Of a stretch of DNA of 64,000 nucleotides, positions 1-64,000 are shown one piece after another. The stretch lies in NCBI GenBank assembly GCA_947085095.1, contig CAMTVD010000004.1, positions 32,001 through 96,000 on the forward strand. The letters are read 5' to 3'. The DNA comes from an uncultured Thermus sp. (GTDB taxonomy: Bacteria; Deinococcota; Deinococci; Deinococcales; Thermaceae). How positions within the stretch are numbered: the stretch's first letter is position 1; each line of letters opens with the position of its first letter. Both the position numbers and the translations under genes were made by a program. The notes under the pieces were generated by a model. The model was given only the letters and a program-made list of their open reading frames with translations. It was not told the DNA's origin and ran no database searches.

Positions 1-1
1 C

Positions 2-541
2 GGTGCCCACAATGTCCAAAACGCCCTGGCCGCCGCCCTGGCCGCCCTGGCCCTTGGGGTGGGGGTAGAGGCCATCCTTCAGGGCCTCGCCCGCTTCCCC
101 GGGGTGGGGCGGCGCTTCCAGAGGGTGGGGGAGGTCAAGGGGGCCTTGGTGGTAGACGACTACGCCCACCACCCCACCGAGGTCCGGGCCACCCTCGAGG
201 CCGCAAGCCACCATCACCGCCAAATCCGCGTCCTCTTCCAACCCCACCGCCTCCTGCGCACCCAGGCTCTCTGGACAGATTTCGTGGAGGCCCTGACCCT
301 AGCCCAGGAGGTGGTGGTCCTCCCCGTGTACACCGCCGGGGAAAAGGGGGAGGTCTCCCCCGAGGCCCTAAGCCGCCGGATCGCCGAGGCCCTAAGGGAA
401 AGGGGGGTGGTTGCCCACTACTTGGAAAAGGAGGAGGCCCTAGCCTACGCCCGCACCACCGCCACCCCAGAAGACCTCTGGCTCACCCTGGGAGCGGGGG
501 ATGTGACGGAACTGGCCCGGAGGCTCGTCCATGAAGGTTGA
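2..541 (+). CDS. murC: UDP-N-acetylmuramate-L-alanine ligase, C-terminal part (5' truncated by window)
   Basis: Frame open from base 2 (GAHNVQNALAA...), FPGVGRRF, DDYAHHPTEV, FQPHR and LGAGD motifs; directly upstream of murB. Confidence 0.93.
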   Translation, partial: GAHNVQNALAAALAALALGVGVEAILQGLARFPGVGRRFQRVGEVKGALVVDDYAHHPTEVRATLEAASHHHRQIRVLFQPHRLLRTQALWTDFVEALTLAQEVVVLPVYTAGEKGEVSPEALSRRIAEALRERGVVAHYLEKEEALAYARTTATPEDLWLTLGAGDVTELARRLVHEG

Positions 542-1328
542 GCGCGTCCTTCTCAAGGACCACACCACCCTGGGGGTGGGAGGCCCCGCGGAGCTCTGGA
601 CGGTGGAGACCCGCGAGGAACTCAGAAGGGCCACCGAGGCCCCCTACCGGGTTATCGGGAACGGCTCCAATCTATTGGTCCTGGACGAAGGGGTCCCGGA
701 GCGGGTGATCCGCCTGGCGGGAGAGTTTCAAGAGTACGATCTCCGGGGCTGGGTGGGGGCGGGGACCCTCCTGCCCCTTCTGGTGCAGGAGGCGGCCAGG
801 GCGGGGCTTTCGGGCCTCGAGGGCCTCCTGGGCATCCCCGCCCAGGTGGGGGGCGCGGTGAAGATGAACGCGGGCACCCGCTTCGGGGAAATGGCGGACG
901 CCCTGGAGGCGGTGGAGATCTTCCACGACGGAGCCTTCCACATCTACACGCCCGGGGAACTGGGCTTTGGCTACCGGGAAAGCCGCCTCCCCAAGGGCGG
1001 CATTGTGACCCGGGTGAGGCTTCGGCTGAAGGAACTCCCCTTGGATGCGATCCGGCGGCGCATGGCCGAGGTGGACGCCGCCAGAAAGGGCCAGCCCAAG
1101 CGGAAAAGCGCCGGCTGCGCCTTCAAAAACCCCCCGGGCCAGTCCGCAGGCCGCCTCATAGACGAAAGGGGCCTGAAGGGCCTGCGGGTGGGGGAGGCCA
1201 TGGTTTCCCTGGAGCACGGCAACTTCATCGTCAACCTGGGCCAGGCCACCGCCAAGGACGTGCTGGAGCTCCTAAGACGCATCCAAGAGGAGCTTCCCCT
1301 GGAGCTGGAGTGGGAGGTTTGGCCGTGA
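531..1328 (+). CDS. murB: UDP-N-acetylenolpyruvoylglucosamine reductase
   Basis: IGNGSNLLV, GIPAQVGGAVKMNAG, SAGCAFKNP and HGNFIVN motifs. Confidence 0.96.
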   Translation: MKVERVLLKDHTTLGVGGPAELWTVETREELRRATEAPYRVIGNGSNLLVLDEGVPERVIRLAGEFQEYDLRGWVGAGTLLPLLVQEAARAGLSGLEGLLGIPAQVGGAVKMNAGTRFGEMADALEAVEIFHDGAFHIYTPGELGFGYRESRLPKGGIVTRVRLRLKELPLDAIRRRMAEVDAARKGQPKRKSAGCAFKNPPGQSAGRLIDERGLKGLRVGEAMVSLEHGNFIVNLGQATAKDVLELLRRIQEELPLELEWEVWP

Positions 1329-1368
1329 TTTCGCAACCCTTTCACACCTGGGGGATACAATGCGCCTT

Positions 1369-1947
1369 ATGAGGACCATCCTGGCTCTCCTTCTCCTCGC
1401 CACCCTCTTTGTGGCCAGCCTGGTCCTCTTCCCCGTGGAGAAGGTGGAGGTGGTGGGGCTTGAGCACCTGAAGGAGGCCCATGTGCTGGCGCGAACCGGG
1501 CTCCACGAGGGGGAGGCCTGGCTCTGGGTTTCCGCCAACCGCCTCGCCCCTCTGCTCCAAGACCCCTGGGTGGCCGAGGCCCGCCTGGAAAAGCCAAGGC
1601 CCGGGGAGGTACGCCTTTTCGTGCGGGAGCGGAAACCCCTTTTACCCCTAGGGGACGGTTCTGCCCTGGCCGAGGATGGCACGCTCCTCCCCGGAGGCGC
1701 CCCCCTGGCCCGGGGCCCCCGGGTGGAGGGCCAGGGCCCCCTGCCCAAGGAAGAGCTCCTGCGCCTGGCCCGGGCCTATCCTAGGGCCAAGGCCCTCCGC
1801 TACACCCCAGCGGGCTTCTGGGTGGAGCTCAAGGAGACCACCCTCTTCGCCCCGGAAGCGCGGTTTCTGCTAGAGTATGCCCAAGCGAAGGGGGCTTTGG
1901 GAAGCCAGGTCTACCTGTATTCTTGGGGGGTGAGCGTACGCCCATGA
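1369..1947 (+). CDS. ftsQ: Cell division protein FtsQ/DivIB (TM + POTRA)
   Basis: N-terminal TM, POTRA-like region, position between murB and ftsA; ATG 1369 lies 7 nt after TACAAT (1356-1361), alternative start 1360. Confidence 0.85.
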   Translation: MRTILALLLLATLFVASLVLFPVEKVEVVGLEHLKEAHVLARTGLHEGEAWLWVSANRLAPLLQDPWVAEARLEKPRPGEVRLFVRERKPLLPLGDGSALAEDGTLLPGGAPLARGPRVEGQGPLPKEELLRLARAYPRAKALRYTPAGFWVELKETTLFAPEARFLLEYAQAKGALGSQVYLYSWGVSVRP

Positions 1948-3188
1948 TCATCGCCGGACTGGATGTAGGCACCAGCAAGGTTACCACCGTGATCGGGGAG
2001 CTGGCCCCCGATGGCATTTTGGACATCATCGGCGAGGGAACGGCCCCCTCCCAAGGGCTGAAACGGGGGGTCGTGGTCAACCTGGAGCGCACCACCGAGG
2101 CCATCCGCCAAAGCGTCCACCAGGCCGAGCGGGTGGCTGGGGTCAGGGTGGAGCGGGTGGTGGTGGGCGTGGGGGGGCCCCACCTGAAAAGCGTAACCAG
2201 CCACGGCCTGGCCGCTATCCGCCGGGGCCATAGCATCGCCGAGGCCGATGTGGAGCGGGCCATTGAGCAGGCCAAGGCCTACCCCTTTGAAGGGGAGCTG
2301 GAACTTCTCCACGCCCTGCCCTTGGAGTTCAAGGTGGACGGGCAGGAGGGCATCCGGGACCCTGTGGGCATGGCGGGGGTGCGCCTCGAGGTGGAGGTCC
2401 ACCTGGTGGCCGCGGCCAGGGGACCCCTCGCCAACCTGCGCCGGGCGGTGGAGGACGCCGGGCTCGAGGTGGAGGCCCTGGTGGCCCAGACCCTGGCCAG
2501 CGGCCTCGGGGCCTTGGGTCCCGAGGAAGACCACATGACCGTTCTCCTCTTGGACGTGGGTGGGGGCACCACCGACGTGGCCGTCTTCCGTGAGGGGCGC
2601 CTGGCCCACTCCACCGTCCTGCCCTTGGGCGGCGATCACGTAACCCAGGACATCGCCCAGCTCCTGAAAATCCCCTTTGAAGAGGCCGAGCGGGTGAAGA
2701 AGAAGTACGGGGCCGCCCTGCCGGAACTGGCCGACCCTGAGCTGGTCCTGGAGATCAACCAAGAGGGGGGCTCCTTGGGAGAGGTGCCCGCCCCGGAGCT
2801 TTCCCGCATTATCCGGCCCCGCCTTAGGGAGATCCTCCACCTGGCCCGGCAATCGGTGGACGAGGCCTTGGGGCCCCTGGAGATCAGGGTAAACCGGGTG
2901 GTCCTCACCGGGGGCACGGCCCTCCTCCGGGGGTTTGACCTTCTGGCCCGGCAGCAGTACAGCCTACCGGTGCGCATCGGCAGGCCCCAAGGGGTTTCCG
3001 GCCTCACCGATGTGGTGGCTACCCCCGCCCACGCCACCGCCGTGGGCCTGGTGCGCTATGGGGCCACCTTACCCATCCGGTCCCCAGAGCCCAAGCCCAG
3101 GCGGGAAAAGAAGGAGAAGCGGGAAGAAAGCGGTCAGGCTACGGGATTCTGGGCCCGGATCAAGGAGATTATCAACAATCTATTTTGA
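1944..3188 (+). CDS. ftsA: Cell division protein FtsA
   Basis: GLDVGTSKV, LDVGGGTTD, GGDHVTQDI and VLTGG motifs; ATG overlaps the ftsQ stop (ATGA). Confidence 0.96.
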   Translation: MIIAGLDVGTSKVTTVIGELAPDGILDIIGEGTAPSQGLKRGVVVNLERTTEAIRQSVHQAERVAGVRVERVVVGVGGPHLKSVTSHGLAAIRRGHSIAEADVERAIEQAKAYPFEGELELLHALPLEFKVDGQEGIRDPVGMAGVRLEVEVHLVAAARGPLANLRRAVEDAGLEVEALVAQTLASGLGALGPEEDHMTVLLLDVGGGTTDVAVFREGRLAHSTVLPLGGDHVTQDIAQLLKIPFEEAERVKKKYGAALPELADPELVLEINQEGGSLGEVPAPELSRIIRPRLREILHLARQSVDEALGPLEIRVNRVVLTGGTALLRGFDLLARQQYSLPVRIGRPQGVSGLTDVVATPAHATAVGLVRYGATLPIRSPEPKPRREKKEKREESGQATGFWARIKEIINNLF

Positions 3189-3197
3189 GGAGGGGAA

Positions 3198-4253
3198 ATG
3201 GAAGGAGCCGTCATCAAGGTGATTGGGCTAGGGGGGGCCGGGAACAACGCGGTGAACCGCATGATTGAGGCGGGCCTCTCCGGGGTGGAGTTCATCGCCG
3301 CCAACACCGATGCCCAGGTGCTGGCGAAAAGCCTGGCGGACACCCGCATCCAGCTGGGGGAGAAGCTCACCCGGGGCCTGGGGGCGGGGGCCAACCCCGA
3401 GATCGGGGAGAAGGCGGCCCTCGAGGCCGAGGACCTGATCGCCGAGACCCTCGAGGGGGCGGACCTGGTCTTCCTGACCGCGGGCATGGGGGGCGGTACG
3501 GGTACGGGAAGCGCCCCCATCGTGGCCGACATCGCCAAGCGCCTGGGAGCCCTCACCGTGGCCGTGGTGACCCGGCCCTTCAGCTTTGAGGGCCCAAAGC
3601 GCTTGAGGGCGGCGGAGGAGGGCATCAAACGCCTGAGGGAGCGGGTGGACGCCATGGTGGTGGTGCAGAACGACCGCCTCCTCTCGGCGGTGGACAAAAA
3701 GATGAGCCTCAAAGATGCCTTTCTCATCGCCGACCGGGTCCTCTACCACGGGGTGAAGGGCATCACCGATGTCATCAACCTCCCAGGCCTCATCAACGTG
3801 GACTTCGCCGACGTGAAGGCCCTCCTGGAGGGGGCGGGCCAGGTGCTCATGGGCATCGGGGCCGGGCGCGGGGAGAACCGGGTGGAGGAAGTGGCCAAGA
3901 CCGCCACCCATAGCCCCCTCCTGGAGCGCTCCATTGAAGGGGCCAGGCGCCTCCTCCTGAACGTGGTGGGATCGGAAGACCTCTCCCTCATGGAGGCGGC
4001 GGAGGTGGTGGAAAGGATACGGGAGGCCACGGGCCAAGGAGATGTGGACATCCTCTACGGGGTCACCTACGACGACCGGGCCCAGGACGAGCTTAGGGTC
4101 ATCCTTATCGCCGCGGGGTTTGGGGAGAGCACCGTGGTCCCCAGGCCCCTACGCCCCCTGGACTTTCCCACCCACACAGACACCTACAACTTTGATATAC
4201 CCGCCTTCATCCGCTACGGGGACGGGGAGTTTCCCCCCAAGCGGGGCAACTAG
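3198..4253 (+). CDS. ftsZ: Cell division protein FtsZ
   Basis: [17 protein letters not shown] tubulin signature, NVDFAD, C-terminal DIPAFIR; RBS GAGGAGG. Confidence 0.99.
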
Positions 4254-4267
4254 GAAGCCCCTCTCTC

Positions 4268-4768
4268 GTGGTCGTCTTGGGCGTTGATCCTGGCATCACC
4301 CACCTGGGCCTGGGGGTAGTGGACGTGGAGGCCAAGGGGGCCTTGAAGGCCCACCTTCTCCATGGGGAGGTGGTGAGAACCACGCACAAGGAAAGGGCCC
4401 AGGAACGGGTGGGCCGCATCCACACCCGGGTGAGGGAAGTCCTTCTCCGTTTTCGCCCCGAGGCCCTGGCGGTGGAGGAGCAGTTCTTCTACCGGCAAAA
4501 CGAGCTGGCCTACAAGGTGGGCTGGGCCCTGGGGGCGGTGCTGGTGGCGGCCCACGAGCTAGGGGTGCCCGTCTACGCCTATGGTCCCATGCAGGTGAAG
4601 CAGGCCCTGGCGGGACACGGCCATGCGGGTAAGGAGGAGGTGGCCCTGATGGTCCGGGGCATCCTGGGCCTAAGGGAGGCCCCCAAGCCCAGCCACCTGG
4701 CGGATGCTCTGGCCATCGCCCTCACCCACGCCTTCTACGCGCGGTTGGGCAGCGCTAAACCCCTTTAG
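4268..4768 (+). CDS. ruvC: Holliday junction resolvase RuvC
   Basis: LGVDPG, AVEEQFF, QVKQALAGHGHAGKEEV and ADALAIA motifs. Confidence 0.95.
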   Translation: MVVLGVDPGITHLGLGVVDVEAKGALKAHLLHGEVVRTTHKERAQERVGRIHTRVREVLLRFRPEALAVEEQFFYRQNELAYKVGWALGAVLVAAHELGVPVYAYGPMQVKQALAGHGHAGKEEVALMVRGILGLREAPKPSHLADALAIALTHAFYARLGSAKPL

Positions 4769-5388
4769 AGCCATCCCCGGCGCACCGCATAGCGCAAGAG
4801 GTCGCTTCGGGACTTGAGGCCCAGCTTCTCCATACCCCGCTCCCGGTAAGTGGCCACGGTCTTTTCGGAAATCCCTAGCTTCTCGGCCACCTCCTTGTGG
4901 GAAAGACCTTGGGCCAGGAGGCAAAGGACCTCTTCCTCCCGGGGGGAAAGGGTTCCCTCGTCTACGGCTTCCTGAACCATCTCCATGGCCAGGCGCACGG
5001 CCAGGGCAGGGTTTAGGTATCGCTCCCCCCGGGCTACGGCTAGGACAGCGTCCAGAAGCTCGTGGTCCACGGCCGCCTTGCTCACGTACCCCTGCCCTCC
5101 GGCCTGGAGGAAGCCCCGCACGTACTCCGCGTCCTCGTGCATGGAAAGGGCCAGGAGCCTGAGCTCGGGAAACCGCTCCCGAAGCCTTTGGCAGAGGGCG
5201 ATGCCGGTGCCATCAGGAAGGGAGATGTCCAGGATGACCACGTCCGTCTCCACCCTCTCCAGGAGGTCCATGGCCTCCCGGCAGCTCCCCGCCTCCCCCA
5301 CCACCCGCACCGGCCCCTTAGCCTCCAGCAGGTGCCGGAGGCCGCTCCGCACCAAGAGGTGGTCCTCCACCAGCACCACCCGGATCAT
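4765..5388 (-). CDS. NarL/NreC-family response regulator (REC + LuxR HTH)
   Basis: VEDH...LDISLPD...LSMH receiver; LSPREEEVL...LGISEKTV LuxR HTH; coupled to the upstream kinase. Confidence 0.93.
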   Translation of the reverse strand: MIRVVLVEDHLLVRSGLRHLLEAKGPVRVVGEAGSCREAMDLLERVETDVVILDISLPDGTGIALCQRLRERFPELRLLALSMHEDAEYVRGFLQAGGQGYVSKAAVDHELLDAVLAVARGERYLNPALAVRLAMEMVQEAVDEGTLSPREEEVLCLLAQGLSHKEVAEKLGISEKTVATYRERGMEKLGLKSRSDLLRYAVRRGWL

Positions 5389-7079
5389 GCGGGCACCTCC
5401 AGGGGAAGCCTAACCTGTATCCGGGTTCCCTCGCCAGGGGCGCTTTCCAAGAAGAACCGCCCCCCCACAAGCTCCACCCGCTCCCGCATACCCCAAAGGC
5501 CCTGATGTCCAGAGCCCACCCCCTTGGGGTCAAACCCCCTCCCCTCGTCCTCCACGAAGACCCGCACTTCGCCCAAAACTTCCAACACCCCCACGGAGGC
5601 CCGGGGGCTTCCCGAGTGGCGGGCCACGTTGGTGAGGGCCTCCTGCACCACTCGGTAGACCACGATCTCCAGCTCCTTGGGCAGGGGACGGGCAAGGTGG
5701 AAGGAGAGGTCCACCTCTATCCCTGTGCGCTCGGCAAACTCCCGCACGTACCGCCGGAGGGCCGCTTCGAGACCCAGGTGGTCCAGGACGCTAGGCCTGA
5801 GGTCCAAGGCCAGGCGACGCACCTCGGCCAGGGTGTAGCGGGCAAGTTCCTTCAGGGCCTCCGCCCGATCCCCAGGGAGGCCCTCGAGGCCCAGGATCAG
5901 GCCAGTGAGGGCCTGCCCCACCTCATCGTGAAGCTCCCGGGCGATGCGCCCCCTTTCCTCCTCCTGGGCCTTCAGCCAGGCCTTGAGGAGCTCCGCCCGT
6001 TGCGCCTCCTTTTCCGCCAGGGCCTCGTAGAGGCGGGCGTTTTCTAAAGCGGTGGCCAGAGGGGCTGAGAGGGCCTCGAGGAAGGCCCTGAGCCAGGCCT
6101 CCCTCACCCCGGGCCGCCCATACAGGACCAAGGCCCCATGGGGAGGCACGGGAACCACCACTCCCTCGGACCGCACCACCACCTGTCCGTGGGCTAGGGC
6201 CTCCCGGACCATGGGGGCCACCTCCCCTAGAGGGCAGCGGTCGCGGCAAGCCTCGCAGTGGAGCACCCGCCCGCCGAGCCAGAGGTCCCCGCAGGTAAAG
6301 CCGAGCTCACGCACGAGAAGAGCAAGAACCCTCTCGGAAAGGGTCTTTAGATCCAGAGCGTGCATCTCGGCCAGTACCCGGTTCAAAAGCCTCAGGTCCC
6401 GCTCCCGCCGCTCCACCTCGGCCCCCATGGCGTTAAGCGCCCTTCCCAGAGTGCCAAGCTCATGGGGGGGCTCAGGAAAACGGGCCGACTGCCCCTGCCC
6501 CAGGCGCCCAGCCTCCTGGACCATCAGGGAAAGAGGCTCCAGGAGACGGGTAAGAAACAGGTAGCCTAGACCTCCTCCCAAGCCCACGGCCCAAAGAAGC
6601 CCAAAAACGCCCGTGCGCAACACCTTGAAGAATTCCGCTAGCAAAGGGGTCCGCTCCAGGGCGAGGCGCACCACCCCCGCCTCCCCTCCCATGATCCCTG
6701 CCTCCACCTGGTATACAACCTTCCCAGAAACCTGCAGGACCCGCTCCCCATCCAAGCGGGCCAGGGCCTCAGGCACCCCCTCGGCCAGGGTATGGGCCAC
6801 CACCTCCCCCTGGGAGTTCAGGATGTAGGCGTAGGCCAGGTGGGGGTAACGGTCCTCGAGGTGGCGGAGCTTCTCCTCCACAGACAGCCGATCGGAAAGC
6901 AAAAGATCGTCCAGGACCAGAAAGGACAGATCCCGGGCTAAGCCCCGGGCCTCCTGCCAAAGGGCCCGTTCCCCTTCCGCCAACAGGAAAAGCCCGCCCC
7001 CTATGATGAGCACCCCCCCCGTGGCCAGGGCTGTCAGCAAAGTGGTGAAGAAGAGCTGTTGGACCAGACCCCACCTCAT
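5385..7079 (-). CDS. Membrane sensor histidine kinase (periplasmic domain, HAMP, Cys-containing GAF-like region, HisKA_3, HATPase)
   Basis: Two TMs, HAMP (HELGTLGRALNAM), EERGRIARELHDEVGQ, QEALTNVARH, DEGRGF, GLWGMRERV. Confidence 0.93.
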   Translation of the reverse strand: MRWGLVQQLFFTTLLTALATGGVLIIGGGLFLLAEGERALWQEARGLARDLSFLVLDDLLLSDRLSVEEKLRHLEDRYPHLAYAYILNSQGEVVAHTLAEGVPEALARLDGERVLQVSGKVVYQVEAGIMGGEAGVVRLALERTPLLAEFFKVLRTGVFGLLWAVGLGGGLGYLFLTRLLEPLSLMVQEAGRLGQGQSARFPEPPHELGTLGRALNAMGAEVERRERDLRLLNRVLAEMHALDLKTLSERVLALLVRELGFTCGDLWLGGRVLHCEACRDRCPLGEVAPMVREALAHGQVVVRSEGVVVPVPPHGALVLYGRPGVREAWLRAFLEALSAPLATALENARLYEALAEKEAQRAELLKAWLKAQEEERGRIARELHDEVGQALTGLILGLEGLPGDRAEALKELARYTLAEVRRLALDLRPSVLDHLGLEAALRRYVREFAERTGIEVDLSFHLARPLPKELEIVVYRVVQEALTNVARHSGSPRASVGVLEVLGEVRVFVEDEGRGFDPKGVGSGHQGLWGMRERVELVGGRFFLESAPGEGTRIQVRLPLEVPA

Positions 7080-7909
7080 GGCAGCACCTCCCGGGCCCGC
7101 AGGTAGACTCGGCGGTAAGCTTCTCCCGTAGCCGGAACAAAGCCTTTCAGGTACAGGGCCTCGAGGGCTTCCCTGCCCTTGGGCGTGGCTGCGAAGGCCA
7201 AGATGGCCTGGCGTATGCGCGCCTTGGCCTCAGGGGAGAGGCCCCGGCGCACCACCACCGGAGGGGCGGGGTCCTGCGGGCCCTGCCAGAGGAGGCGAAG
7301 CCCCCGCACCCCCAAGGCCTCGTACACCACCGCATCCACCGCCGCCCCCTCGGCCAGCCCCTCCTTCAGGGCCACCAGGGCCCGGTCGTGGCCGTAAGCG
7401 AAGAAGGCCCGGGCAAAGAAGCCCTCCCCTAAACCCCGGGCCGCCAGGCGGGGCCAGGCGTGCCCGGTGTTGGAAAGGGGGTCGGCGAAGGCAAAGGGCT
7501 TAGCAAAAAGCTGGGAAAGGTGCCGATAAGGGCTCCCCTCCCGCACCAGAATCAGGCTGCGGTAGGGGGTCTTGGGCTGAGTAGCCAGGATCACCTCCAA
7601 AAAACCCTCTTCTACCCCAATCCCTGCGGCTAGAGTGCAGACAAACCCCACCTCTGCCTCACCCCGGCGGAGGGCCTCGAGGACCCCCGCATAGGTCCTC
7701 CGGCCAAAGACCTCCACCCGCACCCCCAGCACCTCCCCCAGCCCCCGGGCCAAAACCCGGTAGGGCTCGGCCTCCTGGGGGGAGCGCATCCCCGCCACCA
7801 CCACCCGGATCTCCCCCCCCGCCACCCCCGCCCGGTAGGGTGGGGAAAGGGCTATCTCAGGGGGCTTGGCGCAGGCCCCCAGGAGAAGGAACAAGACGAG
7901 GAGCCTCAC
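7076..7909 (-). CDS. PhnD-fold oxyanion-binding lipoprotein (AioX/ArxX-like)
   Basis: Lipobox LLGAC, FVCT, YRSLILVR, FADPLSNTG, HDRAL, AAVD, PPVVV; GTG 7909 is 6 nt after TATTCT (ORF track start 7942); no ABC permease or ATPase nearby. Confidence 0.85.
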   Translation of the reverse strand: MRLLVLFLLLGACAKPPEIALSPPYRAGVAGGEIRVVVAGMRSPQEAEPYRVLARGLGEVLGVRVEVFGRRTYAGVLEALRRGEAEVGFVCTLAAGIGVEEGFLEVILATQPKTPYRSLILVREGSPYRHLSQLFAKPFAFADPLSNTGHAWPRLAARGLGEGFFARAFFAYGHDRALVALKEGLAEGAAVDAVVYEALGVRGLRLLWQGPQDPAPPVVVRRGLSPEAKARIRQAILAFAATPKGREALEALYLKGFVPATGEAYRRVYLRAREVLP

Positions 7910-7954
7910 TACCCCAGAATAGGAAAGGCTCAGGGGTATCAATGTCCCAAGGCC

Positions 7955-7974
7955 TGTCGGGAAAACTGCCTACA
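7955..7974. promoter_or_regulatory. Imperfect palindrome TGTCGGGAAAACTGCCTACA, candidate site for the NreC-like regulator
   Basis: TGTCGG-N8-CCTACA inverted repeat between the divergent regulator and reductase operons, upstream of candidate -10 TACCCT (7997-8002). Confidence 0.5.
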
Positions 7975-8046
7975 CCCCTGTCCCCCCTTCGGCGACTACC
8001 CTAGAGGAGCTGAGCCTCCTAGCCTGGGTGGGGAAAGGAGGTGGGT

Positions 8047-8883
8047 ATGGAAAAACACACCCCCATGAATCCGGAGGAGAGGCGGCGCTTCTTGGCCAAG
8101 ATGGCCAGCGCCGTCTTCGCCTCCATGCTGGCCCCCGGGCTGGCCCAGGGAGCGCCAAAGCCAGAGGCCCCGGAGCCCGTGAGCGAGGATGTCCTCCTCA
8201 GGATGCAGAAGGACTTGGAGCGGGCCCTTCAGAACCCCAAGCGCAAATGGGGCATGGTCATTGACCTTAGGAAGTGCGTGGGATGCCACGCCTGCACCGT
8301 GAGCTGCATGGCGGAAAACCGCCTGCCTCCGGGGGTGGTCTACCGCCCGGTGAGCGAGGAAGAGCTTGGAACGTACCCCAACGTCACCTACCGCTTCGTC
8401 CCCAGGCCCTGCATGCAGTGCGACGAGCCTCCCTGCGTCCCCGCCTGCCCCTACGACGCCACCTGGAAGCGGGCGGACGGCATTGTGGAGGTTGACTACG
8501 AGCTTTGCGTGGGATGCGAGAAGTGCATCCCTCCCTGCCCTTACGACTCCCGGCACATGGACTACGGGGAGTACTGGACGAAGGACACCCCGGGCAAAGG
8601 GAGGATGCCCTACGAGACCCTCCCCGGGTACGAGTGGAACAAGAAGGTGGCCCGGGAGGACGAGGCTGGCCCCATGGACAAGGTGCGCAAGTGCCACTTC
8701 TGCCTGCACCGCATTGAAAGGGGCCTTCTCCCCCAGTGCGTGACCACCTGCATGGGCCGGGCCACCTACTTCGGGGACCTCGAGGACCCCACCTCCCTGG
8801 TCTCCCAGCTCATCAAGAAGCCCAACGTGATCCGGCTTAAGGAAGAAGCGGGAACCAAACCCCGCGTGTACTACCTGGTGTAG
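8047..8883 (+). CDS. TtrB/NrfC-like 4x[4Fe-4S] electron-transfer subunit with Tat signal
   Basis: ERRRFL Tat motif; [40 protein letters not shown]...CVTTC; RBS AAGGAGGT before ATG 8047. Confidence 0.92.
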
Positions 8884-8892
8884 GAGGTGCGT

Positions 8893-11800
8893 ATGGAAAA
8901 GCTTTCCCGGCGGGAACTCCTAAAGCTCTCGGGCGCAGGCGCCCTCCTCGGGCCCTTGGGCCTCACCCTTCAGGAGGCCAGCGCCCAAGGCATGGGGGCT
9001 TACGAGGTGCAGCTTCCCGAGAACACCATCTACTCCTCCTGCCTCCAGTGCAACACCGGCTGCCCCATCAAGGTGAAGCTCTACGAAGGGGTGGCCAGCA
9101 AGATTGACGGTAGCCCCATCTCCCCTTGGACCTTCCAACCCCATCTGCCCACGACCACGGACCTGGCCACCCTGGCCAAGATAGACGGGACCCTCTGCCC
9201 CAGGGGCCAAGCGGGCATCCAGACCGCCTACGACCCCTACCGCATCCGCCGGGTCCTCAAGCGGGCGGGCCCCCGGGGCAGCGGCAAGTGGGAGGAGATC
9301 CCCTTCCACCAGGCGGTGAAGGAGATCGTGGAGGGGGGAAAGCTCTTCGCCCACCTGGGGGACGAACGCCACTACCCTGGCCTTAGGGAGGTTTGGGCCC
9401 TCAAGGACCCCGAGGTCATGGCCCGCATGGCCCGGGCGGTGCGGGACATCTGGGCGGAAAAGGACAAAACCAAGAAAAAGGCCCTGGTGGAGAAGTTTAA
9501 GGAGGACTTCAAGGAACACCTCCACACCCTCATTGACCCCAACCACCCCGACCTGGGCCCCAAGAACAACCAGGCGGTTTTCGCCTGGGGACGCCTGAAG
9601 GCCGGACGCCGGCACTTCATAGACTGGTTCTTTCAAAGCAGCCTGGGGACCGTAAACCTCCATGGGCACACCACCGTCTGCCAGGGCTCGCTCTACTTCG
9701 CGGGCAAGGCCATGAGCGAGCAGCCCACCTTTGACGCTTCCGGCAAGCTCTCCTGGTCGGGGGGAATGAAGTTCTACTGGCAGGCAGACCTCTCCAAGGC
9801 CCGCTTCGTGGTCTTCGTGGGGGCCAACATCTTTGAGGGCAACTACGGCCCGCCCCTGCGGGTGGGCTGGATCACGGAGAGGGTTTCCAAAGGAGAGCTG
9901 GAATACGCCATCGTGGACCCCCGGGGGCAGAAGGGGATCAAGGAGGCCAGCCGCTGGATCATCCCCAAACCCGGGCACGACGCCGCCATCGCCTTTGGCA
10001 TCATCCGCCTCCTCCTGGAGTGGGAGAAGTACGATGCCAAGTTCCTCTCCGCCGCCAACAGGGCGGCGGCTAGGGCCATCGGCGAGGCCAGCTGGTCCAA
10101 CGCCACCTGGCTGGTCAAGATGAAAGACGGCCAGCCGGAAAGGCTCCTCCGGGCCAGCGATCTGGGTCTTCCCAAGCCCAAGGCCAGGGTGGGGGACAAG
10201 GAGGTGGAGCTGGACGCCCCCGTGGTCCTGGTGAAGGGGAAACCCGTAGCCTTCAACCCCAACGACGAGGCCCAGGCGGTCTTCGGGGATCTCTTCGTGA
10301 ACACCCGGCTTTCGGGGATCCCGGTGAAATCCGCCCTGCAACTCATCAAAGAGGAAGCCTTCAAGCACCAGGTGCGGACCTGGGCAGCCTTCGCCGGGGT
10401 CCAGGAGGGGGACATCCGCTTCCTGGCGGAAAAACTAGCCCAGCACGGCAAGAGGGCCGTGGTGGACCTCCACCGGGGAACCAGCCAACACACCAACGGC
10501 TTCTACACGGTGGCCGCCTGGCTCACCATCAACGCCCTCTTGGGCAACCTGGACCACCAGGGCGGGTCCACCATGGGCTTCACCTACGACATCACGGGCG
10601 CCCGGGCGGGCGGCCCATTTGTAATGGCCCGGCTCCATCCCAAATCCCTAACCCCCTTTGGTGTCAGCCTCATCCGCCACGAGGTCAAGTACGAGGATAC
10701 CACCCTCTTCGCCGGCTTCCCCGCCAAGCGGCCCTGGTACCCCCACGCCTCCGACATCTACCAGGAGGTCCTGCCCTCCGCCGCCCAGGGCTACCCCTAC
10801 CCCATCAAGATCCTCTTCCACTACATGGGGGACCCTGCCTACGCCAATCCCGGGGGCCACGAGCAGATCCGGGCCATGCTGGACCCCGACAAGATCCCCC
10901 TGATCGTGGCCTTTGACATCGTGGTGGGCAACACCTACGCCTTCGCCGATTACATCATCCCCGACCTCTCCTATCTGGAGCGCTGGGAGTTCCAGGGTAC
11001 CCACTTCTCCATCCCCTGGAGGGTCCAGCCCGTGCGCCAGCCTGCCATCGCCCCCATCCCCGAGGAGGTGGAGGTCTTTGGCCAAAAGATGCCCATCTGC
11101 CTGGAAAGCTTCCTGATGGCGCTGGCGGAGCACATGGGCCTGCCAGGGTTCGGGGAAAAAGGCTTTGCCAACGGCATGCCCTTCACCCACATGGACCACT
11201 TCTACCTGAAGCTGGCCGCCAACCTGGCCTTTGGGGAAAGGGCCGATGGCACCGACGCCCTCCCCGAGGCCGACGAGGAAGAGCTCCGCGTCTTCCGCCA
11301 GGCCAGGCGCCACCTCCCCCCCTCGGTCTTCGAGGAGAAGCGTTGGCGGGAAGCCGTGGGCAACGAAAGCCTCTTCCGCCGGACGGTCTACCTCCTGAAC
11401 CGCGGTGGGCGCTTCCAGGAGTTCGCCAGGGTGTATGGCCCTGGCGGCCTCCTGACCAACCGCTACGGACGGCAGGTGAACCTCTTCTTTGAGAAGCAGG
11501 CCCTCTCCCTCCACCCCATGACCGGCAAACCTTACTGGCCGTTACCCGCCTACTTCCTCCCCTACCAGGATGCCCTGGGGCGGCAGCTCCGGGACCCCGG
11601 CTACGGCCTCACCCTCCTCACCCACCGCGACATCCTCATGACCAAGAGCCGCACGGTCTCCAACTACTGGCTGAGGAGCATCAAGCCGGAGAACGCCATC
11701 CTGGTGAACGTGGAGGACGCCAAGCGCCTGGGGCTGAAGGACGGGCAGCTGGTTAAGGTGGTCTCGGCCACCAATCCCAAGGGGGAGTGGGACCTCGGGC

Positions 11801-12078
11801 CCATGGGCCGTAAGCCCATGGTGGGGCGGGTCAAGGTGGTCCAGGGCCTGCGCCCGGGGTGCGTGACCTTCCCCTTGGGTTGGGGGCACTGGGGCTATGG
11901 GGCCACGGACCTGGTCATTAACGGCCAGGTCATCAAAGGAGACCCCAGGCGGGCCATGGGCATCCACGCCAACGCCGCCATGCGCCTGGACCCCTACCTG
12001 AAGGACATGGCCCTCACGGACATCGTGGGAGGTAGCGTGGTCTTCTACGAGACCAAGGTGAACCTGATCCCCGTGTAG
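8893..12078 (+). CDS. TtrA-like molybdopterin oxidoreductase catalytic subunit (tetrathionate/selenate/arsenate reductase clade), Tat-exported
   Basis: SRRELLK Tat motif; CLQCNTGC...LCPRG Fe-S motif; TtrA-like segments EIVEGGKLF, IDPNHPDLGPKNNQ, GEASWSNATWLV, ADYIIPDLSYLERW, GWGHWGYG; candidate Mo-ligand Cys in HTTVC. Confidence 0.9.
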   Translation: MEKLSRRELLKLSGAGALLGPLGLTLQEASAQGMGAYEVQLPENTIYSSCLQCNTGCPIKVKLYEGVASKIDGSPISPWTFQPHLPTTTDLATLAKIDGTLCPRGQAGIQTAYDPYRIRRVLKRAGPRGSGKWEEIPFHQAVKEIVEGGKLFAHLGDERHYPGLREVWALKDPEVMARMARAVRDIWAEKDKTKKKALVEKFKEDFKEHLHTLIDPNHPDLGPKNNQAVFAWGRLKAGRRHFIDWFFQSSLGTVNLHGHTTVCQGSLYFAGKAMSEQPTFDASGKLSWSGGMKFYWQADLSKARFVVFVGANIFEGNYGPPLRVGWITERVSKGELEYAIVDPRGQKGIKEASRWIIPKPGHDAAIAFGIIRLLLEWEKYDAKFLSAANRAAARAIGEASWSNATWLVKMKDGQPERLLRASDLGLPKPKARVGDKEVELDAPVVLVKGKPVAFNPNDEAQAVFGDLFVNTRLSGIPVKSALQLIKEEAFKHQVRTWAAFAGVQEGDIRFLAEKLAQHGKRAVVDLHRGTSQHTNGFYTVAAWLTINALLGNLDHQGGSTMGFTYDITGARAGGPFVMARLHPKSLTPFGVSLIRHEVKYEDTTLFAGFPAKRPWYPHASDIYQEVLPSAAQGYPYPIKILFHYMGDPAYANPGGHEQIRAMLDPDKIPLIVAFDIVVGNTYAFADYIIPDLSYLERWEFQGTHFSIPWRVQPVRQPAIAPIPEEVEVFGQKMPICLESFLMALAEHMGLPGFGEKGFANGMPFTHMDHFYLKLAANLAFGERADGTDALPEADEEELRVFRQARRHLPPSVFEEKRWREAVGNESLFRRTVYLLNRGGRFQEFARVYGPGGLLTNRYGRQVNLFFEKQALSLHPMTGKPYWPLPAYFLPYQDALGRQLRDPGYGLTLLTHRDILMTKSRTVSNYWLRSIKPENAILVNVEDAKRLGLKDGQLVKVVSATNPKGEWDLGPMGRKPMVGRVKVVQGLRPGCVTFPLGWGHWGYGATDLVINGQVIKGDPRRAMGIHANAAMRLDPYLKDMALTDIVGGSVVFYETKVNLIPV

Positions 12079-12083
12079 GCGCC

Positions 12084-12107
12084 TCCCCCCGGGGCAACCC
12101 GGGGGGA
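12084..12107 (+). terminator. 10-bp stem with GCAA tetraloop after ttrA-like gene; no U-tract, so possibly a stabiliser or partial terminator
   Basis: TCCCCCCGGG-GCAA-CCCGGGGGGA. Confidence 0.6.
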
Positions 12108-12153
12108 CAAACCTACCCGGATACCCGTGATAGCGTATGGATGGAGGGTTGCT

Positions 12154-12591
12154 ATGATCTCTGCGCTAAGAACTGCGCAAGACCCCACCCGCTTCGCTCT
12201 GGAGCTCATTCGCACGGTGATGCTCCTTCTGTGTCTGGTGGGCTGGGTCATGTACCCGTTGGAGCTCCTCTTGCTGGACCACTGGACCGAGGCCTGGCAG
12301 AGCCGCATCCCCTTTTTCGTAGCAGTACCCGGCTTCGTCTTCACCCTCTGGGTTCTCTTTGACCGGAAGACCCCCTGGGTGCGCTGGGCCTTCATCGTCA
12401 CCATGTGGGCCTCGGTGCTCACCGGGGTCCTCGGGGCCTACTTCCACCTGGTCTGGAACTTTGAGGGGGAGATCAGCTGGGAGTTTGAGGCCGCCATGGA
12501 GGCCATAGCGGGAAGCCGCCCGGTGCTGGCGGCCATGGCCTTCACCCACATGGGGGTAACTGGGCTCTTGAGCATTTACCGGGCCCGCTAG
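12154..12591 (+). CDS. 4-TM membrane protein A with conserved His (uncharacterised)
   Basis: RBS GGAGG before ATG 12154; hydrophobic helices; LLDHW, GAYFHLVWN, GSRPVLAAMAFTHMG. Confidence 0.85.
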   Translation: MISALRTAQDPTRFALELIRTVMLLLCLVGWVMYPLELLLLDHWTEAWQSRIPFFVAVPGFVFTLWVLFDRKTPWVRWAFIVTMWASVLTGVLGAYFHLVWNFEGEISWEFEAAMEAIAGSRPVLAAMAFTHMGVTGLLSIYRAR

Positions 12592-12601
12592 GAGGTGGCG
12601 G

Positions 12602-13045
12602 ATGATCGAGGCTCTCATTCGTGCCAAAACCGAGGAGGAAAGGCTCTTGGAGTTTTTGCGGAGCATCTTCCTGCTTATCGCCATGGTGGGCTTTATCTTC
12701 TATGGGATAGAGCACTGGATTTTGGACCACTGGACACCGGCTTGGCAAAGCCGCATCCCCTTCTACGTTTCCCTGGTGGGCTTTCCCCTGACCCTCCTTA
12801 TGTTCTTCCACCGGGGCAGGTGGGTCCGCTACCCCTTCCTCCTCTGGATGCTGGTCTCCGTGGTCACAGGAGTGGTGGGGGCCTACTACCACTTGCTTTG
12901 GAACGCCCAGGATGCGGAAGTAAGCCTATGGAGTCTTTCCGGCTTCCTCGAGGCCTTCAAGGGGAGCCGTCCGGTGCTGGCGGCCTTGGCCCACACCCAC
13001 GTGGGTGCCGTGGCCTTCATCGTGGGAATCACCATAAGGGACTAA
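12602..13045 (+). CDS. 4-TM membrane protein B, paralog of A
   Basis: RBS AGGAGG; ILDHW..WQSRIPF, GAYYHLLWN and GSRPVLAALAHTHVG shared with the upstream ORF. Confidence 0.87.
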   Translation: MIEALIRAKTEEERLLEFLRSIFLLIAMVGFIFYGIEHWILDHWTPAWQSRIPFYVSLVGFPLTLLMFFHRGRWVRYPFLLWMLVSVVTGVVGAYYHLLWNAQDAEVSLWSLSGFLEAFKGSRPVLAALAHTHVGAVAFIVGITIRD

Positions 13046-13057
13046 AAGGAGGCGGAG

Positions 13058-13612
13058 ATGAAAAGAGTGGTCTTCGGTTTCCTGGTGCTGGCCCTAGGTC
13101 TGGCCCTGGCGCAGGCCCCCAAGGTGGACGGAAAGATCGCCCCCGGGGAGTACGCCAAGAGCTACAAGCACGAGAAGAGCGGCATCACCCTCTACTGGAG
13201 CGTGGTGGGGGACACCCTCTACCTGGGGCTCGAGGGGGAGAGCAAGGGCTGGATCGGGATCGGCTTCCTCGGCGAGAAGACGGAGAAAAAGAAGGGAAGC
13301 GACAACTACCTCTTCTACATGGAAGGGGGGAAGCTGGTAGCCCTGGACATGTACCAGACCAAGCGCACCGGGGCTCCGGCGCTGGACGAAAGGGAAGGGG
13401 GTAAAAACTCCATCCTGGCTGCCGCCGCCACCTACGAAGGGGGCAGGTGGACCGTGGAGTTCAGCCGCAAGCTGAAGACCGGGGAGGCCACGGACGTGGA
13501 GATCGTCCCCGGGAGGAAGCTGATCCTCATGCTGGCCTACTCGGACAAAATGGACCCCAAGGAGGAGCACAAGAAGACCGATCGCTGGTACGTTGAGGAC
13601 TTTGCCTTCTAG
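13058..13612 (+). CDS. Secreted DOMON-domain protein (possible heme b protein)
   Basis: Sec signal (LGLALA-Q); TLYW...GWIGIGF...GSD...VEFSRKLKTG...H DOMON pattern; RBS AAGGAGG. Confidence 0.82.
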   Translation: MKRVVFGFLVLALGLALAQAPKVDGKIAPGEYAKSYKHEKSGITLYWSVVGDTLYLGLEGESKGWIGIGFLGEKTEKKKGSDNYLFYMEGGKLVALDMYQTKRTGAPALDEREGGKNSILAAAATYEGGRWTVEFSRKLKTGEATDVEIVPGRKLILMLAYSDKMDPKEEHKKTDRWYVEDFAF

Positions 13613-13624
13613 AGGGAACCCTTC

Positions 13625-13657
13625 GGCCCTGGGGTGGCCCCAGGGCCTTTTATTTTT
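13625..13657 (+). terminator. Rho-independent terminator closing the reductase operon
   Basis: GGCCCTGGGG-TGG-CCCCAGGGCC followed by TTTTATTTTT. Confidence 0.85.
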
Positions 13658-13666
13658 ACTAGCGGT

Positions 13667-13702
13667 TTATACCCTTGACTTTTATAAGCTCATAGGTACC
13701 AT
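13667..13702 (+). promoter_or_regulatory. Leaderless sigma-A promoter of the yeeE-like gene, overlapped by a TTATA-N11-TATAA repeat
   Basis: TTGACT (13675-80), 16 nt, TACCAT (13697-702), ATG 6 nt later. Confidence 0.6.
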
Positions 13703-13708
13703 GAGGCC

Positions 13709-14941
13709 ATGGAGCGGACGGCGCATCCCCAACCCCTAGCTCTCCTCTGCTTCCTCCTGGCTGCCCTTGGGCTTTCCTGGGCCATCCTGCAGGCCTCGGG
13801 CATCCGGCTCCTCCTGGCCTTCTTCGTGGCGGTCCTTCTGGGTCTGGCCCTCTTCCACGCCAAGTTCGGCTTTGCCTCCGGCTTCCGCCGCTTCCTCCTC
13901 ACGGGGGAAAGCCGCCTCTTAAGGGCCCACTTCCTCCTCTTCGCCCTCACCGCCCTCCTCTTCTTCCCCTTTCTCAAGGAGGGGGAGGTCCTCGGCCAGG
14001 CGGTGCAGGGCTTCGTGGTGCCCTTGGGAGTGGCCCTCCTGGTAGGGGCCCTCCTCTTCGGGATAGGGATGCAACTGGGGGACGGCTGCGCCTCCGGCAC
14101 CCTCTACCACACGGGAAGCGGGGATACCCGGGGGATTCTGGTCCTCCTGGGCTTCATGGCGGGCTCCCTCCTTGGGGTCTACCACCTCCCCTTCTGGCAG
14201 GGTCTTCCCGCCTTGGCCCCGGGAAGCGCCCTCACCTGGTTCCCCTCCCCCTACCTGGGCCTGCTCCTCTGGCTTGGCCTCATCGCCGCCCTCTACCTGG
14301 GAGTGAGCCTGGTGGAAAAGCGGCGCCGGGGGCGGATAGACCCCCTTTTCCGCCTCGAGGCCACCCATCCCCTTTTGGGCCCCTGGAGCCTGGTGGGTGG
14401 GGCGGTGGTCCTGGCCTTAGGTAGCCTCCTCCTTCTCCTCCTCCAGGGGCGGCCCTGGGGGGTCACTGGGGCCTTTGCCCTCTGGGGGGGTAAGCTGGCC
14501 GAGGCTTTGGGGGTTCCCGTCCTGGACTGGGCCCTCTTCCACAACCCCGCCTTCGCGGAAAAGCTGCAGGAAAGCGTTCTAAAGGACGCCACCAGCGTCA
14601 CCAACTTTGGCCTCTTCCTGGGAGCCTTTCTGGGGGCCGCCCTGGGCGGGGCTTTGCGCTTCCAGGACCTCAGGAAGATTCCCTGGAGCACCCACCTGGG
14701 GGTCTTCCTGGGCGGGGTGCTCATGGGCTACGGGGCCCGGCTGGCGGGGGGGTGCAACATCGGGGCCTACCTGGGAGGGACGGCCTCCTTCAGCCTCCAC
14801 GGACCCCTCTGGGGCCTCTTCGCCCTCCTGGGAACCGCCTTGGGCCTGCGCCTCAGGCCCCTCTGCCGTCTGGAGAACGAGGCCTTAGCACCGGAGGTAG
14901 CCCGGCAGGACCTCCTCCAGGGGCGTGGGGCGGGGGATTAG
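13709..14941 (+). CDS. YeeE/YedE (TsuA-like) thiosulfate/sulfur-compound transporter
   Basis: Multi-TM; FGFASGFR, GMQLGDGCASG, PWGVTG and GARLAGGCNIG signatures. Confidence 0.88.
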   Translation: MERTAHPQPLALLCFLLAALGLSWAILQASGIRLLLAFFVAVLLGLALFHAKFGFASGFRRFLLTGESRLLRAHFLLFALTALLFFPFLKEGEVLGQAVQGFVVPLGVALLVGALLFGIGMQLGDGCASGTLYHTGSGDTRGILVLLGFMAGSLLGVYHLPFWQGLPALAPGSALTWFPSPYLGLLLWLGLIAALYLGVSLVEKRRRGRIDPLFRLEATHPLLGPWSLVGGAVVLALGSLLLLLLQGRPWGVTGAFALWGGKLAEALGVPVLDWALFHNPAFAEKLQESVLKDATSVTNFGLFLGAFLGAALGGALRFQDLRKIPWSTHLGVFLGGVLMGYGARLAGGCNIGAYLGGTASFSLHGPLWGLFALLGTALGLRLRPLCRLENEALAPEVARQDLLQGRGAGD

Positions 14942-15748
14942 GGCCAAGACCTCCGGGGAAAGGGGGGCGGTGTTGCCCCCCTTCAGCATCACGTACTGGT
15001 CCTTGGTGAGGGGGGCGAAGGGCAGGGGGCTTAGGAGAGGCACCACCAGGTCCATGAGGGAAAGGGGGATGGGGAGGAAGGGCTTCCTCCGCCCCACCAC
15101 CTCCATCGCCTTCTCCAGGAGTTCCCGCAAGGTGTACTCCCTGGGCCCTACCAGGTCGTAAGACCCCAAGACGCCCCTCTCCAAGGCCTCCACGAAGGCC
15201 AGGGCCACGTCCCCCACATAAACGGGCCGGAAGGGGAAGCGGCCGTCCCCGATGAGGGGGACGAAGGGCAGGGGGTTGCAGACAAGCCCTTTGAGCACCT
15301 TGCCGAAGAACTCGTCCCCGGGGCCGAAGATGAGGCTGGGGCGGAAGATGGTCCAGGAGAGGCCGCTTTGCCGCACCACCTCCTCCCCCTCGGCCTTGGT
15401 CTCGTAGTAGCGGCTCCCCGTGCCCCGCCTCGCCCCCAGGGCGGACATGTGGAGGAGGCGGGCTACCCCGGCCCTGCGCATCCCCTCCACCAGGTTCCTC
15501 ACCCCTTCCACGTGCACCGCCTGAAAGGTCTGGGGGCCTTCCCGGATGATGCCCGCCAGGTAGATGGCGGCCTCCACACCCCTCAGGTCCGGAACCTCCC
15601 GGGTGATGTCCCCCAGGAGCCAGACCGCTCCCGGGGAAAGGTCCCTGGGCTTCCGGGAAAGGACAAGCGGGGTATGCCCCCGCTCCAGAAGAAGGGACAC
15701 CAGGGCCCGGCCCACGAACCCCGTGCCCCCCACCACCAAAACCCGCAT
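14885..15748 (-). CDS. NDUFA9-like atypical SDR (NAD-dependent epimerase family)
   Basis: GGTGFVG, HMSALG, YYETK, FRPSLIFGPGD; downstream of ldrP. Confidence 0.88.
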   Translation of the reverse strand: MRVLVVGGTGFVGRALVSLLLERGHTPLVLSRKPRDLSPGAVWLLGDITREVPDLRGVEAAIYLAGIIREGPQTFQAVHVEGVRNLVEGMRRAGVARLLHMSALGARRGTGSRYYETKAEGEEVVRQSGLSWTIFRPSLIFGPGDEFFGKVLKGLVCNPLPFVPLIGDGRFPFRPVYVGDVALAFVEALERGVLGSYDLVGPREYTLRELLEKAMEVVGRRKPFLPIPLSLMDLVVPLLSPLPFAPLTKDQYVMLKGGNTAPLSPEVLALIPRPTPLEEVLPGYLRC

Positions 15749-15749
15749 C

Positions 15750-16337
15750 CTAAGCGGCCTCCAAAACCCCTTCCGCCTCCTCCTCCAGGGCCCTCAGGTC
15801 CAGGAGGTAGACCCGGCGGTAGGCGGTGGCGATGAGGCCCTGGTGGCGCAGGTCCGAGAGGATCTTGGAAACGGACTCCCGGGTGGAGGCGGTGGCATCG
15901 GCAATCTCCTCGTGGGAAGCGGTGACGAAAAGGCCTTTCTCGTCCCGGAAGGAGGCCGGGGTGTCTGCCAGGAAGAGGAGGTAGCGGGCGATGCGGGCCC
16001 TGAGCTCCCCCGTCTGCAGGTGGGCCTCGTAGGCGTGAACCCGGCGCATCTGCCGGGCCAGGTTCCGGGCCACGGCGTGCAGGGCCTCGTGGTTCATGGC
16101 CCTGGGGTCAAAGCCCTGGACCAGCACCTCGGTCATGGCCTCGGCGGTGTAGCGGTAGCGCCTGCCCTCCAGGGCCTCTTCCCCGAAGTAGTCCCCAGGC
16201 AGGACGTGGCGGAGGGTGAGCAGGCGGCCGTCGGAAAGGAGTTCCACGATGCGCACCAGGCCCTCCTCGAGGCGGTACAGGGTGTGGGCGTTTTCGCCCC
16301 TCAGGTAGATGGTCTCCTTGCGGCCAAACCTCTTCAT
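15750..16337 (-). CDS. ldrP: CRP/FNR-family activator LdrP
   Basis: cNMP-binding fold (GDYFGEEAL), [21 protein letters not shown]; coupled to litR. Confidence 0.88.
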
Positions 16338-17191
16338 ACTGCCTTCCTTTCCCCCTCAAGGGGTTGCAAAAGCTCCTCCACCAAAGCTTCCAAACTCTCC
16401 ACGTGGCGGGCACCAAGCCTCTTGGCCTCCTCCGGCGAGGCCCCCTGCCCCCCCAGGTAGACCCGGGGCGCCAGCTGGGAAAGGGCCCCGTGGGGTAGGT
16501 CCTTCAGGGGCTCGGCCAGGAGGGCGGAGAGAACCACTCCCCTCGCCGAAAGCCGGGCCGCCAGGTTTTTCAGGTCGGCCAAGGGGGTATCGGGGCCCAG
16601 ATAGAGGGCGGGAAGCCCCCGCCGCCTCAGGGCGTAAGCGGCCAGCATGGCCCCGATCTCATGCCGCTCCCCTGGGGGCGTGGTGACCAGAATAGGGGGC
16701 CCCGGGGGGAAGCCCACCAGGTCAAGGAGCTCCTGGAGCCGGGCCCGGAGGAAGGTGGAGGCGAGGTGCTCCTCGGCCACCCCCACCTCCCCCCGGTGCC
16801 AGGACTCACCCACCCGCCTCAGCACCGGCACCAGAAGGCGCTTCAAGACCCCTTCCGGGCCCAGAAGCCTCAGGGCACGGCGAAAGAGGGCCTCGGCCTC
16901 CTGGAGGTCCACCCGCAAAAGGGCCCCGTAAAGCTGGGCCTCGAGGGCCTCCGGGTACACCTCCTGGGAAAGGTAGCGGCGGATGGCCGCCTGGGGGGTG
17001 GCCCCCTCCTCCAGCCAGCGGCGGATGGTCCTTAAGGCCTCCACCTCCTCTTGCCGGTAAAGGCGGTGGCCTCCGGAGGTACGCTCGGGCCGGGGAAAGC
17101 CGTACCGCCTCTCCCACTGCCTGAGGACCTCGGCGGAGAGGCCGGTCAAGCTTTCCACCTCGGCGATGGTGTACACCCCAGGACGGGTCAT
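16334..17191 (-). CDS. litR: AdoB12-dependent photoreceptor repressor LitR/CarH (MerR family)
   Basis: Mer[14 protein letters not shown]-x9-EH ([12 protein letters not shown]); ERHEIG B12-binding motif; divergent from crtB. Confidence 0.95.
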
Positions 17192-17197
17192 GCCCTT

Positions 17198-17242
17198 AGG
17201 ATAGGGGGGTGTTTAGACTTTGTCAAGGTCTTGTCCACCTCC
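17198..17242 (-). promoter_or_regulatory. litR promoter with CarH operator of three 11-bp direct repeats
   Basis: Minus strand TGGACA-N5-TTGACA-N5-TAAACA (TnnACA at 11-bp period); -35 TTGACA 17226-21, 17 nt, -10 TATCCT 17203-198, ATG 6 nt later. Confidence 0.85.
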
Positions 17243-17299
17243 ACAGTGTGGTCGGGACAAACATCCCTGCACCAGAAGCTAGAGTAGAGTCAAAGCAAG

Positions 17300-18133
17300 A
17301 TGACTATGGAACCCGATTGGAAAGCCCTATCCCGGGTTATCCGGGCCCACTCCGCCACCTTCTACTGGGGAAGCCGCCTCCTTCCCCCCCAGGCCCGGAA
17401 GGGAGCGTGGGCGGTCTACGCCGCCTGCCGCCTGGGGGATGAGGCGGTGGACGGGGAGGGCGGGGGCCCGAGGGCCCTTGCCGCCTGGTGGGAAGGGGTG
17501 GAGCGGGCCTACGGGGGCAGGCCCATGGAGGCGTGGGAGAAGGGCCTGGCCTGGGCTCTGGAACGCTGGCCCATTCCCTTTGAAGCCTTTCTGCACATGA
17601 GGGAAGGCTTCCTCACCGACCTGGGCCCCGTGCGCCTCAAGAGCGAGGCGGACCTCCTCACCTACGCCTATCGGGTTGCGGGCACCGTGGGCCGCATGAT
17701 AACCCCCATCGCCGGGGGCGGTCCTGAGGCCGAGGAAAAGGCCGTCCGCCTGGGCCAGGCCATGCAGCTCACCAACATCCTCAGGGACGTGGGGGAGGAC
17801 CTGGCCCAAGACCGCCTCTACCTGCCCGAGGAGCTTCTCCGGGCTTACGGGGTACGCCTGGAGGACCTCCTCGCCGCCCGGGTCACCCCAGGGTACCGGG
17901 CCCTCATGGCCTATCTGGAGGCAAGGGCCAGGGACCTTTACCGGGAGGGCCTCGGGGGCCTGCGGCACCTCAGGCTGGGGCGGGCGGCCATCGCCCTGGC
18001 CGCCCTCCAGTACCAGGGCATCCTGGACAAGCTCCGCCTCCAGCGGTACGACAACCTGCGCCACCGGGCCCACCTCAAGACCTGGGAGCGGCTCAAGCTC
18101 CTTCCCAAGGCCTTTTTGATGGCGAGGACATGA
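17300..18133 (+). CDS. crtB: Phytoene synthase
   Basis: HSATFYWGS, YAACRLGDEAVD, YRVAGTVG and QLTNILRDVGED motifs. Confidence 0.96.
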   Translation: MTMEPDWKALSRVIRAHSATFYWGSRLLPPQARKGAWAVYAACRLGDEAVDGEGGGPRALAAWWEGVERAYGGRPMEAWEKGLAWALERWPIPFEAFLHMREGFLTDLGPVRLKSEADLLTYAYRVAGTVGRMITPIAGGGPEAEEKAVRLGQAMQLTNILRDVGEDLAQDRLYLPEELLRAYGVRLEDLLAARVTPGYRALMAYLEARARDLYREGLGGLRHLRLGRAAIALAALQYQGILDKLRLQRYDNLRHRAHLKTWERLKLLPKAFLMART

Positions 18134-19383
18134 ACCTGGTTTGGCACCGCGGGGACCTGCGCCTAAAAGACCACCCCGCTCTCCTCGAGGCCCTGGCCCA
18201 GGGGAAGGTGGTGGGCCTCGTGGTCCTGGACCCCAACAACCTGAGGACCTCCCCCAGGAGGAGGGCCTGGTTTTTGGACAACGTCCGGGCCCTGCGGGAG
18301 GCCTACCGGGAGCGGGGCGGGGCCCTCTGGGTGGTAGAGGGCCCTCCCTGGGAGGTGGTTCCCCAGGTGGCCCGAAGCCTGAAGGCCAAGGCCGTCTACG
18401 CCCTGAGGAGTTACACCCCCTACGGCCGCCACCGGGATGAAAGGACCCAGGAGGCCTTGGAGGTCCCCCTTCACCTCCTCCCCGCCCCCCACCTCGTCCC
18501 CCCGGACCTCCCCCGGGCCTACCGGGTCTACACCCCCTTTAGCCGGAACTTCCAGGGTGTAGAACCGCCCCTCCCCGCCCCTGAGGCCCTGCCCCAGGCC
18601 CCGGAGGAAGGAGAGATTCCCCAGGAGGACCCCGGCCTCCCCCTGCCCCAGCCCGGGGAAGAAGCCGCCTGGGCTAGCCTCCAGGCCTTCTTGGACACCC
18701 GGCTCCCCCGCTACCCCCTGGAGAGGGACCGCCTGGACGGGGAGGGGGGCTCGAGGCTCTCCCCTTACTTCGCCCTGGGGGTCCTCTCCCCCCGGGAGGC
18801 GGCATGGGAGGCCCTGAGGCGGGGGGGCGAGGGGGCGAGGAAGTGGGTTTCCGAACTCATCTGGCGGGACTTCTCCTACCACCTCCTCTACCACTTCCCC
18901 GAGATGGCCCAAAGGGCCCTGGACGGCCGGTTTGAGGCCCTCCCCTGGGCGGAGGACGAGGAGCTTTTCCAGGCCTGGTACCGGGGAAAGACCGGGGTGC
19001 CCCTGGTGGATGCCGCCATGCGGGAGCTTCGCGCCACGGGCTTTCTCTCCAACCGGGCCCGCATGGCCGTGGCCCAGTTCGCCGTGAAGTACCTCCTCCT
19101 CCCCTGGCAGAAGGCGGAGGAAGCCTTCCGCCACCTCCTTTTGGACGGGGACCGAGCGGTGAACCTCCAGGGCTGGCAGTGGGCGGGAGGCCTGGGGGTG
19201 GACGCCGCCCCTTACTTCCGGGTCTTCAACCTGGTGGAGCAGGGAAAGCGGCACGACCCTGATGGAACCTGGCTTCGCCGCTTCGCCCCAGAGTACCCCT
19301 CCTACGAGCCCAAGGACCCCGTGGTGGACCTGGGGGAGGCCCGCAGGCGCTACCTGGCCCTGGCCCGGTCCTTGGCAAAGTAG
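18130..19383 (+). CDS. phr: CPD DNA photolyase
   Basis: WHRGDLRLKDHPAL, SRLSPYF, GKTGVPLVDAAMREL, WQWAGG, PYFRVFN. Confidence 0.95.
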   Translation: MNLVWHRGDLRLKDHPALLEALAQGKVVGLVVLDPNNLRTSPRRRAWFLDNVRALREAYRERGGALWVVEGPPWEVVPQVARSLKAKAVYALRSYTPYGRHRDERTQEALEVPLHLLPAPHLVPPDLPRAYRVYTPFSRNFQGVEPPLPAPEALPQAPEEGEIPQEDPGLPLPQPGEEAAWASLQAFLDTRLPRYPLERDRLDGEGGSRLSPYFALGVLSPREAAWEALRRGGEGARKWVSELIWRDFSYHLLYHFPEMAQRALDGRFEALPWAEDEELFQAWYRGKTGVPLVDAAMRELRATGFLSNRARMAVAQFAVKYLLLPWQKAEEAFRHLLLDGDRAVNLQGWQWAGGLGVDAAPYFRVFNLVEQGKRHDPDGTWLRRFAPEYPSYEPKDPVVDLGEARRRYLALARSLAK

Positions 19384-19427
19384 CAGGGAACCCACTCCCC
19401 CCTACCCCTGCCCGGTACCCTGGTTCT

Positions 19428-19607
19428 ATGTTCCCGGTGCGCGACCCCCAAAGGACCCTGAGGACCATCACCCTCTTCCGTTACGGCATGGCGGGCCTCT
19501 TCCTCCTCCTGGCCTCCTTTCGCGAGGAAAAGCTCCTCTTCCTGGGCCTGGCGGTCTTGGCCCTGGTGATGGCCCGCACGGGGTTCTGCCCCGTCATCCG
19601 CCGCTAG
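19428..19607 (+). CDS. 59-aa DUF2892/YgaP-like two-TM membrane protein (below the ORF-track cutoff)
   Basis: Translated by hand: MFPVRDPQRTLRTITLFRYGMAGLFLLLASFREEKLLFLGLAVLALVMARTGFCPVIRR; C-terminal GFCP; TACCCT 6 nt before ATG. Confidence 0.75.
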   Translation: MFPVRDPQRTLRTITLFRYGMAGLFLLLASFREEKLLFLGLAVLALVMARTGFCPVIRR

Positions 19608-19621
19608 AGTATCTTGGCCCC

Positions 19622-20794
19622 ATGAAGCGCCTAGACCTCAAGGAGGCCTTACCCCACCTCAAACGCCTCCAAAAAGACCCTCTTTCCGTCCTCCTGGAGT
19701 GGGGCCGGGCCCACCCCCGCCTCTTCCTCCCCATCCCCGGCTTGCCCCTGGCCCTGGTCTTTGACCCCGAGGGCGTGGAAAAGGTCCTCCTGGCGGAAGG
19801 GCTTACCAAGGCCACCTTCCAGTACCGAGCCCTCGCCCGCCTCACGGGGCGGGGCCTCCTCACCGACTGGGGAAGCACCTGGAAGGAGGCCCGCAAGGCT
19901 CTAAAAGACTCCTTTCTTCCTAAAGCCGTGAGAGCGTACCGCCCGGCCATGGAGGAAGAGGCCGAGGCCTTCTTCGCCACCTGGAAAGGGGAAAAGCGGG
20001 ACCTGGACCACGAGATGCTGGCCCTCTCCTTGAGGCTTTTAGGCCGGGCCCTCTTCGGCGAGCCCCTCTCCCCCAGGCTGGCGGAGCTTTCCCTAGAAGC
20101 CCTGGACCGCGTCATGGCCCAAACCCGCTCCCCCCTTGCCCTCCTCAACCCCTTCCAGGAGGCCCGCTTTCAAAGGGCCAAGGCCGCCCTCTACCGGGAG
20201 GCGGAGGCCCTCCTCCCCCACCCACCCCTCTCCCTCCTCCCCCGGGAAAGGGCCCTCGCCGAGGCCGTGACCCTCCTGGTGGCCGGGCACGAGACCGTGG
20301 CCAGCGCCCTCACCTGGTCCCTCCTCCTCCTCTCCCACCGCCCCGAGTGGCAAAACCAGGTGGGGGAAAGCGAGGAGGCCGCCCTTTCTGCCTTCCAGGA
20401 GGCCCTGAGGCTCTTTCCCCCGGCCTGGATCCTGACCCGCAAGGTGGAGGATCCCTTCGCCCTGGACGGGTTTCCCCTCCCCCCGGGCACCACCCTGGTC
20501 CTCTCCCCCTACGTGACCCAGAGGCTCTACTTCCCTGACGGCGAGGCCTTCCGGCCGGAGCGCTTCCTCACGGAGAGGGGCACCCCCTCGGGCCGATACT
20601 TCCCCTTCGGGCTGGGCCAGAGGCTCTGCCTGGGCCGGGACTTCGCTCTCCTGGAAGGCCCCATCGTCCTAAAGGCCTTCTTCCGCCGCTTCCGCCTGGA
20701 CCCCCTCCCCTTCCCCCGGGTCCTGGCCCAGGTGACCCTACGGCCGGAAGGGGGGCTTTGGGCGGCCCCCAAGCCCCTGGAGGTGCGGGCGTGA
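19622..20794 (+). CDS. cyp175A1: Cytochrome P450 CYP175A1-like beta-carotene hydroxylase
   Basis: MKRLDLKEA start (ORF-track extension from 19262 is spurious); AGHET, EALR, PERF, FGLGQRLCLG heme motif. Confidence 0.95.
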   Translation: MKRLDLKEALPHLKRLQKDPLSVLLEWGRAHPRLFLPIPGLPLALVFDPEGVEKVLLAEGLTKATFQYRALARLTGRGLLTDWGSTWKEARKALKDSFLPKAVRAYRPAMEEEAEAFFATWKGEKRDLDHEMLALSLRLLGRALFGEPLSPRLAELSLEALDRVMAQTRSPLALLNPFQEARFQRAKAALYREAEALLPHPPLSLLPRERALAEAVTLLVAGHETVASALTWSLLLLSHRPEWQNQVGESEEAALSAFQEALRLFPPAWILTRKVEDPFALDGFPLPPGTTLVLSPYVTQRLYFPDGEAFRPERFLTERGTPSGRYFPFGLGQRLCLGRDFALLEGPIVLKAFFRRFRLDPLPFPRVLAQVTLRPEGGLWAAPKPLEVRA

Positions 20795-21492
20795 CCTACC
20801 TGGAGTTCCACCTGGTCTTTATCCTTCCCCCCCTCCTTCTCCTCCTCCTCTGGGCCAGGCCCAGACCCCCCAGGCTCTGGACCTACCTCCTCATGCCCCT
20901 CATCGCCCTCCTCTACACCACCCCCTGGGACAACTACCTGGTCTACAAGGAGGTCTGGGGCTACCCCGAGGGGCGGGTCCTCCTCCGCATCGGGTACGTG
21001 CCCTTAGAGGAATACCTCTTCTTCCTCCTGCAGCCCCTCCTCACCGGGGCCCTCCTCTTCCGGCTGGCGGGGACCCCTCCCCCGGCGGGGCCGGGCCTGG
21101 CCCGGGTGGTGGGGGGAGGGTTCTGGCTCCTCATCGCCGCCTTGGGGGTGATGCTCCTGGCCCTTGGGGGCGAGTACCTCTACCTGGGGCTGATCCTGGC
21201 CTACTTCGCCCCCGTCTTCGTCCTGCAGTGGGCCTTCGGAGGGGACCTCCTCCTGGCCTGGCGCACGCCTTTCCTCCTGGGGGTGGGTCTCCCCACCCTC
21301 TACCTCTGGTTCGCCGACTTCTTGGCCATCACCCGGGAAGGGATCTGGTGGATTTCTAAGGAGTACACCCTGGGCCTGGGCCTGGCGGGGCTTCCCCTGG
21401 AGGAGATGCTCTTCTTCCTTTTCACCAACCTGGCGGTGGTCCAGGGCCTCCTCCTGGCCTGGCACCCCGAGGCCTTACGGCGCTTAAGATAG
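20791..21492 (+). CDS. Membrane lycopene beta-cyclase (fused CrtYc/Yd type)
   Basis: GTG overlapping the cyp stop; YTTPWDNY and two PLEE(Y/M)LFF repeats. Confidence 0.85.
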   Translation: MTYLEFHLVFILPPLLLLLLWARPRPPRLWTYLLMPLIALLYTTPWDNYLVYKEVWGYPEGRVLLRIGYVPLEEYLFFLLQPLLTGALLFRLAGTPPPAGPGLARVVGGGFWLLIAALGVMLLALGGEYLYLGLILAYFAPVFVLQWAFGGDLLLAWRTPFLLGVGLPTLYLWFADFLAITREGIWWISKEYTLGLGLAGLPLEEMLFFLFTNLAVVQGLLLAWHPEALRRLR

Positions 21493-21497
21493 CCCCC

Positions 21498-22160
21498 ATG
21501 GAGACCCTGAGGGAAAGGCCTTTGGGGAGGCTCCTCTCCGCCATCGTGGGAGGATTTCTGCTCCTAAGCCTCAAGGGAAGCCTCCGGGGTGTGTACCTGA
21601 AGGGGGAGGTGCCCAAGGGCCCCCTGGTCCTGGCCATGAACCACCACAGCTTTTACGATGGCCACCTGGTCTGGCTCCTGGCGCGGCGCATGGAGCAGCC
21701 CGCAAGCCTCTTGGTGGCCGAGAAAAACCTGAAGGCCTTCCCGGTGCTGAAGCTCCTGGGAGCCCTGGAAGCCAGGTGGGTGAGGGAAGCCCTGCGGCGC
21801 CTCGGGAGGGGGGAGTGGGTGGCCCTCTTCCCCGAGGGGGAAATGCGCTACCCCGGGCCCCTGGGCCCCTTGAAGCCGGGGGCAACGTGGTTGGCCAGGA
21901 AGGCGGGGGTTCCCCTCCTCCCCGTGGCCTGCCGGGTGGCCCTACGGGGCTTTGAGCACCCCGAGGCCTTCCTCCTGGTGGGAAGGCCCCTCCCTCCGGA
22001 GGAGGACCTGGAGAGGGCCCTAGGAGGGCTTCTTCAGGAGCTGGACGAGGCCCTGAGGAAGACCCACCCCCGGGAGGTCCCGGAGGGCTTCCGGGAGGTC
22101 TTGAGGGGCAGGCGGAGCCTGGAGGAGAGGCTCGCCCCCCTGGCGAGGCTCTTTCGGTGA
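21498..22160 (+). CDS. PlsC-family acyltransferase (carotenoid glucoside acyltransferase, CruD-like)
   Basis: NHHSFYD (HX4D) and FPEG motifs; carotenoid cluster context. Confidence 0.85.
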   Translation: METLRERPLGRLLSAIVGGFLLLSLKGSLRGVYLKGEVPKGPLVLAMNHHSFYDGHLVWLLARRMEQPASLLVAEKNLKAFPVLKLLGALEARWVREALRRLGRGEWVALFPEGEMRYPGPLGPLKPGATWLARKAGVPLLPVACRVALRGFEHPEAFLLVGRPLPPEEDLERALGGLLQELDEALRKTHPREVPEGFREVLRGRRSLEERLAPLARLFR

Positions 22161-23176
22161 TGGGCGACTTCTTCTTTGGCGTCTTTCTCTTCCTCCTCCT
22201 GAGGTGGCTCGCCCTCCTCTATAACCTCCTCCGCTTTCCCCGCCTAAGCCCAAGGCCCACACCCCAGGAGGCCAGGGTTTCCATCCTGGTCCCCGCCCGG
22301 AACGAGGCGGAGAACCTGAGGCGGACCCTCCCCACCCTCCTCTGGCAAGGGGCCCTCGAGGTCCTGGTGCTGGACGACCTCTCCGAGGATGGGACCGCCC
22401 GGGTGGCCCAGGAGGTGGCTGGGGGGCACCGCGGCTTCCGCCTCCTCCGGGGGAAACCCCTTCCCGAGGGCTGGCGGGGCAAAAACTGGGCCTGCTGGCA
22501 GCTGGCCCAGGAGGCCCGGGGGGAGGTCCTGGTCTTCACCGACGCCGATGTCTTGTGGAAAGAGGGGGCCTTGGGAGGCCTTCTTGCCGCCTTAGAGGGC
22601 AAGGACCTGGTCTCCGCCCTGCCCAGGCAGGAGGGAGGGCCAGAGGACGTGGTGGTGGCCTTCGTCATGAATGGGCTCTTTTCCTTCCTGCCCCACCCCC
22701 TCCTGGAGGCCTTCAGGGTGGCCAACGGCCAGGTCCTGGCCTTCCCAAGGGAGGCCTACTTCGCCCAAGGAGGGCACCAGGCGGTGCGGGGGGAGGTCCT
22801 TGAGGATGTGGCCCTGGCGAAGCGGGCAGGGCGCTACGGCCTCTACCTGGGGCAAAACCTCTTCCGGGTGCGCATGTACCGGGGCTACGCCCAGGCGGTC
22901 TCCGGCTTCGCCAAGAACTTCCTGGATATCCACCTGAAAAACTCCGCCATCCTCCTGGGCTCGGCTTTTTACCACCTGGCCCTTTACACCCTTCCCTGGC
23001 TCCTCGGTCGGTGGGAGCTTGGGCTTTTGGGCCTCTTGGAGCGCCTGGCCGTTCAGCTCGCCCTAAAAGGCCCCCTCCTTCCCGCCCTCCCCACCCCCCT
23101 GGTCCCCCTGCTTCTCCTGCCTATTTACCTAAGAGCGCTCCTCCCGGGGAAAACCTGGAAGGGCAGGCCCCTTTGA
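22160..23176 (+). CDS. GT2 glycosyltransferase (carotenoid glucosyltransferase, CruC-like)
   Basis: [36 protein letters not shown] motifs. Confidence 0.88.
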
Positions 23177-23229
23177 AAGGTGGGCCAGGCCCATCTTTCC
23201 GGATGAGGGGGCCTGGTAGACTCCTCCTC

Positions 23230-26731
<3,502 letters not shown>

Positions 26732-26757
26732 GCCCATCATGCTATCCCGCCCTGGGA

Positions 26758-26788
26758 CTTTCACATGGCTTTCACAGGCTCTGATAAT
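26758..26788 (+). promoter_or_regulatory. Candidate promoter of the riboswitch/pilus operon with a CTTTCACA direct repeat at 11-bp spacing
   Basis: TTCACA 26760-65, 17 nt, GATAAT 26783-88; CTTTCACA at 26758 and 26769. Confidence 0.55.
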
Positions 26789-26800
26789 ATTGGGTCCTGA

Positions 26801-26874
26801 GGGGAGGCGAAGAGCCCTCAGATCCCGAGATGGGCGCCAGGGGACGAGGGGGAGCCAGTGGCGCAACCGGCCCC
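26801..26874 (+). ncRNA. Cyclic di-GMP-II riboswitch
   Basis: P1 GGGG/CCCC; GC-GAAGA...GA-GC kink-turn; CCCTC..TCCC/GGGA..GAGGG stem; pseudoknot GCGCCA/TGGCGC; 3' GAGCCAGTGGCGCAACCGGCC parallels the recalled class II GAGYUAGUAGUGCAACCGAC with compensatory changes; ends 22 nt before ATG. Confidence 0.85.
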
Positions 26875-26896
26875 GAAACCTTTTGGAGGTGCAAAG

Positions 26897-27502
26897 ATGA
26901 AAAGGAAGCTGGTCGCTCTACTGGCCCTGGTAGCGGGTTTAGCCCTGGCCCAAAACACCGCGAGCCACACCATCACGGTTACGGTTCCCCCAGTCCTTAG
27001 GCTCCATTTGGATGCCTTGGACTACCTCTTTGATTTCACCGCTGACGCCCCAGTCGCAAACAACTCGCTGGGCTTCCCCAAAGCCACGAAAGCAGCCTAC
27101 GAGGCCTTCCTAGACAATGCGTCCAAAACCACCCAACTCTTTGCCCCTACCAGTATTGCTGGGACCAGCAACGACTACGGCACCTTGCGAATCAATACGA
27201 ACCAGGCTCAATGGGTGGTCAAGATTGATACGATTACGGACAACCTTGCTACTCCCCTGTCCAACAGCCGTCTGAAAGTCCACGCTGTAAAGGATACGGG
27301 TAAGGGTTCCTCGCTAACCGGTGAGCCTGGTTCCATGGCCCTTGCGGCCAATACCGCTATCGTTGGAGCAACCAGCAACGGGCAGGGCAGGAGCGTGTAC
27401 AAGCTTTACTACCTTCTGGAAATGAACATCAACGACGCATTTCCACATGCGTCTGACTACAGCAGCACCATCACCGTTAACCTCCTTCTGACTACGCCCT
27501 AA
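26897..27502 (+). CDS. Secreted pilin-like major subunit (putative chaperone-usher type)
   Basis: RBS GGAGGT; Sec signal ALA-Q; N-terminal alternating strand ASHTITVTVP; C-terminal strand YSSTITVNLLLT; low GC. Confidence 0.7.
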   Translation: MKRKLVALLALVAGLALAQNTASHTITVTVPPVLRLHLDALDYLFDFTADAPVANNSLGFPKATKAAYEAFLDNASKTTQLFAPTSIAGTSNDYGTLRINTNQAQWVVKIDTITDNLATPLSNSRLKVHAVKDTGKGSSLTGEPGSMALAANTAIVGATSNGQGRSVYKLYYLLEMNINDAFPHASDYSSTITVNLLLTTP

Positions 27503-27517
27503 CCCTTGGTCGCGCTC

Positions 27518-27551
27518 AAGGCCGCTTCCCGCAAACACCGGAGGCGGCCTT
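27518..27551 (+). terminator. Intra-operon stem-loop after the major subunit gene
   Basis: AAGGCCGCTTCC...GGAGGCGGCCTT then TAT; short U-tract. Confidence 0.65.
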
Positions 27552-27574
27552 TATGCTTGAGGAGGTAGACGAAG

Positions 27575-28315
27575 ATGAAGCGCCCCTGGACCTTACTGGC
27601 AAGCCTGCTAAACCTGGCCCTGGCCCAGGTGGACCTCATCCTCTCCCCCGCCCGGCTGGAGTTCGTCCTGCCTCCTCTGGGCGAGGTGAGCGAGGTGGTG
27701 CGGGTAGCCAACGGCCTAGACCGAGGGGAACCCCTCTCCGTGCGCCTCATGCCCTTCAGGCTGACCCCGAAGGGTGAGGTGCTGGAAAGCCCGGAAAGGA
27801 ATCTATGCCCCCACCTCACCGTGGCCCCCACGGCCTTCACCGTACCCCCCAGGGGGACCGCCGAGGTCCGCCTCACCCTCAAGGCCCCCCCTAAGGGGGA
27901 AGGCACCTTTGCCTGTATGGTGGTCTTCACCGCCCAACCTAGGCCTGTGAGCGCGGGGGGACTAAGGGCTTCCGCCAGCCCCTCCCTTGGCCTCGCCGTC
28001 TACCTCACCCTGAAGGGAACGGAAAGGCCCGCCCTCCGGGCCAGGGTGGGGGGTGAAGGGAAGGCCCTCCCCCTCCTCTTGGAGAACCCCGGGAACGTCC
28101 TCCAGCGCCTCACGGGGGAGGCCCGGGTCTTTGACGGGGCCGGGAAAGAGCTGGCCCGCCTCCCTGTAACTGAGCTCCCCGTCTTCCCCGGGGGGTACCG
28201 GGAGCTTGACCTGGAGGCGGAAGAGCCCCTTCCCCCAGGGCGGTACCGGGTGGTCCTGATCCTGGAAAGCGCCTACGGGCGCTACGCGGCGGAGGGAACA
28301 TGGACCGTGCCTTAG
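27575..28315 (+). CDS. PapD/EcpB-like periplasmic pilus chaperone (two Ig domains)
   Basis: Signal ALA-Q; LSPARLE, VRVAN, TVAPTAFTVPP...EVRL, LENPGN...R and VFPGGYR chaperone-like pattern. Confidence 0.72.
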   Translation: MKRPWTLLASLLNLALAQVDLILSPARLEFVLPPLGEVSEVVRVANGLDRGEPLSVRLMPFRLTPKGEVLESPERNLCPHLTVAPTAFTVPPRGTAEVRLTLKAPPKGEGTFACMVVFTAQPRPVSAGGLRASASPSLGLAVYLTLKGTERPALRARVGGEGKALPLLLENPGNVLQRLTGEARVFDGAGKELARLPVTELPVFPGGYRELDLEAEEPLPPGRYRVVLILESAYGRYAAEGTWTVP

Positions 28316-28890
28316 CCCTTCTCCTTTTCCTCCTCCCCTTGGCCTGGGGGCAGACCCTGAACTGCGACGCCACAGACCTGCGGTACGATTTTTCCGCCTC
28401 TGGCCCCCTCACCCAGGTGACCGTGGCGGGCCAGAACTACTACGTGGCCAACCTGGCCTCCTACCTTCTCCTCCTGGACGGTACCGCCTCCATGCGCTTC
28501 CTCCCCACGGCGGTGGCGGGAGGGACGGGGTACCGGGTAGCGTGCACGGTGACCACCCCGAACCGGGATGCGATCAGGGGAGGGGCGCTTTGTGGGGCGG
28601 GGAGGAAGTTCTGCTTGCGGGTGACGGGCGTTTCCGGCTCCCTCCCTGTGGACTGGACCGGGAGGCTTTACGTCATGGTCCAGGTCATCTCCGGAAACGC
28701 CACCAGCTTCGCGCCCACGCCCATCCTTCTCTCCGCCGTTCCCGACAACCGGGGCCTCGCCGATGTCCAGAGGAACACCACCGCCACCTTGCACATCTAC
28801 TACTGGGTGGAACTGGCCCCGGGCGACTTCTTCCCCACTCTGCCCGCCACGGGCACCCTTACCCTCACGTACCAAGTCCAAGGCGACTAG
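28300..28890 (+). CDS. Secreted minor/tip pilin-like protein, paralog of 26897-27502
   Basis: Signal AWG-Q; DATDLRYDF, FLPTAVAG, RLYV and IYYWVELAPGDFFP align with major subunit motifs; 4 Cys. Confidence 0.68.
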   Translation: MDRALALLLFLLPLAWGQTLNCDATDLRYDFSASGPLTQVTVAGQNYYVANLASYLLLLDGTASMRFLPTAVAGGTGYRVACTVTTPNRDAIRGGALCGAGRKFCLRVTGVSGSLPVDWTGRLYVMVQVISGNATSFAPTPILLSAVPDNRGLADVQRNTTATLHIYYWVELAPGDFFPTLPATGTLTLTYQVQGD

Positions 28891-28895
28891 TCCCC

Positions 28896-31343
28896 ATGCG
28901 CCCCGCCCTCCCTTCCCTCCTCTTCCTCTCCCTGGCCCTGGCCGCTAAGCCCGGGGAGGTCCTGGTCCTCCCCTTCCTGGGGCTTCCCGCTGGAGAGGTG
29001 GAGGTGGTCTCGGACCTCCCCCTTCTCCTCACGCCGGGCTCTGGGGAGGGGCCCCTCTTCGTGGTGGTGGAGGTCCCCAAGGAGGCCCCCCCGGGGCCCT
29101 ACCGGGTCTGCCTGAGGCCCAGGGTGGGAAGCGAGGTCTGCCAAAGGGTAGAGGTGGAAGCCCTCAGGGACCTGGAACTCCGCCCACCCCGGGAGGTCCA
29201 CGGCCAGACCCTCCCCCTCCTCCTGCGCAACCGGGGGAACGCGGCCGAAAGGGTGCACCTGGGAACCGCCGAGGGGAGCGAGGTGGACACGCCCCCCCTC
29301 GGCCTCACCCTGGCCCCGGGGGAGGAGCGGGTGGTGGAGCTTCCCCTCTTCGGCTATGGCCTCCTGAAGCTCGCCCTTTCCTGGGGTGATAGGAAGGCCC
29401 TCCACCTGATCCGGGTCCTCCCCGAAGGAGGAAAGCCCCTCCCCTACACACTCCAAGGGCGGGTGGAGGGGAGGTACCGGGGGGAGGATCCCTTCGCCTT
29501 CCGGCTCTCCCTGGAGGGCCCCCTCGCCCGAGAAGTGGGGGTGGGGTTCGTGGGGGGCACGGAGGCCCTGCGCCTCTCCTTGCGAACGGGCCCCTGGAGC
29601 GCCCGGCTCGGCCTTCTCCCCGCTTTGGAGGGGGGGATGACCTACCGGGAGGGCCCCCACGCCCTCTCCCTGGCCTACCCCTGGGCCCTGGAATGGACGT
29701 ACACGCCCAGGGAAACCTACCGCCTGCACCTTTCCCCCACCTCCCTCGCCCTGGGCTACGCCGACGGCACCTACGCCTTTGGGGCCAGCTTCCCTTGGAC
29801 CTTTACCTGGTCCTTTACAGGGGTTTCCCTCCGCCTGGAGCGCTACGGGGACCCCTACCTCTACGCCCGGTACGAGGGCGGGCTTTACGGGGGCTTCGCT
29901 TCGGGTCCCTGGCGAGGGGAAGTGGGTCTTGCACCTTTCGGACCCTCCGTGAGGCTCGCCCACACGGGTGAAGCCTTCGGGCTCACCTACGCCCTCCAGG
30001 GGGGGTACGCCGGAGGGCCAGAACTGGGCTTCGCCCTGGCCTATCCCCTTTCCCCTTTCACCCTCTCCTTGAGGGGAAACCTTCTGCCCCAGGGGGCCTT
30101 TGGCCTCGGCCTCGGGTACCGGGAGGGGAGTCTTTCGGGAGGCCTGGACCTGAGCCCGGGGAGGATTATGGCCCTGGTGGAGTGGCGGGAGGCCCCTTAC
30201 GCTTTCCGCCTGGAGGGGGGGTACACCGGGGGGTTCCGCTTCGCCCTCTCCGGGAGCTACGCCTTCCGCCTCCCCGTGCCCGAGGGGCTTACCCTGGCCC
30301 TGGGAGGGTACGAGCAGGCCCCGGTGGAGGGATGGGTGGAGGTCCTGGGAAGGCCCGTGGCGGGGGCCCGGGTACAGGGGAGGGAAAGCCGGGTGATCAC
30401 GGACGGGGATGGGCGCTTCCGCCTCTACGTATCCCGAGGGGGAGAGGCTTTGCGGGTGGACCCCCCGCCTGGCCTCCTGGCCTTGCCGGGGGAGGTGCGG
30501 GTCCGCCCCGGGGAAGGCCCCTACCGGGTGGAACTCACCCCAGCGGGGGCGGTGCGCCTCCTCTGCGAGGGGCCGGGGCAGGGGGCCTACCTCCTGGGAC
30601 CCGTGGGCCTCTTCCTGGCCTGCGGCAACCGGGCGGTGGTTCCTCCCGGGACCTACCGGGTGGAGCCCGTGGCCCCGAGGGGCTACCGAGGGGAAGGGCG
30701 CTCCTTGGAACTCGCCCCCCTGGCGGAGGCGGAGGTGGCCCTCAGCTTTACGCCCATCCCGGAGGAAAGACTGGAGGAAGCGAAGCCCCTGAGGGTGGAC
30801 TGGCCTCGGGCCCTCGCCCCGGGAGAGGTGGGGGAGGTCTTGGTGCGGGAAAGGGAGGAAGCGGAGCTCTTTGGGGCGCCCCTTTTGCGGAAGGACAAGG
30901 GCCCGGAGGGGATCCGCCTCCTTTTCCAGGTGCCGTGGGAAGCCCAGGGTTCCCTGGTCCTTAGGGTGAGGGCGGAAGGAAAGGAGGCGAGGTGGGTCGT
31001 GCCCCTGGACCCGGGAAAGCCCCTCCTCACCGTGGAGCTTTCGCCCCCCAGGGCCCCTCTCGGCGGAGAGGTGGAGGTACGCCTCCTCGCCCGCTTCCCC
31101 GCCGAGGGAGCCGAGGTCAACCTGGAGGGGGAAAGGCTCCTCGCCTTAAGCCCTTCCGGCGAGGGCCCCCCCTGGACCTTTGTGGGGAAGCTCCCCGTGA
31201 CCGAAGCCCTCGCCCCCAGGGCCACCCCTTTAGGGAACCTCCGCGCCCTTACCCTGGAGGTGCGGGCCTGGCAGGGGGAGAGGGAGGTGCGAACCAGGGT
31301 GCGCCTTCTTCTGGCCCTACCGGGCGCCACGCAAAGACCCTAA
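28896..31343 (+). CDS. 815-aa usher-like outer-membrane protein (N-terminal Ig domains, beta-barrel, C-terminal Ig/carboxypeptidase-regulatory-like domains)
   Basis: Signal MRPALPSLLFLSLALA; central Gly/aromatic amphipathic strands; GRPVAGARV...TDGDGRF; ORF-track start 28542 overlaps the upstream gene. Confidence 0.62.
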   Translation: MRPALPSLLFLSLALAAKPGEVLVLPFLGLPAGEVEVVSDLPLLLTPGSGEGPLFVVVEVPKEAPPGPYRVCLRPRVGSEVCQRVEVEALRDLELRPPREVHGQTLPLLLRNRGNAAERVHLGTAEGSEVDTPPLGLTLAPGEERVVELPLFGYGLLKLALSWGDRKALHLIRVLPEGGKPLPYTLQGRVEGRYRGEDPFAFRLSLEGPLAREVGVGFVGGTEALRLSLRTGPWSARLGLLPALEGGMTYREGPHALSLAYPWALEWTYTPRETYRLHLSPTSLALGYADGTYAFGASFPWTFTWSFTGVSLRLERYGDPYLYARYEGGLYGGFASGPWRGEVGLAPFGPSVRLAHTGEAFGLTYALQGGYAGGPELGFALAYPLSPFTLSLRGNLLPQGAFGLGLGYREGSLSGGLDLSPGRIMALVEWREAPYAFRLEGGYTGGFRFALSGSYAFRLPVPEGLTLALGGYEQAPVEGWVEVLGRPVAGARVQGRESRVITDGDGRFRLYVSRGGEALRVDPPPGLLALPGEVRVRPGEGPYRVELTPAGAVRLLCEGPGQGAYLLGPVGLFLACGNRAVVPPGTYRVEPVAPRGYRGEGRSLELAPLAEAEVALSFTPIPEERLEEAKPLRVDWPRALAPGEVGEVLVREREEAELFGAPLLRKDKGPEGIRLLFQVPWEAQGSLVLRVRAEGKEARWVVPLDPGKPLLTVELSPPRAPLGGEVEVRLLARFPAEGAEVNLEGERLLALSPSGEGPPWTFVGKLPVTEALAPRATPLGNLRALTLEVRAWQGEREVRTRVRLLLALPGATQRP

Positions 31344-31352
31344 ACTGAAGGG

Positions 31353-32234
31353 GTGGCGAAAATCCGGGTGGGCACGGCCAGCTGGACGGACGAGACCCTC
31401 CTCAACTCGGGATGGTACCCTCCCGAGGTGCGCCACCATCCCGAGAAACGCCTCCGGTACTACGCCCAGTTCTTTGACACCGTGGAGGTGGACAGCACCT
31501 TCTACGCCCTGCCCCGCCCTGAGGTGGTAGCCAAGTGGGCGGAGAGGACCCCGGAAGGTTTCCTCTTCCACGTGAAAGCTTATTCCGCCTTCACCGGGCA
31601 CGGCCTCGAGGCGGGAGCCCTCCCCAAGGACCTCCGGGCCCTGCTTCCCAGAAAAGAGGGCCACCTAACCCAGCGGGAGGTGCCCAAGGAGGTGGTGGAG
31701 GAGGCCTGGGGGCGCTTCTTCGCCGCCTTGGAGCCCCTTAGGGCGGCGGGGAAGCTGGGCTACCTTCACTTCGGCCTCCCCCCCTGGACCGAGCCCAAGC
31801 CCCGGAGCTTCCAGTACCTGGAGCACCTGGCGGAAAGGACCCAGGGCTACTGGGTGGCGGTGGAGTTCCGCAACCCCAAGTGGTACGTGGCCTGGGGTTT
31901 TGTCAAAAAGGAGCTCCTTCGCCTGGGCCTCATCCACGTGAGCGTGGACGCCCCTCCCCACCCCGAGGCCCCGCCCCGGGTCCTCGAGGCCACCCACCCG
32001 GTGGCCGTCCTCCGCTGCCACGGCCGCAACGCCGAAACCTGGAAGGGTCCCCACACCAGGCCCTACGAGCGCTTCAACTGGCGTTACAGCGAGGAGGAGC
32101 TAGAGGACCTGGCCCAGGCCGCCCGCGCCCTGGAGCAGGAGGCGGAGAAGGTCTTCGTCATCTTCAACAACAACTACGGCACCCAAGGGGTGGAGGCGGC
32201 CTCGAGGCTCAAGGTCCTTCTGGGCCTTGGCTAA
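31353..32234 (+). CDS. DUF72 (YecE-like) protein
   Basis: VGTASW, YAQFFDTVEVDSTFY, VEFRN, HGRN, FNN motifs. Confidence 0.9.
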   Translation: MAKIRVGTASWTDETLLNSGWYPPEVRHHPEKRLRYYAQFFDTVEVDSTFYALPRPEVVAKWAERTPEGFLFHVKAYSAFTGHGLEAGALPKDLRALLPRKEGHLTQREVPKEVVEEAWGRFFAALEPLRAAGKLGYLHFGLPPWTEPKPRSFQYLEHLAERTQGYWVAVEFRNPKWYVAWGFVKKELLRLGLIHVSVDAPPHPEAPPRVLEATHPVAVLRCHGRNAETWKGPHTRPYERFNWRYSEEELEDLAQAARALEQEAEKVFVIFNNNYGTQGVEAASRLKVLLGLG

Positions 32235-32240
32235 TGCCCC

Positions 32241-33545
32241 CTACGCCAGGACCCCGTGGAGGTCGTGGGTGTCCGCCCGGGTGATGCGCACCCGGACCCT
32301 CTCCCCCACCCGCACCGTGCCGTCCGTCTCCACGTAGACCACCCCGTCAATGCCCGGGGAGTCCCGGTAGGAGCGGCCTATGGCCAGGGCGGGCTCGGGA
32401 AGCTCGTCCACCAGGACCTCCAGGGTCTTGCCCACGAAGCCCTGGTTCTTCCTCAGGCTGATTCTCGCCTGGTGCTGCAACAGCCTGGCCCGGCGCTCCT
32501 CCTTGACCTCCTCGGGCACGGGGTCGGGCAGAAGGTTGGCCTCCGCCCCCTCCACGGGGGAGTAGGCGAAGACCCCCACCCGGTCCAACTCGGCCGCCTC
32601 GAGGAAGTCCAAAAGGCGCTGGAAGTCCTCCTCCGTCTCCCCGGGAAAGCCCACGATGAAGGTGGAGCGGATGGCCAGCTCCGGCACCACCTCCCGCCAG
32701 GCCTTCAGGGTCTTCAGATGGCTCTCGTACCCCCCCGGGCGGCGCATGAGGCGGAGGATCCTCTCCGAAGCGTGCTGCAGGGGCACGTCCAGGTAGGGGA
32801 GGACCTTCCCCTCGGCCATGAGGGGAAGAAGATCCCGCACGTGGGGGTAGGGGTAGACGTAGTGGAGCCGGATCCAGGCCCCAAACTCCGCCATGTTCTC
32901 CAGGAGGTCCCTGAGGTGGGCCCGCACCAGGCGGTCGCCGTAGAAGCTCTCTCGATGGGCGAGGTCCACCCCGTAAGCGGACAGGTCCTGGGCGATGAGG
33001 AGGAGCTCCTTGGTGCCCGTGGCCACCAACCTTTTGGCCTCCGCCAATACCTCGGCGGCGTCCCGGGAGCGCAACCCTCCCCGAAGCTTGGGGATGATGC
33101 AGAAACTGCAGCGGTGGTCGCACCCCTCGGAAAGCTTGAGGTAGGCGTAGTGACGGGGGGTGAGCTTGACCTGGGGCGGGACGAGGTCCAAGAAGGGGTC
33201 CCGGGGGGCGGGAAGCGTCGCCTGGACCGCCTCCAGCACTTGGTCCACCTCCCCGGGGCCGGTCACCGCCAAGACCGCCGGGTGGTTCTCCAGGATGACC
33301 CCAGGTCTGGCCCCCAGGCACCCGGTAACCACCACCTTCCCGTTCTCCCTCAGGGCCTCCCCGATGGCCTGTAGGCTCTCCTCCACCGCAGGGGTGATGA
33401 AGCCGCAGGTGTTGACGATGACCAGCTCCGCCTCGTGGTAGGTGGGGCTCGTCTCGTAGCCCAGCGCCTTCAGCCGGGAAAGGATCTGCTCGGAATCCAC
33501 CAAGGCCTTGGGGCACCCCAGGCTCACAAAGCCGATCTTCGCCAT
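32241..33545 (-). CDS. rimO: Ribosomal protein S12 methylthiotransferase
   Basis: [33 protein letters not shown] radical-SAM motif, TRAM domain. Confidence 0.95.
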
Positions 33546-33594
33546 ACGCCTCCTGGGGCCTAGGACCCCGACAGAGAAAGAGTATACGCTAAGA

Positions 33595-34446
33595 CTAGGG
33601 AAAGCTCCGGGTGAGGGGCCTGCCCACCTCCCCCATGGGGCCCAGGTCCTTGCCCTCCAACACCACCCGCACCGCCCCAGGGTTGCCGGCGCGCACCTCC
33701 ACGGGAAGGTCAAAGACGAGCTCGGCTCCCACCTGGGGAATCCCCTCATAGAGGCGCTTTTCCCCCTGGGTCACGCGAAGCCAGCTCCGGCCTTCCAGCC
33801 TTAGCACCAGCTTGCCTGGCCGCCCCTGGGCAGGGGGTGGGGCCTCGGGCAGGGGCTTTAAGCGGTAGGAAAGGGAAAGGGGTTTTTCCAGAAGAATGGC
33901 CTCCTCCACAGCCTCGTGGCCGGGGAGCTCCAGGCGGAGGAGGCGCTTCCCCCCTTCCACGGGGGGGCTTTGCAAGGGGGTCTGGCCCAGGTAAAAGCCG
34001 TCCAGGTACACCCTGGCCCCCGAAGGCTCGGAATCCACCCGCAAGGGGTAGCGCTCCGGCCTCTCTGGGGGGGACGCTGGGGCCACCTCCACCACCTGGG
34101 GAGGGGCCTGCCTCAGGAGGAGGTAGCCCCCGTAGCCCAGGAGAAGGGCCAGGGGCAGAAGGAGAAGCCACAGGGGAAAAGGCCGCCTTCTTGGCCCCTC
34201 CTGGGGAGCTGGGGGAGGCTCTGGGGCGGGGTAGAGGGCCAGGAGGGGCCCGGGGTCCAGGCCCAGGAGGAGGGCGTAGCGGCGCAGGTACCCCCGGGCC
34301 AGGGCCGGTTCGGGAAGGTCCTCAAAGCGGCACTCCTCCAAGGCCTGGAGGACCTTGGCCTTCAAGGCCAGGCGCGAGGCGGCCTCCCTCAGGGAAAGCC
34401 CCTTCTCCTCCCGGGCCCGCCGCAACCTTTCCCCTAGCTCGCACAC
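33595..34446 (-). CDS. RodZ-like protein (HTH, TM, PEGA, DUF4115)
   Basis: [16 protein letters not shown]...[32 protein letters not shown]...AGNPG. Confidence 0.82.
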
Positions 34447-34450
34447 AAGG

Positions 34451-35296
34451 CTATTCTAGCCCGGCCCAGGCCAGGGCCACCTGGGCCGCCAGGCGGGCGT
34501 TCTCCAGGAGGAGGCGTCCGTTCACCCGGTCCGTCTCCCCCCGGGAGAGCCCGGACAGCTTGCGGAGAAGGTAGGGGGTGAGGGCCTTACCGCGGACCCC
34601 TTCCCGAGCAGCCTGGCGGTTCGCTTCCTCCACCATCTGGAGGACCTCCTCGTAGGGGAGTCCCTGGGAAACGGGGTTCGCCAGAAGAACCGCCCCCAGG
34701 CCCAGTTCCCTGGCCTTTCTCAGGACCAGGGCGGCCTCGAGGGGGGTCTCCACCCGGGCGGGCACCGGGTAGGGGGAGGTGGGGGAGTAGAAGGCGGGAA
34801 GGCGGTCGGTACGGTAGCCCAGCAGGGCCACCCCCAGGGTCTCCAGCCTCTCCAGGGTGGCCTCCAGGTTCAGGATGGCCTTAGGGCCGGAGGAGACCAC
34901 CAGGATGGGGGTACGGGAAAGGGCGAGAAGATCGGCGCTTTCGTCGTAGGGCTCGGGGTGGACCCCGCCGATCCCTCCGGTGGCGAAGACGGCGATCCCG
35001 TGGCGGTGGGCCAGGTGGGCCGTGGCCGCCACCGTGGTCCCGGCGCTCCTTCCCCCTGCTAGGAGGGCGGCCAGGTTCCAAAGGCTGGCCTTGTCCGCCC
35101 CCCCGCGGGCCAAAAGCTCCTTCTCCTCCGGGGTGAGGCCCACCCGCACCCCGCCCCGCACCAGGGCGATGGTCCTGGGCACGGCCCCTTCCTCCCGCAC
35201 CGCCTCCTCCAAGGCCTCTAGGGTGCGCAGGTTCATGGGGTAGGGCAGGCCGTGGGTGAGGACAGCGGACTCCAGGGCCACCAAGGCTTCCGGCAT
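34451..35296 (-). CDS. psuG: Pseudouridine-5'-phosphate glycosidase
   Basis: ALESAVLTHGLPYP, TTVAAT, FATGGIGGVH, SADL, GKALTPYLL. Confidence 0.93.
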   Translation of the reverse strand: MPEALVALESAVLTHGLPYPMNLRTLEALEEAVREEGAVPRTIALVRGGVRVGLTPEEKELLARGGADKASLWNLAALLAGGRSAGTTVAATAHLAHRHGIAVFATGGIGGVHPEPYDESADLLALSRTPILVVSSGPKAILNLEATLERLETLGVALLGYRTDRLPAFYSPTSPYPVPARVETPLEAALVLRKARELGLGAVLLANPVSQGLPYEEVLQMVEEANRQAAREGVRGKALTPYLLRKLSGLSRGETDRVNGRLLLENARLAAQVALAWAGLE

Positions 35297-35311
35297 GGGG
35301 GCAGTATACGC

Positions 35312-36055
35312 CTAGACCTCGGGCCAGACCAAAACCTCCTCCCCCACCTTGAGGCCGTGGAAGAGGAGGAGCTCGGGGGCCAGCCTGAGCTCCACCCCGA
35401 GGCCCTCCACCCCCTCCACCGCCAAGGAGGCCTCCTCCTTTCCCCGCACCCTAACCCGGGCAAACCCCCCGTAGTGAGCGCGCCAGGCGGCGAGGAGGAG
35501 GGCGTCCAGCTGGCCCCCCCGCCTGCCCAAAGCCACCCGCAGGCGGGCGGTGTGGGGTATCCGGGGGAGGACCTCCACGAGGCGCAGGCGGGCCAGGTGT
35601 CCCAGGCGCTTTAGCACTTCGCTGAGGGGAAGGCCGGTGACGGGGAGGAGGTCCAGGGGGCTTTTCCCCTCCCCCAAGGTGGTGATAAGGGCGAGCTCGG
35701 TGGGCTCGAGGGTGGCCCCTCTGGCCCGGGGCGTGGGGCGCACCAGGTCAAAGGGCCCCACCTCCACCCCCTCGTCCAGAAGGCGGAGGGCCTCGAGGAG
35801 GTACCCCTCCAGGGGCCCCTGCAGGGAGGTCTGGGGGGGGCTCTCCCCCCGGAGGAAGGCAAACCTCCCCTCCCGCAGGGAGAGGATGGCCAGGAGGGCC
35901 TCCTTGCCCACCTTTCCCTGGTAAGAGGCGTGGACCGGCCTTCCCCCCTCCAGGTACACCTCACCCCCCTCCACCCGGAAAGCCCCGGTCTTCCCCCCGT
36001 GGGCGAGGAGCTGCAGGAGGTCAATGGGTCCTAAGAGGCGGAAATCGCCTTCCAT
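35312..36055 (-). CDS. DUF4388 domain protein
   Basis: MEGDFRLLGPIDLLQLL...KTG...EGRFAF N-terminal DUF4388 pattern. Confidence 0.8.
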   Translation of the reverse strand: MEGDFRLLGPIDLLQLLAHGGKTGAFRVEGGEVYLEGGRPVHASYQGKVGKEALLAILSLREGRFAFLRGESPPQTSLQGPLEGYLLEALRLLDEGVEVGPFDLVRPTPRARGATLEPTELALITTLGEGKSPLDLLPVTGLPLSEVLKRLGHLARLRLVEVLPRIPHTARLRVALGRRGGQLDALLLAAWRAHYGGFARVRVRGKEEASLAVEGVEGLGVELRLAPELLLFHGLKVGEEVLVWPEV

Positions 36056-36819
36056 AAGGCTCCCAAATACCCTTCGCCGAAGAAGTGCACGTGGGCCAGG
36101 AGGTAGTAAACCTGGTAGCGGGGGAGGGCCCTTTCCACCTCTTCGGGAATGGGGTAAACCTCCCCGTAAGCCTGCCAGAAAACCCGGGGAAACCCCCCGA
36201 AGAGGCGCATCATGGCCAGGTCCACTCCTCGCTCCCCCAGAAAAAAGGAGGGGTCCAGAAGGGCCGGGCCCTCCTCGGCAAAGTGGACGTTCCCCCGCCA
36301 CAGGTCCCCGTGGAGGGGGGTGGGGCCCTCCACGGGAAGGGGCCTCGCGTAAAGGGCCTCCACCCTGGGGCCCAGTCCCCCTAACCGGTCCCAGGTGGCC
36401 CTAAGCAGGGGTTCCACGCACCGCAGGAAGAAGAACTCCGTCCACTCCCCCCCTTCCCGCGCCGGGAGGGGAAAGGTGCCCAAGAAGCCCGCCTCGGCCC
36501 CATACGCCCCTTCCCGCCTCTGGTGCAGAAAGGCCAGCGTCCGGGCCAAGGAGGCCCAGTCCTCCGCCCCGGGGGGCAGATACTCCAAAACGATTCCCTC
36601 CTCCCCCCACCAGTAAACCCCAGGCACCCGCACCCCCCTCTCCCCCAGGGCCTTTAACCCCCTGGCCTCCGCCCGGAATAGGCCCAGGGGGGCCTGGTCC
36701 GCCGTCTTCACCACGTAGGGCCCCACGCGATAGACGCGGGAGATATCCCCCCCGTGCAGGGGAGTGACGGGCCCCAGGGGCTCAAGCCCCGCCTTCCTCA
36801 AGAGGGACAGGGGGTCCAT
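36031..36819 (-). CDS. Fructosamine kinase family protein
   Basis: GGDIS, AEARGL, LHGDLWRGN, DLAMMRLFGGF. Confidence 0.9.
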   Translation of the reverse strand: MDPLSLLRKAGLEPLGPVTPLHGGDISRVYRVGPYVVKTADQAPLGLFRAEARGLKALGERGVRVPGVYWWGEEGIVLEYLPPGAEDWASLARTLAFLHQRREGAYGAEAGFLGTFPLPAREGGEWTEFFFLRCVEPLLRATWDRLGGLGPRVEALYARPLPVEGPTPLHGDLWRGNVHFAEEGPALLDPSFFLGERGVDLAMMRLFGGFPRVFWQAYGEVYPIPEEVERALPRYQVYYLLAHVHFFGEGYLGALWKAISAS

Positions 36820-37267
36820 GCCTCTCCAGGAAGGCCCGGCAGGCGGCCTCCACCATCCAGTAAGCCTCCCGGCAGTCCTGGAGGTCCCCGTGGTAGGGGT
36901 CGGGCACCTCCCCCCCTCCTAGGTGGTGCAAAAGGAGGCGCGCCTTGCCCCGGGCCTCGGGAAAGCGGCGGAGAACCTCCCGCAGGTTTTCCCGGTCCAT
37001 GACCAGGATGTGGTCGTAGTGGAGGGCATCCTCCCGGGTCATCTGCCGGGCCACGTGGGGGAAATAGGCCCCTTCCTCCTCCAGGACCCGCCGGGCCCGG
37101 GGGTCCATGGGCTCCCCCGCGTGCCAGGCCCCGGTACCCGCGGAGTCCACTTCAAAAAGGCCCTCGAGGCCCCTTTCCCTAAGGAGCTTGCGGAAGGCCC
37201 CTTCCGCCAAGGGGCTTCGGCAGATGTTCCCCAAGCAGACGAAGAGCACGCGCACCGGGCGGTCCAT
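36782..37267 (-). CDS. Low-molecular-weight protein tyrosine phosphatase
   Basis: CLGNICRS P-loop and VPDPY. Confidence 0.95.
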   Translation of the reverse strand: MDRPVRVLFVCLGNICRSPLAEGAFRKLLRERGLEGLFEVDSAGTGAWHAGEPMDPRARRVLEEEGAYFPHVARQMTREDALHYDHILVMDRENLREVLRRFPEARGKARLLLHHLGGGEVPDPYHGDLQDCREAYWMVEAACRAFLERHGPPVPLEEGGA

Positions 37268-37284
37268 GCCCCCATGATACGTTC

Positions 37285-38832
37285 CTAATAGGGCACCTCC
37301 GCCACCACCTCCGTACCTCCCCCGGGCTCCGAGCGCACCAGGAAGCGCCCCCCCCTGGCCTCCACCCTCTCCCGCATCTGGACGAGACCAAACCCCCCAA
37401 GCCCCCCGGCCTCCGGCTGGGCGAAACCCCGGCCATTGTCCCGCACCACAAGCCTCGCCCCCCGCTCCCCCAAAGCCTCCAAAACCACCTCCACCCGGGT
37501 GGGTTTGCCGTGCTTGGCGGCGTTGGTGAGGGCCTCCTGCAGGACCCTAAAGAGGACCAGCTCGCTGGCCTGGGAGAGGCCCACCCCCTCGGGCAAGGCC
37601 AGCTGCACCCTAAACCCCGCCTGCTCGGCGAAGGCCTGGGCGTAGCGGCGCACGGACTCCAAAAAGCCGTAGCGCTCCAGGTCAATGGGCCTCAGGGCGA
37701 AGATGCTCCGCCGGACCTCGCGGATCTGGGCCCTGAGGGTCTCCTTCACCTCCTGGAGCGCCCTGAGGGCGGACTCCCGGTCCTTGTCCAAGAGCCTCTC
37801 CACCAGGTCCAGCTTCAGGGCCATAAAGGCCAGGCTCTGGGCGATGCCATCGTGGATCTCCCGGGCGATGCGGGTGCGCTCCTCGTTGATGGCCAGCTCC
37901 TCCGCCCGCAGGTAGGCCTGGGCGTTGCGCACCGCCAGGGCCACCTGGGAGCCCAGGAAGGAGAGAAAAGGGATCCGCCGGGAAAGCCCCCTTCCCCTCA
38001 CCACCAGGACCCCCACGGGCTCCCGGGCCTTGAGGGGCAGGGCCAAGGTGTCCGGGGCCACGAAGACCGGTCCCGCCAGGGCCCCTTTCCAAGGACCTTC
38101 GGGAAGAAAGGGGTGGGCGGGAAGGCCCAGGTCCCGCACCACCCGGGGTACCAGGAAGCCCTCCTCGTCCAAAAGGAGCACCCCCGCCCCCTCCGCCTCA
38201 GCCCAGGCGCGGATGCGCTCCAGAAGCCCCTCCAGCAGCCGGTCCAGGTTGGCCTCCGCCTTCAGGGCCTGGTCCACCTCGTAAAGGGTGAGGAGGTCCC
38301 GGCTCCGGGCCACCACCGCCTGCAAGGCCCCCCCCACCTCGTGGGCCAGGACCTCCAGAAAACCCCGGTCGGGGTGGGGGGCGCAGGCCTCCAGGTGGCC
38401 CCTGAGCCCGGGAAGCTCCACCCTGAGGCCCTCGCACTCGCTCCCCGCCCTTACCCCCTCCACCTCCAGGGCCAAGGGATGGCCCAGACTCTCTTCCAGG
38501 ACCCGGGCTACGCGGTGGACGGCCTCCTCGAGGTTCTGGCTCTCCAAGGCCTCGCGGAATACCCGCCCCGCTGCCAAAAGCCTCCGGTTAGCCTCCTCCA
38601 AGGCCCTCTCCGCCCGGGCCCTTTCCAGCACCTCTTGGGCGATCCACTCCAAGACGGCATAGGTGACCAGAGGCCCCACCAGGCCGTAAAAGCCCAGGCG
38701 GAACCAAAGGGCAAAGTCCTGGTGGCGGTAGGGCAGAAGGGCCAGCTCAACGACCACCACCACCAGGGCGATGGCCGGGGGGAGGAGGCGTTGCGCCAAG
38801 CGCACCAGGAGAAGCAGGTTCTGGCTAGCCAT
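37285..38832 (-). CDS. GAF-containing HisKA_3 sensor histidine kinase
   Basis: Two N-terminal TMs, GAF, EERTRIAREIHDGIAQ, QEALTNAAKH, DNGRGF. Confidence 0.9.
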   Translation of the reverse strand: MASQNLLLLVRLAQRLLPPAIALVVVVVELALLPYRHQDFALWFRLGFYGLVGPLVTYAVLEWIAQEVLERARAERALEEANRRLLAAGRVFREALESQNLEEAVHRVARVLEESLGHPLALEVEGVRAGSECEGLRVELPGLRGHLEACAPHPDRGFLEVLAHEVGGALQAVVARSRDLLTLYEVDQALKAEANLDRLLEGLLERIRAWAEAEGAGVLLLDEEGFLVPRVVRDLGLPAHPFLPEGPWKGALAGPVFVAPDTLALPLKAREPVGVLVVRGRGLSRRIPFLSFLGSQVALAVRNAQAYLRAEELAINEERTRIAREIHDGIAQSLAFMALKLDLVERLLDKDRESALRALQEVKETLRAQIREVRRSIFALRPIDLERYGFLESVRRYAQAFAEQAGFRVQLALPEGVGLSQASELVLFRVLQEALTNAAKHGKPTRVEVVLEALGERGARLVVRDNGRGFAQPEAGGLGGFGLVQMRERVEARGGRFLVRSEPGGGTEVVAEVPY

Positions 38833-39583
38833 CTCTCTTCCCCATCTGGTAGCGGCTTTGGTGGAGGAGGCCCCTTAGCATCTGGACCTCCCCGGGGCTG
38901 AGCCTGGCCTTGTGGAAAATGCGCCTCAAGCGGCGCATGGCGTAGGGAAAGCGCTTCTCGTCGGTGAAGCCGATCTCCAAGATGTAGCGCCCCAGGTCGG
39001 CAAAGAGGCCCTCGAGGGCCGAGGTCTCCGCCAACACCTCCTTCCCTACCCCAGGCCCAGCCGCCGAAGCAGAACCCTCCTGCAACGCCGCCCGGAAGAG
39101 CTCGTAGGCGAAGACGACCACCGCCTGGGCCAGGTTCAAGGAGGGTTGCTCCGGGGCGGTGGGGATGGTGCCGATCACGTGGGCCAGGTCCAGCTCCTCG
39201 TTGGTGAGGCCAAAAGTCTCCCGGCCGAAGACCAAGGCCACCTCCCCCTTCACCGGCAGGACATGCCCGGGCACCTCCCAAACGGGAACCACCGGGGCCG
39301 GGTAAAGCTCCCGGGGTCTCCCCGTGGTGGCCACCACCAGGCGCACCCCGGTCAAGGCCTCCCTTAGATTCCCCACGGCCACCGCCTGGTCCAGGACCTC
39401 CTCCGCATGCACCGCAACCCAGTAGGCCTCCCTGGCCCAGGGGGGGCCCACACGGGAAGAGGGGTTGACCACGTACAGTCGGGAAAGCCCAAAGTTGCGC
39501 ATGGCCCGGGCCACCGCTCCCAGGTTCATGGGCTCCTGGGGCTCCACCAGCACCACCCGCACGCGATCCAGAACCCCCTTCAT
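38825..39583 (-). CDS. trmJ: TrmJ-family SPOUT RNA methyltransferase
   Basis: VVLVEP..PMNLGAVARAMRNFG, LVFGRETFGLTNEE, SLNLAQAV. Confidence 0.85.
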   Translation of the reverse strand: MKGVLDRVRVVLVEPQEPMNLGAVARAMRNFGLSRLYVVNPSSRVGPPWAREAYWVAVHAEEVLDQAVAVGNLREALTGVRLVVATTGRPRELYPAPVVPVWEVPGHVLPVKGEVALVFGRETFGLTNEELDLAHVIGTIPTAPEQPSLNLAQAVVVFAYELFRAALQEGSASAAGPGVGKEVLAETSALEGLFADLGRYILEIGFTDEKRFPYAMRRLRRIFHKARLSPGEVQMLRGLLHQSRYQMGKRDG

Positions 39584-41685
39584 GGCCTCTCCTCCGAAGG
39601 GGCCTCGGGGACGGCCTCCGCCCCGGGGGTAGCCGGGGGAGGCTCGGCAGAAGGCGCTTCCAAAGGCGGTGGCGGCGGCACAGGCACTCCCCTGGCGGGG
39701 AAGGCCATCTCTATCCCGTTGGGGGAGAGGTAGCCCGAAACCAGGTCCACCCGCGCCTTGACCAGACCCGGGGGCAGGGGGATATCCCCGGCGGGCCGGC
39801 CCCTGAGGGCCTCGGCCACAAAGTCCCGCCAGATGGGAGGGTTCACCACCGAGCTGGAGGGCTCCCGCCCCCCCAGGCGCAAGGGACGGTTGTCGTCCCG
39901 CCCCACCCAGACCACGGCGGAAAGCCCCCTGGTCACTCCGGCGAACCACAGGTCCCGGGCCTCGTTGGTGGTGCCGGTCTTGCCCCCCACCACCCTCCCG
40001 GGAACGCGGGCCCTCTTGGCAAGCCCCTTCTCCCCCAGGTCGTACACGTAGCCCTTGAGGAGATCCCAGCCCTGGTAGGCCACCAGGGGGTCAAAGAGGC
40101 GGCGGCGCTCCGGGGTGGCGCGGTAAAGCACCTGTCCCCTTGCGTCCTCCACCCGCTCCACGAAGATGGGAGCCACCCGGTACCCCCCGTTCACAAAGGC
40201 GGCATAGGCGGCGGCCAGGTCTATGGGGGTGACGGATGCCCCCCCGATGGCGATGGCCAGGGTGGGGTAGCGCACGGCGAAGCCCGCCTGGGCGAGCTTT
40301 TCCGCCACCTTCTCCACCCCCACCTGGTGGGCGGTGTACACGGCGGGCAGGTTCAGGGAGAGGTCCAGGGCGTAGCGCACGGTAACGCTCTGGTTTAGGA
40401 AGGTTCCCGAGAAGTTCTTGGGCCGCCAGATCCCCCCGGGCTGGCTCGGGTCGGAGAACTCTAGGGGGCGGTCGGGCACCAGGGTGGCCTGGGTCCAGCC
40501 CGCCTCAAAGGCGGTGGCGTAGACAAAGGGCTTCACCGCGCTCCCTGGGTTCCGAAGAGCCCGGGTGGCGCGGTTGTACTCATCGCCCTCCCGCCTCACC
40601 CCCCCCACCAGGGCCAGAACCTCCCCGGTCTCCGGGTCCAGGGCCACGAGGGCGAGGTCGGCCCCCTCCGGCAGGCGTGCCCTCGAGGCCGCGGCCTCCG
40701 CCGCCCGCTGCATGGCGGGGTCCAGGGTGGTGTAGACCCTCAAGCCCCCCTCCCCGTAGACCTTTTCCTTGCCGAAGCGGGCCTCGAGGAACCGCCGCAC
40801 CTCCAGCACAAAGTGCGGGGCCATGCGGGGGTCCAGCGGTCGCACCAGCCGGGCCTCGGGGTCCGCAAGCTCGGCTTCCAGGAGGTTTCCTTCCCCGTCA
40901 TAGCGGACCCGCCAGCCCCGGGGGGCGAGGGGCTCCCGCCAGGCAGCTTCGGCCACCTCCCGGCTCACCCAGCCCTCGGCCACCATCTCCTCCAGTAGGC
41001 GGCGCATCCGCTCCCGCACCCCCTTGAGGTCCCCGTAGCGGGCGTTGGGGGCGGGCACCAAGGAGGCCAAGTAGAGCCCCTCGGCCAGGGTCAGGGCCCC
41101 GGGGTCCTTGCCAAAGTAGGCCTCGGCCGCCCCCCCAAGCCCCACCGCGTTCCCTCCCCAGGGCACCACGTTCAGGTACATCTCCAGGATCTCTTCCTTG
41201 GTGTAGCGGCGCTCCAGCTCCAGGGCCAGGGCCCACTCCTTGACCTTGCGCTCCAGGGTCCTCTCCTGGGCCAGGTCCTTGAGGAGGGTGTTCTTGATGA
41301 CCTGGGTGGTGATGGTGCTTCCCCCCTGGAGATCCCCCCGGAGCACGGCGTAGAGGGCCCCAAAGAGGCGGAGGAAGTCCACCCCGTAGTGCTGGAAATA
41401 GCGGCGGTCCTCAGAGAAGACCAGGGCGGCCAAGGCGGCGGGGGACACCTGGGAAAGGCGCACCAGGCCCCGGTGGATGGCCCGCCCCTCCTCCACGCTG
41501 GCCAGCTGGGCCAGCAAAGACCCGTCCCTGGCGAAAAGGGTGGAGGTGGCGGTGAGGCGCAGGCGGTCCAGCTGGGAAAGGTCCGGCAGGCCCCGGGTGT
41601 AGGCGTAGGCGATGTAACCCAAGGCCAGCCCTACTCCCAGAAGGAGAGCGAGGAGCAGGAGGGCCAAAAAGCGAAGCCAGCGCAC
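39580..41685 (-). CDS. Class A penicillin-binding protein (PBP1A family)
   Basis: EDRRYFQHYG, GGSTITTQ, RKVKE, SAVK (SxxK), SLN, KTG; GTG 7 nt after TAAACT (ORF track start 41703). Confidence 0.93.
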   Translation of the reverse strand: MRWLRFLALLLLALLLGVGLALGYIAYAYTRGLPDLSQLDRLRLTATSTLFARDGSLLAQLASVEEGRAIHRGLVRLSQVSPAALAALVFSEDRRYFQHYGVDFLRLFGALYAVLRGDLQGGSTITTQVIKNTLLKDLAQERTLERKVKEWALALELERRYTKEEILEMYLNVVPWGGNAVGLGGAAEAYFGKDPGALTLAEGLYLASLVPAPNARYGDLKGVRERMRRLLEEMVAEGWVSREVAEAAWREPLAPRGWRVRYDGEGNLLEAELADPEARLVRPLDPRMAPHFVLEVRRFLEARFGKEKVYGEGGLRVYTTLDPAMQRAAEAAASRARLPEGADLALVALDPETGEVLALVGGVRREGDEYNRATRALRNPGSAVKPFVYATAFEAGWTQATLVPDRPLEFSDPSQPGGIWRPKNFSGTFLNQSVTVRYALDLSLNLPAVYTAHQVGVEKVAEKLAQAGFAVRYPTLAIAIGGASVTPIDLAAAYAAFVNGGYRVAPIFVERVEDARGQVLYRATPERRRLFDPLVAYQGWDLLKGYVYDLGEKGLAKRARVPGRVVGGKTGTTNEARDLWFAGVTRGLSAVVWVGRDDNRPLRLGGREPSSSVVNPPIWRDFVAEALRGRPAGDIPLPPGLVKARVDLVSGYLSPNGIEMAFPARGVPVPPPPPLEAPSAEPPPATPGAEAVPEAPSEERP

Positions 41686-41713
41686 GGCCTTCAGTTTACC
41701 CAAGAGCGGGGCT

Positions 41714-42076
41714 TCAGGAAGCTAAGCCCAGAAAGCGGTAGAGCTTCTCCCGGGTAAGGGGTTTCTCTAGGGCCACAACCCGCACCACCTCCGCGGTGGT
41801 GCGGAGCTTTTCCGTAGGGGGGATGAGCACGGCCAAGGGCACCGACTTCAAGCGCTTCACGTGGCGGATGCGGGCGGCCACGGCAAAAGGGTCCACGTCC
41901 AGATCCTCGTCCAAAAGGATGTGGCGCGGCGTGTTCTCCACCAACCAAAAAAGGCCTTCCCGGGCCGAGTCAAAGTAACGAACGGGAATCCCCCGTTCCG
42001 CAAGGACGAGCTCCGTATAGGCCCTGAGGGCCTCGTTGCGGCTTAATAAGAGGAGGCCTGGATACTCCGCCGCCAC
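41714..42076 (-). CDS. Stand-alone atypical receiver-domain protein
   Basis: REC-like fold (HILLD, VPLAVL, EKP) without the N-terminal acidic pocket. Confidence 0.7.
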   Translation of the reverse strand: MAAEYPGLLLLSRNEALRAYTELVLAERGIPVRYFDSAREGLFWLVENTPRHILLDEDLDVDPFAVAARIRHVKRLKSVPLAVLIPPTEKLRTTAEVVRVVALEKPLTREKLYRFLGLAS

Positions 42077-42119
42077 GGGGCCAGTTTACGGGGGCTTTGC
42101 GAAAAAGGCGTGAAAAAAC

Positions 42120-42193
42120 TGGCTGGGGCGCGTGGACTCGAACCACGACCGGCGGATCCAAAGTCCGCTGTCCTGCCATTAGACGACGCCCCA
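42120..42193 (-). tRNA. tRNA-Gln(TTG)
   Basis: TGGGGCG...GCGGA-CTTTGGA-TCCGC...GGTTCGAGTCC...CGCCCCAGCCA cloverleaf, 74 nt, encoded CCA. Confidence 0.97.
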
Positions 42194-42206
42194 GCGGCCA
42201 AGGGAG

Positions 42207-42235
42207 ATTGTAGGGCAAAAGGGGCTTGTCGTCAA
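42207..42235 (-). promoter_or_regulatory. Near-consensus promoter of tRNA-Gln
   Basis: TTGACG, 17 nt, TACAAT on the minus strand. Confidence 0.8.
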
Positions 42236-43338
42236 ACGTGGAAGAGGATATAGAGGACATCCCCGTCCTGGACCTCGTAGTCCTTGCCCTCGAGGCGCAC
42301 CCAGCCCCGCTCCTTGGCCCTGGCCCACCCCCCGGCCTCCACCAGCCTGTCCCAGGGGATGACCTCGGCCCGGATAAAGCCCCTCTCCATGTCCGAGTGG
42401 ATCTCCCCCGCGGCCTGGGGGGCCTTGGTGCCCCGCCGCACCGTCCAGGCCCGCACCTCCTTCTCCCCAGCGGTGAAGAAGGTGAGGAGGTCCAAGGCCC
42501 GGTAGCCCGCCCGGGCCAGGCGCTTTAGGCCGCTTTCCTTCAGGCCATAGGCAGCGAGGAGCTCCCTGGCCTCCTCCTCGGAAAGCTCGGCAAGCTCCGC
42601 CTCCAGCCTGGCGGAGACCACCACCACCTCACCCCCTTCCCCCTCCGCCCTCGCCCGAAGGGCGGCCACGTGGGGGTTTCCCGCCCCCTCGGGCAGGTCC
42701 TCCTCGGCCACGTTGGCCACGTAGATCACCGGCTTGGCGGTGAGGAGAGGGGTCTCCTTGAGGAGGCGGCGGGCCTCCTCGGAAAGGGGAAAGGTACGGG
42801 CAGGCTTCCCCTCGCTCAGGTGGGCGTGGAGGGCCTCGGCAGCCTCCAGAAGGGGCGCCACCTCCCGGTTGGCCCGGGCCTCCTTCCTCAGGCGTTCTAG
42901 GCGCCTCTCCCAGGAGGCCAGATCCGCCAGGAGAAGCTCGGTTTCCACCACCTCCACGTCCTCTAAAGGGTCCACCCGGCCCATCACGTGGACCACGTTG
43001 GGGTCGGGAAAGCAGCGCACCACGTGGGCGATGGCCGCCACCTCGCGGATGTGGGCCAGGAACTGGTTGCCAAGCCCCTCCCCCTTGTGGGCCCCCTTCA
43101 CCAGGCCGGCGATGTCCACGAACTCCACGTGGGTGGGTACCACCGGGGGTAGGCGCTCCCCCTTGGCAAAGGTCTTCTGCAGGGCGTAAAGGCGGGGGTC
43201 CTCCAGGGCCACCACCCCCACGTTCTTGTCAATGGTGGCGAAGGGGTAGTTGGCGGCCAGGGCCCCGGCCCGGGTGAGGGCGTTGAACAGGGTGGATTTG
43301 CCCACGTTGGGTAGACCGACGATTCCTACGGCAAGCAT
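42232..43338 (-). CDS. ychF: Redox-regulated ATPase YchF
   Basis: GLPNVGKST, ANYPFATI, DIAGLVKGA, GEGLGNQFL, TGS domain. Confidence 0.97.
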   Translation of the reverse strand: MLAVGIVGLPNVGKSTLFNALTRAGALAANYPFATIDKNVGVVALEDPRLYALQKTFAKGERLPPVVPTHVEFVDIAGLVKGAHKGEGLGNQFLAHIREVAAIAHVVRCFPDPNVVHVMGRVDPLEDVEVVETELLLADLASWERRLERLRKEARANREVAPLLEAAEALHAHLSEGKPARTFPLSEEARRLLKETPLLTAKPVIYVANVAEEDLPEGAGNPHVAALRARAEGEGGEVVVVSARLEAELAELSEEEARELLAAYGLKESGLKRLARAGYRALDLLTFFTAGEKEVRAWTVRRGTKAPQAAGEIHSDMERGFIRAEVIPWDRLVEAGGWARAKERGWVRLEGKDYEVQDGDVLYILFHV

Positions 43339-43434
43339 CTTGACCTCAAAAAAAGCCCCATTCGGGGCTTCCCCTTATCCTAGCACAAGGCCGCCTAGCC
43401 TTCTCAGCCTGGCGGCCCCTATGATGGTCAAGGT

Positions 43435-44094
43435 ATGGACCTGGCCGCCCACATTGACCACACCCTCCTCAAGCCCACCGCCACCCCGGAAGAAGTCTTG
43501 AAGGCGGCGGAAGAGGCCCTGGAATACGGCTTTTTCGGCCTCTGCATCCCCCCCTCTTACGTGGGCCTGGTACGTCAGGCCTACCCCCACGCCCCCTTCC
43601 GCCTGGTGACCGTGGTGGGCTTCCCCCTGGGCTACCAGGAGAAAGAGGTGAAGGCCCTCGAGGCCGCCCTGGCCTTCGCCCGGGGCGCGGAGGAGGTGGA
43701 CATGGTCCTCCACCTGGGCCGGGCCAAGGCGGGAGACCTGGCCTATCTGGAGGCGGAGGTCCAGGCGGTGCGCCAGGCGGTGCCCAAGGCGGTCCTTAAG
43801 GTCATCCTGGAAACAGGATACTTTTCCGAGGAGGAGGTCCGGAGCATGGCCGAGGCGGCCATCCGGGGTGGGGCGGACTTCCTCAAGACCTCCACGGGCT
43901 TTGGTCCTAGAGGGGCCAGCCCAGAGGACGTGGCCCTCCTCCTGGAGGTGGCCCGGGGCCGGGCCCAGGTGAAGGCGGCCGGGGGCATCCGGGACCGGGA
44001 GACGGCCCTCAGGTTTCTGGAAATGGGGGCCACCCGCCTCGGCACCTCCAGCGGCGTGGCCCTGGTGCGAGGGAAGGAAGGGCATGGGTACTAA
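43435..44094 (+). CDS. deoC: Deoxyribose-phosphate aldolase
   Basis: IDHTLLKP, VVGFPLG, KVILETG, KTSTGF, KAAGGIR, RLGTS. Confidence 0.97.
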   Translation: MDLAAHIDHTLLKPTATPEEVLKAAEEALEYGFFGLCIPPSYVGLVRQAYPHAPFRLVTVVGFPLGYQEKEVKALEAALAFARGAEEVDMVLHLGRAKAGDLAYLEAEVQAVRQAVPKAVLKVILETGYFSEEEVRSMAEAAIRGGADFLKTSTGFGPRGASPEDVALLLEVARGRAQVKAAGGIRDRETALRFLEMGATRLGTSSGVALVRGKEGHGY

Positions 44095-45223
44095 AAGGCG
44101 GAAAAGGAAAGAGATCGCCGGGCTTCCCGGCTACCTGGTCCTCCTGGTCCTCCTCCTGGTCTGGCTCTTCCAGGAACTCCGCCCTGGCCCTTCTCCCTCA
44201 GCCCCCCCGGAAACCGGGCAGGCGGAGGTCTACTTCATGCCCCAGGAGGGGGAAAAGGCCAAGGCCAGGCTCCTTTTCCTGATGGAGGGGGCCAAGGAAA
44301 GCCTCCGGGGGGCCTTCTACGAGTTCCGCGACCTAGAGGTGGCCAGGGGCCTCCTCGAGGCCAAGAGGCGGGGGGTGAGGGTGGAGATCTACGGGGAAAG
44401 CGACTACCGGCAGGACTTCCGCCGCTACCTGGTGGCGGCGAGCCTGGGCCAGACCCAGGAGCCCCCCAGGGTGGCCCAGGCGGCCTTGCGGGAGAGGGTC
44501 CGCCCCATCTCCATAGACTGCGAGGAGATCGCGGGCATCCCCGTCTGCTTTGACGAGCGGGAAGGCTTCATGCACCACAAGTTCCTGGTGGTGGACGGGA
44601 AGGCGGTGTGGACGGGGAGCGCCAACATGACCTGGAACGCCTTCGCCCGCAATAACGAAAACAGCCTCCTCCTCCCTTCCCCCACCCTGGCTGCGGGCTA
44701 CTTAGAGGAGTTCCAGGCCCTTTTCGGGGGCGAGAAAGTGGGCCTGGGGAAGCCCGTAGCCTTCCGGCTGGAGGACCCCTTGGTGGAGGGGACCGCCTAT
44801 TTTAGCCCTAAAGGGGGAACGGAGGGGAGGCAGGCCCTTTTGCAGAGGGTGCGGAAAACCCAGAAGGAGATCCTGGTGGCCGCCTTCGTCCTCACGGACC
44901 GGGAGGTAGTGGAGGCCCTCGAGGACGCCCACCGCCGAGGGGTGGCCCTGAAGGTCCTTCTGGAGACCCGCAACCTCCGGGACAGCCGGGAGGAGGACCT
45001 GAGGAAGGCGGGGATCCCCGTGCGCCAGGACGGCAACCCCTACACCATGCACCACAAGGTGATGGTCCTGGACGGGGAGTGGCTGGTGACGGGGAGCTAC
45101 AACTTCTCCGCCCGGGCCTGGCAGGTGAACAACGAAAACCTCCTGGTTCTGCGGAGCCCCAGCCTGGCCGGGCGCTTTCGGGAGGAGGTCCTAAGGCTAT
45201 GGGAGGAAGGGAAACCCCTTTAG
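44084..45223 (+). CDS. Membrane-anchored phospholipase D-superfamily nuclease/phosphodiesterase
   Basis: N-terminal TM; two HKD motifs (HHKFLVVD...GSAN and HHKVMVLD...GSYN). Confidence 0.88.
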
Positions 45224-45762
45224 TCCTGGCCTCGGGGAGCCCCCGGCGGAAGGCCCTCCTCGAGGCCCTGGGCTACCCCCTCTATCTAAAGCCCCCGGGG
45301 GTGGCGGAGGAGGACCTGGGGCTACCCCCCAAGGCCCTGGCCCAGGCCCTGGCCCGCAGAAAGGGGGAAAGCGTGGCCGGGGCCTGGGTCCTGGCCGCCG
45401 ACACCGTGGTGGACCTGGACGGGAAGGTCCTGGGCAAGCCCAAGGACCGGGAGGAAAACCGCCATTTCCTGCGCCTCCTCTCGGGGCGGGACCACCTGGT
45501 GCACACCGCCCTCTACCTGCGCACCCCCTTAGACCTGGTGGAGGAGGTGCACACCGCCAAGGTGCGCTTCCGCCCCCTAAGCGAGGAGGAGATCCTCTGG
45601 TACGTGAATAGCGGGGAGGGCCTGGACAAAGCGGGGGGCTACGGGGCCCAGGGTCTGGGCATGGCCCTTATAGAGAGGGTGGAAGGGGACTTCTACACCG
45701 TGGTGGGCCTTCCCGTCTCCCGGGTCTTCGCCCTCCTCTGGGAAAGGGGGTTCCGCCCGTGA
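45199..45762 (+). CDS. maf: Maf nucleoside triphosphate pyrophosphatase
   Basis: [33 protein letters not shown]. Confidence 0.93.
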
Positions 45763-46547
45763 GGGGGGTGGTCCTCCGCCGGGGACTTTTTCTGGCCCTC
45801 CTCCTTCTCGGCCTGGGGCTCGCCGCCCTCACCCGGCCCCTCGCCCCCAAGCTCACCCTCGCCCTCTCCCCCCTCACCGCCCCCCTTCCCGCCCTGGGGT
45901 TCCGCCTGGGGCAGAACCTGAAGGCCGCCTGGGACACCCTCCTTAACCGGCAGGACCTCTACGCGGAAAACCAGGCCCTGAAGGCCAAGCTGCTCCTTCT
46001 GGAGGGGGAGAACCGCCGGCTGGCCCTCGAGGTGGCCCGTCTGGAGAGGGCCCTGGCGGTGCGGCAGGCCCAGGCCCCTGGCCTTTTGGCCGTGGCCCCG
46101 GTGATCGGGGAGGACCTCTCCGGGCTCTACCGCCGCCTCATCCTGGGCATGGGGGAGCGGGACGGCCTCCGGGTGGGCATGCCCGTCACCGCCCCCGAGG
46201 GCCTGGTGGGCCTCATCGTGGAGGTGGAGGAAAGGAGGGCTTTGGTGCGCACCCTCCTGGACCCAGAAAGCCAGGTGGGGGTGCGGCCGGAGAGGAGCCC
46301 GGGGCGGGGGGTGGCCCGCGGCGTGCCCCCGAACCGCCTGGTGGCGGAGTTCCCCCCCACGGTGAAGCTCTCCCCCGGGGAGCTCCTCCTCACCGGGGCC
46401 CCCCTGGGACTTTTCCCCGACGGCATCCCCGTGGGCAGGATAGAACGGGTGGAGAGGGTCCAGGGGGGCCTCAAGCAACGGGCCTGGGTCCGGCCTTTGG
46501 TGGAGCTCTCCCTTCTGGAAGAGGCCATGGTCTTGAGGCCCTTATGA
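45759..46547 (+). CDS. mreC: Rod shape-determining protein MreC
   Basis: TM, coiled coil ENRRL, GMPV...[12 protein letters not shown]. Confidence 0.92.
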
Positions 46548-46990
46548 GGACGTTTGCCGCCCTGCTCCTCACCCTCTTCCTCGCGGGCCTTCTGGCCGCC
46601 CTCTGGCCCGAAGGGGTCATGGCCCCGGACCTCTTCCTGGTCCTGGCCCTTTGGTACGCTCAAGGGAGACCCTACTACCTGGGCCTCCCCCTCGCCTTTG
46701 GCCTGGGTCTGGTCCAGGACCTCCTGGGCTTTGGCCTTCTGGGCCTCCATGGGGTAGGTCTGCTCGCCGCCACCTACGCCTACTACGCCGCAAGCCGCCG
46801 CCTGACCTCGGGCGAGGGCCTCACCGCCCTGTTCATCTTTTCCTGGGCTTTTTTGGCCAAGTGGCTGGGCTACTTCCTGGTGGCCTACTGGCTTAGGCTG
46901 GAGCTCCCCCCCTTCGTTCCCTTAGACCTTCTCCTCGAGGGCCTCCTCACCCTGCCCTTCTTCTTCCTGGTCCAGCGCCTCAGACTATGA
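46544..46990 (+). CDS. mreD: Rod shape-determining protein MreD
   Basis: Hydrophobic; PDL, GLVQDLL; lies between mreC and mrdA. Confidence 0.88.
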   Translation: MRTFAALLLTLFLAGLLAALWPEGVMAPDLFLVLALWYAQGRPYYLGLPLAFGLGLVQDLLGFGLLGLHGVGLLAATYAYYAASRRLTSGEGLTALFIFSWAFLAKWLGYFLVAYWLRLELPPFVPLDLLLEGLLTLPFFFLVQRLRL

Positions 46991-48717
46991 CCGGCCGCCT
47001 CTACGCCCTCATGGCCTTCTTCCTCCTGGCCTTCGGCCTCCTGGGCCTAAGGGCGTGGCAGCTTCAGGTGCTGGAGCACGAGAAGTACGCCCTGAGGAGC
47101 CAGGGAAACTACCTCAAGACCGAAAGGATCCCCGCCCCCCGGGGCCGGATCCTGGACCGCAAGGGCCGGGTCATCGCCCAGGACCGGCTGGTGGTGGACC
47201 TGGTCTACGAGGGGGGAACGGTGGCCTTTCAGGAAAGGCTCCTTCCCCTCCTCGGCCTGAAGGAACTCCCCCGGGGCCCCGCCGTCCTCAAGGCCGGGAT
47301 CCCTGAACACCTCCTCCCCACCCTGGCCGAGCTCACCGCTGGCCAGAAGAACCTCAAGCTTTTGGAGCGCATAGAGCGCACCTACCCAAACCCCATCTCC
47401 GGGCCCGTTTTGGGCTACGTCCTCTTGGCCAACCCCGAGCAGGTGAAAAGGGGCTACCACCCGGAGGAGCAGGTGGGCCAGGCGGGCCTCGAGGGGGCCC
47501 TGGAACCCTACCTAAGGGGAAGGGCCGGGGTCAAGGCGGTGGAGGTGAACGTCCGAGGGGAGCGCCTGCGGGAGGCCATCCTGGAGGAGCCCACCCCGGG
47601 GCAGGACGTGGTCCTCACCCTGGACCTGGACCTGCAACGGGCAGCGGAAAAGGCCCTGGAAGAAGCCCTACAGGACATCAACGAAGGCCGCCGCCGAAAC
47701 GGGCTTCCCCCCGCCAGCCGGGTCAAGGGAGCCATCGTGGCCCTTGACCCCACCACGGGGGAGGTCCTGGCCATGGCCTCCGCCCCCTCCTTTGACCCCG
47801 GACTCTTCTCCCAGCGCCCCGTGCCCCGGGAGGTGCAAAACCTCCTCCGGGACAGGGACCTCCCCCTCCTCAACCGGGCCCTCCAGCCCTACACCCCGGG
47901 TTCCACCTTCAAGCTGGCCACCAGCTACGCCCTCCTGGAAGAGCGGTACGTGAACCCTTCCACCGCCTACCGCTGCAGCCCCTACCTGGTCTTCGGGGGG
48001 CAGGTGCGCCGAAACTGGGCGGGCTGGGACATGGGCCCCATGACCGTCAAGGAGGCCATCGCCTGGAGCTGCAACACCTGGTACTACCAGGCGGTGGCCC
48101 AGGACCCTTTGGGTTTCCCAGACCGCCTGGCGGAGAGGGCCCGTCTCCTGGGCCTGGGGGAGGCCACGGGCCTCGAGGTGCCGGAAAAAACGGGCCTCCT
48201 CCCCACAAGGAGCTGGAAGCGGGAGGTCCTAAAGGAGCCCTGGTACCCGGGAGAGACCCTTTCCGTGGCCATCGGCCAAGGCCCCATCCTCGCCACCCCC
48301 GCCCAGATCGCCCGGATGCTGGCCACCATCGCCAACGAGGGCAAAAAACCCCGCCTCCACCTGGTAAAGCGCCTGGGAAACCTGCCCGTAGCCCCACGTT
48401 TGGAGGCCGTGCCGGGGCAGTCCTGGAAGGTCCTGAAGGAGGGCATGCGGAAGACGGTGACCCAGGGAACCGCCCGCCACCTCCTGGGGGAGTTTCCCGT
48501 CCCCACCGGCGGGAAAACGGGCACCGCCGAGACCCCGGGGAAGCGGGCCGGCCTGGAACACGCCTGGTACATGGGGTATGGCCCCGCGGAACCCGGCACC
48601 CCTCACCCTCCCCTGGTGGTGGTGGCCTTTTTTGAAAACGGGGGGGAGGGGAGCCGGGTAGCCCTTCCGGCGGTGAGAAAGGTGATGGCCGCCCACTGGC
48701 AGGTGCCCTCCCCTTAG
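46987..48717 (+). CDS. mrdA: Penicillin-binding protein 2
   Basis: APRGRILDR, PGSTFK, SCN, GKTGTAE. Confidence 0.93.
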   Translation: MTGRLYALMAFFLLAFGLLGLRAWQLQVLEHEKYALRSQGNYLKTERIPAPRGRILDRKGRVIAQDRLVVDLVYEGGTVAFQERLLPLLGLKELPRGPAVLKAGIPEHLLPTLAELTAGQKNLKLLERIERTYPNPISGPVLGYVLLANPEQVKRGYHPEEQVGQAGLEGALEPYLRGRAGVKAVEVNVRGERLREAILEEPTPGQDVVLTLDLDLQRAAEKALEEALQDINEGRRRNGLPPASRVKGAIVALDPTTGEVLAMASAPSFDPGLFSQRPVPREVQNLLRDRDLPLLNRALQPYTPGSTFKLATSYALLEERYVNPSTAYRCSPYLVFGGQVRRNWAGWDMGPMTVKEAIAWSCNTWYYQAVAQDPLGFPDRLAERARLLGLGEATGLEVPEKTGLLPTRSWKREVLKEPWYPGETLSVAIGQGPILATPAQIARMLATIANEGKKPRLHLVKRLGNLPVAPRLEAVPGQSWKVLKEGMRKTVTQGTARHLLGEFPVPTGGKTGTAETPGKRAGLEHAWYMGYGPAEPGTPHPPLVVVAFFENGGEGSRVALPAVRKVMAAHWQVPSP

Positions 48718-48726
48718 AATGGGGCC

Positions 48727-49254
48727 ATGCGGCTTCGCGCCACCCATAGGGCCTTGGCCCTCCGCCTGGACGGGAACGAAACCCCCGAGGACCTACAGGG
48801 CCTGAGCCTGCCCGAAGCCCTGCCCCTGGAGGTGGAGGTGGCGGGCCCCGTGGGGCGGGAGGCCCTGGAAGCCCTGCTCTCCCTGGGACGACCCCTCACC
48901 CTGGTGCCCCCCAGGAACCAGAAGTCCACGGGCACCCTGGTGGTCCCCAAGACCTTAAGGGCGGGGGAGCGGGTGGAGCACCCGGGAACCATCGTGGTCC
49001 TGGGGGACGTCAACCCGGGGGCCGAGGTGGTGGCGGGGGGGGACGTGATCGTGGTGGGAAGGCTAAAGGGCCTGGCCCACGCCGGGGCGGGAGGGGATGA
49101 GGAGCGCTTCATTTTCGCCTTGGAGCTGGCCGCCAAACAGGTGCGCATCGGCCCCCACCTGGCCCAGGCCCCCGAAGGGGAAAAGGGGCGGGGAGCGGAG
49201 CTGGCCCGGGTGCAGGAGGGGCGGATCGTGGTGGAGCCCTGGGCTAAAAGGTGA
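48727..49254 (+). CDS. minC: Septum site-determining protein MinC
   Basis: TLRAGE...[31 protein letters not shown]. Confidence 0.93.
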
Positions 49255-49681
49255 TGGTCCCCCTGTCTACCCCGTACCGCTTCAAGACCAGGTAGATCAC
49301 CCAGCCCGAGAGGGCCACATAAAGCCAGATGGGCACCAAGACCCGGGCCCAGCGTTTGTGAAGAGGGAACTCCTTTCTAAAGGCCCGCCAGATGACGTAA
49401 AGGGCCAGGGGGCCGTTCAGAGCCGCCAGTAGGGTGTGGGTAGCCAGGAGGAGGTAATAGGCCCCCCGCCAGGACTCTGGCCCCCCATAGGCGGTGGTGC
49501 CGTAAAGGGCCCACTTGGTCAGGTAAAAGACCAAAAAGAGGGCCGCCAGGGCCGTGGCCGTGAGCATGGCCCGGGGATGGTTCACCCGATCCCCAAGACG
49601 GATGAGAACCACCCCCAAAAGCAAGGCCAGCCCCGAAAGCATAATGGTCCAGACGGCAAGAAGACCCAAAAGCTCCTTCAT
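49244..49681 (-). CDS. DUF420 membrane protein
   Basis: HPRAM, FLVFYL, THTLLA, HKRWAR...IWLYVALSG. Confidence 0.85.
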
Positions 49682-49953
49682 TGTTCCTCCGAATACCGCT
49701 CCGCAAGAAGGCGTACCGGCTCCAGCCGCGCGGTGCGGGCGTAGCTGTAACCCCGCAGGTAGTGCTCCTCCTTCTTGGTCAGCTGGTAAAGGCGCAGGTA
49801 GGCCACCGCCAGAAGTCCATCCCGCTCCCGACCAGGGGGCAGGCGGTGGAGGAGGCGGACGATCTCCCTCAGACGGCCCTCCCCGTAGGCCTCGAGGGGC
49901 GTCTCCCGCAAGGCCCGGGCCAGGTCGGCTAGCGTCTCCCCCAACCCCCGCAC
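49678..49953 (-). CDS. Hypothetical helical protein
   Basis: Thermus-like codon usage; GTG 7 nt after TAGACT; coupled to the DUF420 gene. Confidence 0.7.
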
Positions 49954-49971
49954 GGGAAGGAGTCTACCACG

Positions 49972-50544
49972 CTAAGGAAGGGCGCGCACCGCCCGGTTCC
50001 CGGCGGCATCCACCGCCACCAGGCTGGCCCCAGGGGGGGCCTCCACCACGAAGGGCACCGAGGTCCCCTTGGGGAGGGAGAGGGGCGTGTACCGCTGCCC
50101 CACCCGCAGGGAAACCCGTTCCACCCCCACGTTGTCCTCCACCACCCCGTAGACGCGGAGGAGACCCCCTTCCCGCTCCACCCGCTCTACACGGATCCTA
50201 GGCGGGGCGGCGTCCAGGGTGAGGGAAAGTCTTCTCTCTCCCCGGTTACCCAAGGCATCCTCCGCTTGGAGGCCAACCTCCACCTGGCCGGAGGTGGGGG
50301 CCTGCAGGCGGAAGCGGAACCGCACCAGCCGTTTGCCCCTTTCCTCCTCGGGGAGGACCTCCTTCCCGTTCACCCACACACCCGCCACCCCGGAAGGGTC
50401 AAAGGCGTAGCCCTCGGCCACCACGCTCCTCCCCGGGGCCACCCCACCCCCCAAGGGCTCCACCAGGCTCACCTGGGGCGGCGCGGTGTCCGGCCGGGCG
50501 CAGGAAGCCAGAAAAAGAAGCAAGTAGAGGGGACGCCGAAGCAT
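49972..50544 (-). CDS. Lipoprotein with two Ig-like repeats
   Basis: Lipobox FLASC; DTAPP...EDALGN and DAAPP...VDAAGN repeats. Confidence 0.78.
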   Translation of the reverse strand: MLRRPLYLLLFLASCARPDTAPPQVSLVEPLGGGVAPGRSVVAEGYAFDPSGVAGVWVNGKEVLPEEERGKRLVRFRFRLQAPTSGQVEVGLQAEDALGNRGERRLSLTLDAAPPRIRVERVEREGGLLRVYGVVEDNVGVERVSLRVGQRYTPLSLPKGTSVPFVVEAPPGASLVAVDAAGNRAVRALP

Positions 50545-50565
50545 CCCCTCTATCCTACGCCAGGG

Positions 50566-51021
50566 CTAGCGGAAGATCACGCCCACACGGCCGCTAAAGT
50601 CAGGGGCAAAGCTGCGCCAACCAGCCAGGTCCCCAAGTCCCACACCCACGCCCACCTGGGCCTCGGCATAAGCGCTGAAGGGCGCCCCCGGCAAGAGGTA
50701 TTCCATCCCTGCCAGGCCGTGGGGAAAGAGATAGATACCGCTAAAGCCCCCTACAGACCAGAAGCCTGCCCCCACCCCTAAGCCGTAATACCAGGACAGA
50801 TCCACCCCTGGACCGGCCTCCAGCTTGCTTTTCGCCAAAATAAGCCCGACATCCCCCCCAAAACCAAAGCCACTAAGGCCCAATCCCAAGCGCAAACTAG
50901 CCGTTTGGAACTGAAGCCCCAAATACGTGGGCCATCCCGAGTAGACCCCATAGCCCTGAGACTGCGCTAACCCTGAAGAAAAAACACCCACCACCAAAAT
51001 GGCCGCCAACAATCTTTTCAT
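50566..51021 (-). CDS. Small outer-membrane beta-barrel protein
   Basis: RBS GGAGGT; signal MKRLL...GLA-Q; Gly/aromatic amphipathic strands; C-terminal RVGVIFR. Confidence 0.72.
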   Translation of the reverse strand: MKRLLAAILVVGVFSSGLAQSQGYGVYSGWPTYLGLQFQTASLRLGLGLSGFGFGGDVGLILAKSKLEAGPGVDLSWYYGLGVGAGFWSVGGFSGIYLFPHGLAGMEYLLPGAPFSAYAEAQVGVGVGLGDLAGWRSFAPDFSGRVGVIFR

Positions 51022-51055
51022 CTTTACACCTCCAAGCTCAGTATACGCACACACT

Positions 51056-52201
51056 TCAGGTTGTGTAAAGGGCATTGATCCGCACGTACCCCTCCGTGAG
51101 GTCGCACCCCCAGGCCTCGGCACTAAAGGGGCCTTCCCCCAGGTCCACGAAGACCTCCACCTCCTCGGCCCGCATGGCCTGGCTCGCCCCTTCCCGGTCA
51201 AAGGGCAGAACGCCGCCCCGGTAAAGGGGAACCCCCTGGAGGCGGATCTCCACCCTTAGGGGGTCAAAGCGGGCCCCCGAGTTGCCCAAGGCAGCCAGAA
51301 TCCGGCCCCAGTTGGGGTCGTTGCCGTAGAGGGCGCTCTTCCAGAGAGCGCTCCCCGCCACGGCCCTGGCCGCCCGCCTGGCCTCCTCCTCCGTGGCCGC
51401 CCCCTGGACCCGCACGATCATGAGCTTGGTGGCCCCTTCCCCGTCCCGGGCGATCTTGCGGGAAAGCTCCCGGGCCACCCCCTCCACAGCCTCCCAAAAC
51501 GCTTCCAAGGGCACCTCCCCGTAGGCCCCGTTGGCCACGAGGAGGGCCAGGTCGTTGGTGGAGGTGTCCCCGTCCACGGTTACCTGGTTGAAGGTGCGGT
51601 CCACCACCCCCTTCCACCCCGCCCTTAGGGCCTCCTGGGGCACCTTTGCATCCGTGACCAGGAAGGCCAGCATGGTGGCCATGTTGGGGTGGATCATCCC
51701 GCTCCCCTTGGCCACGCCCACGATCCTGGCCCCCGCCACCTCGGCCTCGGCCACCTTGACCACCAGGTCCGTGGTGAGGATGGCCTCGGCGAAGGCCTCG
51801 GCGAAAGGGGTGAGGTCTATCTGGGGCAGAGCAGCCTCCACCTTCTCCACGGGGAGGGGCACGCCAATCACCCCGGTGGAGGCGGTGAGGACCTCCTCCG
51901 GAGAAATCCCGAGCCTTTGGGCGGCAAGTTCCGCCATCCGGGCATCGTCCCTAAAGCCCCGCTCCCCCGTGGCGCAGTTGGCGTTCCCCGCGTTCACCAC
52001 CACCGCCCGCAAGGGACCTCCCCGGGCGTAGAGGGTCCGGCCCCGGTGGATGGAGGGGGCGGCGGCCCGGTTCTGGGTGGCCGCGTAGGCCCAATGGGCG
52101 GGAAGGCCGGAAACGAGAAGGGCCAGGTCGGGTTTGCCCGAGGGCTTGATCCCCGCCCGCACCGCACCCGCACGGAAGCCTCTAGGAAGCCTCACGGCCA
52201 T
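51056..52201 (-). CDS. argJ: Ornithine acetyltransferase/N-acetylglutamate synthase
   Basis: [45 protein letters not shown]. Confidence 0.96.
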
Positions 52202-53238
52202 ATTCCCTCCTTGGGCAAGGCCAGGTCCTCGGGGAGGCCCAGCATCAGGTTCAGGTTCTGCACCGCCTGGCCCGCCATGCCCTTCACCAGGTTGTCCAGG
52301 GCGGCGAAGACCAGGACCCGCCCGGTGCGGGCCTCGTAAAGGGGTTTCAGGTCCACCCGGTTGGCAGCGTAGGTGCCCTTGGTCTCTGGGAGGCCCTCGA
52401 GGAGGCGCACGAAGGGTTCCTCCGCATAGAAATCCCGATAAAGGGCATCCAGCCTCCTCTGGTCCCAATCCCCGGCCACCTCCGCCTCCGCCGTGAGCAG
52501 AATCCCCCGGGTCATGGGGACCAGGTGGGGGGTGAAGCTCAAGAGCAGCTCCGCCTTGGGCCCGTGGGTCTTGGGAGAGCGCCCCTGGGCGAGGAGGCGG
52601 CCCAGGTTCTCTTCCATCTCGGGGATGTGGCGGTGGATGCCCCCCGCCTTGTAGGGCTTCAGGTTCTCGTTCACCTCGGCGAAGAAGGTGCCCTCCCCTT
52701 CCCTCCCCGCCCCCGAAACCCCGCTTAAGCCCACCACAAAGGCCCCCTTCAGGACCCCCGCCGCCGCCAGGGGGGCGAGGGCCAGGGTGGCGGCGGTCAC
52801 GTAGCACCCTGGGTTGGCCACCAGCCTGGCCCCCCGTATCTCCTCCCGGTGGAGCTCCGGTAGGCCGTAGACGGCTTCTTCATAGAGTTCCGGGCTCCTG
52901 TGGGGGATACCGTACCAGGCCTCGTAGACCCCGGGGGGCAGGCGGAAGTCGCCGGAGAGGTCAATGACCCGCCCGCCCTCCTTTAGGACCTGGGGGGCGA
53001 TGCCCATGGCCAGGCCATTGGGCAGGGCCAGGAAGACCACCTCGGCCTTCTCCAGGACCTCTTCCTGGGAGGCGAAGGGAGCCTCGTCCCAAAGCTGGGG
53101 CCAGGCCTCCTCTAGCGGCTTTCCCACGTGCTTGCGGCTGGAAAAGCCCACGAGCTCCACCTCCGGGTGCCCCTTGAGGAGGCGGATGAGCTCCGCCCCC
53201 CCGTAGCCCGAGGCCCCCAGGATGCCCACCCTTACCAC
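52192..53238 (-). CDS. argC: N-acetyl-gamma-glutamyl-phosphate reductase
   Basis: [37 protein letters not shown]. Confidence 0.95.
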
Positions 53239-53750
53239 GGCACCTCCAAGGAGGCCTGGGGAAAGGCCAGAGGGGCCACCTTCTCCCCGGGCTTGACCCA
53301 GATCTGCTCCCGGTAGTGGTCCCCCTCGGGGGTGCGGAAGAGGAGAAGCCGCCCGCCCAGAAGGTCCTGAACCCAGACCTCCGGCACGCCGCCTTGCGCG
53401 TAGAGGGGCAGTTTCTTGGTGAGGTCGTAGTCCAGGCTGGACTCGGCCACCTCGAGGACCAGGTGAACGTCTTCAGGCCCGGGAAGGCGGTGGCTGTAAT
53501 CGCCCGGCTTGAGGAGGAGAAGATCGGGCTCCAAGTAGGTGTCGGGGGGCAAAACCAGGGGACCCTGCACCTGGACGAGAAGGTGGGGAAACGCCTCCTG
53601 CAAAACCCGGTTCCAACGGTTCACGGTGTAGGCGTGGCGAGGACCTATCGGGGCCATCTGGTAGATCTCCCCCTTTAGAAGCTCCACCCCCCGCTCCGGC
53701 AAGGGAAGGCGGAGGAACTCCTCCAGGCTGAAGCGGTAGGGCCGGACCAT
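53232..53750 (-). CDS. Uma2-family PD-(D/E)xK endonuclease
   Basis: ELLKGEI..MAPIGPRH, EPD, LVLEVA, KLPLYAQGGVPEVW. Confidence 0.9.
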   Translation of the reverse strand: MVRPYRFSLEEFLRLPLPERGVELLKGEIYQMAPIGPRHAYTVNRWNRVLQEAFPHLLVQVQGPLVLPPDTYLEPDLLLLKPGDYSHRLPGPEDVHLVLEVAESSLDYDLTKKLPLYAQGGVPEVWVQDLLGGRLLLFRTPEGDHYREQIWVKPGEKVAPLAFPQASLEVPW

Positions 53751-53754
53751 ACCC

Positions 53755-54660
53755 CTAGCTTAGCAGGGTGAGGAGGACGGCCTTGGCGGTGTGGAGGCGG
53801 TTTTCCGCCTGGTCAAAGACCCGGCTCCGCCTCCCGTGCACGGCCTCCTCCGTGGTCTCCTCCCCGTAGTGGGCGGGCAGGCAGTGGAGGAAGACCCCAT
53901 CAGGGTGGAGAAGGTCCAAAAGGGTGCCGTTCACCTGGAAGCCCTGGAAGTCCTTCAGGCGCTTTTCCCGCTCCGCCTCCTGGCCCATGCTGGTCCAGAC
54001 ATCGGTGTAGAGGGCGTGGGCCCCGAAGGCGGCCTCCTTGGGGTCGTGGGTGAGGAGGGCTCCGGCCCTTTCCAAAAGCCGGGCCTCGGGCTCGTAGCCC
54101 CTGGGGGTGGCCACCCGCACCCTTAGGCCCACCAGGGGGGCCACCTCCAGGAGGGAGGCCAGGACGTTGTTGCCGTCCCCCACCCAGGCCACCTCGAGGC
54201 CCTCCAGCCTCCCGAAAACCTCCTTCAGGGTGAGGAGGTCGGCCAGGGCCTGCAGGGGGTGGGCCTGGTCGGAAAGGGCGTTGATGACGGGAACATGGGC
54301 GTGACGGGCGAGTTCCTCCACCGTGCGGTGCAGGTAGACCCGGGCGGCGATCCCCTCCACGAAGCGCTCCAGGTTCTTGGCGATGTCCCTGACGGGCTCC
54401 CTTTCCCCGATCCCCACCTGCTTCTGGTCCAGGTAAACGGCGTGCCCCCCCAGGTGGAGCATGGCCACCTCGAGGGTGGTCCGGGTGCGCAGGGAGGGCT
54501 TTTCAAAGAGGAGGGCCAGGGTCTTGCCCCTTAGGTCCTCCCCCCGGTAGCGCTCCCGCTTCAACCGCTCCGCCAGGTCCAGGAGGCGCTTCAGGGCCCC
54601 CTTGGTGTAGCCGGAAAAGTCCAAAAGGTCCTTGGGCAGGGTCAGGGCATCTCCCCCCAT
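53755..54660 (-). CDS. argF: Ornithine carbamoyltransferase
   Basis: SLRT, HPLQ, GDGNNV, DVWTSMG, HCLP. Confidence 0.96.
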   Translation of the reverse strand: MGGDALTLPKDLLDFSGYTKGALKRLLDLAERLKRERYRGEDLRGKTLALLFEKPSLRTRTTLEVAMLHLGGHAVYLDQKQVGIGEREPVRDIAKNLERFVEGIAARVYLHRTVEELARHAHVPVINALSDQAHPLQALADLLTLKEVFGRLEGLEVAWVGDGNNVLASLLEVAPLVGLRVRVATPRGYEPEARLLERAGALLTHDPKEAAFGAHALYTDVWTSMGQEAEREKRLKDFQGFQVNGTLLDLLHPDGVFLHCLPAHYGEETTEEAVHGRRSRVFDQAENRLHTAKAVLLTLLS

Positions 54661-54683
54661 GAGGCCTATAGGATAACCGATGC

Positions 54684-54699
54684 TTGCAAACTTATGCAA
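54684..54699. promoter_or_regulatory. ARG box (ArgR operator) overlapping the argF promoter
   Basis: Minus strand TTGCATAAGTTTGCAA palindrome covering -35-like TTGCAT; TATCCT 18 nt downstream. Confidence 0.7.
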
Positions 54700-54702
54700 C
54701 CC

Positions 54703-55386
54703 CTAGGCCCGGGCCCAGGGCACGTACAGGAGGGGGAGGTGGCTTACGAAAGGTTCTGCGTAGTCCACCCCCAGGTAGTTCCCCCAGTAGCGCCGCATGG
54801 CCTTGCGGGCCTCCACCCCTTTAGGCCCCACGGTCTCGCTCACGGCCTCCCCGGAAAACTGGCTCCTGTAGGCCAGAACCGCCTGCTCCCACTGGTCTAT
54901 GAAGGCGGAGATCTTCACCAGGAAGCTGGGGGTGAAGGGGTGGTTGCCGGGGTAGAAGAAAAGCCTTTCCACCCGGTGGGGCCTCCCCTCCAGGGGGGCC
55001 TTGGCAAGGGCCGCTAGGTGCACCGCGGCCACGGCGAGGCGGCCTGCGGCGGTGTGGTCGGGGTGGCGGTCGGCCTCGAGGGGAGCCAGGAGAATCCTGG
55101 GCCTAAGCCGGCGCAGGGCCTCGGCCACCTTCAGGCGCTGCTCGGCCACGTCGGCCAAGCCCCCATCGGGAAGGTTCAGGTTGCCCCGGAAGTCCAGGCC
55201 CAGGATGCGGCTCGCCGCCTCCACCTCCTTAGCCCTCTCCTCCGGAGTGCCCTTGGAGCCCATCTCCCCCCGGGTGAGGTCCAGAATCCCCGTGGAAAGC
55301 CCCTCCGCCTTGGCCCGGGCCAGCGTCCCCCCGCACCCCAGCTCCCCGTCGTCGGGGTGGGGGGCCATCACCAAGAGATCAAGCAT
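54703..55386 (-). CDS. bshB1: Bacillithiol biosynthesis deacetylase BshB1 (PIG-L family)
   Basis: PHPDDGELGCGG, DRHPDH, YRSQF, YAEPF. Confidence 0.88.
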   Translation of the reverse strand: MLDLLVMAPHPDDGELGCGGTLARAKAEGLSTGILDLTRGEMGSKGTPEERAKEVEAASRILGLDFRGNLNLPDGGLADVAEQRLKVAEALRRLRPRILLAPLEADRHPDHTAAGRLAVAAVHLAALAKAPLEGRPHRVERLFFYPGNHPFTPSFLVKISAFIDQWEQAVLAYRSQFSGEAVSETVGPKGVEARKAMRRYWGNYLGVDYAEPFVSHLPLLYVPWARA

Positions 55387-55984
55387 CCTTCACCTCCACC
55401 CGCTCCCCAAGCCGCCTCTCGGTGCCCTCCCAAAGCCGCTTCAGATTCTCCCGGTGGGTCCAGAAGATGAGGGCCGCCATGAGGAAGACCGTGGCCACCT
55501 CCCAAGGGGGCCGCCCCAGGGCCAGGGCCAAGACCGTGGCCGCCACGCTCCCAGCCATGCTCCCCGCGGACACGTAGCGGGTGATGAGCATCACGCTGAC
55601 CCCTACGGGTAAGGTCCATAAGGACAGGACCGGGTCCAGGAAGAGGAGGGTGCCGAAGCTGGTGGCTACCCCCTTCCCCCCTTTAAAGCCCAGGAAGAGC
55701 GAGTAGTTGTGGCCCAGGATCGCCGCCAGGGCCACGCCCCCCAAAAGCCAGTCCTCGAGGCCCGACGCCCGGGCGATGAGGACGGCGATACCCCCCTTGA
55801 ACACGTCAAAGAAGGCCACCACCAAGGCCGGCCCCACTCCCAGGGCCCGGAGGACATTGGTGGCCCCGATGTTGCCGGAGCCCACCTTGCGGATGTCCAC
55901 ACCGTAGGTCCTGGCCACCAAGACCCCGGCGGGGACGGAGCCGAAGAGGTAGGCGAGGAGGAGAACAAGGAGCACCTCGGTCAT
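55379..55984 (-). CDS. plsY: Glycerol-3-phosphate acyltransferase PlsY
   Basis: GSGNIGATNVLR, DVFKG, FKGGKGVAT, HRENLKRL. Confidence 0.96.
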   Translation of the reverse strand: MTEVLLVLLLAYLFGSVPAGVLVARTYGVDIRKVGSGNIGATNVLRALGVGPALVVAFFDVFKGGIAVLIARASGLEDWLLGGVALAAILGHNYSLFLGFKGGKGVATSFGTLLFLDPVLSLWTLPVGVSVMLITRYVSAGSMAGSVAATVLALALGRPPWEVATVFLMAALIFWTHRENLKRLWEGTERRLGERVEVKDA

Positions 55985-56002
55985 GGGAGGGTATTTTACG
56001 CC

Positions 56003-56779
56003 CTAGCTGCTGGCCGAGGTGTAGCTCCTCAAGGCCAGGCGGAAGAAGCCCCGGGCCAGGAGGAAAAGAAGGAGGGCGAGCCCCCCGGCGAGGAGGAAAG
56101 AGACTTCTCCCCTCCTCAGGGCCACCTCGGCGGGCACGGTGGTGAGGAAGGCCACGGGCACCACGAAGGTGAAGAAGACCCGGTAGAGGGCGGGGTAGGC
56201 CCCCACGGGGAACCGCCCCGCCTCCAGAAGCCCCCTCAGGACCTCGGTGACGTTGTAGATCTTCACGAACCAGATGCTAGTGGTGGCCAGGAGGAACCAG
56301 AGGCCGTAGAGGATCACCGCCCCGAGGAGGAAGTAGAGCCCAAAAAGGGCATAGTCCAAAGGGGAAAGCCCCAGGCGAAGCCCCGCGTAGAGGAGGAGGC
56401 CAAGGCCCAGGAAAAAGTCCCCCAGGCCCCAGGGGGAGAAGGTGCGCAAAGAGAGCCAGAACTGGGGGTCCAGGGGCTTTAGGAGGACGAAGTCTAGGGT
56501 GCCCTGCTGCACGTGCTCCACGATCCTGTTGAGGTTAGGGGCCAAAAGGGTGGAGGCCAGGCCCTGGAGAAGCGTGAAGGCGGCGAGGACCAGAAGGGCC
56601 TCCTCCCAGGCCCAGCCCCCCGGCCGGTACCCGCCCTGGTAGAGGAGGAAAAGGCCAAAAAGGGCCCCGAGCAGGGTCAGAAAGGAGGAGAGGAGGCCCA
56701 GGAGGAAGTTCCCCCTATACTCCATCTCCGCCGCCAGGCTGGTGAGGAGAAAGAGGCGGAAGACCCTAAGGTAGCGCAC
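56003..56779 (-). CDS. ABC-2 family (DUF990-type) permease
   Basis: MEYRGNF, GTLDFVLLKP, VPVAF...PA, YTSASS; GTG 6 nt after TACCCT. Confidence 0.87.
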   Translation of the reverse strand: MRYLRVFRLFLLTSLAAEMEYRGNFLLGLLSSFLTLLGALFGLFLLYQGGYRPGGWAWEEALLVLAAFTLLQGLASTLLAPNLNRIVEHVQQGTLDFVLLKPLDPQFWLSLRTFSPWGLGDFFLGLGLLLYAGLRLGLSPLDYALFGLYFLLGAVILYGLWFLLATTSIWFVKIYNVTEVLRGLLEAGRFPVGAYPALYRVFFTFVVPVAFLTTVPAEVALRRGEVSFLLAGGLALLLFLLARGFFRLALRSYTSASS

Positions 56780-56785
56780 CTTTCC

Positions 56786-56795
56786 AGGGTAGACT
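56786..56795. promoter_or_regulatory. Bidirectional overlapping -10 elements AGGGTAGACT
   Basis: TACCCT (minus, 56791-86) 6 nt before GTG 56779; TAGACT (plus, 56790-95) 7 nt before ATG 56803. Confidence 0.65.
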
Positions 56796-56802
56796 TGGAG
56801 GC

Positions 56803-57801
56803 ATGGCAGGCGCAAGCCCCATCGTGCTAGCGGAGGACCTCACCCGGCACTACCGGGTAGCCAGGAAGGAAGAGACCCTTCTTGGCACCCTGCGCCACTT
56901 CTTCCGCCGCCAGTACCACACCATCCGGGCGGTGGAAGGGGTTTCCTTTCGGATAGATCCCGGGGAGGTGGTGGGCTTCCTGGGTCCCAACGGGGCGGGC
57001 AAGACCACCACCTTGAAGATGCTCACCGGCCTGGTCCACCCCACCCGAGGGAAGGCCCTGGTGGCGGGACACGTGCCCCAGAGGCGGGAAAAGGCCTTCC
57101 TGAAGAAGATCACCCTGGTCATGGGCAACAAGCAGCAGCTCATCTGGGACCTTCCCGCCATGGACGCCTTCCGCCTGAACGCGGCCATCTACGAGGTTCC
57201 CGAGAGAGAGTTCCGAAGGCGGGTGGGGGAGCTTTCCGAGATGCTGGGGATTTTGGACAAGCTCCACCAACCTGTGCGCAAGCTCTCCCTGGGGGAGAGG
57301 ATGAAGGCGGAGCTTCTGGCCGCCCTCCTCCATCGGCCAGAGGTGCTCTTCCTGGACGAGCCCACCCTGGGCCTGGACGTGAACGCCCAGGTGGCGGTGC
57401 GGGAGTTCATCCGGGAGTACAACCGCCGCTATGGGGCCACAGTCCTCCTCACCAGCCACTACATGGCGGACATCAGCGCCCTATGCCAGAGGGTCCTGGT
57501 GATCCACCAGGGGAGGCTCCTCTATGACGGGGCCTTGGAGGGCCTCCTGGACCGCTTCGCCCCCTACCGGGAGGTGGGGCTGGTCCTGCAAACCCCCCTT
57601 CCCAGGGAGGCCCTCCTCCCCTTCGGGGAGGTGCGGGAGCTGGAAGGGCGGGAGGCGCGAATCCTCGTGCCCCGGGAGAGGCTCACGGAGCGGGTGGCGG
57701 AGATCCTGAGGAGGCTTCCCGTGGAGGACCTCGAGGTCCGGGACCCCCCTCTGGAGGAGGTCATCGCCCGGGTGTTCCGAAGCCCGCAGGAGGTCCTGTG
57801 A
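56803..57801 (+). CDS. ABC transporter ATP-binding protein
   Basis: GPNGAGKTT, LSLGERM, FLDEPT, SHY. Confidence 0.95.
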   Translation: MAGASPIVLAEDLTRHYRVARKEETLLGTLRHFFRRQYHTIRAVEGVSFRIDPGEVVGFLGPNGAGKTTTLKMLTGLVHPTRGKALVAGHVPQRREKAFLKKITLVMGNKQQLIWDLPAMDAFRLNAAIYEVPEREFRRRVGELSEMLGILDKLHQPVRKLSLGERMKAELLAALLHRPEVLFLDEPTLGLDVNAQVAVREFIREYNRRYGATVLLTSHYMADISALCQRVLVIHQGRLLYDGALEGLLDRFAPYREVGLVLQTPLPREALLPFGEVRELEGREARILVPRERLTERVAEILRRLPVEDLEVRDPPLEEVIARVFRSPQEVL

Positions 57802-58574
57802 GGAAGGCCAGGGCCCTCCTCTCCGTCTACCTGGCCTACATGCTGGAGTACCGGGCGGAGCTCTTTTTGTGGGCCCTGGCGGGGCTTCTTCCCCTCATCC
57901 TCCTGGGGGTATGGGTGGAGGCGGCCCGAGGGGGGGAGTTCCCCTTGAACGCCGGGGAGTTCGCCCGCTACTTCCTCATGGTCTTCCTGGTGCGCCAGGC
58001 CACGGTGGTCTGGGTAGTGTGGGAGTTTGAAAGGGACGTGGTGGAGGGCCGCCTCTCCTTCCGCCTCCTCCGCCCCCTGGACCCCTATTTTGAGCACCTT
58101 TCCGCCCACGTGGCCGAGAGGCTGGCAAGGCTTCCCTTCGTGGTCCTCCTCACCCTCCTCTTCTTCTACCTCTTTCCCGAGGCCCGCTTTGTCCCCGAAC
58201 CGGGCCCTTTCCTTCTGGGCCTTCTCCTCACCCTCCTGGCCTTCCTGCTTCGCTACACCATGCAGTACGCCACCGCCATGCTCACCTTCTGGACGGAAAG
58301 GGCTTCCAGCGTGGAGGAGGTCTTCTTCCTCCTCTACCTCTTCCTCTCCGGTACCATCGCCCCCCTCGAGGTCTTCCCCGAGCCCCTAAGGGAGCTCGCC
58401 TTCCTCACCCCCTTCCCCTACCTGGTCTACCTGCCCGCCGCCCTCCTTGCGGGGCAGGAGGTGGCCCTTTTCCCGGGGCTTTGGATCATGCTCTTCTGGG
58501 GTGTGGCCTTCCTCCTCCTGGCCCGCCTCCTCTTCTGGCTTGGCCTTAAGCGCTACTCGGGCCACGGAGCATAA
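57798..58574 (+). CDS. ABC-2 family (DUF990-type) permease
   Basis: LEYRAE, GRLSFRLLRP, SGTIAPL, TPFPY...YSGHGA. Confidence 0.88.
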   Translation: MRKARALLSVYLAYMLEYRAELFLWALAGLLPLILLGVWVEAARGGEFPLNAGEFARYFLMVFLVRQATVVWVVWEFERDVVEGRLSFRLLRPLDPYFEHLSAHVAERLARLPFVVLLTLLFFYLFPEARFVPEPGPFLLGLLLTLLAFLLRYTMQYATAMLTFWTERASSVEEVFFLLYLFLSGTIAPLEVFPEPLRELAFLTPFPYLVYLPAALLAGQEVALFPGLWIMLFWGVAFLLLARLLFWLGLKRYSGHGA

Positions 58575-58581
58575 TGGGGGT

Positions 58582-58767
58582 ATGGCCACCCGCTACCGCT
58601 TCCGGGTAGAGGAGTTTGAAAAAGCCTTCCAGGGGGTGCCCCACGTGGAGCTCCTGGAAGTCCACCGGGACCCCCGGGGCGGCCGCTACCGGGAGATCCG
58701 GCTCCTCTCCCCTGAGGAGGAGGTAAGCCCCGCCCTCTTCCCCGAGGTCAGGCTCCCCTGGGCGTAG
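58582..58767 (+). pseudogene. Internally deleted Uma2-family gene (61 aa)
   Basis: MATRYRFRVEEF...VELL fused directly to EVHRDPRGGRYRE...ALFPEVRLPW; parallels both ends of 53232-53750 but lacks the PD-ExK core. Confidence 0.78.
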
Positions 58768-60322
58768 CCACGGGGTAGAGCAGGGCGTAGGCGTAGCCGT
58801 CGGTGAGGGCCTTGAGGGAGGCCTCGAGGATGTTCTCGCTGGCCCCCACGGTGCTGAAGCGCTCCCCACCCCGCTTCATCTCCACCATCACCCGCACGCC
58901 GCTATTGGTCCCCGCCTCCTGCCCCGAGAGGATGCGCACCTTGTAATCGGTGAGCTCCACATCGGCAAGCTCCGGGTAGAACCCCAAGACCGCCTTGCGG
59001 AAGGCCCGGTCTAGGGCGGAAACGGGGCCAAAGGGGCTCTCAGAGGCGGTGTGTTGCAGGCTATCCCCCACCCTAACCCGCACCGTGGCCTCGGCCCAGG
59101 CGGTGGCGAGGCCCGTACCGTGCACGAAGACGGAAAACCCTTCCACCTGGAAGGGGAGGCCTCCCCCCTTCAGGCGGTGGGCCAGGAGGTAGAAGCTGGC
59201 CTCCGCCCCCTCAAAGGCGTAGCCTTCGTACTCCAGGGCCTTGACCTCGTCCAGAAGGCGCTTGGCCTCCTCCTTGGAGAGGTCCACCCCCAGCTCCTGG
59301 AGCTTGGCCAGGAGGTTGGAGCGGCCCGAGACGTCGGAAACCAGGAAGCGCCGCCCGTTCCCCACCCACTCCGGGGGCAGGTGCTCGTAGGTGCGGGGGT
59401 TTTTCAGGACGGCGGAGACGTGCACCCCCGCCTTGTGGGCGAAGGCCGCCTCCCCCACGTAGGGGGCGCGGCGGTTGGGGGTGAGGTTGGCCCGCTCGTC
59501 CACGAAGTGGGCGAGCTCCTTGAGGCCCCTAAGCCTTTCTGGGGGGATGGCGGGAACCTTGTACTTGAAGACCAGGGTGGGGAGAAAGCTCGTGAGGTTC
59601 AGGTTGCCGCACCGCTCCCCGTAGCCGTTGATGGTGCCCTGGACGTGGGTGGCCCCGGCCCGCACCGCCGCCAGGGCGTTGGCCACCGCCAGATCGGCGT
59701 CGTTGTGGGGATGGATGCCGATTCGCACCCCGGGAAACCGCTCCACCACCCCCTTGGTGATGGCGTAGACCTCCTCGGGAAGGCTTCCCCCGTTGGTGTC
59801 GCAGAGGACCAGGGTGTCGGCCCCGCCCTCCAGGGCGGCCTCGAGGGTGGCGAGGGCGTAGGCAGGGTCCTCCTTGTACCCGTCAAAGAAGTGCTCCGCA
59901 TCGTAGATCACCCGCTTTCCCCGCCCTCGGAAGAAGGCCACGGTGTCCTGGATCATGCGGAGGTTCTCCTCCAAGGAGGTCTCCAGGGCCTCCAGCACGT
60001 GCAGGGTCCAGCTCTTGCCGAAGAGGACCACCACCGGGGTCTCCGCCTCCAGAAGGGCCAGGACCGAGGGGTCCTCCTCAGGGAGAAGCCCTTTCCGCCG
60101 GGTGGCCCCAAAGGCGCAAAGCCTCGCCTCCCCCAGGTCCACCCCCTTCATCCGGGAGAAGAACTCGGCGTCCTTGGGGTTGGAGCCGGGCCAGCCCCCC
60201 TCAATGAGGTGGATGCCAAAGGCGGCCAGGCGCCTACCGATGGCCACCTTGTCCTCCACGGAGAGGCTTACCCCCTCCCCTTGCGTGCCGTCCCGCAGGG
60301 TGGTGTCCAGGATCTCTACCAT
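58748..60322 (-). CDS. cimA: Citramalate synthase
   Basis: DTTLRDGTQGEG, EGGWPGSNPKD, YDAEHFFDG, HPHND, GYGERCGN, AHKAGVH. Confidence 0.9.
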   Translation of the reverse strand: MVEILDTTLRDGTQGEGVSLSVEDKVAIGRRLAAFGIHLIEGGWPGSNPKDAEFFSRMKGVDLGEARLCAFGATRRKGLLPEEDPSVLALLEAETPVVVLFGKSWTLHVLEALETSLEENLRMIQDTVAFFRGRGKRVIYDAEHFFDGYKEDPAYALATLEAALEGGADTLVLCDTNGGSLPEEVYAITKGVVERFPGVRIGIHPHNDADLAVANALAAVRAGATHVQGTINGYGERCGNLNLTSFLPTLVFKYKVPAIPPERLRGLKELAHFVDERANLTPNRRAPYVGEAAFAHKAGVHVSAVLKNPRTYEHLPPEWVGNGRRFLVSDVSGRSNLLAKLQELGVDLSKEEAKRLLDEVKALEYEGYAFEGAEASFYLLAHRLKGGGLPFQVEGFSVFVHGTGLATAWAEATVRVRVGDSLQHTASESPFGPVSALDRAFRKAVLGFYPELADVELTDYKVRILSGQEAGTNSGVRVMVEMKRGGERFSTVGASENILEASLKALTDGYAYALLYPVATPRGA

Positions 60323-60849
60323 CTCCCCTCCCTGAGATCAAACCCGTAGGCCACTTCCCGGAGCCTGGTCCCGGCAAGTTCCAGCTCCCGCTCCCCCAAG
60401 GGCACACCGCCCATGCGCTCGTAAAAGCCCCGTCCCTTAGGGTTCTCCTTGAGAACCCAGACCAGCATCCGCCCGTGGCCCTCTCCCAAGAGCGACCGGG
60501 CCGCCTCGCCGAAGAGAGCCCGCCCCACCCCCCGGCCCTGCCAGGCGGGGAGGACGTAAAGGGCCCAAAGCTCCCCGGCGTAGCCGGGAAAGCCCGAGTT
60601 TCGGTCAGGACCAAAGGCAGCGAAACCCACCACCCCCGCGCCTTCCGCCTCGGCCACGAGAAGCCGCCCGGGCCAGTTGGGGTTGGCAAGACCCCGCGCC
60701 CACCGGGCCCTCTGCTCCTCGTAGGACATCGCCTCCAAAAAGGCCTCCGGGACCACACCCCGGTAGGTGGCCCGCCACGTGTCCACCTGGACCCGGGCCA
60801 CCCCCGGGAGGTCCTCGAGGCGGCTTGGCCTGACCTGCACCATCTGCAC
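60316..60849 (-). CDS. GNAT N-acetyltransferase
   Basis: LYVLPAWQGRGVG, NPKGRGFYERMG; start 60849 or 60843. Confidence 0.88.
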   Translation of the reverse strand: MQMVQVRPSRLEDLPGVARVQVDTWRATYRGVVPEAFLEAMSYEEQRARWARGLANPNWPGRLLVAEAEGAGVVGFAAFGPDRNSGFPGYAGELWALYVLPAWQGRGVGRALFGEAARSLLGEGHGRMLVWVLKENPKGRGFYERMGGVPLGERELELAGTRLREVAYGFDLREGRW

Positions 60850-60903
60850 CCCTCTAGGGAACTTCCAGCGCTCCTCCCTGACGCCAGCCGGGATAGGATG
60901 GCC

Positions 60904-62460
60904 TCATACCCCCCGCTGCACCTCCTCAATGGAGGGCGGGTGGCGGGTGGCCCGGCCCGAGGCCAGTTTGCCGGCGGCGTCCAGGAAGGCCAGGGCGCTG
61001 GCCTCAATGATGTCCGGGGAAACCCCCACCCCCACCGCCTGGAGCTCCCCAAGCCTGAGGCGCACGGTCACTTGGCCCAGGGCCTCGGTGCTCCCGGTGA
61101 CGGCCTCCACCCGGTAGAGCTCCAGCTCGGGCCTGAGGCCGATGGCCTCCTCTATGGCCTTGTAGACCGCGTCCACGGGCCCGTCCCCGGTGTGGGTGGC
61201 CACCTTCTCCCCAGCCGGGGTCTTCACCTTGACCGTGGCCGTGGGCAAGAGGCCGGAACCGGAGAAGAACTGGACGTGGAGGAGTTGGAAGAAGTGGGAG
61301 GCGGGCTCCCGTTCACTCTCCACCAGGGCCTGGAGCTCCTCGGCGGAGAGGGGCCCCTTCTTCTCGGCGATCTCCTTGAAGCGGGCGAAGAGGAGCTTGA
61401 GCTGCTCCTCCGAGAGGCCGCTGTAGCCCAGGTCCTCGAGGGCCTTCTTGAAGGCGGCCCGGCCCGAGTGCTTGCCGAGGACGAGGACGGCGGGCCTCCT
61501 GCCGATGAGCTCCGCGTCCATGATCTCGTAGGTGCCCCGGTGCTTCAGGACCCCGTCCTGGTGGATGCCGGACTCGTGGGCGAAGGCGTTGTCCCCCACG
61601 ATGGCCTTGTTGGGGGGAACGGGCATACCGGTGTAGCGCTCCACCAGCCGGGACACCCGGTAGATCTCCCGGGTGTTGATCTGGGTATAGGCCTTGTAGA
61701 AGTCCCGGCGCACGTAGAGGGCCATGACCACCTCCTCCAAGGAGGTGTTCCCCGCCCGCTCCCCGATGCCGTTTACCGTGCACTCCACCTGCCCGGCCCC
61801 GTTCAGGATTCCCGCCAGGGCGTTGGCCGTGGCCAGGCCCAGATCGTCGTGGGTGTGGGTGGAGATAATGACCTCCCGGCCCCGCACCACCTCGTCCCGG
61901 ATCCTGCGGATCAGGGCCCCGTACTCCTCGGGGGTGCCGTAGCCCGTGGTGTCGGGGATGTTGATGGTGGTGGCCCCGGCCTCAACGGCCACCTCGTAGA
62001 GGCGCTTCACGAAGTCCCAGTCCGCCCGCATCACGTCCTGGGCGGAAAACTCCACGTCGTCCACGTATTTCCTGGCGTAGCGCACCATCTCGTCCGCCAT
62101 GGCCAGGACCTCCTCCTCCGTCTTCCTCAGCATGTGCTCCAGGTGGATCCTGGAGGCGGAGGTGAAGACGTGGATCCGGGGCTTCTCCGCCCTCTCCAGG
62201 GCCTTGGCCGCCTGGTCAATGTCCAGGGTGTGGGTGCGGGCCAAAGCGGCGATGATGGGCCCCCTTACCTCGGTAGCGATGCGCCTCACCGCCTCAAACT
62301 CCATGGGCCCCGATACGGGAAAGCCCGCCTCAATGATGTCCACGTTGAGCCGGGCCAGGGCGTGGGCGATCTCCAGCTTCTGGTCCAAGGAGAGCGCCAC
62401 TCCGGGGCTCTGCTCGCCGTCCCTGAGCGTGGTGTCAAAAATCCGGATCTGCCTTTCCAT
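60904..62460 (-). CDS. leuA: 2-isopropylmalate synthase
   Basis: DTTLRDGEQSPG, HTHDDLG, GIGERAGN, AHESGIHQDG, GKHSG, regulatory domain GDGPVDA. Confidence 0.96.
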   Translation of the reverse strand: MERQIRIFDTTLRDGEQSPGVALSLDQKLEIAHALARLNVDIIEAGFPVSGPMEFEAVRRIATEVRGPIIAALARTHTLDIDQAAKALERAEKPRIHVFTSASRIHLEHMLRKTEEEVLAMADEMVRYARKYVDDVEFSAQDVMRADWDFVKRLYEVAVEAGATTINIPDTTGYGTPEEYGALIRRIRDEVVRGREVIISTHTHDDLGLATANALAGILNGAGQVECTVNGIGERAGNTSLEEVVMALYVRRDFYKAYTQINTREIYRVSRLVERYTGMPVPPNKAIVGDNAFAHESGIHQDGVLKHRGTYEIMDAELIGRRPAVLVLGKHSGRAAFKKALEDLGYSGLSEEQLKLLFARFKEIAEKKGPLSAEELQALVESEREPASHFFQLLHVQFFSGSGLLPTATVKVKTPAGEKVATHTGDGPVDAVYKAIEEAIGLRPELELYRVEAVTGSTEALGQVTVRLRLGELQAVGVGVSPDIIEASALAFLDAAGKLASGRATRHPPSIEEVQRGV

Positions 62461-62977
62461 GCCAATCCTCCCGCAAAAGCCCGTACACGTACACGTCTTC
62501 CCTCTGCCCGTTCTTCAGAACATACCCCCGCAAAAGCCCCTCCCGCAAGAGTCCCGCCTTCTCCAGCACCCGGGCCGAAGCCGGGTTGCGAACAAAGCAC
62601 GTGGCCTCTATTCGCTCCAAACCCAAGGTCCGGAAACCGTAGGCCACCAAGGCCCGGACCGCCTCCGTGGCGTACTCCTGGCCCCAGTAAGGCACCCCCA
62701 CCCAGTACCCCAGGACCCCCCGCCTGTGGGCCCGCTCCACGCTCAGGCCCACCACTCCTACCGGGATATCCCCGCGCCAGAGGCCGAAGTTGTACTCCCA
62801 CCCCTCGGAAAAGCCCCGGGCAGACTCCCGGATGAAGGCCTCCGCCAAGCCCTCAGGGTACGGGTGGGGAACGGCAAGAAGGGTGTCCGCCACCCGTTCA
62901 TCCCCCGCCAAGGCCGCCACCCAGGAGGCATCGGGGAGGGTGAGAGGCCTTAAACGCAGGCGAAGGGTCTGGATCAC
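62435..62977 (-). CDS. RimJ/RimL-type GNAT acetyltransferase
   Basis: TLRLRLRPL, LGYW...YWGQEYATEA, NPASARVLEKAG. Confidence 0.88.
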   Translation of the reverse strand: MIQTLRLRLRPLTLPDASWVAALAGDERVADTLLAVPHPYPEGLAEAFIRESARGFSEGWEYNFGLWRGDIPVGVVGLSVERAHRRGVLGYWVGVPYWGQEYATEAVRALVAYGFRTLGLERIEATCFVRNPASARVLEKAGLLREGLLRGYVLKNGQREDVYVYGLLREDWHGKADPDF

Positions 62978-62978
62978 C

Positions 62979-63992
62979 CTAGCCCACCTCCCCCAGCACC
63001 CGGGCCTTCAGGAAGGGCATCATGGCCCGAAGCCTTGCGCCCACCTCCTCAATGGGGTGGGCCTTCCAGCGCCTGCGGCCCGCCTCCAAAACGGGCTGGC
63101 CCGCCTGGTTTTCCAGCATCCACTCCCGGGCGAACTCCCCGGTCTGGATCTGGCGCAGGATCTCCCGCATGCGCTTTTTGGTCTCCTCCACGGGCACGCT
63201 CAGGTCTCCCCGGGTGTAGTCCCCGTACTCGGCGGTGTTGGAGATGGAGTAGCGCATGCCGGCAAGCCCCGCCTCGTAGATGAGGTCCACGATCAGCTTC
63301 ACCTCGTGGACCGTCTCAAAGTAGGCCATCTCCGGGGGGTAGCCCGCCTCCACCAGGGTCTCAAACCCCGCCTGGATGAGCCGGGTGAGCCCCCCGCAGA
63401 GGACGGCCTGCTCCCCGAAGAGATCCGTCTCCGTCTCGTCCTTGAAGGTGGTGGGGATGACCCCAGCCCGGGCCGCGCCGATGGCCTTGGCGTAGGCGAG
63501 GGCGGTGGGGAAGGCGGCGCCCGAGGCGTCCTGGTGCACGGCCACCAAGGCGGGCACCCCGCTTCCCTTCAGGTACTCCGAGCGCACCAGGTGGCCTGGG
63601 CCCTTGGGGGCCACCATGAAGACGTCCAGGTCCCGCCTGGGCCGGATCTGGCCGAAGTGGATGTTGAAGCCGTGGGCGAAGGCCAAGGCCCCACCTTCCT
63701 TGAGATTGGGTTCAATCTCCTGGCGGTAGACGGCGGCCTGGAGCTCGTCGGGGAGGAGGAGCATGACGATGTCCGCCTCCGCCACGGCCTCCCGGGTGGG
63801 GAGGACCCGAAGCCCCGCCCCTTCCGCCTTGGCCCAGCTCTTGGAGCCGGGGCGGAGGCCCACCCTGACGTCCATCCCCGAGTCCTTGAGGTTCAGGGCG
63901 TGGGCGTGCCCCTGGGAGCCAAAGCCCAGGACCGCCACCTTCTTGCCGGCAAGGAAACCCAGGTCCGCATCGTGCTCGTAGTAGATCTTCAT
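62979..63992 (-). CDS. ilvC: Ketol-acid reductoisomerase
   Basis: [41 protein letters not shown]. Confidence 0.97.
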
Positions 63993-64000
63993 ACCGCCTC

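Follow-up and report, generated by a model that had tools for sequence, protein, structure and literature searches.

memA and memB, two adjacent genes for paralogous four-helix membrane proteins, together with the gene for an exported DOMON protein that follows them, are the conserved unit at the locus described here; the molybdoenzyme encoded beside them in the window (the whole 64,000-nt stretch of uncultured Thermus sp. DNA that was analyzed) is not part of it. We give an even chance to the reading that memAB-DOMON is a modular membrane-to-periplasm electron link for this Ttr-like enzyme, with putative coupling to quinol. The textbook view is that the membrane subunit of a complex iron-sulfur molybdoenzyme is either NrfD-like or a diheme cytochrome b. 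If true, the reading would be the first to assign a function to a family that has no Pfam or NCBIfam model, and it would provide a bacterial counterpart of the eukaryotic b561-DOMON electron relays.

The locus and its genes

The features of the locus are collected in Table 1. The genes for the response regulator, histidine kinase, periplasmic SBP, FeS subunit and Mo subunit behave as a five-gene cassette situated between ruvC and memA; in Thermus arciformis (L005), ruvC lies immediately upstream of memA. The Phosphonate-bd-type SBP is likely the co-sensor of the cassette. The same type of SBP also flanks the type-2 enzymes and the enzyme of genome G233.

Table 1. Coordinates of features around memA and memB (positions in the window)
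Feature	Coordinates	Strand	Remarks
LuxR/NarL-type response regulator	4765..5388	-	Pfam Response_reg 7.4e-24, GerE 5.3e-19; cassette member
HisKA_3 histidine kinase	5385..7079	-	Pfam HisKA_3 3.9e-13, HATPase_c 8.1e-13; cassette member
Phosphonate-bd-type periplasmic SBP	7076..7942	-	Pfam Phosphonate-bd 2.8e-44; cassette member
TtrB-like four-cluster ferredoxin subunit	8041..8883	+	Twin-arginine motif ERRRFLAK; Fer4_11 3.3e-19
Catalytic Mo-bisPGD subunit, NrfD-less "type 1"	8887..12078	+	TtrA/SrdA/archaeal-Arr lineage; Tat signal SRRELLK
GC-rich inverted repeat	12086..12108		CCCCCCGGGG-caac-CCCGGGGGG; in the 75-nt Mo-memA spacer; without T-run
memA	12154..12591	+	145 aa, four-helix membrane protein, A paralog; ATG at 12154, stop 12591
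memB	12602..13045	+	147 aa, four-helix membrane protein, B paralog
DOMON / EB_dh-type protein	13058..13612	+	Sec-exported (Sec-type signal peptide); candidate heme-b carrier
Intrinsic-terminator-like hairpin	13625..13657	+	10-bp stem, 9 GC pairs, then TTTTATTTTT
YeeE/YedE-family sulfur-compound transporter	13709..14941	+	PF04143 2.3e-59; neighbor, outside core

The TtrB-like subunit scores 178 bits with the NCBIfam TtrB model, which is under the 416-bit cut-off. The catalytic subunit matches Pfam Molybdopterin, Molydop_binding and Molybdop_Fe4S4, and its best sequence match in the PDB is PsrA (2vpw_A, 4.4e-26). With the NCBIfam equivalog for TtrA (NF011567) it reaches 402 bits, where the cut-off is 1750, and is not called as that equivalog. 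An NrfD-like gene had been reported missing from the locus, and this held: the window's contig has no PF03916 match, and the two matches of the genome lie on contigs C20 and C18. The pair adjoins a Ttr-like FeS-Mo enzyme that has no NrfD, and it does sit at the position expected of an anchor, as originally proposed. In open full-text literature, no paper was found that deals with the memA/memB family, with a Ttr-like enzyme linked to DOMON or with a Thermus tetrathionate reductase.

The inverted repeat between the Mo gene and memA was not scored as a terminator by a terminator scan, and the spacer carries no T-run terminator. The strong terminator-like hairpin downstream of the DOMON gene closes the FeS-Mo-memA-memB-DOMON unit. 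Contigs assembled from RNA libraries (four runs) bridge Mo-memA-memB (X3 record 23 and X4 record 30) and memA-memB-DOMON (X1 record 8). Note that these contigs are weak evidence, from which neither a single transcript nor an expression rank is provable, and RNA libraries can hold DNA. The YeeE gene was rejected as a part of the module; it stands beside the triad in six of 29 loci alone, all of them from Thermus, and is also set off by the terminator-like hairpin and by a promoter-like site at 13675-13702 upstream of it.

A GGAGGG lies 8-9 nt 5' of the memA ATG. The memA and memB translations are identical at 68 of 141 positions (48%; BLASTP E 5e-43), far past chance, and both contain the motifs LDHWT(E/P)AWQSRIPF, TGV(L/V)GAY(F/Y)HL(V/L)WN and GSRPVLAA(M/L)A(F/H)TH(M/V)G, which confirms the original observation of a tandem pair of paralogous four-TM proteins that share them. 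No sequence relative of either protein was found in Pfam or NCBIfam (no family at its cut-off) or in the PDB (none below E 2). The AlphaFold2 model of memB (pLDDT 92.3) consists of four long helices and a short surface helix. Foldseek gave no PDB match for this model at E up to 0.001, and a wide VIA-align search gave generic four-helix bundles alone, the best of which (copper storage protein, Z 11.3) falls under the Z of ∼13 that is common among helical bundles. The fold was therefore left unassigned. A description of the pair as cytochrome-b-like heme-b proteins found no direct backing: similarity to any heme-b or quinone-binding family was not found, and the fold matches are of the generic helical-bundle kind. 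In the proposed arrangement, both N-termini lie in the cytoplasm. Neither protein has a cytoplasmic output domain, judging from the translations and the AlphaFold2 model.

Distribution and phylogeny of the pair

Of the 364 Deinococcota genomes screened, 54 have a match to memA/memB, and in 51 of these 54 at least two copies lie side by side. Among the 29 loci that were fetched, both paralogs are present in every one whose contig extends far enough (L020, L025, L028 and L029 are cut by contig ends). A DOMON gene comes after the pair in 27/29; the two exceptions, L016 and L028, stop at the contig edge. Ttr-like FeS and Mo genes are present in just five of the 29 loci. A gene for a pentaheme cytochrome c is found directly upstream on the same strand in L009-L011, one for an EB_dh-domain protein is so placed in L012, L015, L027 and L028, and decaheme cytochromes are encoded nearby in L013 and L014. 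At about half of the loci, a redox gene was not seen nearby. L017 has a Fur-family gene upstream of the module. The pair had been cast as a partner of the TtrB-like subunit; its anchor position is in keeping with this, but it is not Ttr-specific, and memA-memB-DOMON is autonomous and more widespread than the enzyme.

In the tree, the A clade comprises all 25 A copies (25/25, support 94/85) and the B clade 24 of 25 (support 83/87), and the same lineage order is repeated in each. This parallel order points to one old duplication of which both copies were always kept. Two old clades kept together are what a heterodimer, as originally proposed, would predict; the heterodimer itself, pseudo-symmetric and built from two four-helix membrane proteins, is inferred, and we weigh it evenly for and against. 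There is a natural tandem fusion of two memA/memB-type domains (P0199, 291 aa), and a search for longer, fused forms in the close family found none, which is weak evidence.

Loss of NrfD from the Ttr-like enzyme

An NrfD-less Ttr-like enzyme, called at a threshold of at least 69% identity to P0004, was found in 15 genomes, and all 15 carry the pair. Enzyme and pair are linked in 13 of the 15, in two gene orders: in 12 genomes, no more than about 90 nt separate the Mo gene from memA downstream of it, and the order in G175 (locus L025) is memAB-DOMON-cupin-FeS-Mo. The enzyme of G233 is on another contig than the pair. In the genome of the window and in 10/10 further ones that were checked, no PF03916 match was detected close to the type-1 Mo gene. 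Another NrfD gene exists elsewhere in every type-1 genome checked except G175, which is 69% complete.

The closest paralogs of the type-1 enzyme (63-68% identity) are encoded as FeS-NrfD-Mo, an arrangement verified in L114, L115, L116, L119 and G202, and NrfD-containing paralogs also occur in nine genomes without the pair. Because these closest paralogs keep FeS-NrfD-Mo, also where the pair is absent, the NrfD anchor has probably been replaced in the type-1 enzyme. The outgroup at 48% identity (L118) has NrfD too, and the five NrfD-less rows of the tree form one clade (support 94/93). The TtrB-like subunit shares 62-65% identity with its FeS counterparts in the NrfD-containing paralogs; between type-1 and type-2 FeS subunits, no domain-level difference that would hint at an altered docking surface was found. 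The pair occurs without the type-1 enzyme in 39/54 genomes, and in 6/19 within Thermus. The locus shows a recent and phylogenetically traceable loss of NrfD, in a clade confined to genomes with the pair and DOMON, and with it the idea of anchor replacement can be put to the test. Both the genetic tractability and the thermostability of Thermus favor biochemistry and structure work.

Conserved residues of memA and memB

All of 23 close homologs have H43 and H97 (memB numbering). Among 137 wider relatives, H97 and G93 are each present in 137, position 37 is acidic in 136, and P53 is found in 133, H43 in 132 and N101 in 121; the Trp residues are partly conserved, with W48 in 74/137. The memA orthologs have E37, H43, H98 and N102 in 25 of 25. 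A signature for the superfamily can be written as E-x5-H ... G-x2-G-x3-H-x3-N ... P-x-L-A-P. Three His had been noted as conserved in both proteins. All three are indeed present in memA and memB, but just two of them (H43 and H97) are conserved family-wide; the third (H133) varies in the wider family and is absent from 7/25 memA orthologs, and is by alignment clade-specific.

Loop charges put the conserved E37, H43, H97 and N101 on the outer (periplasmic) side, and for H43 and H97 the helices of the model agree in placing them at the periplasmic end. In the memB model, E37 ends helix 1, H43 lies in the following loop outside any helix, and G90, G93, H97 and N101 share one face of helix 3.

The DOMON protein

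The DOMON protein exceeds the cut-offs of both PF03351 (1.7e-18; 67.4 bits, cut-off 32.7) and PF09459 (1e-8; 36.0 bits, cut-off 33.3), and its AlphaFold2 model (pLDDT 91.2) is all-beta; on these scores and the beta-sandwich fold, it was assigned to the two families. A profile match to NxrC (7b04_C), the heme-b subunit of nitrite oxidoreductase, was obtained at 2.9e-5. With the model as query, Foldseek returned cytochrome domains of CDH, EbdC (2ivf_C) and the DOMON domain of DBH at E from 9e-6 to 3.5e-4, and heme-b cytochrome domains (CDH, pyranose dehydrogenase, EbdC) fill eight of the ten best rows. The heme ligands of known DOMON-type domains are Met/His in CDH and Met/Lys in EbdC. All 27 DOMON sequences compared have H171 and K78, and nearly all have H38; M88 and M98 vary, and the Met/Lys or Met/His heme ligands of known DOMON cytochromes are not obviously conserved. 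Heme binding is described as putative here, with the balance of likelihood level.

Proposed mechanism and alternatives

We propose that memAB and the Sec-exported DOMON protein would constitute an autonomous three-gene module through which electrons pass between membrane and periplasm. Menaquinol would be oxidized in a pocket made of E37, H43, G90, G93, H97 and N101 at the periplasmic face of each protomer, and the electrons would pass from there to the heme b of DOMON and on to a periplasmic redox partner. In the window and in 14 other genomes, this partner would be the Tat-exported molybdoenzyme of the TtrB/TtrA lineage, which has lost its NrfD subunit (TtrC); as this enzyme is placed beside the module, the module would take over the docking and quinone coupling of TtrC. 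Electron flow could equally be reversed if the enzyme is a dehydrogenase. The TtrB-like subunit had been supposed to be fed directly by the pair, a supposition that we no longer favor, the DOMON protein being more likely as the first electron acceptor.

One heme per protomer, a heme-free quinol site and a non-heme metal site are all candidates for the pocket. We tentatively place one bis-His (H43/H97) heme b in each protomer on the periplasmic side, with E37 and N101 serving in quinol deprotonation, at somewhat less than an even chance. The main alternative is a quinol site that is cofactor-free (NrfD-like) or contains a non-heme metal and feeds the DOMON heme directly. A broader reading, possible but doubtful, is that memAB-DOMON represents a third way, after NrfD and diheme cytochrome b, of coupling periplasmic molybdoenzymes to the membrane. 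The two proteins would come from a widespread superfamily, so far unannotated, that binds cofactors. Quinol would be oxidized at the periplasmic-face His/Glu site of a memAB heterodimer, which might hold one heme per protomer or a shared non-heme metal like that of the L/M pair of a type II reaction center. DOMON would be a heme-b carrier with interchangeable partners, serving the Ttr-like enzyme, multiheme cytochromes c and EB_dh proteins, and in other phyla proteins of this fold would sense redox state or ligands.

Since the module is wider than the molybdoenzyme, their adjacency could reflect an insertion site, not a link in function. On this account, which we consider unlikely, memAB-DOMON would have a task of its own, for example to supply reductant to the periplasm in general or to reduce iron, the cassette would merely have been inserted next to it, and the NrfD-less enzyme would be soluble or peripheral, exchanging electrons with a periplasmic cytochrome c or, in trans, with another NrfD protein. 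The exact fit of the cassette between two genes that abut in T. arciformis is what would be expected of such neighbors, as are the many genomes with the module and without the enzyme, the unlinked enzyme of G233, the GC-rich hairpin in the Mo-memA spacer and the NrfD gene found elsewhere in all checked type-1 genomes but the incomplete G175. It counts against chance proximity that every NrfD-less enzyme is in a pair-bearing genome, with 13 of the 15 linked in two gene orders, and that the closest paralogs retain NrfD without requiring the pair; the genes also share a strand across a 75-nt gap that lacks a T-run terminator, and the junction is bridged, weakly, by RNA-library contigs.

The electron-link reading was also weighed against two in which memAB carries no electrons to the enzyme. 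It is quite unlikely, in our estimate, that E/H/H/N forms a non-heme metal site (2-His-1-carboxylate type) or small-ligand site used in sensing, metal handling or transport, with DOMON as the extracytoplasmic binding partner. An invariant Glu, two His and an Asn do cluster at the top of the bundle, a distant member from one actinobacterial genome is fused to an OmpR-type DNA-binding winged helix (Trans_reg_C 4.8e-14), and regulatory genes are seen upstream (Ser/Thr kinases before single copies in 9/43 metagenome loci, a Fur-family gene in L017); but memA and memB lack an output domain in the cytoplasm, the neighbors in the Deinococcota clade are redox proteins rather than regulators or transporters, and the loss of NrfD would go unexplained. 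The route of the NrfD-less enzyme to the quinone pool is left unaccounted for if memAB is an assembly factor, which we regard as about as unlikely. It would then take heme b or another cofactor at the outer face of the membrane and supply it to the DOMON apoprotein, which would be unfolded because it is Sec-exported, or would tether DOMON, and would itself carry no electrons. CcmC, CcmF and CcsA, which handle heme, have external His residues and a Trp-rich loop, of which the conserved His pair and Trp-containing loop (HW-x3-WQ) at the periplasmic face of memAB are reminiscent; the Sec-type signal peptide of DOMON and the strict memA-memB-DOMON linkage, whichever the redox neighbor, would also suit an assembly factor. 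However, relatives without a DOMON partner keep the same conserved site, the Trp residues are just partly conserved, and similarity to known heme-handling families was not found.

Comparison with known systems

NrfD anchors such as TtrC and PsrC (PsrABC, 2VPZ) occupy the same slot, as membrane partners of a periplasm-facing, Tat-exported pair of the TtrB/TtrA type, and it is NrfD that the closest paralogous enzymes of type 1 use. The NrfD review PMC8076601 describes a pair of four-helix bundles with twofold symmetry between them, which has a quinone site and no redox cofactor. memA and memB would also sum to two four-helix bundles, by analogy only. They differ from NrfD, a single ∼410-aa protein, in being two proteins of ∼145 aa with four long helices each rather than one polypeptide with at least eight; the pair is also always coupled to DOMON and occurs without an FeS or Mo partner as well. 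A split NrfD was rejected as a description of memA plus memB, as hhalign of A1 and of the broad alignment A5 against an alignment of six NrfD proteins from these genomes gave probabilities of 0.1% and 0.35%. Neither protein had a Pfam match to PF03916 at E up to 0.1.

The DOMON protein resembles the gamma subunits of type II DMSO reductases (EbdC, NxrC), as seen in its matches to PF09459, 7b04_C and 2ivf_C, and an alpha-beta molybdoenzyme that exchanges electrons via a heme-b beta-sandwich subunit would be of the same design. In contrast to those systems, the catalytic subunit here is of the Ttr/Srd/Arr lineage and not a type II enzyme (cf. PMC7331816). The DOMON protein comes with two membrane proteins of its own, differs in its ligand residues (H171 invariant, Met positions variable), and scores 13.6 bits with the NCBIfam gamma-subunit model against a cut-off of 169.85. 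The proposed module bears on how heme-b DOMON/EB_dh subunits, for example NxrC and EbdC-like proteins, are connected to the membrane.

Eukaryotic CYBDOM proteins are fusions of DOMON to cytochrome b561, a six-helix protein in which four His hold two hemes on opposite sides of the membrane. The proposed module would share with them a redox domain in the membrane that is paired with a heme-b DOMON domain outside the cytoplasm; here, each protein has four helices with two conserved His on one side, the genes are unfused, and memA and memB have no match to Pfam b561. MsrQ (MsrQ-MsrP/YedZ-YedY) is a small membrane protein that passes quinol electrons to a periplasmic molybdoenzyme, and SdhC and SdhD are related small subunits that jointly hold one heme and a quinone site. 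Sequence similarity of memA/memB to these proteins was not detected with Pfam, and helix numbers and His patterns differ. NarI, FdnI and PhsC are diheme cytochrome-b anchors, the heme-b alternative to NrfD for molybdoenzymes and the class originally proposed for the pair; they need four His at two depths to carry electrons from one side of the membrane to the other. Neither memA nor memB has a profile match to NarI (PF02665) or FdnI/Ni_hydr_CYTB (PF01292), and because each has two conserved His, both at the periplasmic end, a diheme transmembrane wire of the NarI/FdnI type was excluded.

The wider superfamily

The wider family comprises 160 clusters at 50% identity, none of which has a Pfam or NCBIfam model. 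A protein atlas returned unnamed clusters only (“hypothetical protein”), from Deinococcota and Chloroflexota. Of the 43 metagenome loci, found with the narrower alignment A6, 26 have a lone copy with a helix-hairpin-helix lipoprotein encoded after it. The context of the superfamily, including the kinase genes and the OmpR-type fusion, speaks against a role of the fold in respiration alone. A search with A5 of 251 genomes from the phylum of G364, the Thermoleophilia MAG that holds L029, gave one match.

Gene order and genomic setting

The best protein matches of the window are 86–97% identical to Thermus proteins, and its GC content ranges from 0.61 to 0.71 in 2-kb bins. Features around memA and memB, the tandem four-helix membrane proteins ("the pair"), are listed in the table below, where FeS designates the TtrB-like subunit and Mo the catalytic molybdoenzyme subunit. 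Beyond the regulator trio upstream of FeS and Mo lie ruvC and then the ftsQAZ genes. This trio resembles TtrS/TtrR, which control tetrathionate reductase. The bin of lowest GC content, 12001–14000, holds memA, memB and the DOMON gene (0.614, versus 0.63–0.71 in the other bins).

Features of the operon region (coordinates relative to the window)
Feature	Position	Strand	Remark
Phosphonate-bd-type binding protein, HisKA_3 kinase, LuxR-type response regulator	4765–7942	-	Divergent from FeS–Mo
FeS, TtrB-like four-cluster ferredoxin	8041–8883	+	Twin-arginine motif
Mo, Mo-bisPGD catalytic subunit, 1063 aa	8887–12078	+	Tat signal
memA	12154–12591	+	Translation
memB	12602–13045	+	Translation
DOMON protein	13058–13612	+	Sec signal
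Terminator-like hairpin and T-run	13625–13647 (hairpin)	+	
Promoter-like site	13675–13702	+	
YeeE/YedE transporter gene	13709–14941	+	

Downstream, positions 14885–21492 carry a light-response/carotenoid cluster with NAD-epimerase-like, CRP-family regulator, MerR/B12-binding (CarH/LitR-like) regulator, phytoene synthase, photolyase, P450 and lycopene-cyclase-domain genes. In two other loci, L001 and L003, memA–memB–DOMON (the "module") is flanked by the same regulators.

The catalytic subunit scored 402 bits against the TtrA model, for which the cut-off is 1750 bits. According to PMC7331816, reductases of tetrathionate and selenate and the archaeal arsenate reductases belong to its lineage. 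Genes for an LMW phosphatase (ArsC-like), an ArsP-type permease, a thioredoxin and ArsR flank an NrfD-containing paralogous operon of the Meiothermus-like genus g5 (G189, L115 4067–12444); these neighbours hint at arsenate, not tetrathionate, as the possible substrate of the lineage.

Transcription across the operon

Reading of the spacer between Mo and memA revealed no T-run terminator; a GC-rich inverted repeat lies at 12086–12108. Contigs from four RNA libraries, taken from four hot-spring or mat metatranscriptome studies and representing strains ∼90–99% alike, covered 29–30 of the 30 bins of 8000–13700. Two contigs bridged the 3′ end of Mo, memA and the start of memB (library X3 record 23, 12031–12702; library X4 record 30, 11948–12702), and one spanned memA, memB and DOMON (library X1 record 8, 12134–13442). 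Since a contig need not stem from one transcript and DNA may be present in RNA libraries, these bridging contigs lend weak support to co-transcription across Mo–memA–memB–DOMON. The X3 and X4 contigs of related strains also carry a 21-nt insertion directly after the memA start codon (12155) and small indels in the Mo–memA spacer (12079–12097), so that strains differ at the very N-terminus of memA and in the spacer hairpin.

The conserved unit

The conserved unit is memA–memB–DOMON, not the molybdoenzyme. The memA/memB family was present in 54 of 364 Deinococcota genomes (E ≤1e-10), with at least two side-by-side matches in 51 of the 54. Among 29 loci fetched from species-representative genomes, both paralogues were found wherever the contig allows, and DOMON came next after the pair in 27, the exceptions (L016 and L028) stopping at a contig edge. 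YeeE was present in six.

The neighbours of the module vary and are often periplasmic redox proteins. Immediately upstream on the same strand is a pentahaem cytochrome c (five CXXCH motifs) in three Meiothermus loci (L009–L011) and an EB_dh-domain protein in L012 (Armatimonadetes), L015, L027 and L028; decahaem cytochromes lie 0.4–2.6 kb downstream of DOMON, on the opposite strand, in L013 and L014. No adjacent redox gene was found in Thermus igniterrae, T. tenuipuniceus and T. arciformis (L001, L003 and L005) or, by Pfam, in several Trueperaceae loci (L017, L018, L022 and L023). In L005 memA is directly preceded by ruvC, and the block RR–HK–SBP–FeS–Mo of the window therefore behaves as a five-gene cassette between ruvC and memA.

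A tree of the paralogues took in 25 copies of A, 25 of B and six distant sequences. The A clade (support 94/85) and the B clade (83/87, with 24 of the 25 B copies) repeat the same lineage structure, which argues for one old duplication with both copies retained; the second copy of L027 was placed on the A side. Such retention is what would be expected of a putative obligate heterodimer. One natural protein among the distant relatives (P0199, 291 aa) joins two such domains in tandem.

Enzyme clades and loss of NrfD

A Mo-subunit search at E ≤1e-100 across the same 364 genomes gave matches in 32, in three groups. Type 1, the window's own, is 69–100% identical to the window Mo protein and was found in 15 genomes (G000, G202, G203, G206, G208, G211, G213, G216, G217, G222, G223, G227, G229, G233 and G175). 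In 12 of these, memA lies on the strand of the Mo gene and at most ∼90 nt from its end; G175 (L025) has the order memAB–DOMON–cupin–FeS–Mo, G233 has its enzyme on another contig than the pair, and G222 is too fragmented for linkage to be judged. Mo comes directly after FeS in the window and in L002, L006, L008, L025 and L117. A PF03916 search detected no NrfD near the Mo gene in 10 further type-1 genomes, and the NrfD matches of the window's genome lie on other contigs, in keeping with the original observation that no NrfD-like gene is present.

Type 2 (63–68% identity) was found in seven Thermus genomes and six to seven g5 genomes, nine of the carriers lacking the pair (G232, G209, G230, G189, G195, G188, G191, G179 and G199). 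Loci annotated with Pfam suggest that g5 is Meiothermus. All five cases examined (L114, L115, L116, L119 and G202) have the order FeS–NrfD–Mo. The L118 enzyme, from another family and 48% identical, also has NrfD. In a 10-row Mo tree the five rows without NrfD group as a single clade (94/93), next to the Thermus/Meiothermus rows that have it, with L118 on a long branch. The simplest history would be that a lineage already equipped with memAB–DOMON lost NrfD once, with physical linkage afterwards.

The NrfD-less enzyme occurs only in genomes with the pair (15/15, noting that these genomes are related and the counts are not independent); FeS and Mo accompany the pair in only five of the 29 loci (L002, L006, L007, L008 and L025). 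Replacement of the NrfD subunit TtrC, as originally proposed for memA/memB, has good comparative evidence, and it is the whole module that appears to replace TtrC.

Several other genes were observed near these enzymes. The regulator trio, or parts of it, flanks type-2 and G233 enzymes (L114, L116, L117 and L118). A DUF4397 protein (PF14344, 9.4e-53) is encoded directly downstream of the G233 Mo gene (L117 6196–6858). A protoglobin-family gene (PF11563, E ∼1e-27), an unusual companion of a Ttr-like operon, follows the Thermus type-2 operon on the same strand (L114 6330–6881, L116 6017–6634, L119 6341–6970). The DnaB helicase gene of G210 (L116 3396–6020) holds an intein with a LAGLIDADG endonuclease domain, which the L114 orthologue (444 aa) lacks.

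Sequence and predicted structure of memA and memB

By BLASTP, memA and memB are identical at 68 of 141 positions (48%, E 5e-43), and the translations of both contain the three motifs originally quoted as shared. The AlphaFold2 model of memB (pLDDT 92.3, pTM 0.84) has helices at residues 11–40, 48–69, 73–105 and 125–144 and a short surface helix at 112–119 (memB numbering for both proteins). Loop charges in 25 orthologues per paralogue place the N-terminus and loop 2–3 inside and loops 1–2 and 3–4 outside. Since H43 lies just past helix 1 and H97 close to the end of helix 3, both are assigned to the periplasmic face.

Conservation was scored in a wider-family alignment of 137 sequences of 120–235 aa, out of 146 considered. 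An acidic residue stands at position 37 in 136 (Glu 114, Asp 22), and the counts for other positions are H43 132, P53 133, G90 127, G93 137, H97 137, N101 121 and P124 129. One face of helix 3 carries G90, G93, H97 and N101. Of the three histidines originally noted as conserved in both proteins, H43 and H97 are kept family-wide, but H133, present in 25/25 memB orthologues, is Asn in 7/25 memA orthologues and is not conserved across the 137 sequences.

Neither protein reached the cut-off of any Pfam or NCBIfam model or matched a PDB sequence below E 2. Membership in the cytochrome-b anchor families (Pfam, NCBIfam, PDB) was not found, so that no such match supports the suggestion of a cytochrome-b-like protein, nor was membership in the NrfD family (the same sources and profile comparison). 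Full-text literature searches outside the subscription journals yielded nothing on the family or on its arrangement with DOMON and a Ttr-like enzyme.

The DOMON protein

The DOMON protein matches PF03351 and PF09459 above their cut-offs, and its profile matches NxrC of anammox nitrite oxidoreductase (7b04_C, E 2.9e-5). Its model (pLDDT 91.2) resembles the DBH DOMON domain, cellobiose/pyranose dehydrogenase cytochrome domains and EbdC (E 9e-6 to 3.5e-4) and, more weakly, CBM9 sugar-binding modules. Because of the family, NxrC and structural matches, the protein is predicted as likely to bind haem b. H171, K78, D82 and D97 are invariant in 27 sequences and H38 is nearly so; Met positions are variable. 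Axial ligand pairs are Met/His in CDH and Met/Lys in EbdC, and the pair used here may differ from both.

Proposed role, alternatives and the wider superfamily

We put at about even chances the reading that memAB–DOMON is a putative membrane-to-periplasm electron link. Each protomer would have a quinol-facing site at its periplasmic face (E37, H43, H97 and N101), where glycines line one side of helix 3; the first soluble carrier would be the DOMON haem, and the periplasmic partner would be interchangeable, being in the window the NrfD-less TtrB/TtrA-type enzyme. The conserved polar residues are all found at the same membrane face, which excludes a transmembrane dihaem wire of the NarI/FdnI type; memAB could hold no more than a single layer of haem, at the P side. 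That the E/H/H/N site holds a bis-His haem is a tentative assignment, at somewhat under even chances; it could possibly hold only quinol, as in NrfD, or a non-haem metal. The three functionally closest systems are TtrC, the gamma subunits of type II DMSO reductases, which carry haem b, and, as the third, eukaryotic b561-DOMON proteins together with MsrQ–MsrP.

Three other explanations concern the module as a whole, and all are kept alive by a wider superfamily that is not obviously respiratory. A word-indexed search gave 64 homologues of ∼145–175 aa, all without Pfam domains and nearly all titled "hypothetical protein", their named sources being Thermus, Meiothermus and a single MAG of Armatimonadetes. 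Searching 1.84 billion representatives with a profile gave 160 clusters at E ≤1e-3, only nine below 1e-10; a scan of 38 distant members against Pfam gave no match above cut-off. Profile–profile comparison joined the close and distant groups in one superfamily (probability 99.4%, E 5e-22). Eighty metagenome loci were kept, and the 43 with a contig reaching past the match were examined: in 26 a same-strand helix-hairpin-helix lipoprotein follows a single-copy distant relative, a conserved gene pair not described before, and in nine a Ser/Thr kinase precedes the relative. A role of memAB in sensing or metal handling, in line with the kinases beside some relatives, is improbable, and a role as a DOMON maturation or tethering factor, in line with DOMON following the pair in nearly every locus, is about as improbable. 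Accidental adjacency of module and enzyme fits the many pair loci lacking FeS and Mo and sits poorly with the confinement of type 1 to pair genomes; we consider it unlikely. From the neighbours of its relatives, the fold with its E/H/H/N site appears to be a general ligand- or cofactor-binding membrane module, paired with DOMON in a Deinococcota and Armatimonadetes clade, a role compatible with haem, quinone or metal.

The lipoprotein beside the soil-metagenome relatives (L034–L113; e.g. L038 1900–2511) is ∼200 aa long with two helix-hairpin-helix motifs. In one actinobacterial genome (G371, L122 1080–2394) a single protein combines the four-helix domain with a winged-helix DNA-binding domain of OmpR type (Trans_reg_C, 4.8e-14); this fusion would be a membrane-bound one-component regulator on the same fold. 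It is preceded by a small lipoprotein similar to the metagenome ones.

Follow-up and report, generated by a model that had tools for sequence, protein, structure and literature searches.

What kind of surface structure is encoded by an operon whose four products match nothing above cut-off in direct sequence searches of Pfam, NCBIfam and the PDB? The operon, four co-oriented genes at 26897..31343 (Table 1), lies in the window, a stretch of 64,000 nucleotides from an uncultured Thermus sp. Our analysis favours, with a probability of roughly 0.7, a predicted filament: the operon would assemble a donor-strand-exchange pilus via a divergent chaperone-usher route. A type IV or type V pilus was rejected, since none of the four proteins has such a Pfam match.

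Table 1. Features of the operon and its leader (positions in the window)
Feature	Position	Strand	Size and evidence
Sigma70-like promoter whose -35 box is overlain by a conserved direct repeat	26755..26788	+	sequence
c-di-GMP-II-clan riboswitch aptamer, best family c-di-GMP-II-GAG	26794..26881	+	Rfam RF03169
Gene 1, predicted major pilin: signal peptide, donor strand, incomplete Ig-like fold	26897..27502	+	201 aa, 183 mature; AF2, fold search
GC-rich hairpin with weak U-tract, after gene 1	27518..27553	+	folding
Gene 2, predicted soluble two-Ig periplasmic chaperone	27575..28315	+	246 aa; fold, profiles, complex prediction
Gene 3, pilin paralogue without donor strand, four conserved Cys	28300..28890	+	196 aa; hhalign, homologues
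Gene 4, predicted usher-like barrel protein	28896..31343	+	815 aa; predicted structure, fold search

The operon and its leader

All four proteins begin with a basic, hydrophobic, AxA-type leader, as judged by eye. The open reading frames and these leaders bear out the initial annotation, which had described four co-oriented genes with Sec signals, a mature first subunit of about 183 residues and an 815-residue protein. All 12 loci that were excised preserve the gene order; a pilin match was present in 13 other genomes, of which the fragmented G031 was left out. Named Thermus species, for example T. scotoductus or T. oshimai, are among the natural carriers. Some loci are decayed or partial: G017 has neither major pilin nor riboswitch and its barrel gene is short, those of G033 and G016 carry a stop within the barrel gene, and in G031 the pilin is split. 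A scan of genome contigs returned the query's own locus as the sole match. In one hot-spring metatranscriptome a 0.07 share of the words was present and contigs spanned 26 of 30 bins, neighbouring genes included; these contigs, mostly from relatives, were rejected as evidence of transcription.

Upstream of gene 1, a sigma70-like promoter (26760-26788) was found once, compared with 0.1 times in shuffled sequences. The direct repeat over its -35 box, a possible regulator site, recurs in 11 of 12 orthologous leaders and has four regex matches genome-wide. The c-di-GMP riboswitch that the initial annotation had placed ahead of the genes was recovered by the Rfam covariance model RF03169 in the 5′ leader, with 44.5 bits, above the gathering score of 40; RF01786 scored the same aptamer at 42.4 bits, below its own cut-off. 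At 11 of 12 orthologous loci a riboswitch above the gathering score lies immediately 5′ of the pilin, and all three RF01786 matches in the source genome sit upstream of pilin-like genes. Presumably the ligand is a cyclic dinucleotide, c-di-GMP, to which a translational riboswitch would tie pilin synthesis. The aptamer ends 3 nt ahead of the Shine-Dalgarno site (26885-26889), over which a weak hairpin forms that is about 0.5 paired in unconstrained folding and about 0.9 paired with four P1 pairs forced, the pseudoknot lying outside the folding model. The folding hints at an OFF switch, with either direction possible; some orthologues lack the Shine-Dalgarno hairpin.

The hairpin that the initial annotation had seen after gene 1 reaches −32 kcal/mol (z −2.92; 4 of 200 shuffles equally good), and strong hairpins follow the pilin stop in 12 of 12 sequences folded (the window and 11 orthologous loci). 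It likely terminates part of the transcripts or stabilises the mRNA, and would thereby raise pilin expression relative to the genes that follow.

Subunits and chaperone

The gene 1 product is predicted to be an incomplete Ig fold with a free N-terminal donor strand. In the AF2 model (pLDDT 96.9), mature residues 1-15 are unpaired and without secondary structure, and the donor strand of about 15 residues follows the pattern H-x-V/I-x-V-x-I/V-P, whose hydrophobic alternation is conserved in 56 rows. Foldseek ranked CfaB first for this model (E 1.8e-3). The VIA ranking listed TLP-1b (Z 7.8), the Csu pilus (Z 6.4), a cannula (5.9) and CfaE (5.7), as well as TasA and archaeal bundling pili, all below Z 8 and hence in the range that common arrangements reach. 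Profile A6 found no PDB chain. The archaic pilin family SCPU (PF05229) matched none of 61 family pilins at E 0.05 and did match the control archaic pilin (1/1). Pfam placed no WxL domain (PF13731) on the family pilins, and the WxL link of the pilin is just one Atlas neighbour cluster (score 0.90).

Genes 1 and 3 are paralogues, as had been proposed (hhalign 99.9%, E 1.8e-35). The pilin aligns to the gene 3 product from its mature residue 17 onwards, and 13 of 13 homologues start no more than five residues from strand A and carry four Cys. It is probably a single-domain tip cap or adhesin.

After export of the subunits by Sec, as the leaders suggest, the soluble chaperone would hold each pilin with two strands of its own, the first and the donor strand, and occupy the groove next to the last pilin strand. 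This model follows from a predicted chaperone-pilin complex with an ipSAE of 0.87, compared with 0.00 for the best control. Among solved pairs 116 of 157 reach this mark, among mismatched pairs 2 of 215; with our own alignments these counts apply only roughly. At least 95% of contacts agree between runs, with a partner pLDDT of at least 91; chaperone residues 2-7 meet pilin residues 15-19, and residues 110-122 meet 169-183. The pass may stem from likeness to solved chaperone-subunit complexes.

PapD_N (PF00345) matched 0 of 28 family chaperones at E 0.01 and 4 of 4 control archaic chaperones. Nevertheless, remote homology to archaic chaperone-usher components exists despite the failure of PF05229 and PF00345: by hhalign, the chaperone family profile matches archaic PapD_N chaperones at E 1.5e-14. 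The best PDB matches of the same profile are E. faecium WxLIP1 (9i25 and 9i1y, E 3e-6), with EcpB at 0.72. WxLIP_PGBD matches 3 of 28 family members at E 0.01, and the window's own chaperone alone is matched by neither WxLIP model. Among six metagenome chaperones, one that is barrel-linked passes the WxLIP_HBD cut-off (37.4 vs 28.9 bits) and two match weakly; the UniRef cluster of an Orenia relative is named DUF3324. As judged by these profile comparisons, the family appears homologous to WxL (DUF916/DUF3324) chaperones as well as to archaic ones of PapD type, and stands closer to each of the two than they do to one another. A tree of 32 rows places the archaic chaperones among the family rows without starred support; its deep forks are open and composition is biased, and the order of events is not fixed by it.

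The barrel protein and its missing plug

The gene 4 product is predicted to consist of two N-terminal Ig domains, a 24-strand barrel (mature 169-444), a short helix and four C-terminal Ig/transthyretin-like domains, of which some relatives have two. The 24 consecutive amphipathic strands average 8.5 residues in the model, in keeping with the short strands and extra Ig domains surmised in the initial annotation; so short a barrel is peculiar to the Thermus subfamily, and relatives of 900-1000 residues occur. Foldseek returned FimD as the top match (E 2e-10), 259-283 barrel residues align to FimD/PapC barrels, and the barrel with two C-terminal domains aligns to FimD 133-833. A wide fold search put 22-strand TonB-dependent receptors first, 14.7 versus 13.6 for FimD, Z values that we count as tied; ESM Atlas scores of 0.84-0.90 for the usher (recognition 2127) are leads only. 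Structure prediction, fold search and complex prediction thus agree with the initially assigned roles of major pilin, two-Ig chaperone, second subunit and usher-like barrel.

By sequence, homology of the barrel to PF00577, PapC or FimD was not found. Usher PF00577 matched neither the window protein nor any of 38 members at E 0.01, was not among the best 25 of 43 families listed for 19 distant barrel members, and was found in 0 of 32 genus genomes, with the control positive in 11 of 301 phylum genomes and in E. coli. Usher profiles searched against the PDB matched Ig/transthyretin-like domains only. Near strands 5-6 of distant members a motif resembles, by eye, the archaic usher stretch ahead of the plug; because its profile scored nothing on archaic ushers, barrel homology by sequence is not established.

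The plug is treated as a defining, gating part of an usher. Here the barrel is predicted to lack an inserted plug, its strands being uninterrupted: the longest loop between strands has 10 residues, and a plug profile built from three archaic Deinococcus ushers gave no more than 4.2 bits in any of 52 family rows, compared with 22-43 bits in leave-one-out controls. The initial annotation had staked its proposal on a plugged β-barrel; that the predicted barrel has no inserted plug in its sequence topology makes the system more unusual rather than refuted. PapC and FimD ushers have a 24-strand barrel, an internal plug, an NTD and two CTDs, according to a preprint (bioRxiv 10.1101/2020.12.23.424195). 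The window protein shares in prediction the 24-strand barrel, aligned whole-length, with a helix and C-terminal Ig domains after it. It differs in its two N-terminal Ig domains, one of them chaperone-like, in its four C-terminal domains and in a barrel span of 276 residues, versus about 490 including the plug in PapC (chain range 146-637). With no inserted plug, unlike in PapC/FimD, the idle pore would be closed in some other way or left open; closure might come from envelope layers, from the complex of cap and chaperone or from one of the terminal Ig domains. The terminal Ig domains would recruit, then hand over, chaperone-subunit complexes.

One of these domains, the second N-terminal or the first C-terminal, might instead fold into the lumen as a plug, and the operon would then belong to a highly diverged alternative or archaic clade with a conventionally gated usher, not to a plug-less one. 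Six Ig domains flank the barrel, the model's pTM of 0.59 leaves domain positions open, and a weak CooC_C match lies at 484-521 (E 0.0056; 7 of 38 members); the profile match to archaic chaperones and their unstarred place among the family rows point the same way. We consider this unlikely, given that no segment resembles the archaic plug, that PF00577, PF00345 and PF05229 all fail where controls pass, and that the two domains have periplasmic-type folds, PapD-like chaperone (Z 9.1-9.3) and transthyretin-like (Z 11-12), respectively.

Distribution and relation to known pili

The chaperone-barrel pair is present across Deinococcota, in Gemmatimonadota and in diderm Firmicutes. The family extends beyond Thermus and beyond thermophiles, a correction to the thermostable Thermus system first envisaged. 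The window's usher had no tblastn match in PLSDB. Chaperone-usher systems were already known in the Deinococcus-Thermus phylum, as stated in an earlier study (PMC4654587). Genuine Deinococcus archaic systems match PF00577, PF00345 and PF05229, none of which matches the window operon, and one genome (G097) carries both kinds at separate loci. The operon's family is distinct from these known archaic ushers, in line with the separate chaperone-usher clade suggested beforehand.

With archaic (sigma; Csu, CupE) and alternative (alpha; CFA/I, ECP) pili the operon shares the predicted pilin fold with N-terminal donor strand, a two-Ig periplasmic chaperone with predicted donor-strand complementation, the order pilin-chaperone-minor subunit-barrel and the weak CooC_C similarity; it differs from them in lacking the inserted plug and in that its probable tip cap has one domain, where their tip adhesins have two. 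WxL/Elr pili of Bacilli consist of the pilin ElrD with the DUF916-DUF3324 chaperone ElrE, and their chaperone nucleates the polymer without an usher; a 2026 preprint reports that these pili are confined to Bacillota and that, at E 1e-20, their chaperones do not overlap with those of chaperone-usher systems (bioRxiv 10.64898/2026.10.17.759780). The likeness to the window operon lies in the chaperone, at the level of profile homology. In contrast to the WxL chaperones, that of the window is soluble and without a C-terminal transmembrane anchor (hydropathy maximum below 1.5 in 27 of 28 rows), a barrel gene is present, and the pilin has no WxL Pfam match. TLP-1a/b are orphan donor-strand fibrils from pond water, with source and assembly route given as unknown and the nearest predicted relative of TLP-1 (UniProt A0A2M8AA21) in a Flavobacteriales bacterium (PMC11494351). 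The match of TLP-1b to the window pilin (rmsd 3.4 over 142 residues) is a lead only: TLP-1 has 237 residues versus 183, identity is 15%, and neither profile A6 nor one distant family pilin gave a sequence link.

These likenesses feed a second alternative, in which the barrel only secretes or anchors subunits and the fibre polymerises extracellularly without ordered usher catalysis, like TasA, TLP-1 and WxL. The pilin's best VIA match is indeed such an orphan fibril, TasA and archaeal bundling pili are listed too, the chaperone profile's top PDB match is WxLIP1, and WxL polymers form without an usher. We regard it as quite improbable: the 24-strand barrel, the helix, the FimD-alignable Ig domains and the donor-strand-less cap fit base-growth through an usher, and the chaperone gene adjoins the barrel gene in 18 of 20 distant loci of Deinococcota and is coupled to it in 34 of 34 metagenome loci whose downstream sequence was 1.5 kb or longer (74 fetched). 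A third alternative, a short surface complex made of a few subunits (an adhesin stub or envelope-associated structure), recalls that archaic pilin relatives were first named spore-coat proteins (SCPU), yet is highly improbable, as the presumably self-compatible donor strand of the gene 1 product, the hairpin that would favour pilin expression and the high variability of the major pilin between close relatives fit a polymeric, exposed subunit.

For the donor-strand pilus that we favour, adhesion or biofilm formation is the likely role, and Thermus biology would gain a candidate non-type-IV adhesin system under cyclic-dinucleotide control. A natural plug-less 24-strand usher would make the plug's necessity testable, and its Thermus form, from a hot-spring organism, would be compact enough to suit structural work. 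Since the chaperone family appears homologous to WxL and to chaperone-usher proteins alike and keeps an usher, it bears on whether the two pathways share an origin. Tentatively, and with some doubt, we suggest that donor-strand pili guided by chaperones have a third, widespread and unrecognised branch, with a truly plug-less 24-strand usher, among diderms other than Proteobacteria (Deinococcota, Gemmatimonadota, diderm Firmicutes, probably Bacteroidota). Its chaperone would link proteobacterial chaperone-usher to WxL pili, the latter arising by loss of outer membrane and usher and gain of a membrane anchor, and the branch may also build orphan fibrils such as TLP-1. The operon also offers a candidate function for many proteins labelled hypothetical, COG1470, carboxypeptidase-regulatory-like or FimB/Mfa2; for Deinococcus chaperones the Mfa2 label was rejected and traced to a marginal match of 57-72 residues.

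Annotation and context of the operon

The four ORFs proposed in the initial annotation are present as described, as are a hairpin 3′ of gene 1 (z −2.92, folding against shuffles) and, 5′ of the operon, an aptamer of the c-di-GMP-II clan (RF03169, 44.5 bits, above the gathering score of 40). A sigma70-like promoter lies upstream. None of the four proteins reached Pfam or NCBIfam cut-offs, and the homologues with species names belong to Thermus species, labelled hypothetical, COG1470 or carboxypeptidase-regulatory-like. The pilin was matched in 14 of 61 searched genomes, its own included, and gene order was conserved in 12/12 excised loci. On prediction and genomic context, the operon is real and coherent and appears to be undescribed; we found no description of this system in the full-text literature, whose coverage largely excludes subscription journals.

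The context flanking the operon is common to only three of 12 related loci, with DUF72 alone in one more, indicating that the operon moves or is rearranged. The carotenoid-type cluster presumably comprises phytoene desaturase-like and isopentenyl isomerase-like genes. The pilin gene is lower in GC (0.546; GC3 0.66) than the other three operon genes (0.66–0.71; GC3 0.83–0.86), and in two genomes pilin identity is only 52–53%, against 81–82% for the chaperone and 75–77% for the barrel protein. The pattern suggests an exposed subunit that undergoes allele exchange or is under diversifying selection. The direct repeat across the −35 box, kept in 11/12 orthologous leaders with four matches genome-wide, is a possible regulator site.

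Positions of the operon, its surroundings and related features (G000, the window's own genome; C2 and C14, its contigs; L, excised loci)
Feature	Sequence	Position	Strand or orientation	Remark
Carotenoid-type cluster	window	21498-25790		upstream of operon
2-Thiouracil desulfurase/DUF1722 gene	window	25787-26740	divergent	Pfam scan
Direct repeat	window	26755-26772		
c-di-GMP-II-clan aptamer	window	26794-26881		
Gene 1, predicted pilin	window	26897-27502	plus	
Predicted chaperone	window	27575-28315	plus	
Gene 3, putative cap	window	28300-28890	plus	
Barrel protein	window	28896-31343	plus	
DUF72 gene	window	31365-32234		operon flank; Pfam scan
tRNA gene	window	42123-42193	minus	
Paralogous operon	L080 (G000:C14)	5363-10684 (118365-123684)	minus	
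Small secreted protein gene	G000:C2 (L081-L083)	43843-44465		
Tandem aptamers	L022	8132-8363		
Deinococcus chaperones (also P0161, P0165)	NC_012529.1	88292-91508		

Predicted donor-strand features of subunits and chaperone

The AF2 model of the pilin (61-row alignment, pLDDT 96.9) confidently places mature residues 1–15 without secondary structure, as expected of a free donor strand. With five cap-type rows set aside, 51–56 of 56 rows conserve Pro13 and the alternating hydrophobic pattern at positions 8, 10 and 12. Donor-strand fibres were the top fold matches: CfaB in Foldseek (E 1.8e-3) and, in VIA, TLP-1b (an orphan pond-water fibril), Csu, cannulae and CfaE at Z 7.8–5.7, which is below the level clear of common arrangements. 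Gene 3 aligns with the pilin only from pilin residue 17 (hhalign, E 1.8e-35), and all 13 homologues have four cysteines and a first strand within five residues of the start. Judged from these sequences, the protein would be able to accept a strand but unable to donate one, and therefore most likely caps the tip.

The predicted pilin–chaperone complex scored ipSAE 0.87 against 0.00 for the best control, beyond a mark passed by 116/157 solved and 2/215 mismatched pairs, figures only roughly applicable here. Contact agreement between runs was at least 95% and partner pLDDT at least 91. The first chaperone strand runs antiparallel to pilin residues 15–19, and the strand at chaperone 110–122 lies alongside the last pilin strand, an arrangement that in the model corresponds to donor-strand complementation. 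Resemblance to already solved complexes may have contributed to the pass.

The best PDB match of the chaperone family profile was E. faecium WxLIP1 (E 3e-6); EcpB stood at 0.72, and PapD and CsuC chains were absent among matches up to E 1. Profile–profile comparison gave E 1.4e-21 with five DUF916-like proteins and 1.5e-14 with four archaic PapD_N chaperones (6e-7 between the two sets), a comparison biased by picking the DUF916-like set for similarity to this family; the PDB and Pfam results are unaffected. The 12 window-type rows alone were nearly equally close to both (8e-10 and 5e-8). The Deinococcus members are labelled 'FimB/Mfa2 family fimbrial subunit', probably a misannotation from a marginal Pfam match.

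The barrel protein and known assembly systems

As anticipated, the large ORF was modelled as a beta-barrel core flanked by Ig-like domains (AF2, 38 rows; pLDDT 90.8, pTM 0.59): an N-terminal pair of Ig domains, a run of 24 consecutive strands at mature 169–444, a helix and, towards the C-terminus, four further Ig domains. Strands average 8.5 residues, most with one clearly hydrophobic face, and all loops have at most 10 residues. Foldseek ranked FimD first (E 2e-10), and VIA aligned 259–283 residues to FimD/PapC barrels (Z 12–15). TonB-dependent receptors with 22 strands tie with these in Z, aligning 239–257 residues, and come first in the wide VIA search. The second N-terminal domain (mature 73–162) is folded like domain 1 of pilus chaperones (SafB, YadV, FimC, CsuC; Z 9.1–9.3) and carries an invariant N-x-G-N motif, seen too in the second domain of the chaperone.

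An internal plug is described for known ushers (10.1101/2020.12.23.424195), and the initial annotation had tied its proposal to a plugged barrel. No inserted plug is apparent here: a profile from three archaic Deinococcus ushers gave at most 4.2 bits for an inserted plug in 52 family rows, and this profile of only three sequences recovered each held-out archaic usher at 22–43 bits. The barrel region spans 275–305 residues in 22 near rows, 372–414 in 16 distant Deinococcota rows and 420–468 in 27 metagenome rows. From the small profile and sequence reading, with only the window's protein folded, these longer relatives also appear to lack an inserted plug. A terminal Ig domain may gate the pore.

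On the models, the operon would work like a chaperone-usher pathway. In contrast to PapC/FimD-type ushers, its barrel has neither an inserted plug nor a PF00577 match; unlike the archaic clade, the system matches neither SCPU nor PapD_N; and unlike WxL pili, it has no WxL domain and no C-terminal membrane anchor on its chaperone. The main text of the WxL preprint (10.64898/2026.10.17.759780) leaves Deinococcota, Bacteroidota and diderms unmentioned.

Relatives and c-di-GMP-II-clan aptamers

At E 0.001 the Thermus barrel profile matched 77/301 Deinococcota genomes; many of these matches are weak, and Ig domains by themselves probably account for some. A chaperone-like ORF was near 18 of 20 excised barrel-profile loci, in some convergently oriented. 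PF00577 ushers occurred in 0/32 genus and 11/301 phylum genomes, all 11 in one other family, with partners passing PapD_N and SCPU. These are the phylum's previously reported archaic systems (PMC4654587) and form a set distinct from window-type loci.

One distant chaperone retrieved 74 metagenome loci. Wherever at least 1.5 kb followed downstream, a barrel-family ORF came next (34/34, GC 0.33–0.72; 18/34 with HMMER filters on). Source names include Gemmatimonadaceae, Longimicrobium, a Bacillota MAG and Orenia metallireducens, Orenia being a diderm Firmicute. Atlas clusters are the only basis for occurrence in Bacteroidota. Among individual loci, L078 (genome G017) is a partial copy with a short barrel gene and neither major pilin nor riboswitch, L028 (G033) and L034 (G016) have a stop within the barrel gene, L014-L017 (G031) a split pilin and L077 (G136) a barrel fragment.

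The window's own genome holds a second, paralogous four-gene operon on contig C14, encoding a 277-aa secreted Cys-containing protein, a 298-aa chaperone, a 161-aa pilin-like protein and a 1035-aa barrel, and adjoined by a convergent 389-aa lipoprotein-like gene. No riboswitch was found at C14-type operons of four other genomes.

The window aptamer ends just ahead of the Shine-Dalgarno site. A clan aptamer above cut-off lies directly 5′ of the pilin in 11/12 orthologous loci, with a degenerate copy in the twelfth; five of nine distant loci searched also contain one. PMC13715770 deals with a different riboswitch variant. All three RF01786 matches in the own genome precede pilin-like genes, namely the window's operon and, as a tandem pair, a C2 gene whose small secreted product combines a pilin-type N-terminal strand, sharing the donor-strand motif, with a shortened body. 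This protein is a candidate subunit of the proposed pilus, in a minor, terminator or anchor role; genes of its type lie directly upstream of the operon in 4/12 related loci. In L022, a tandem pair of clan aptamers directly precedes the major pilin, with no intervening gene.
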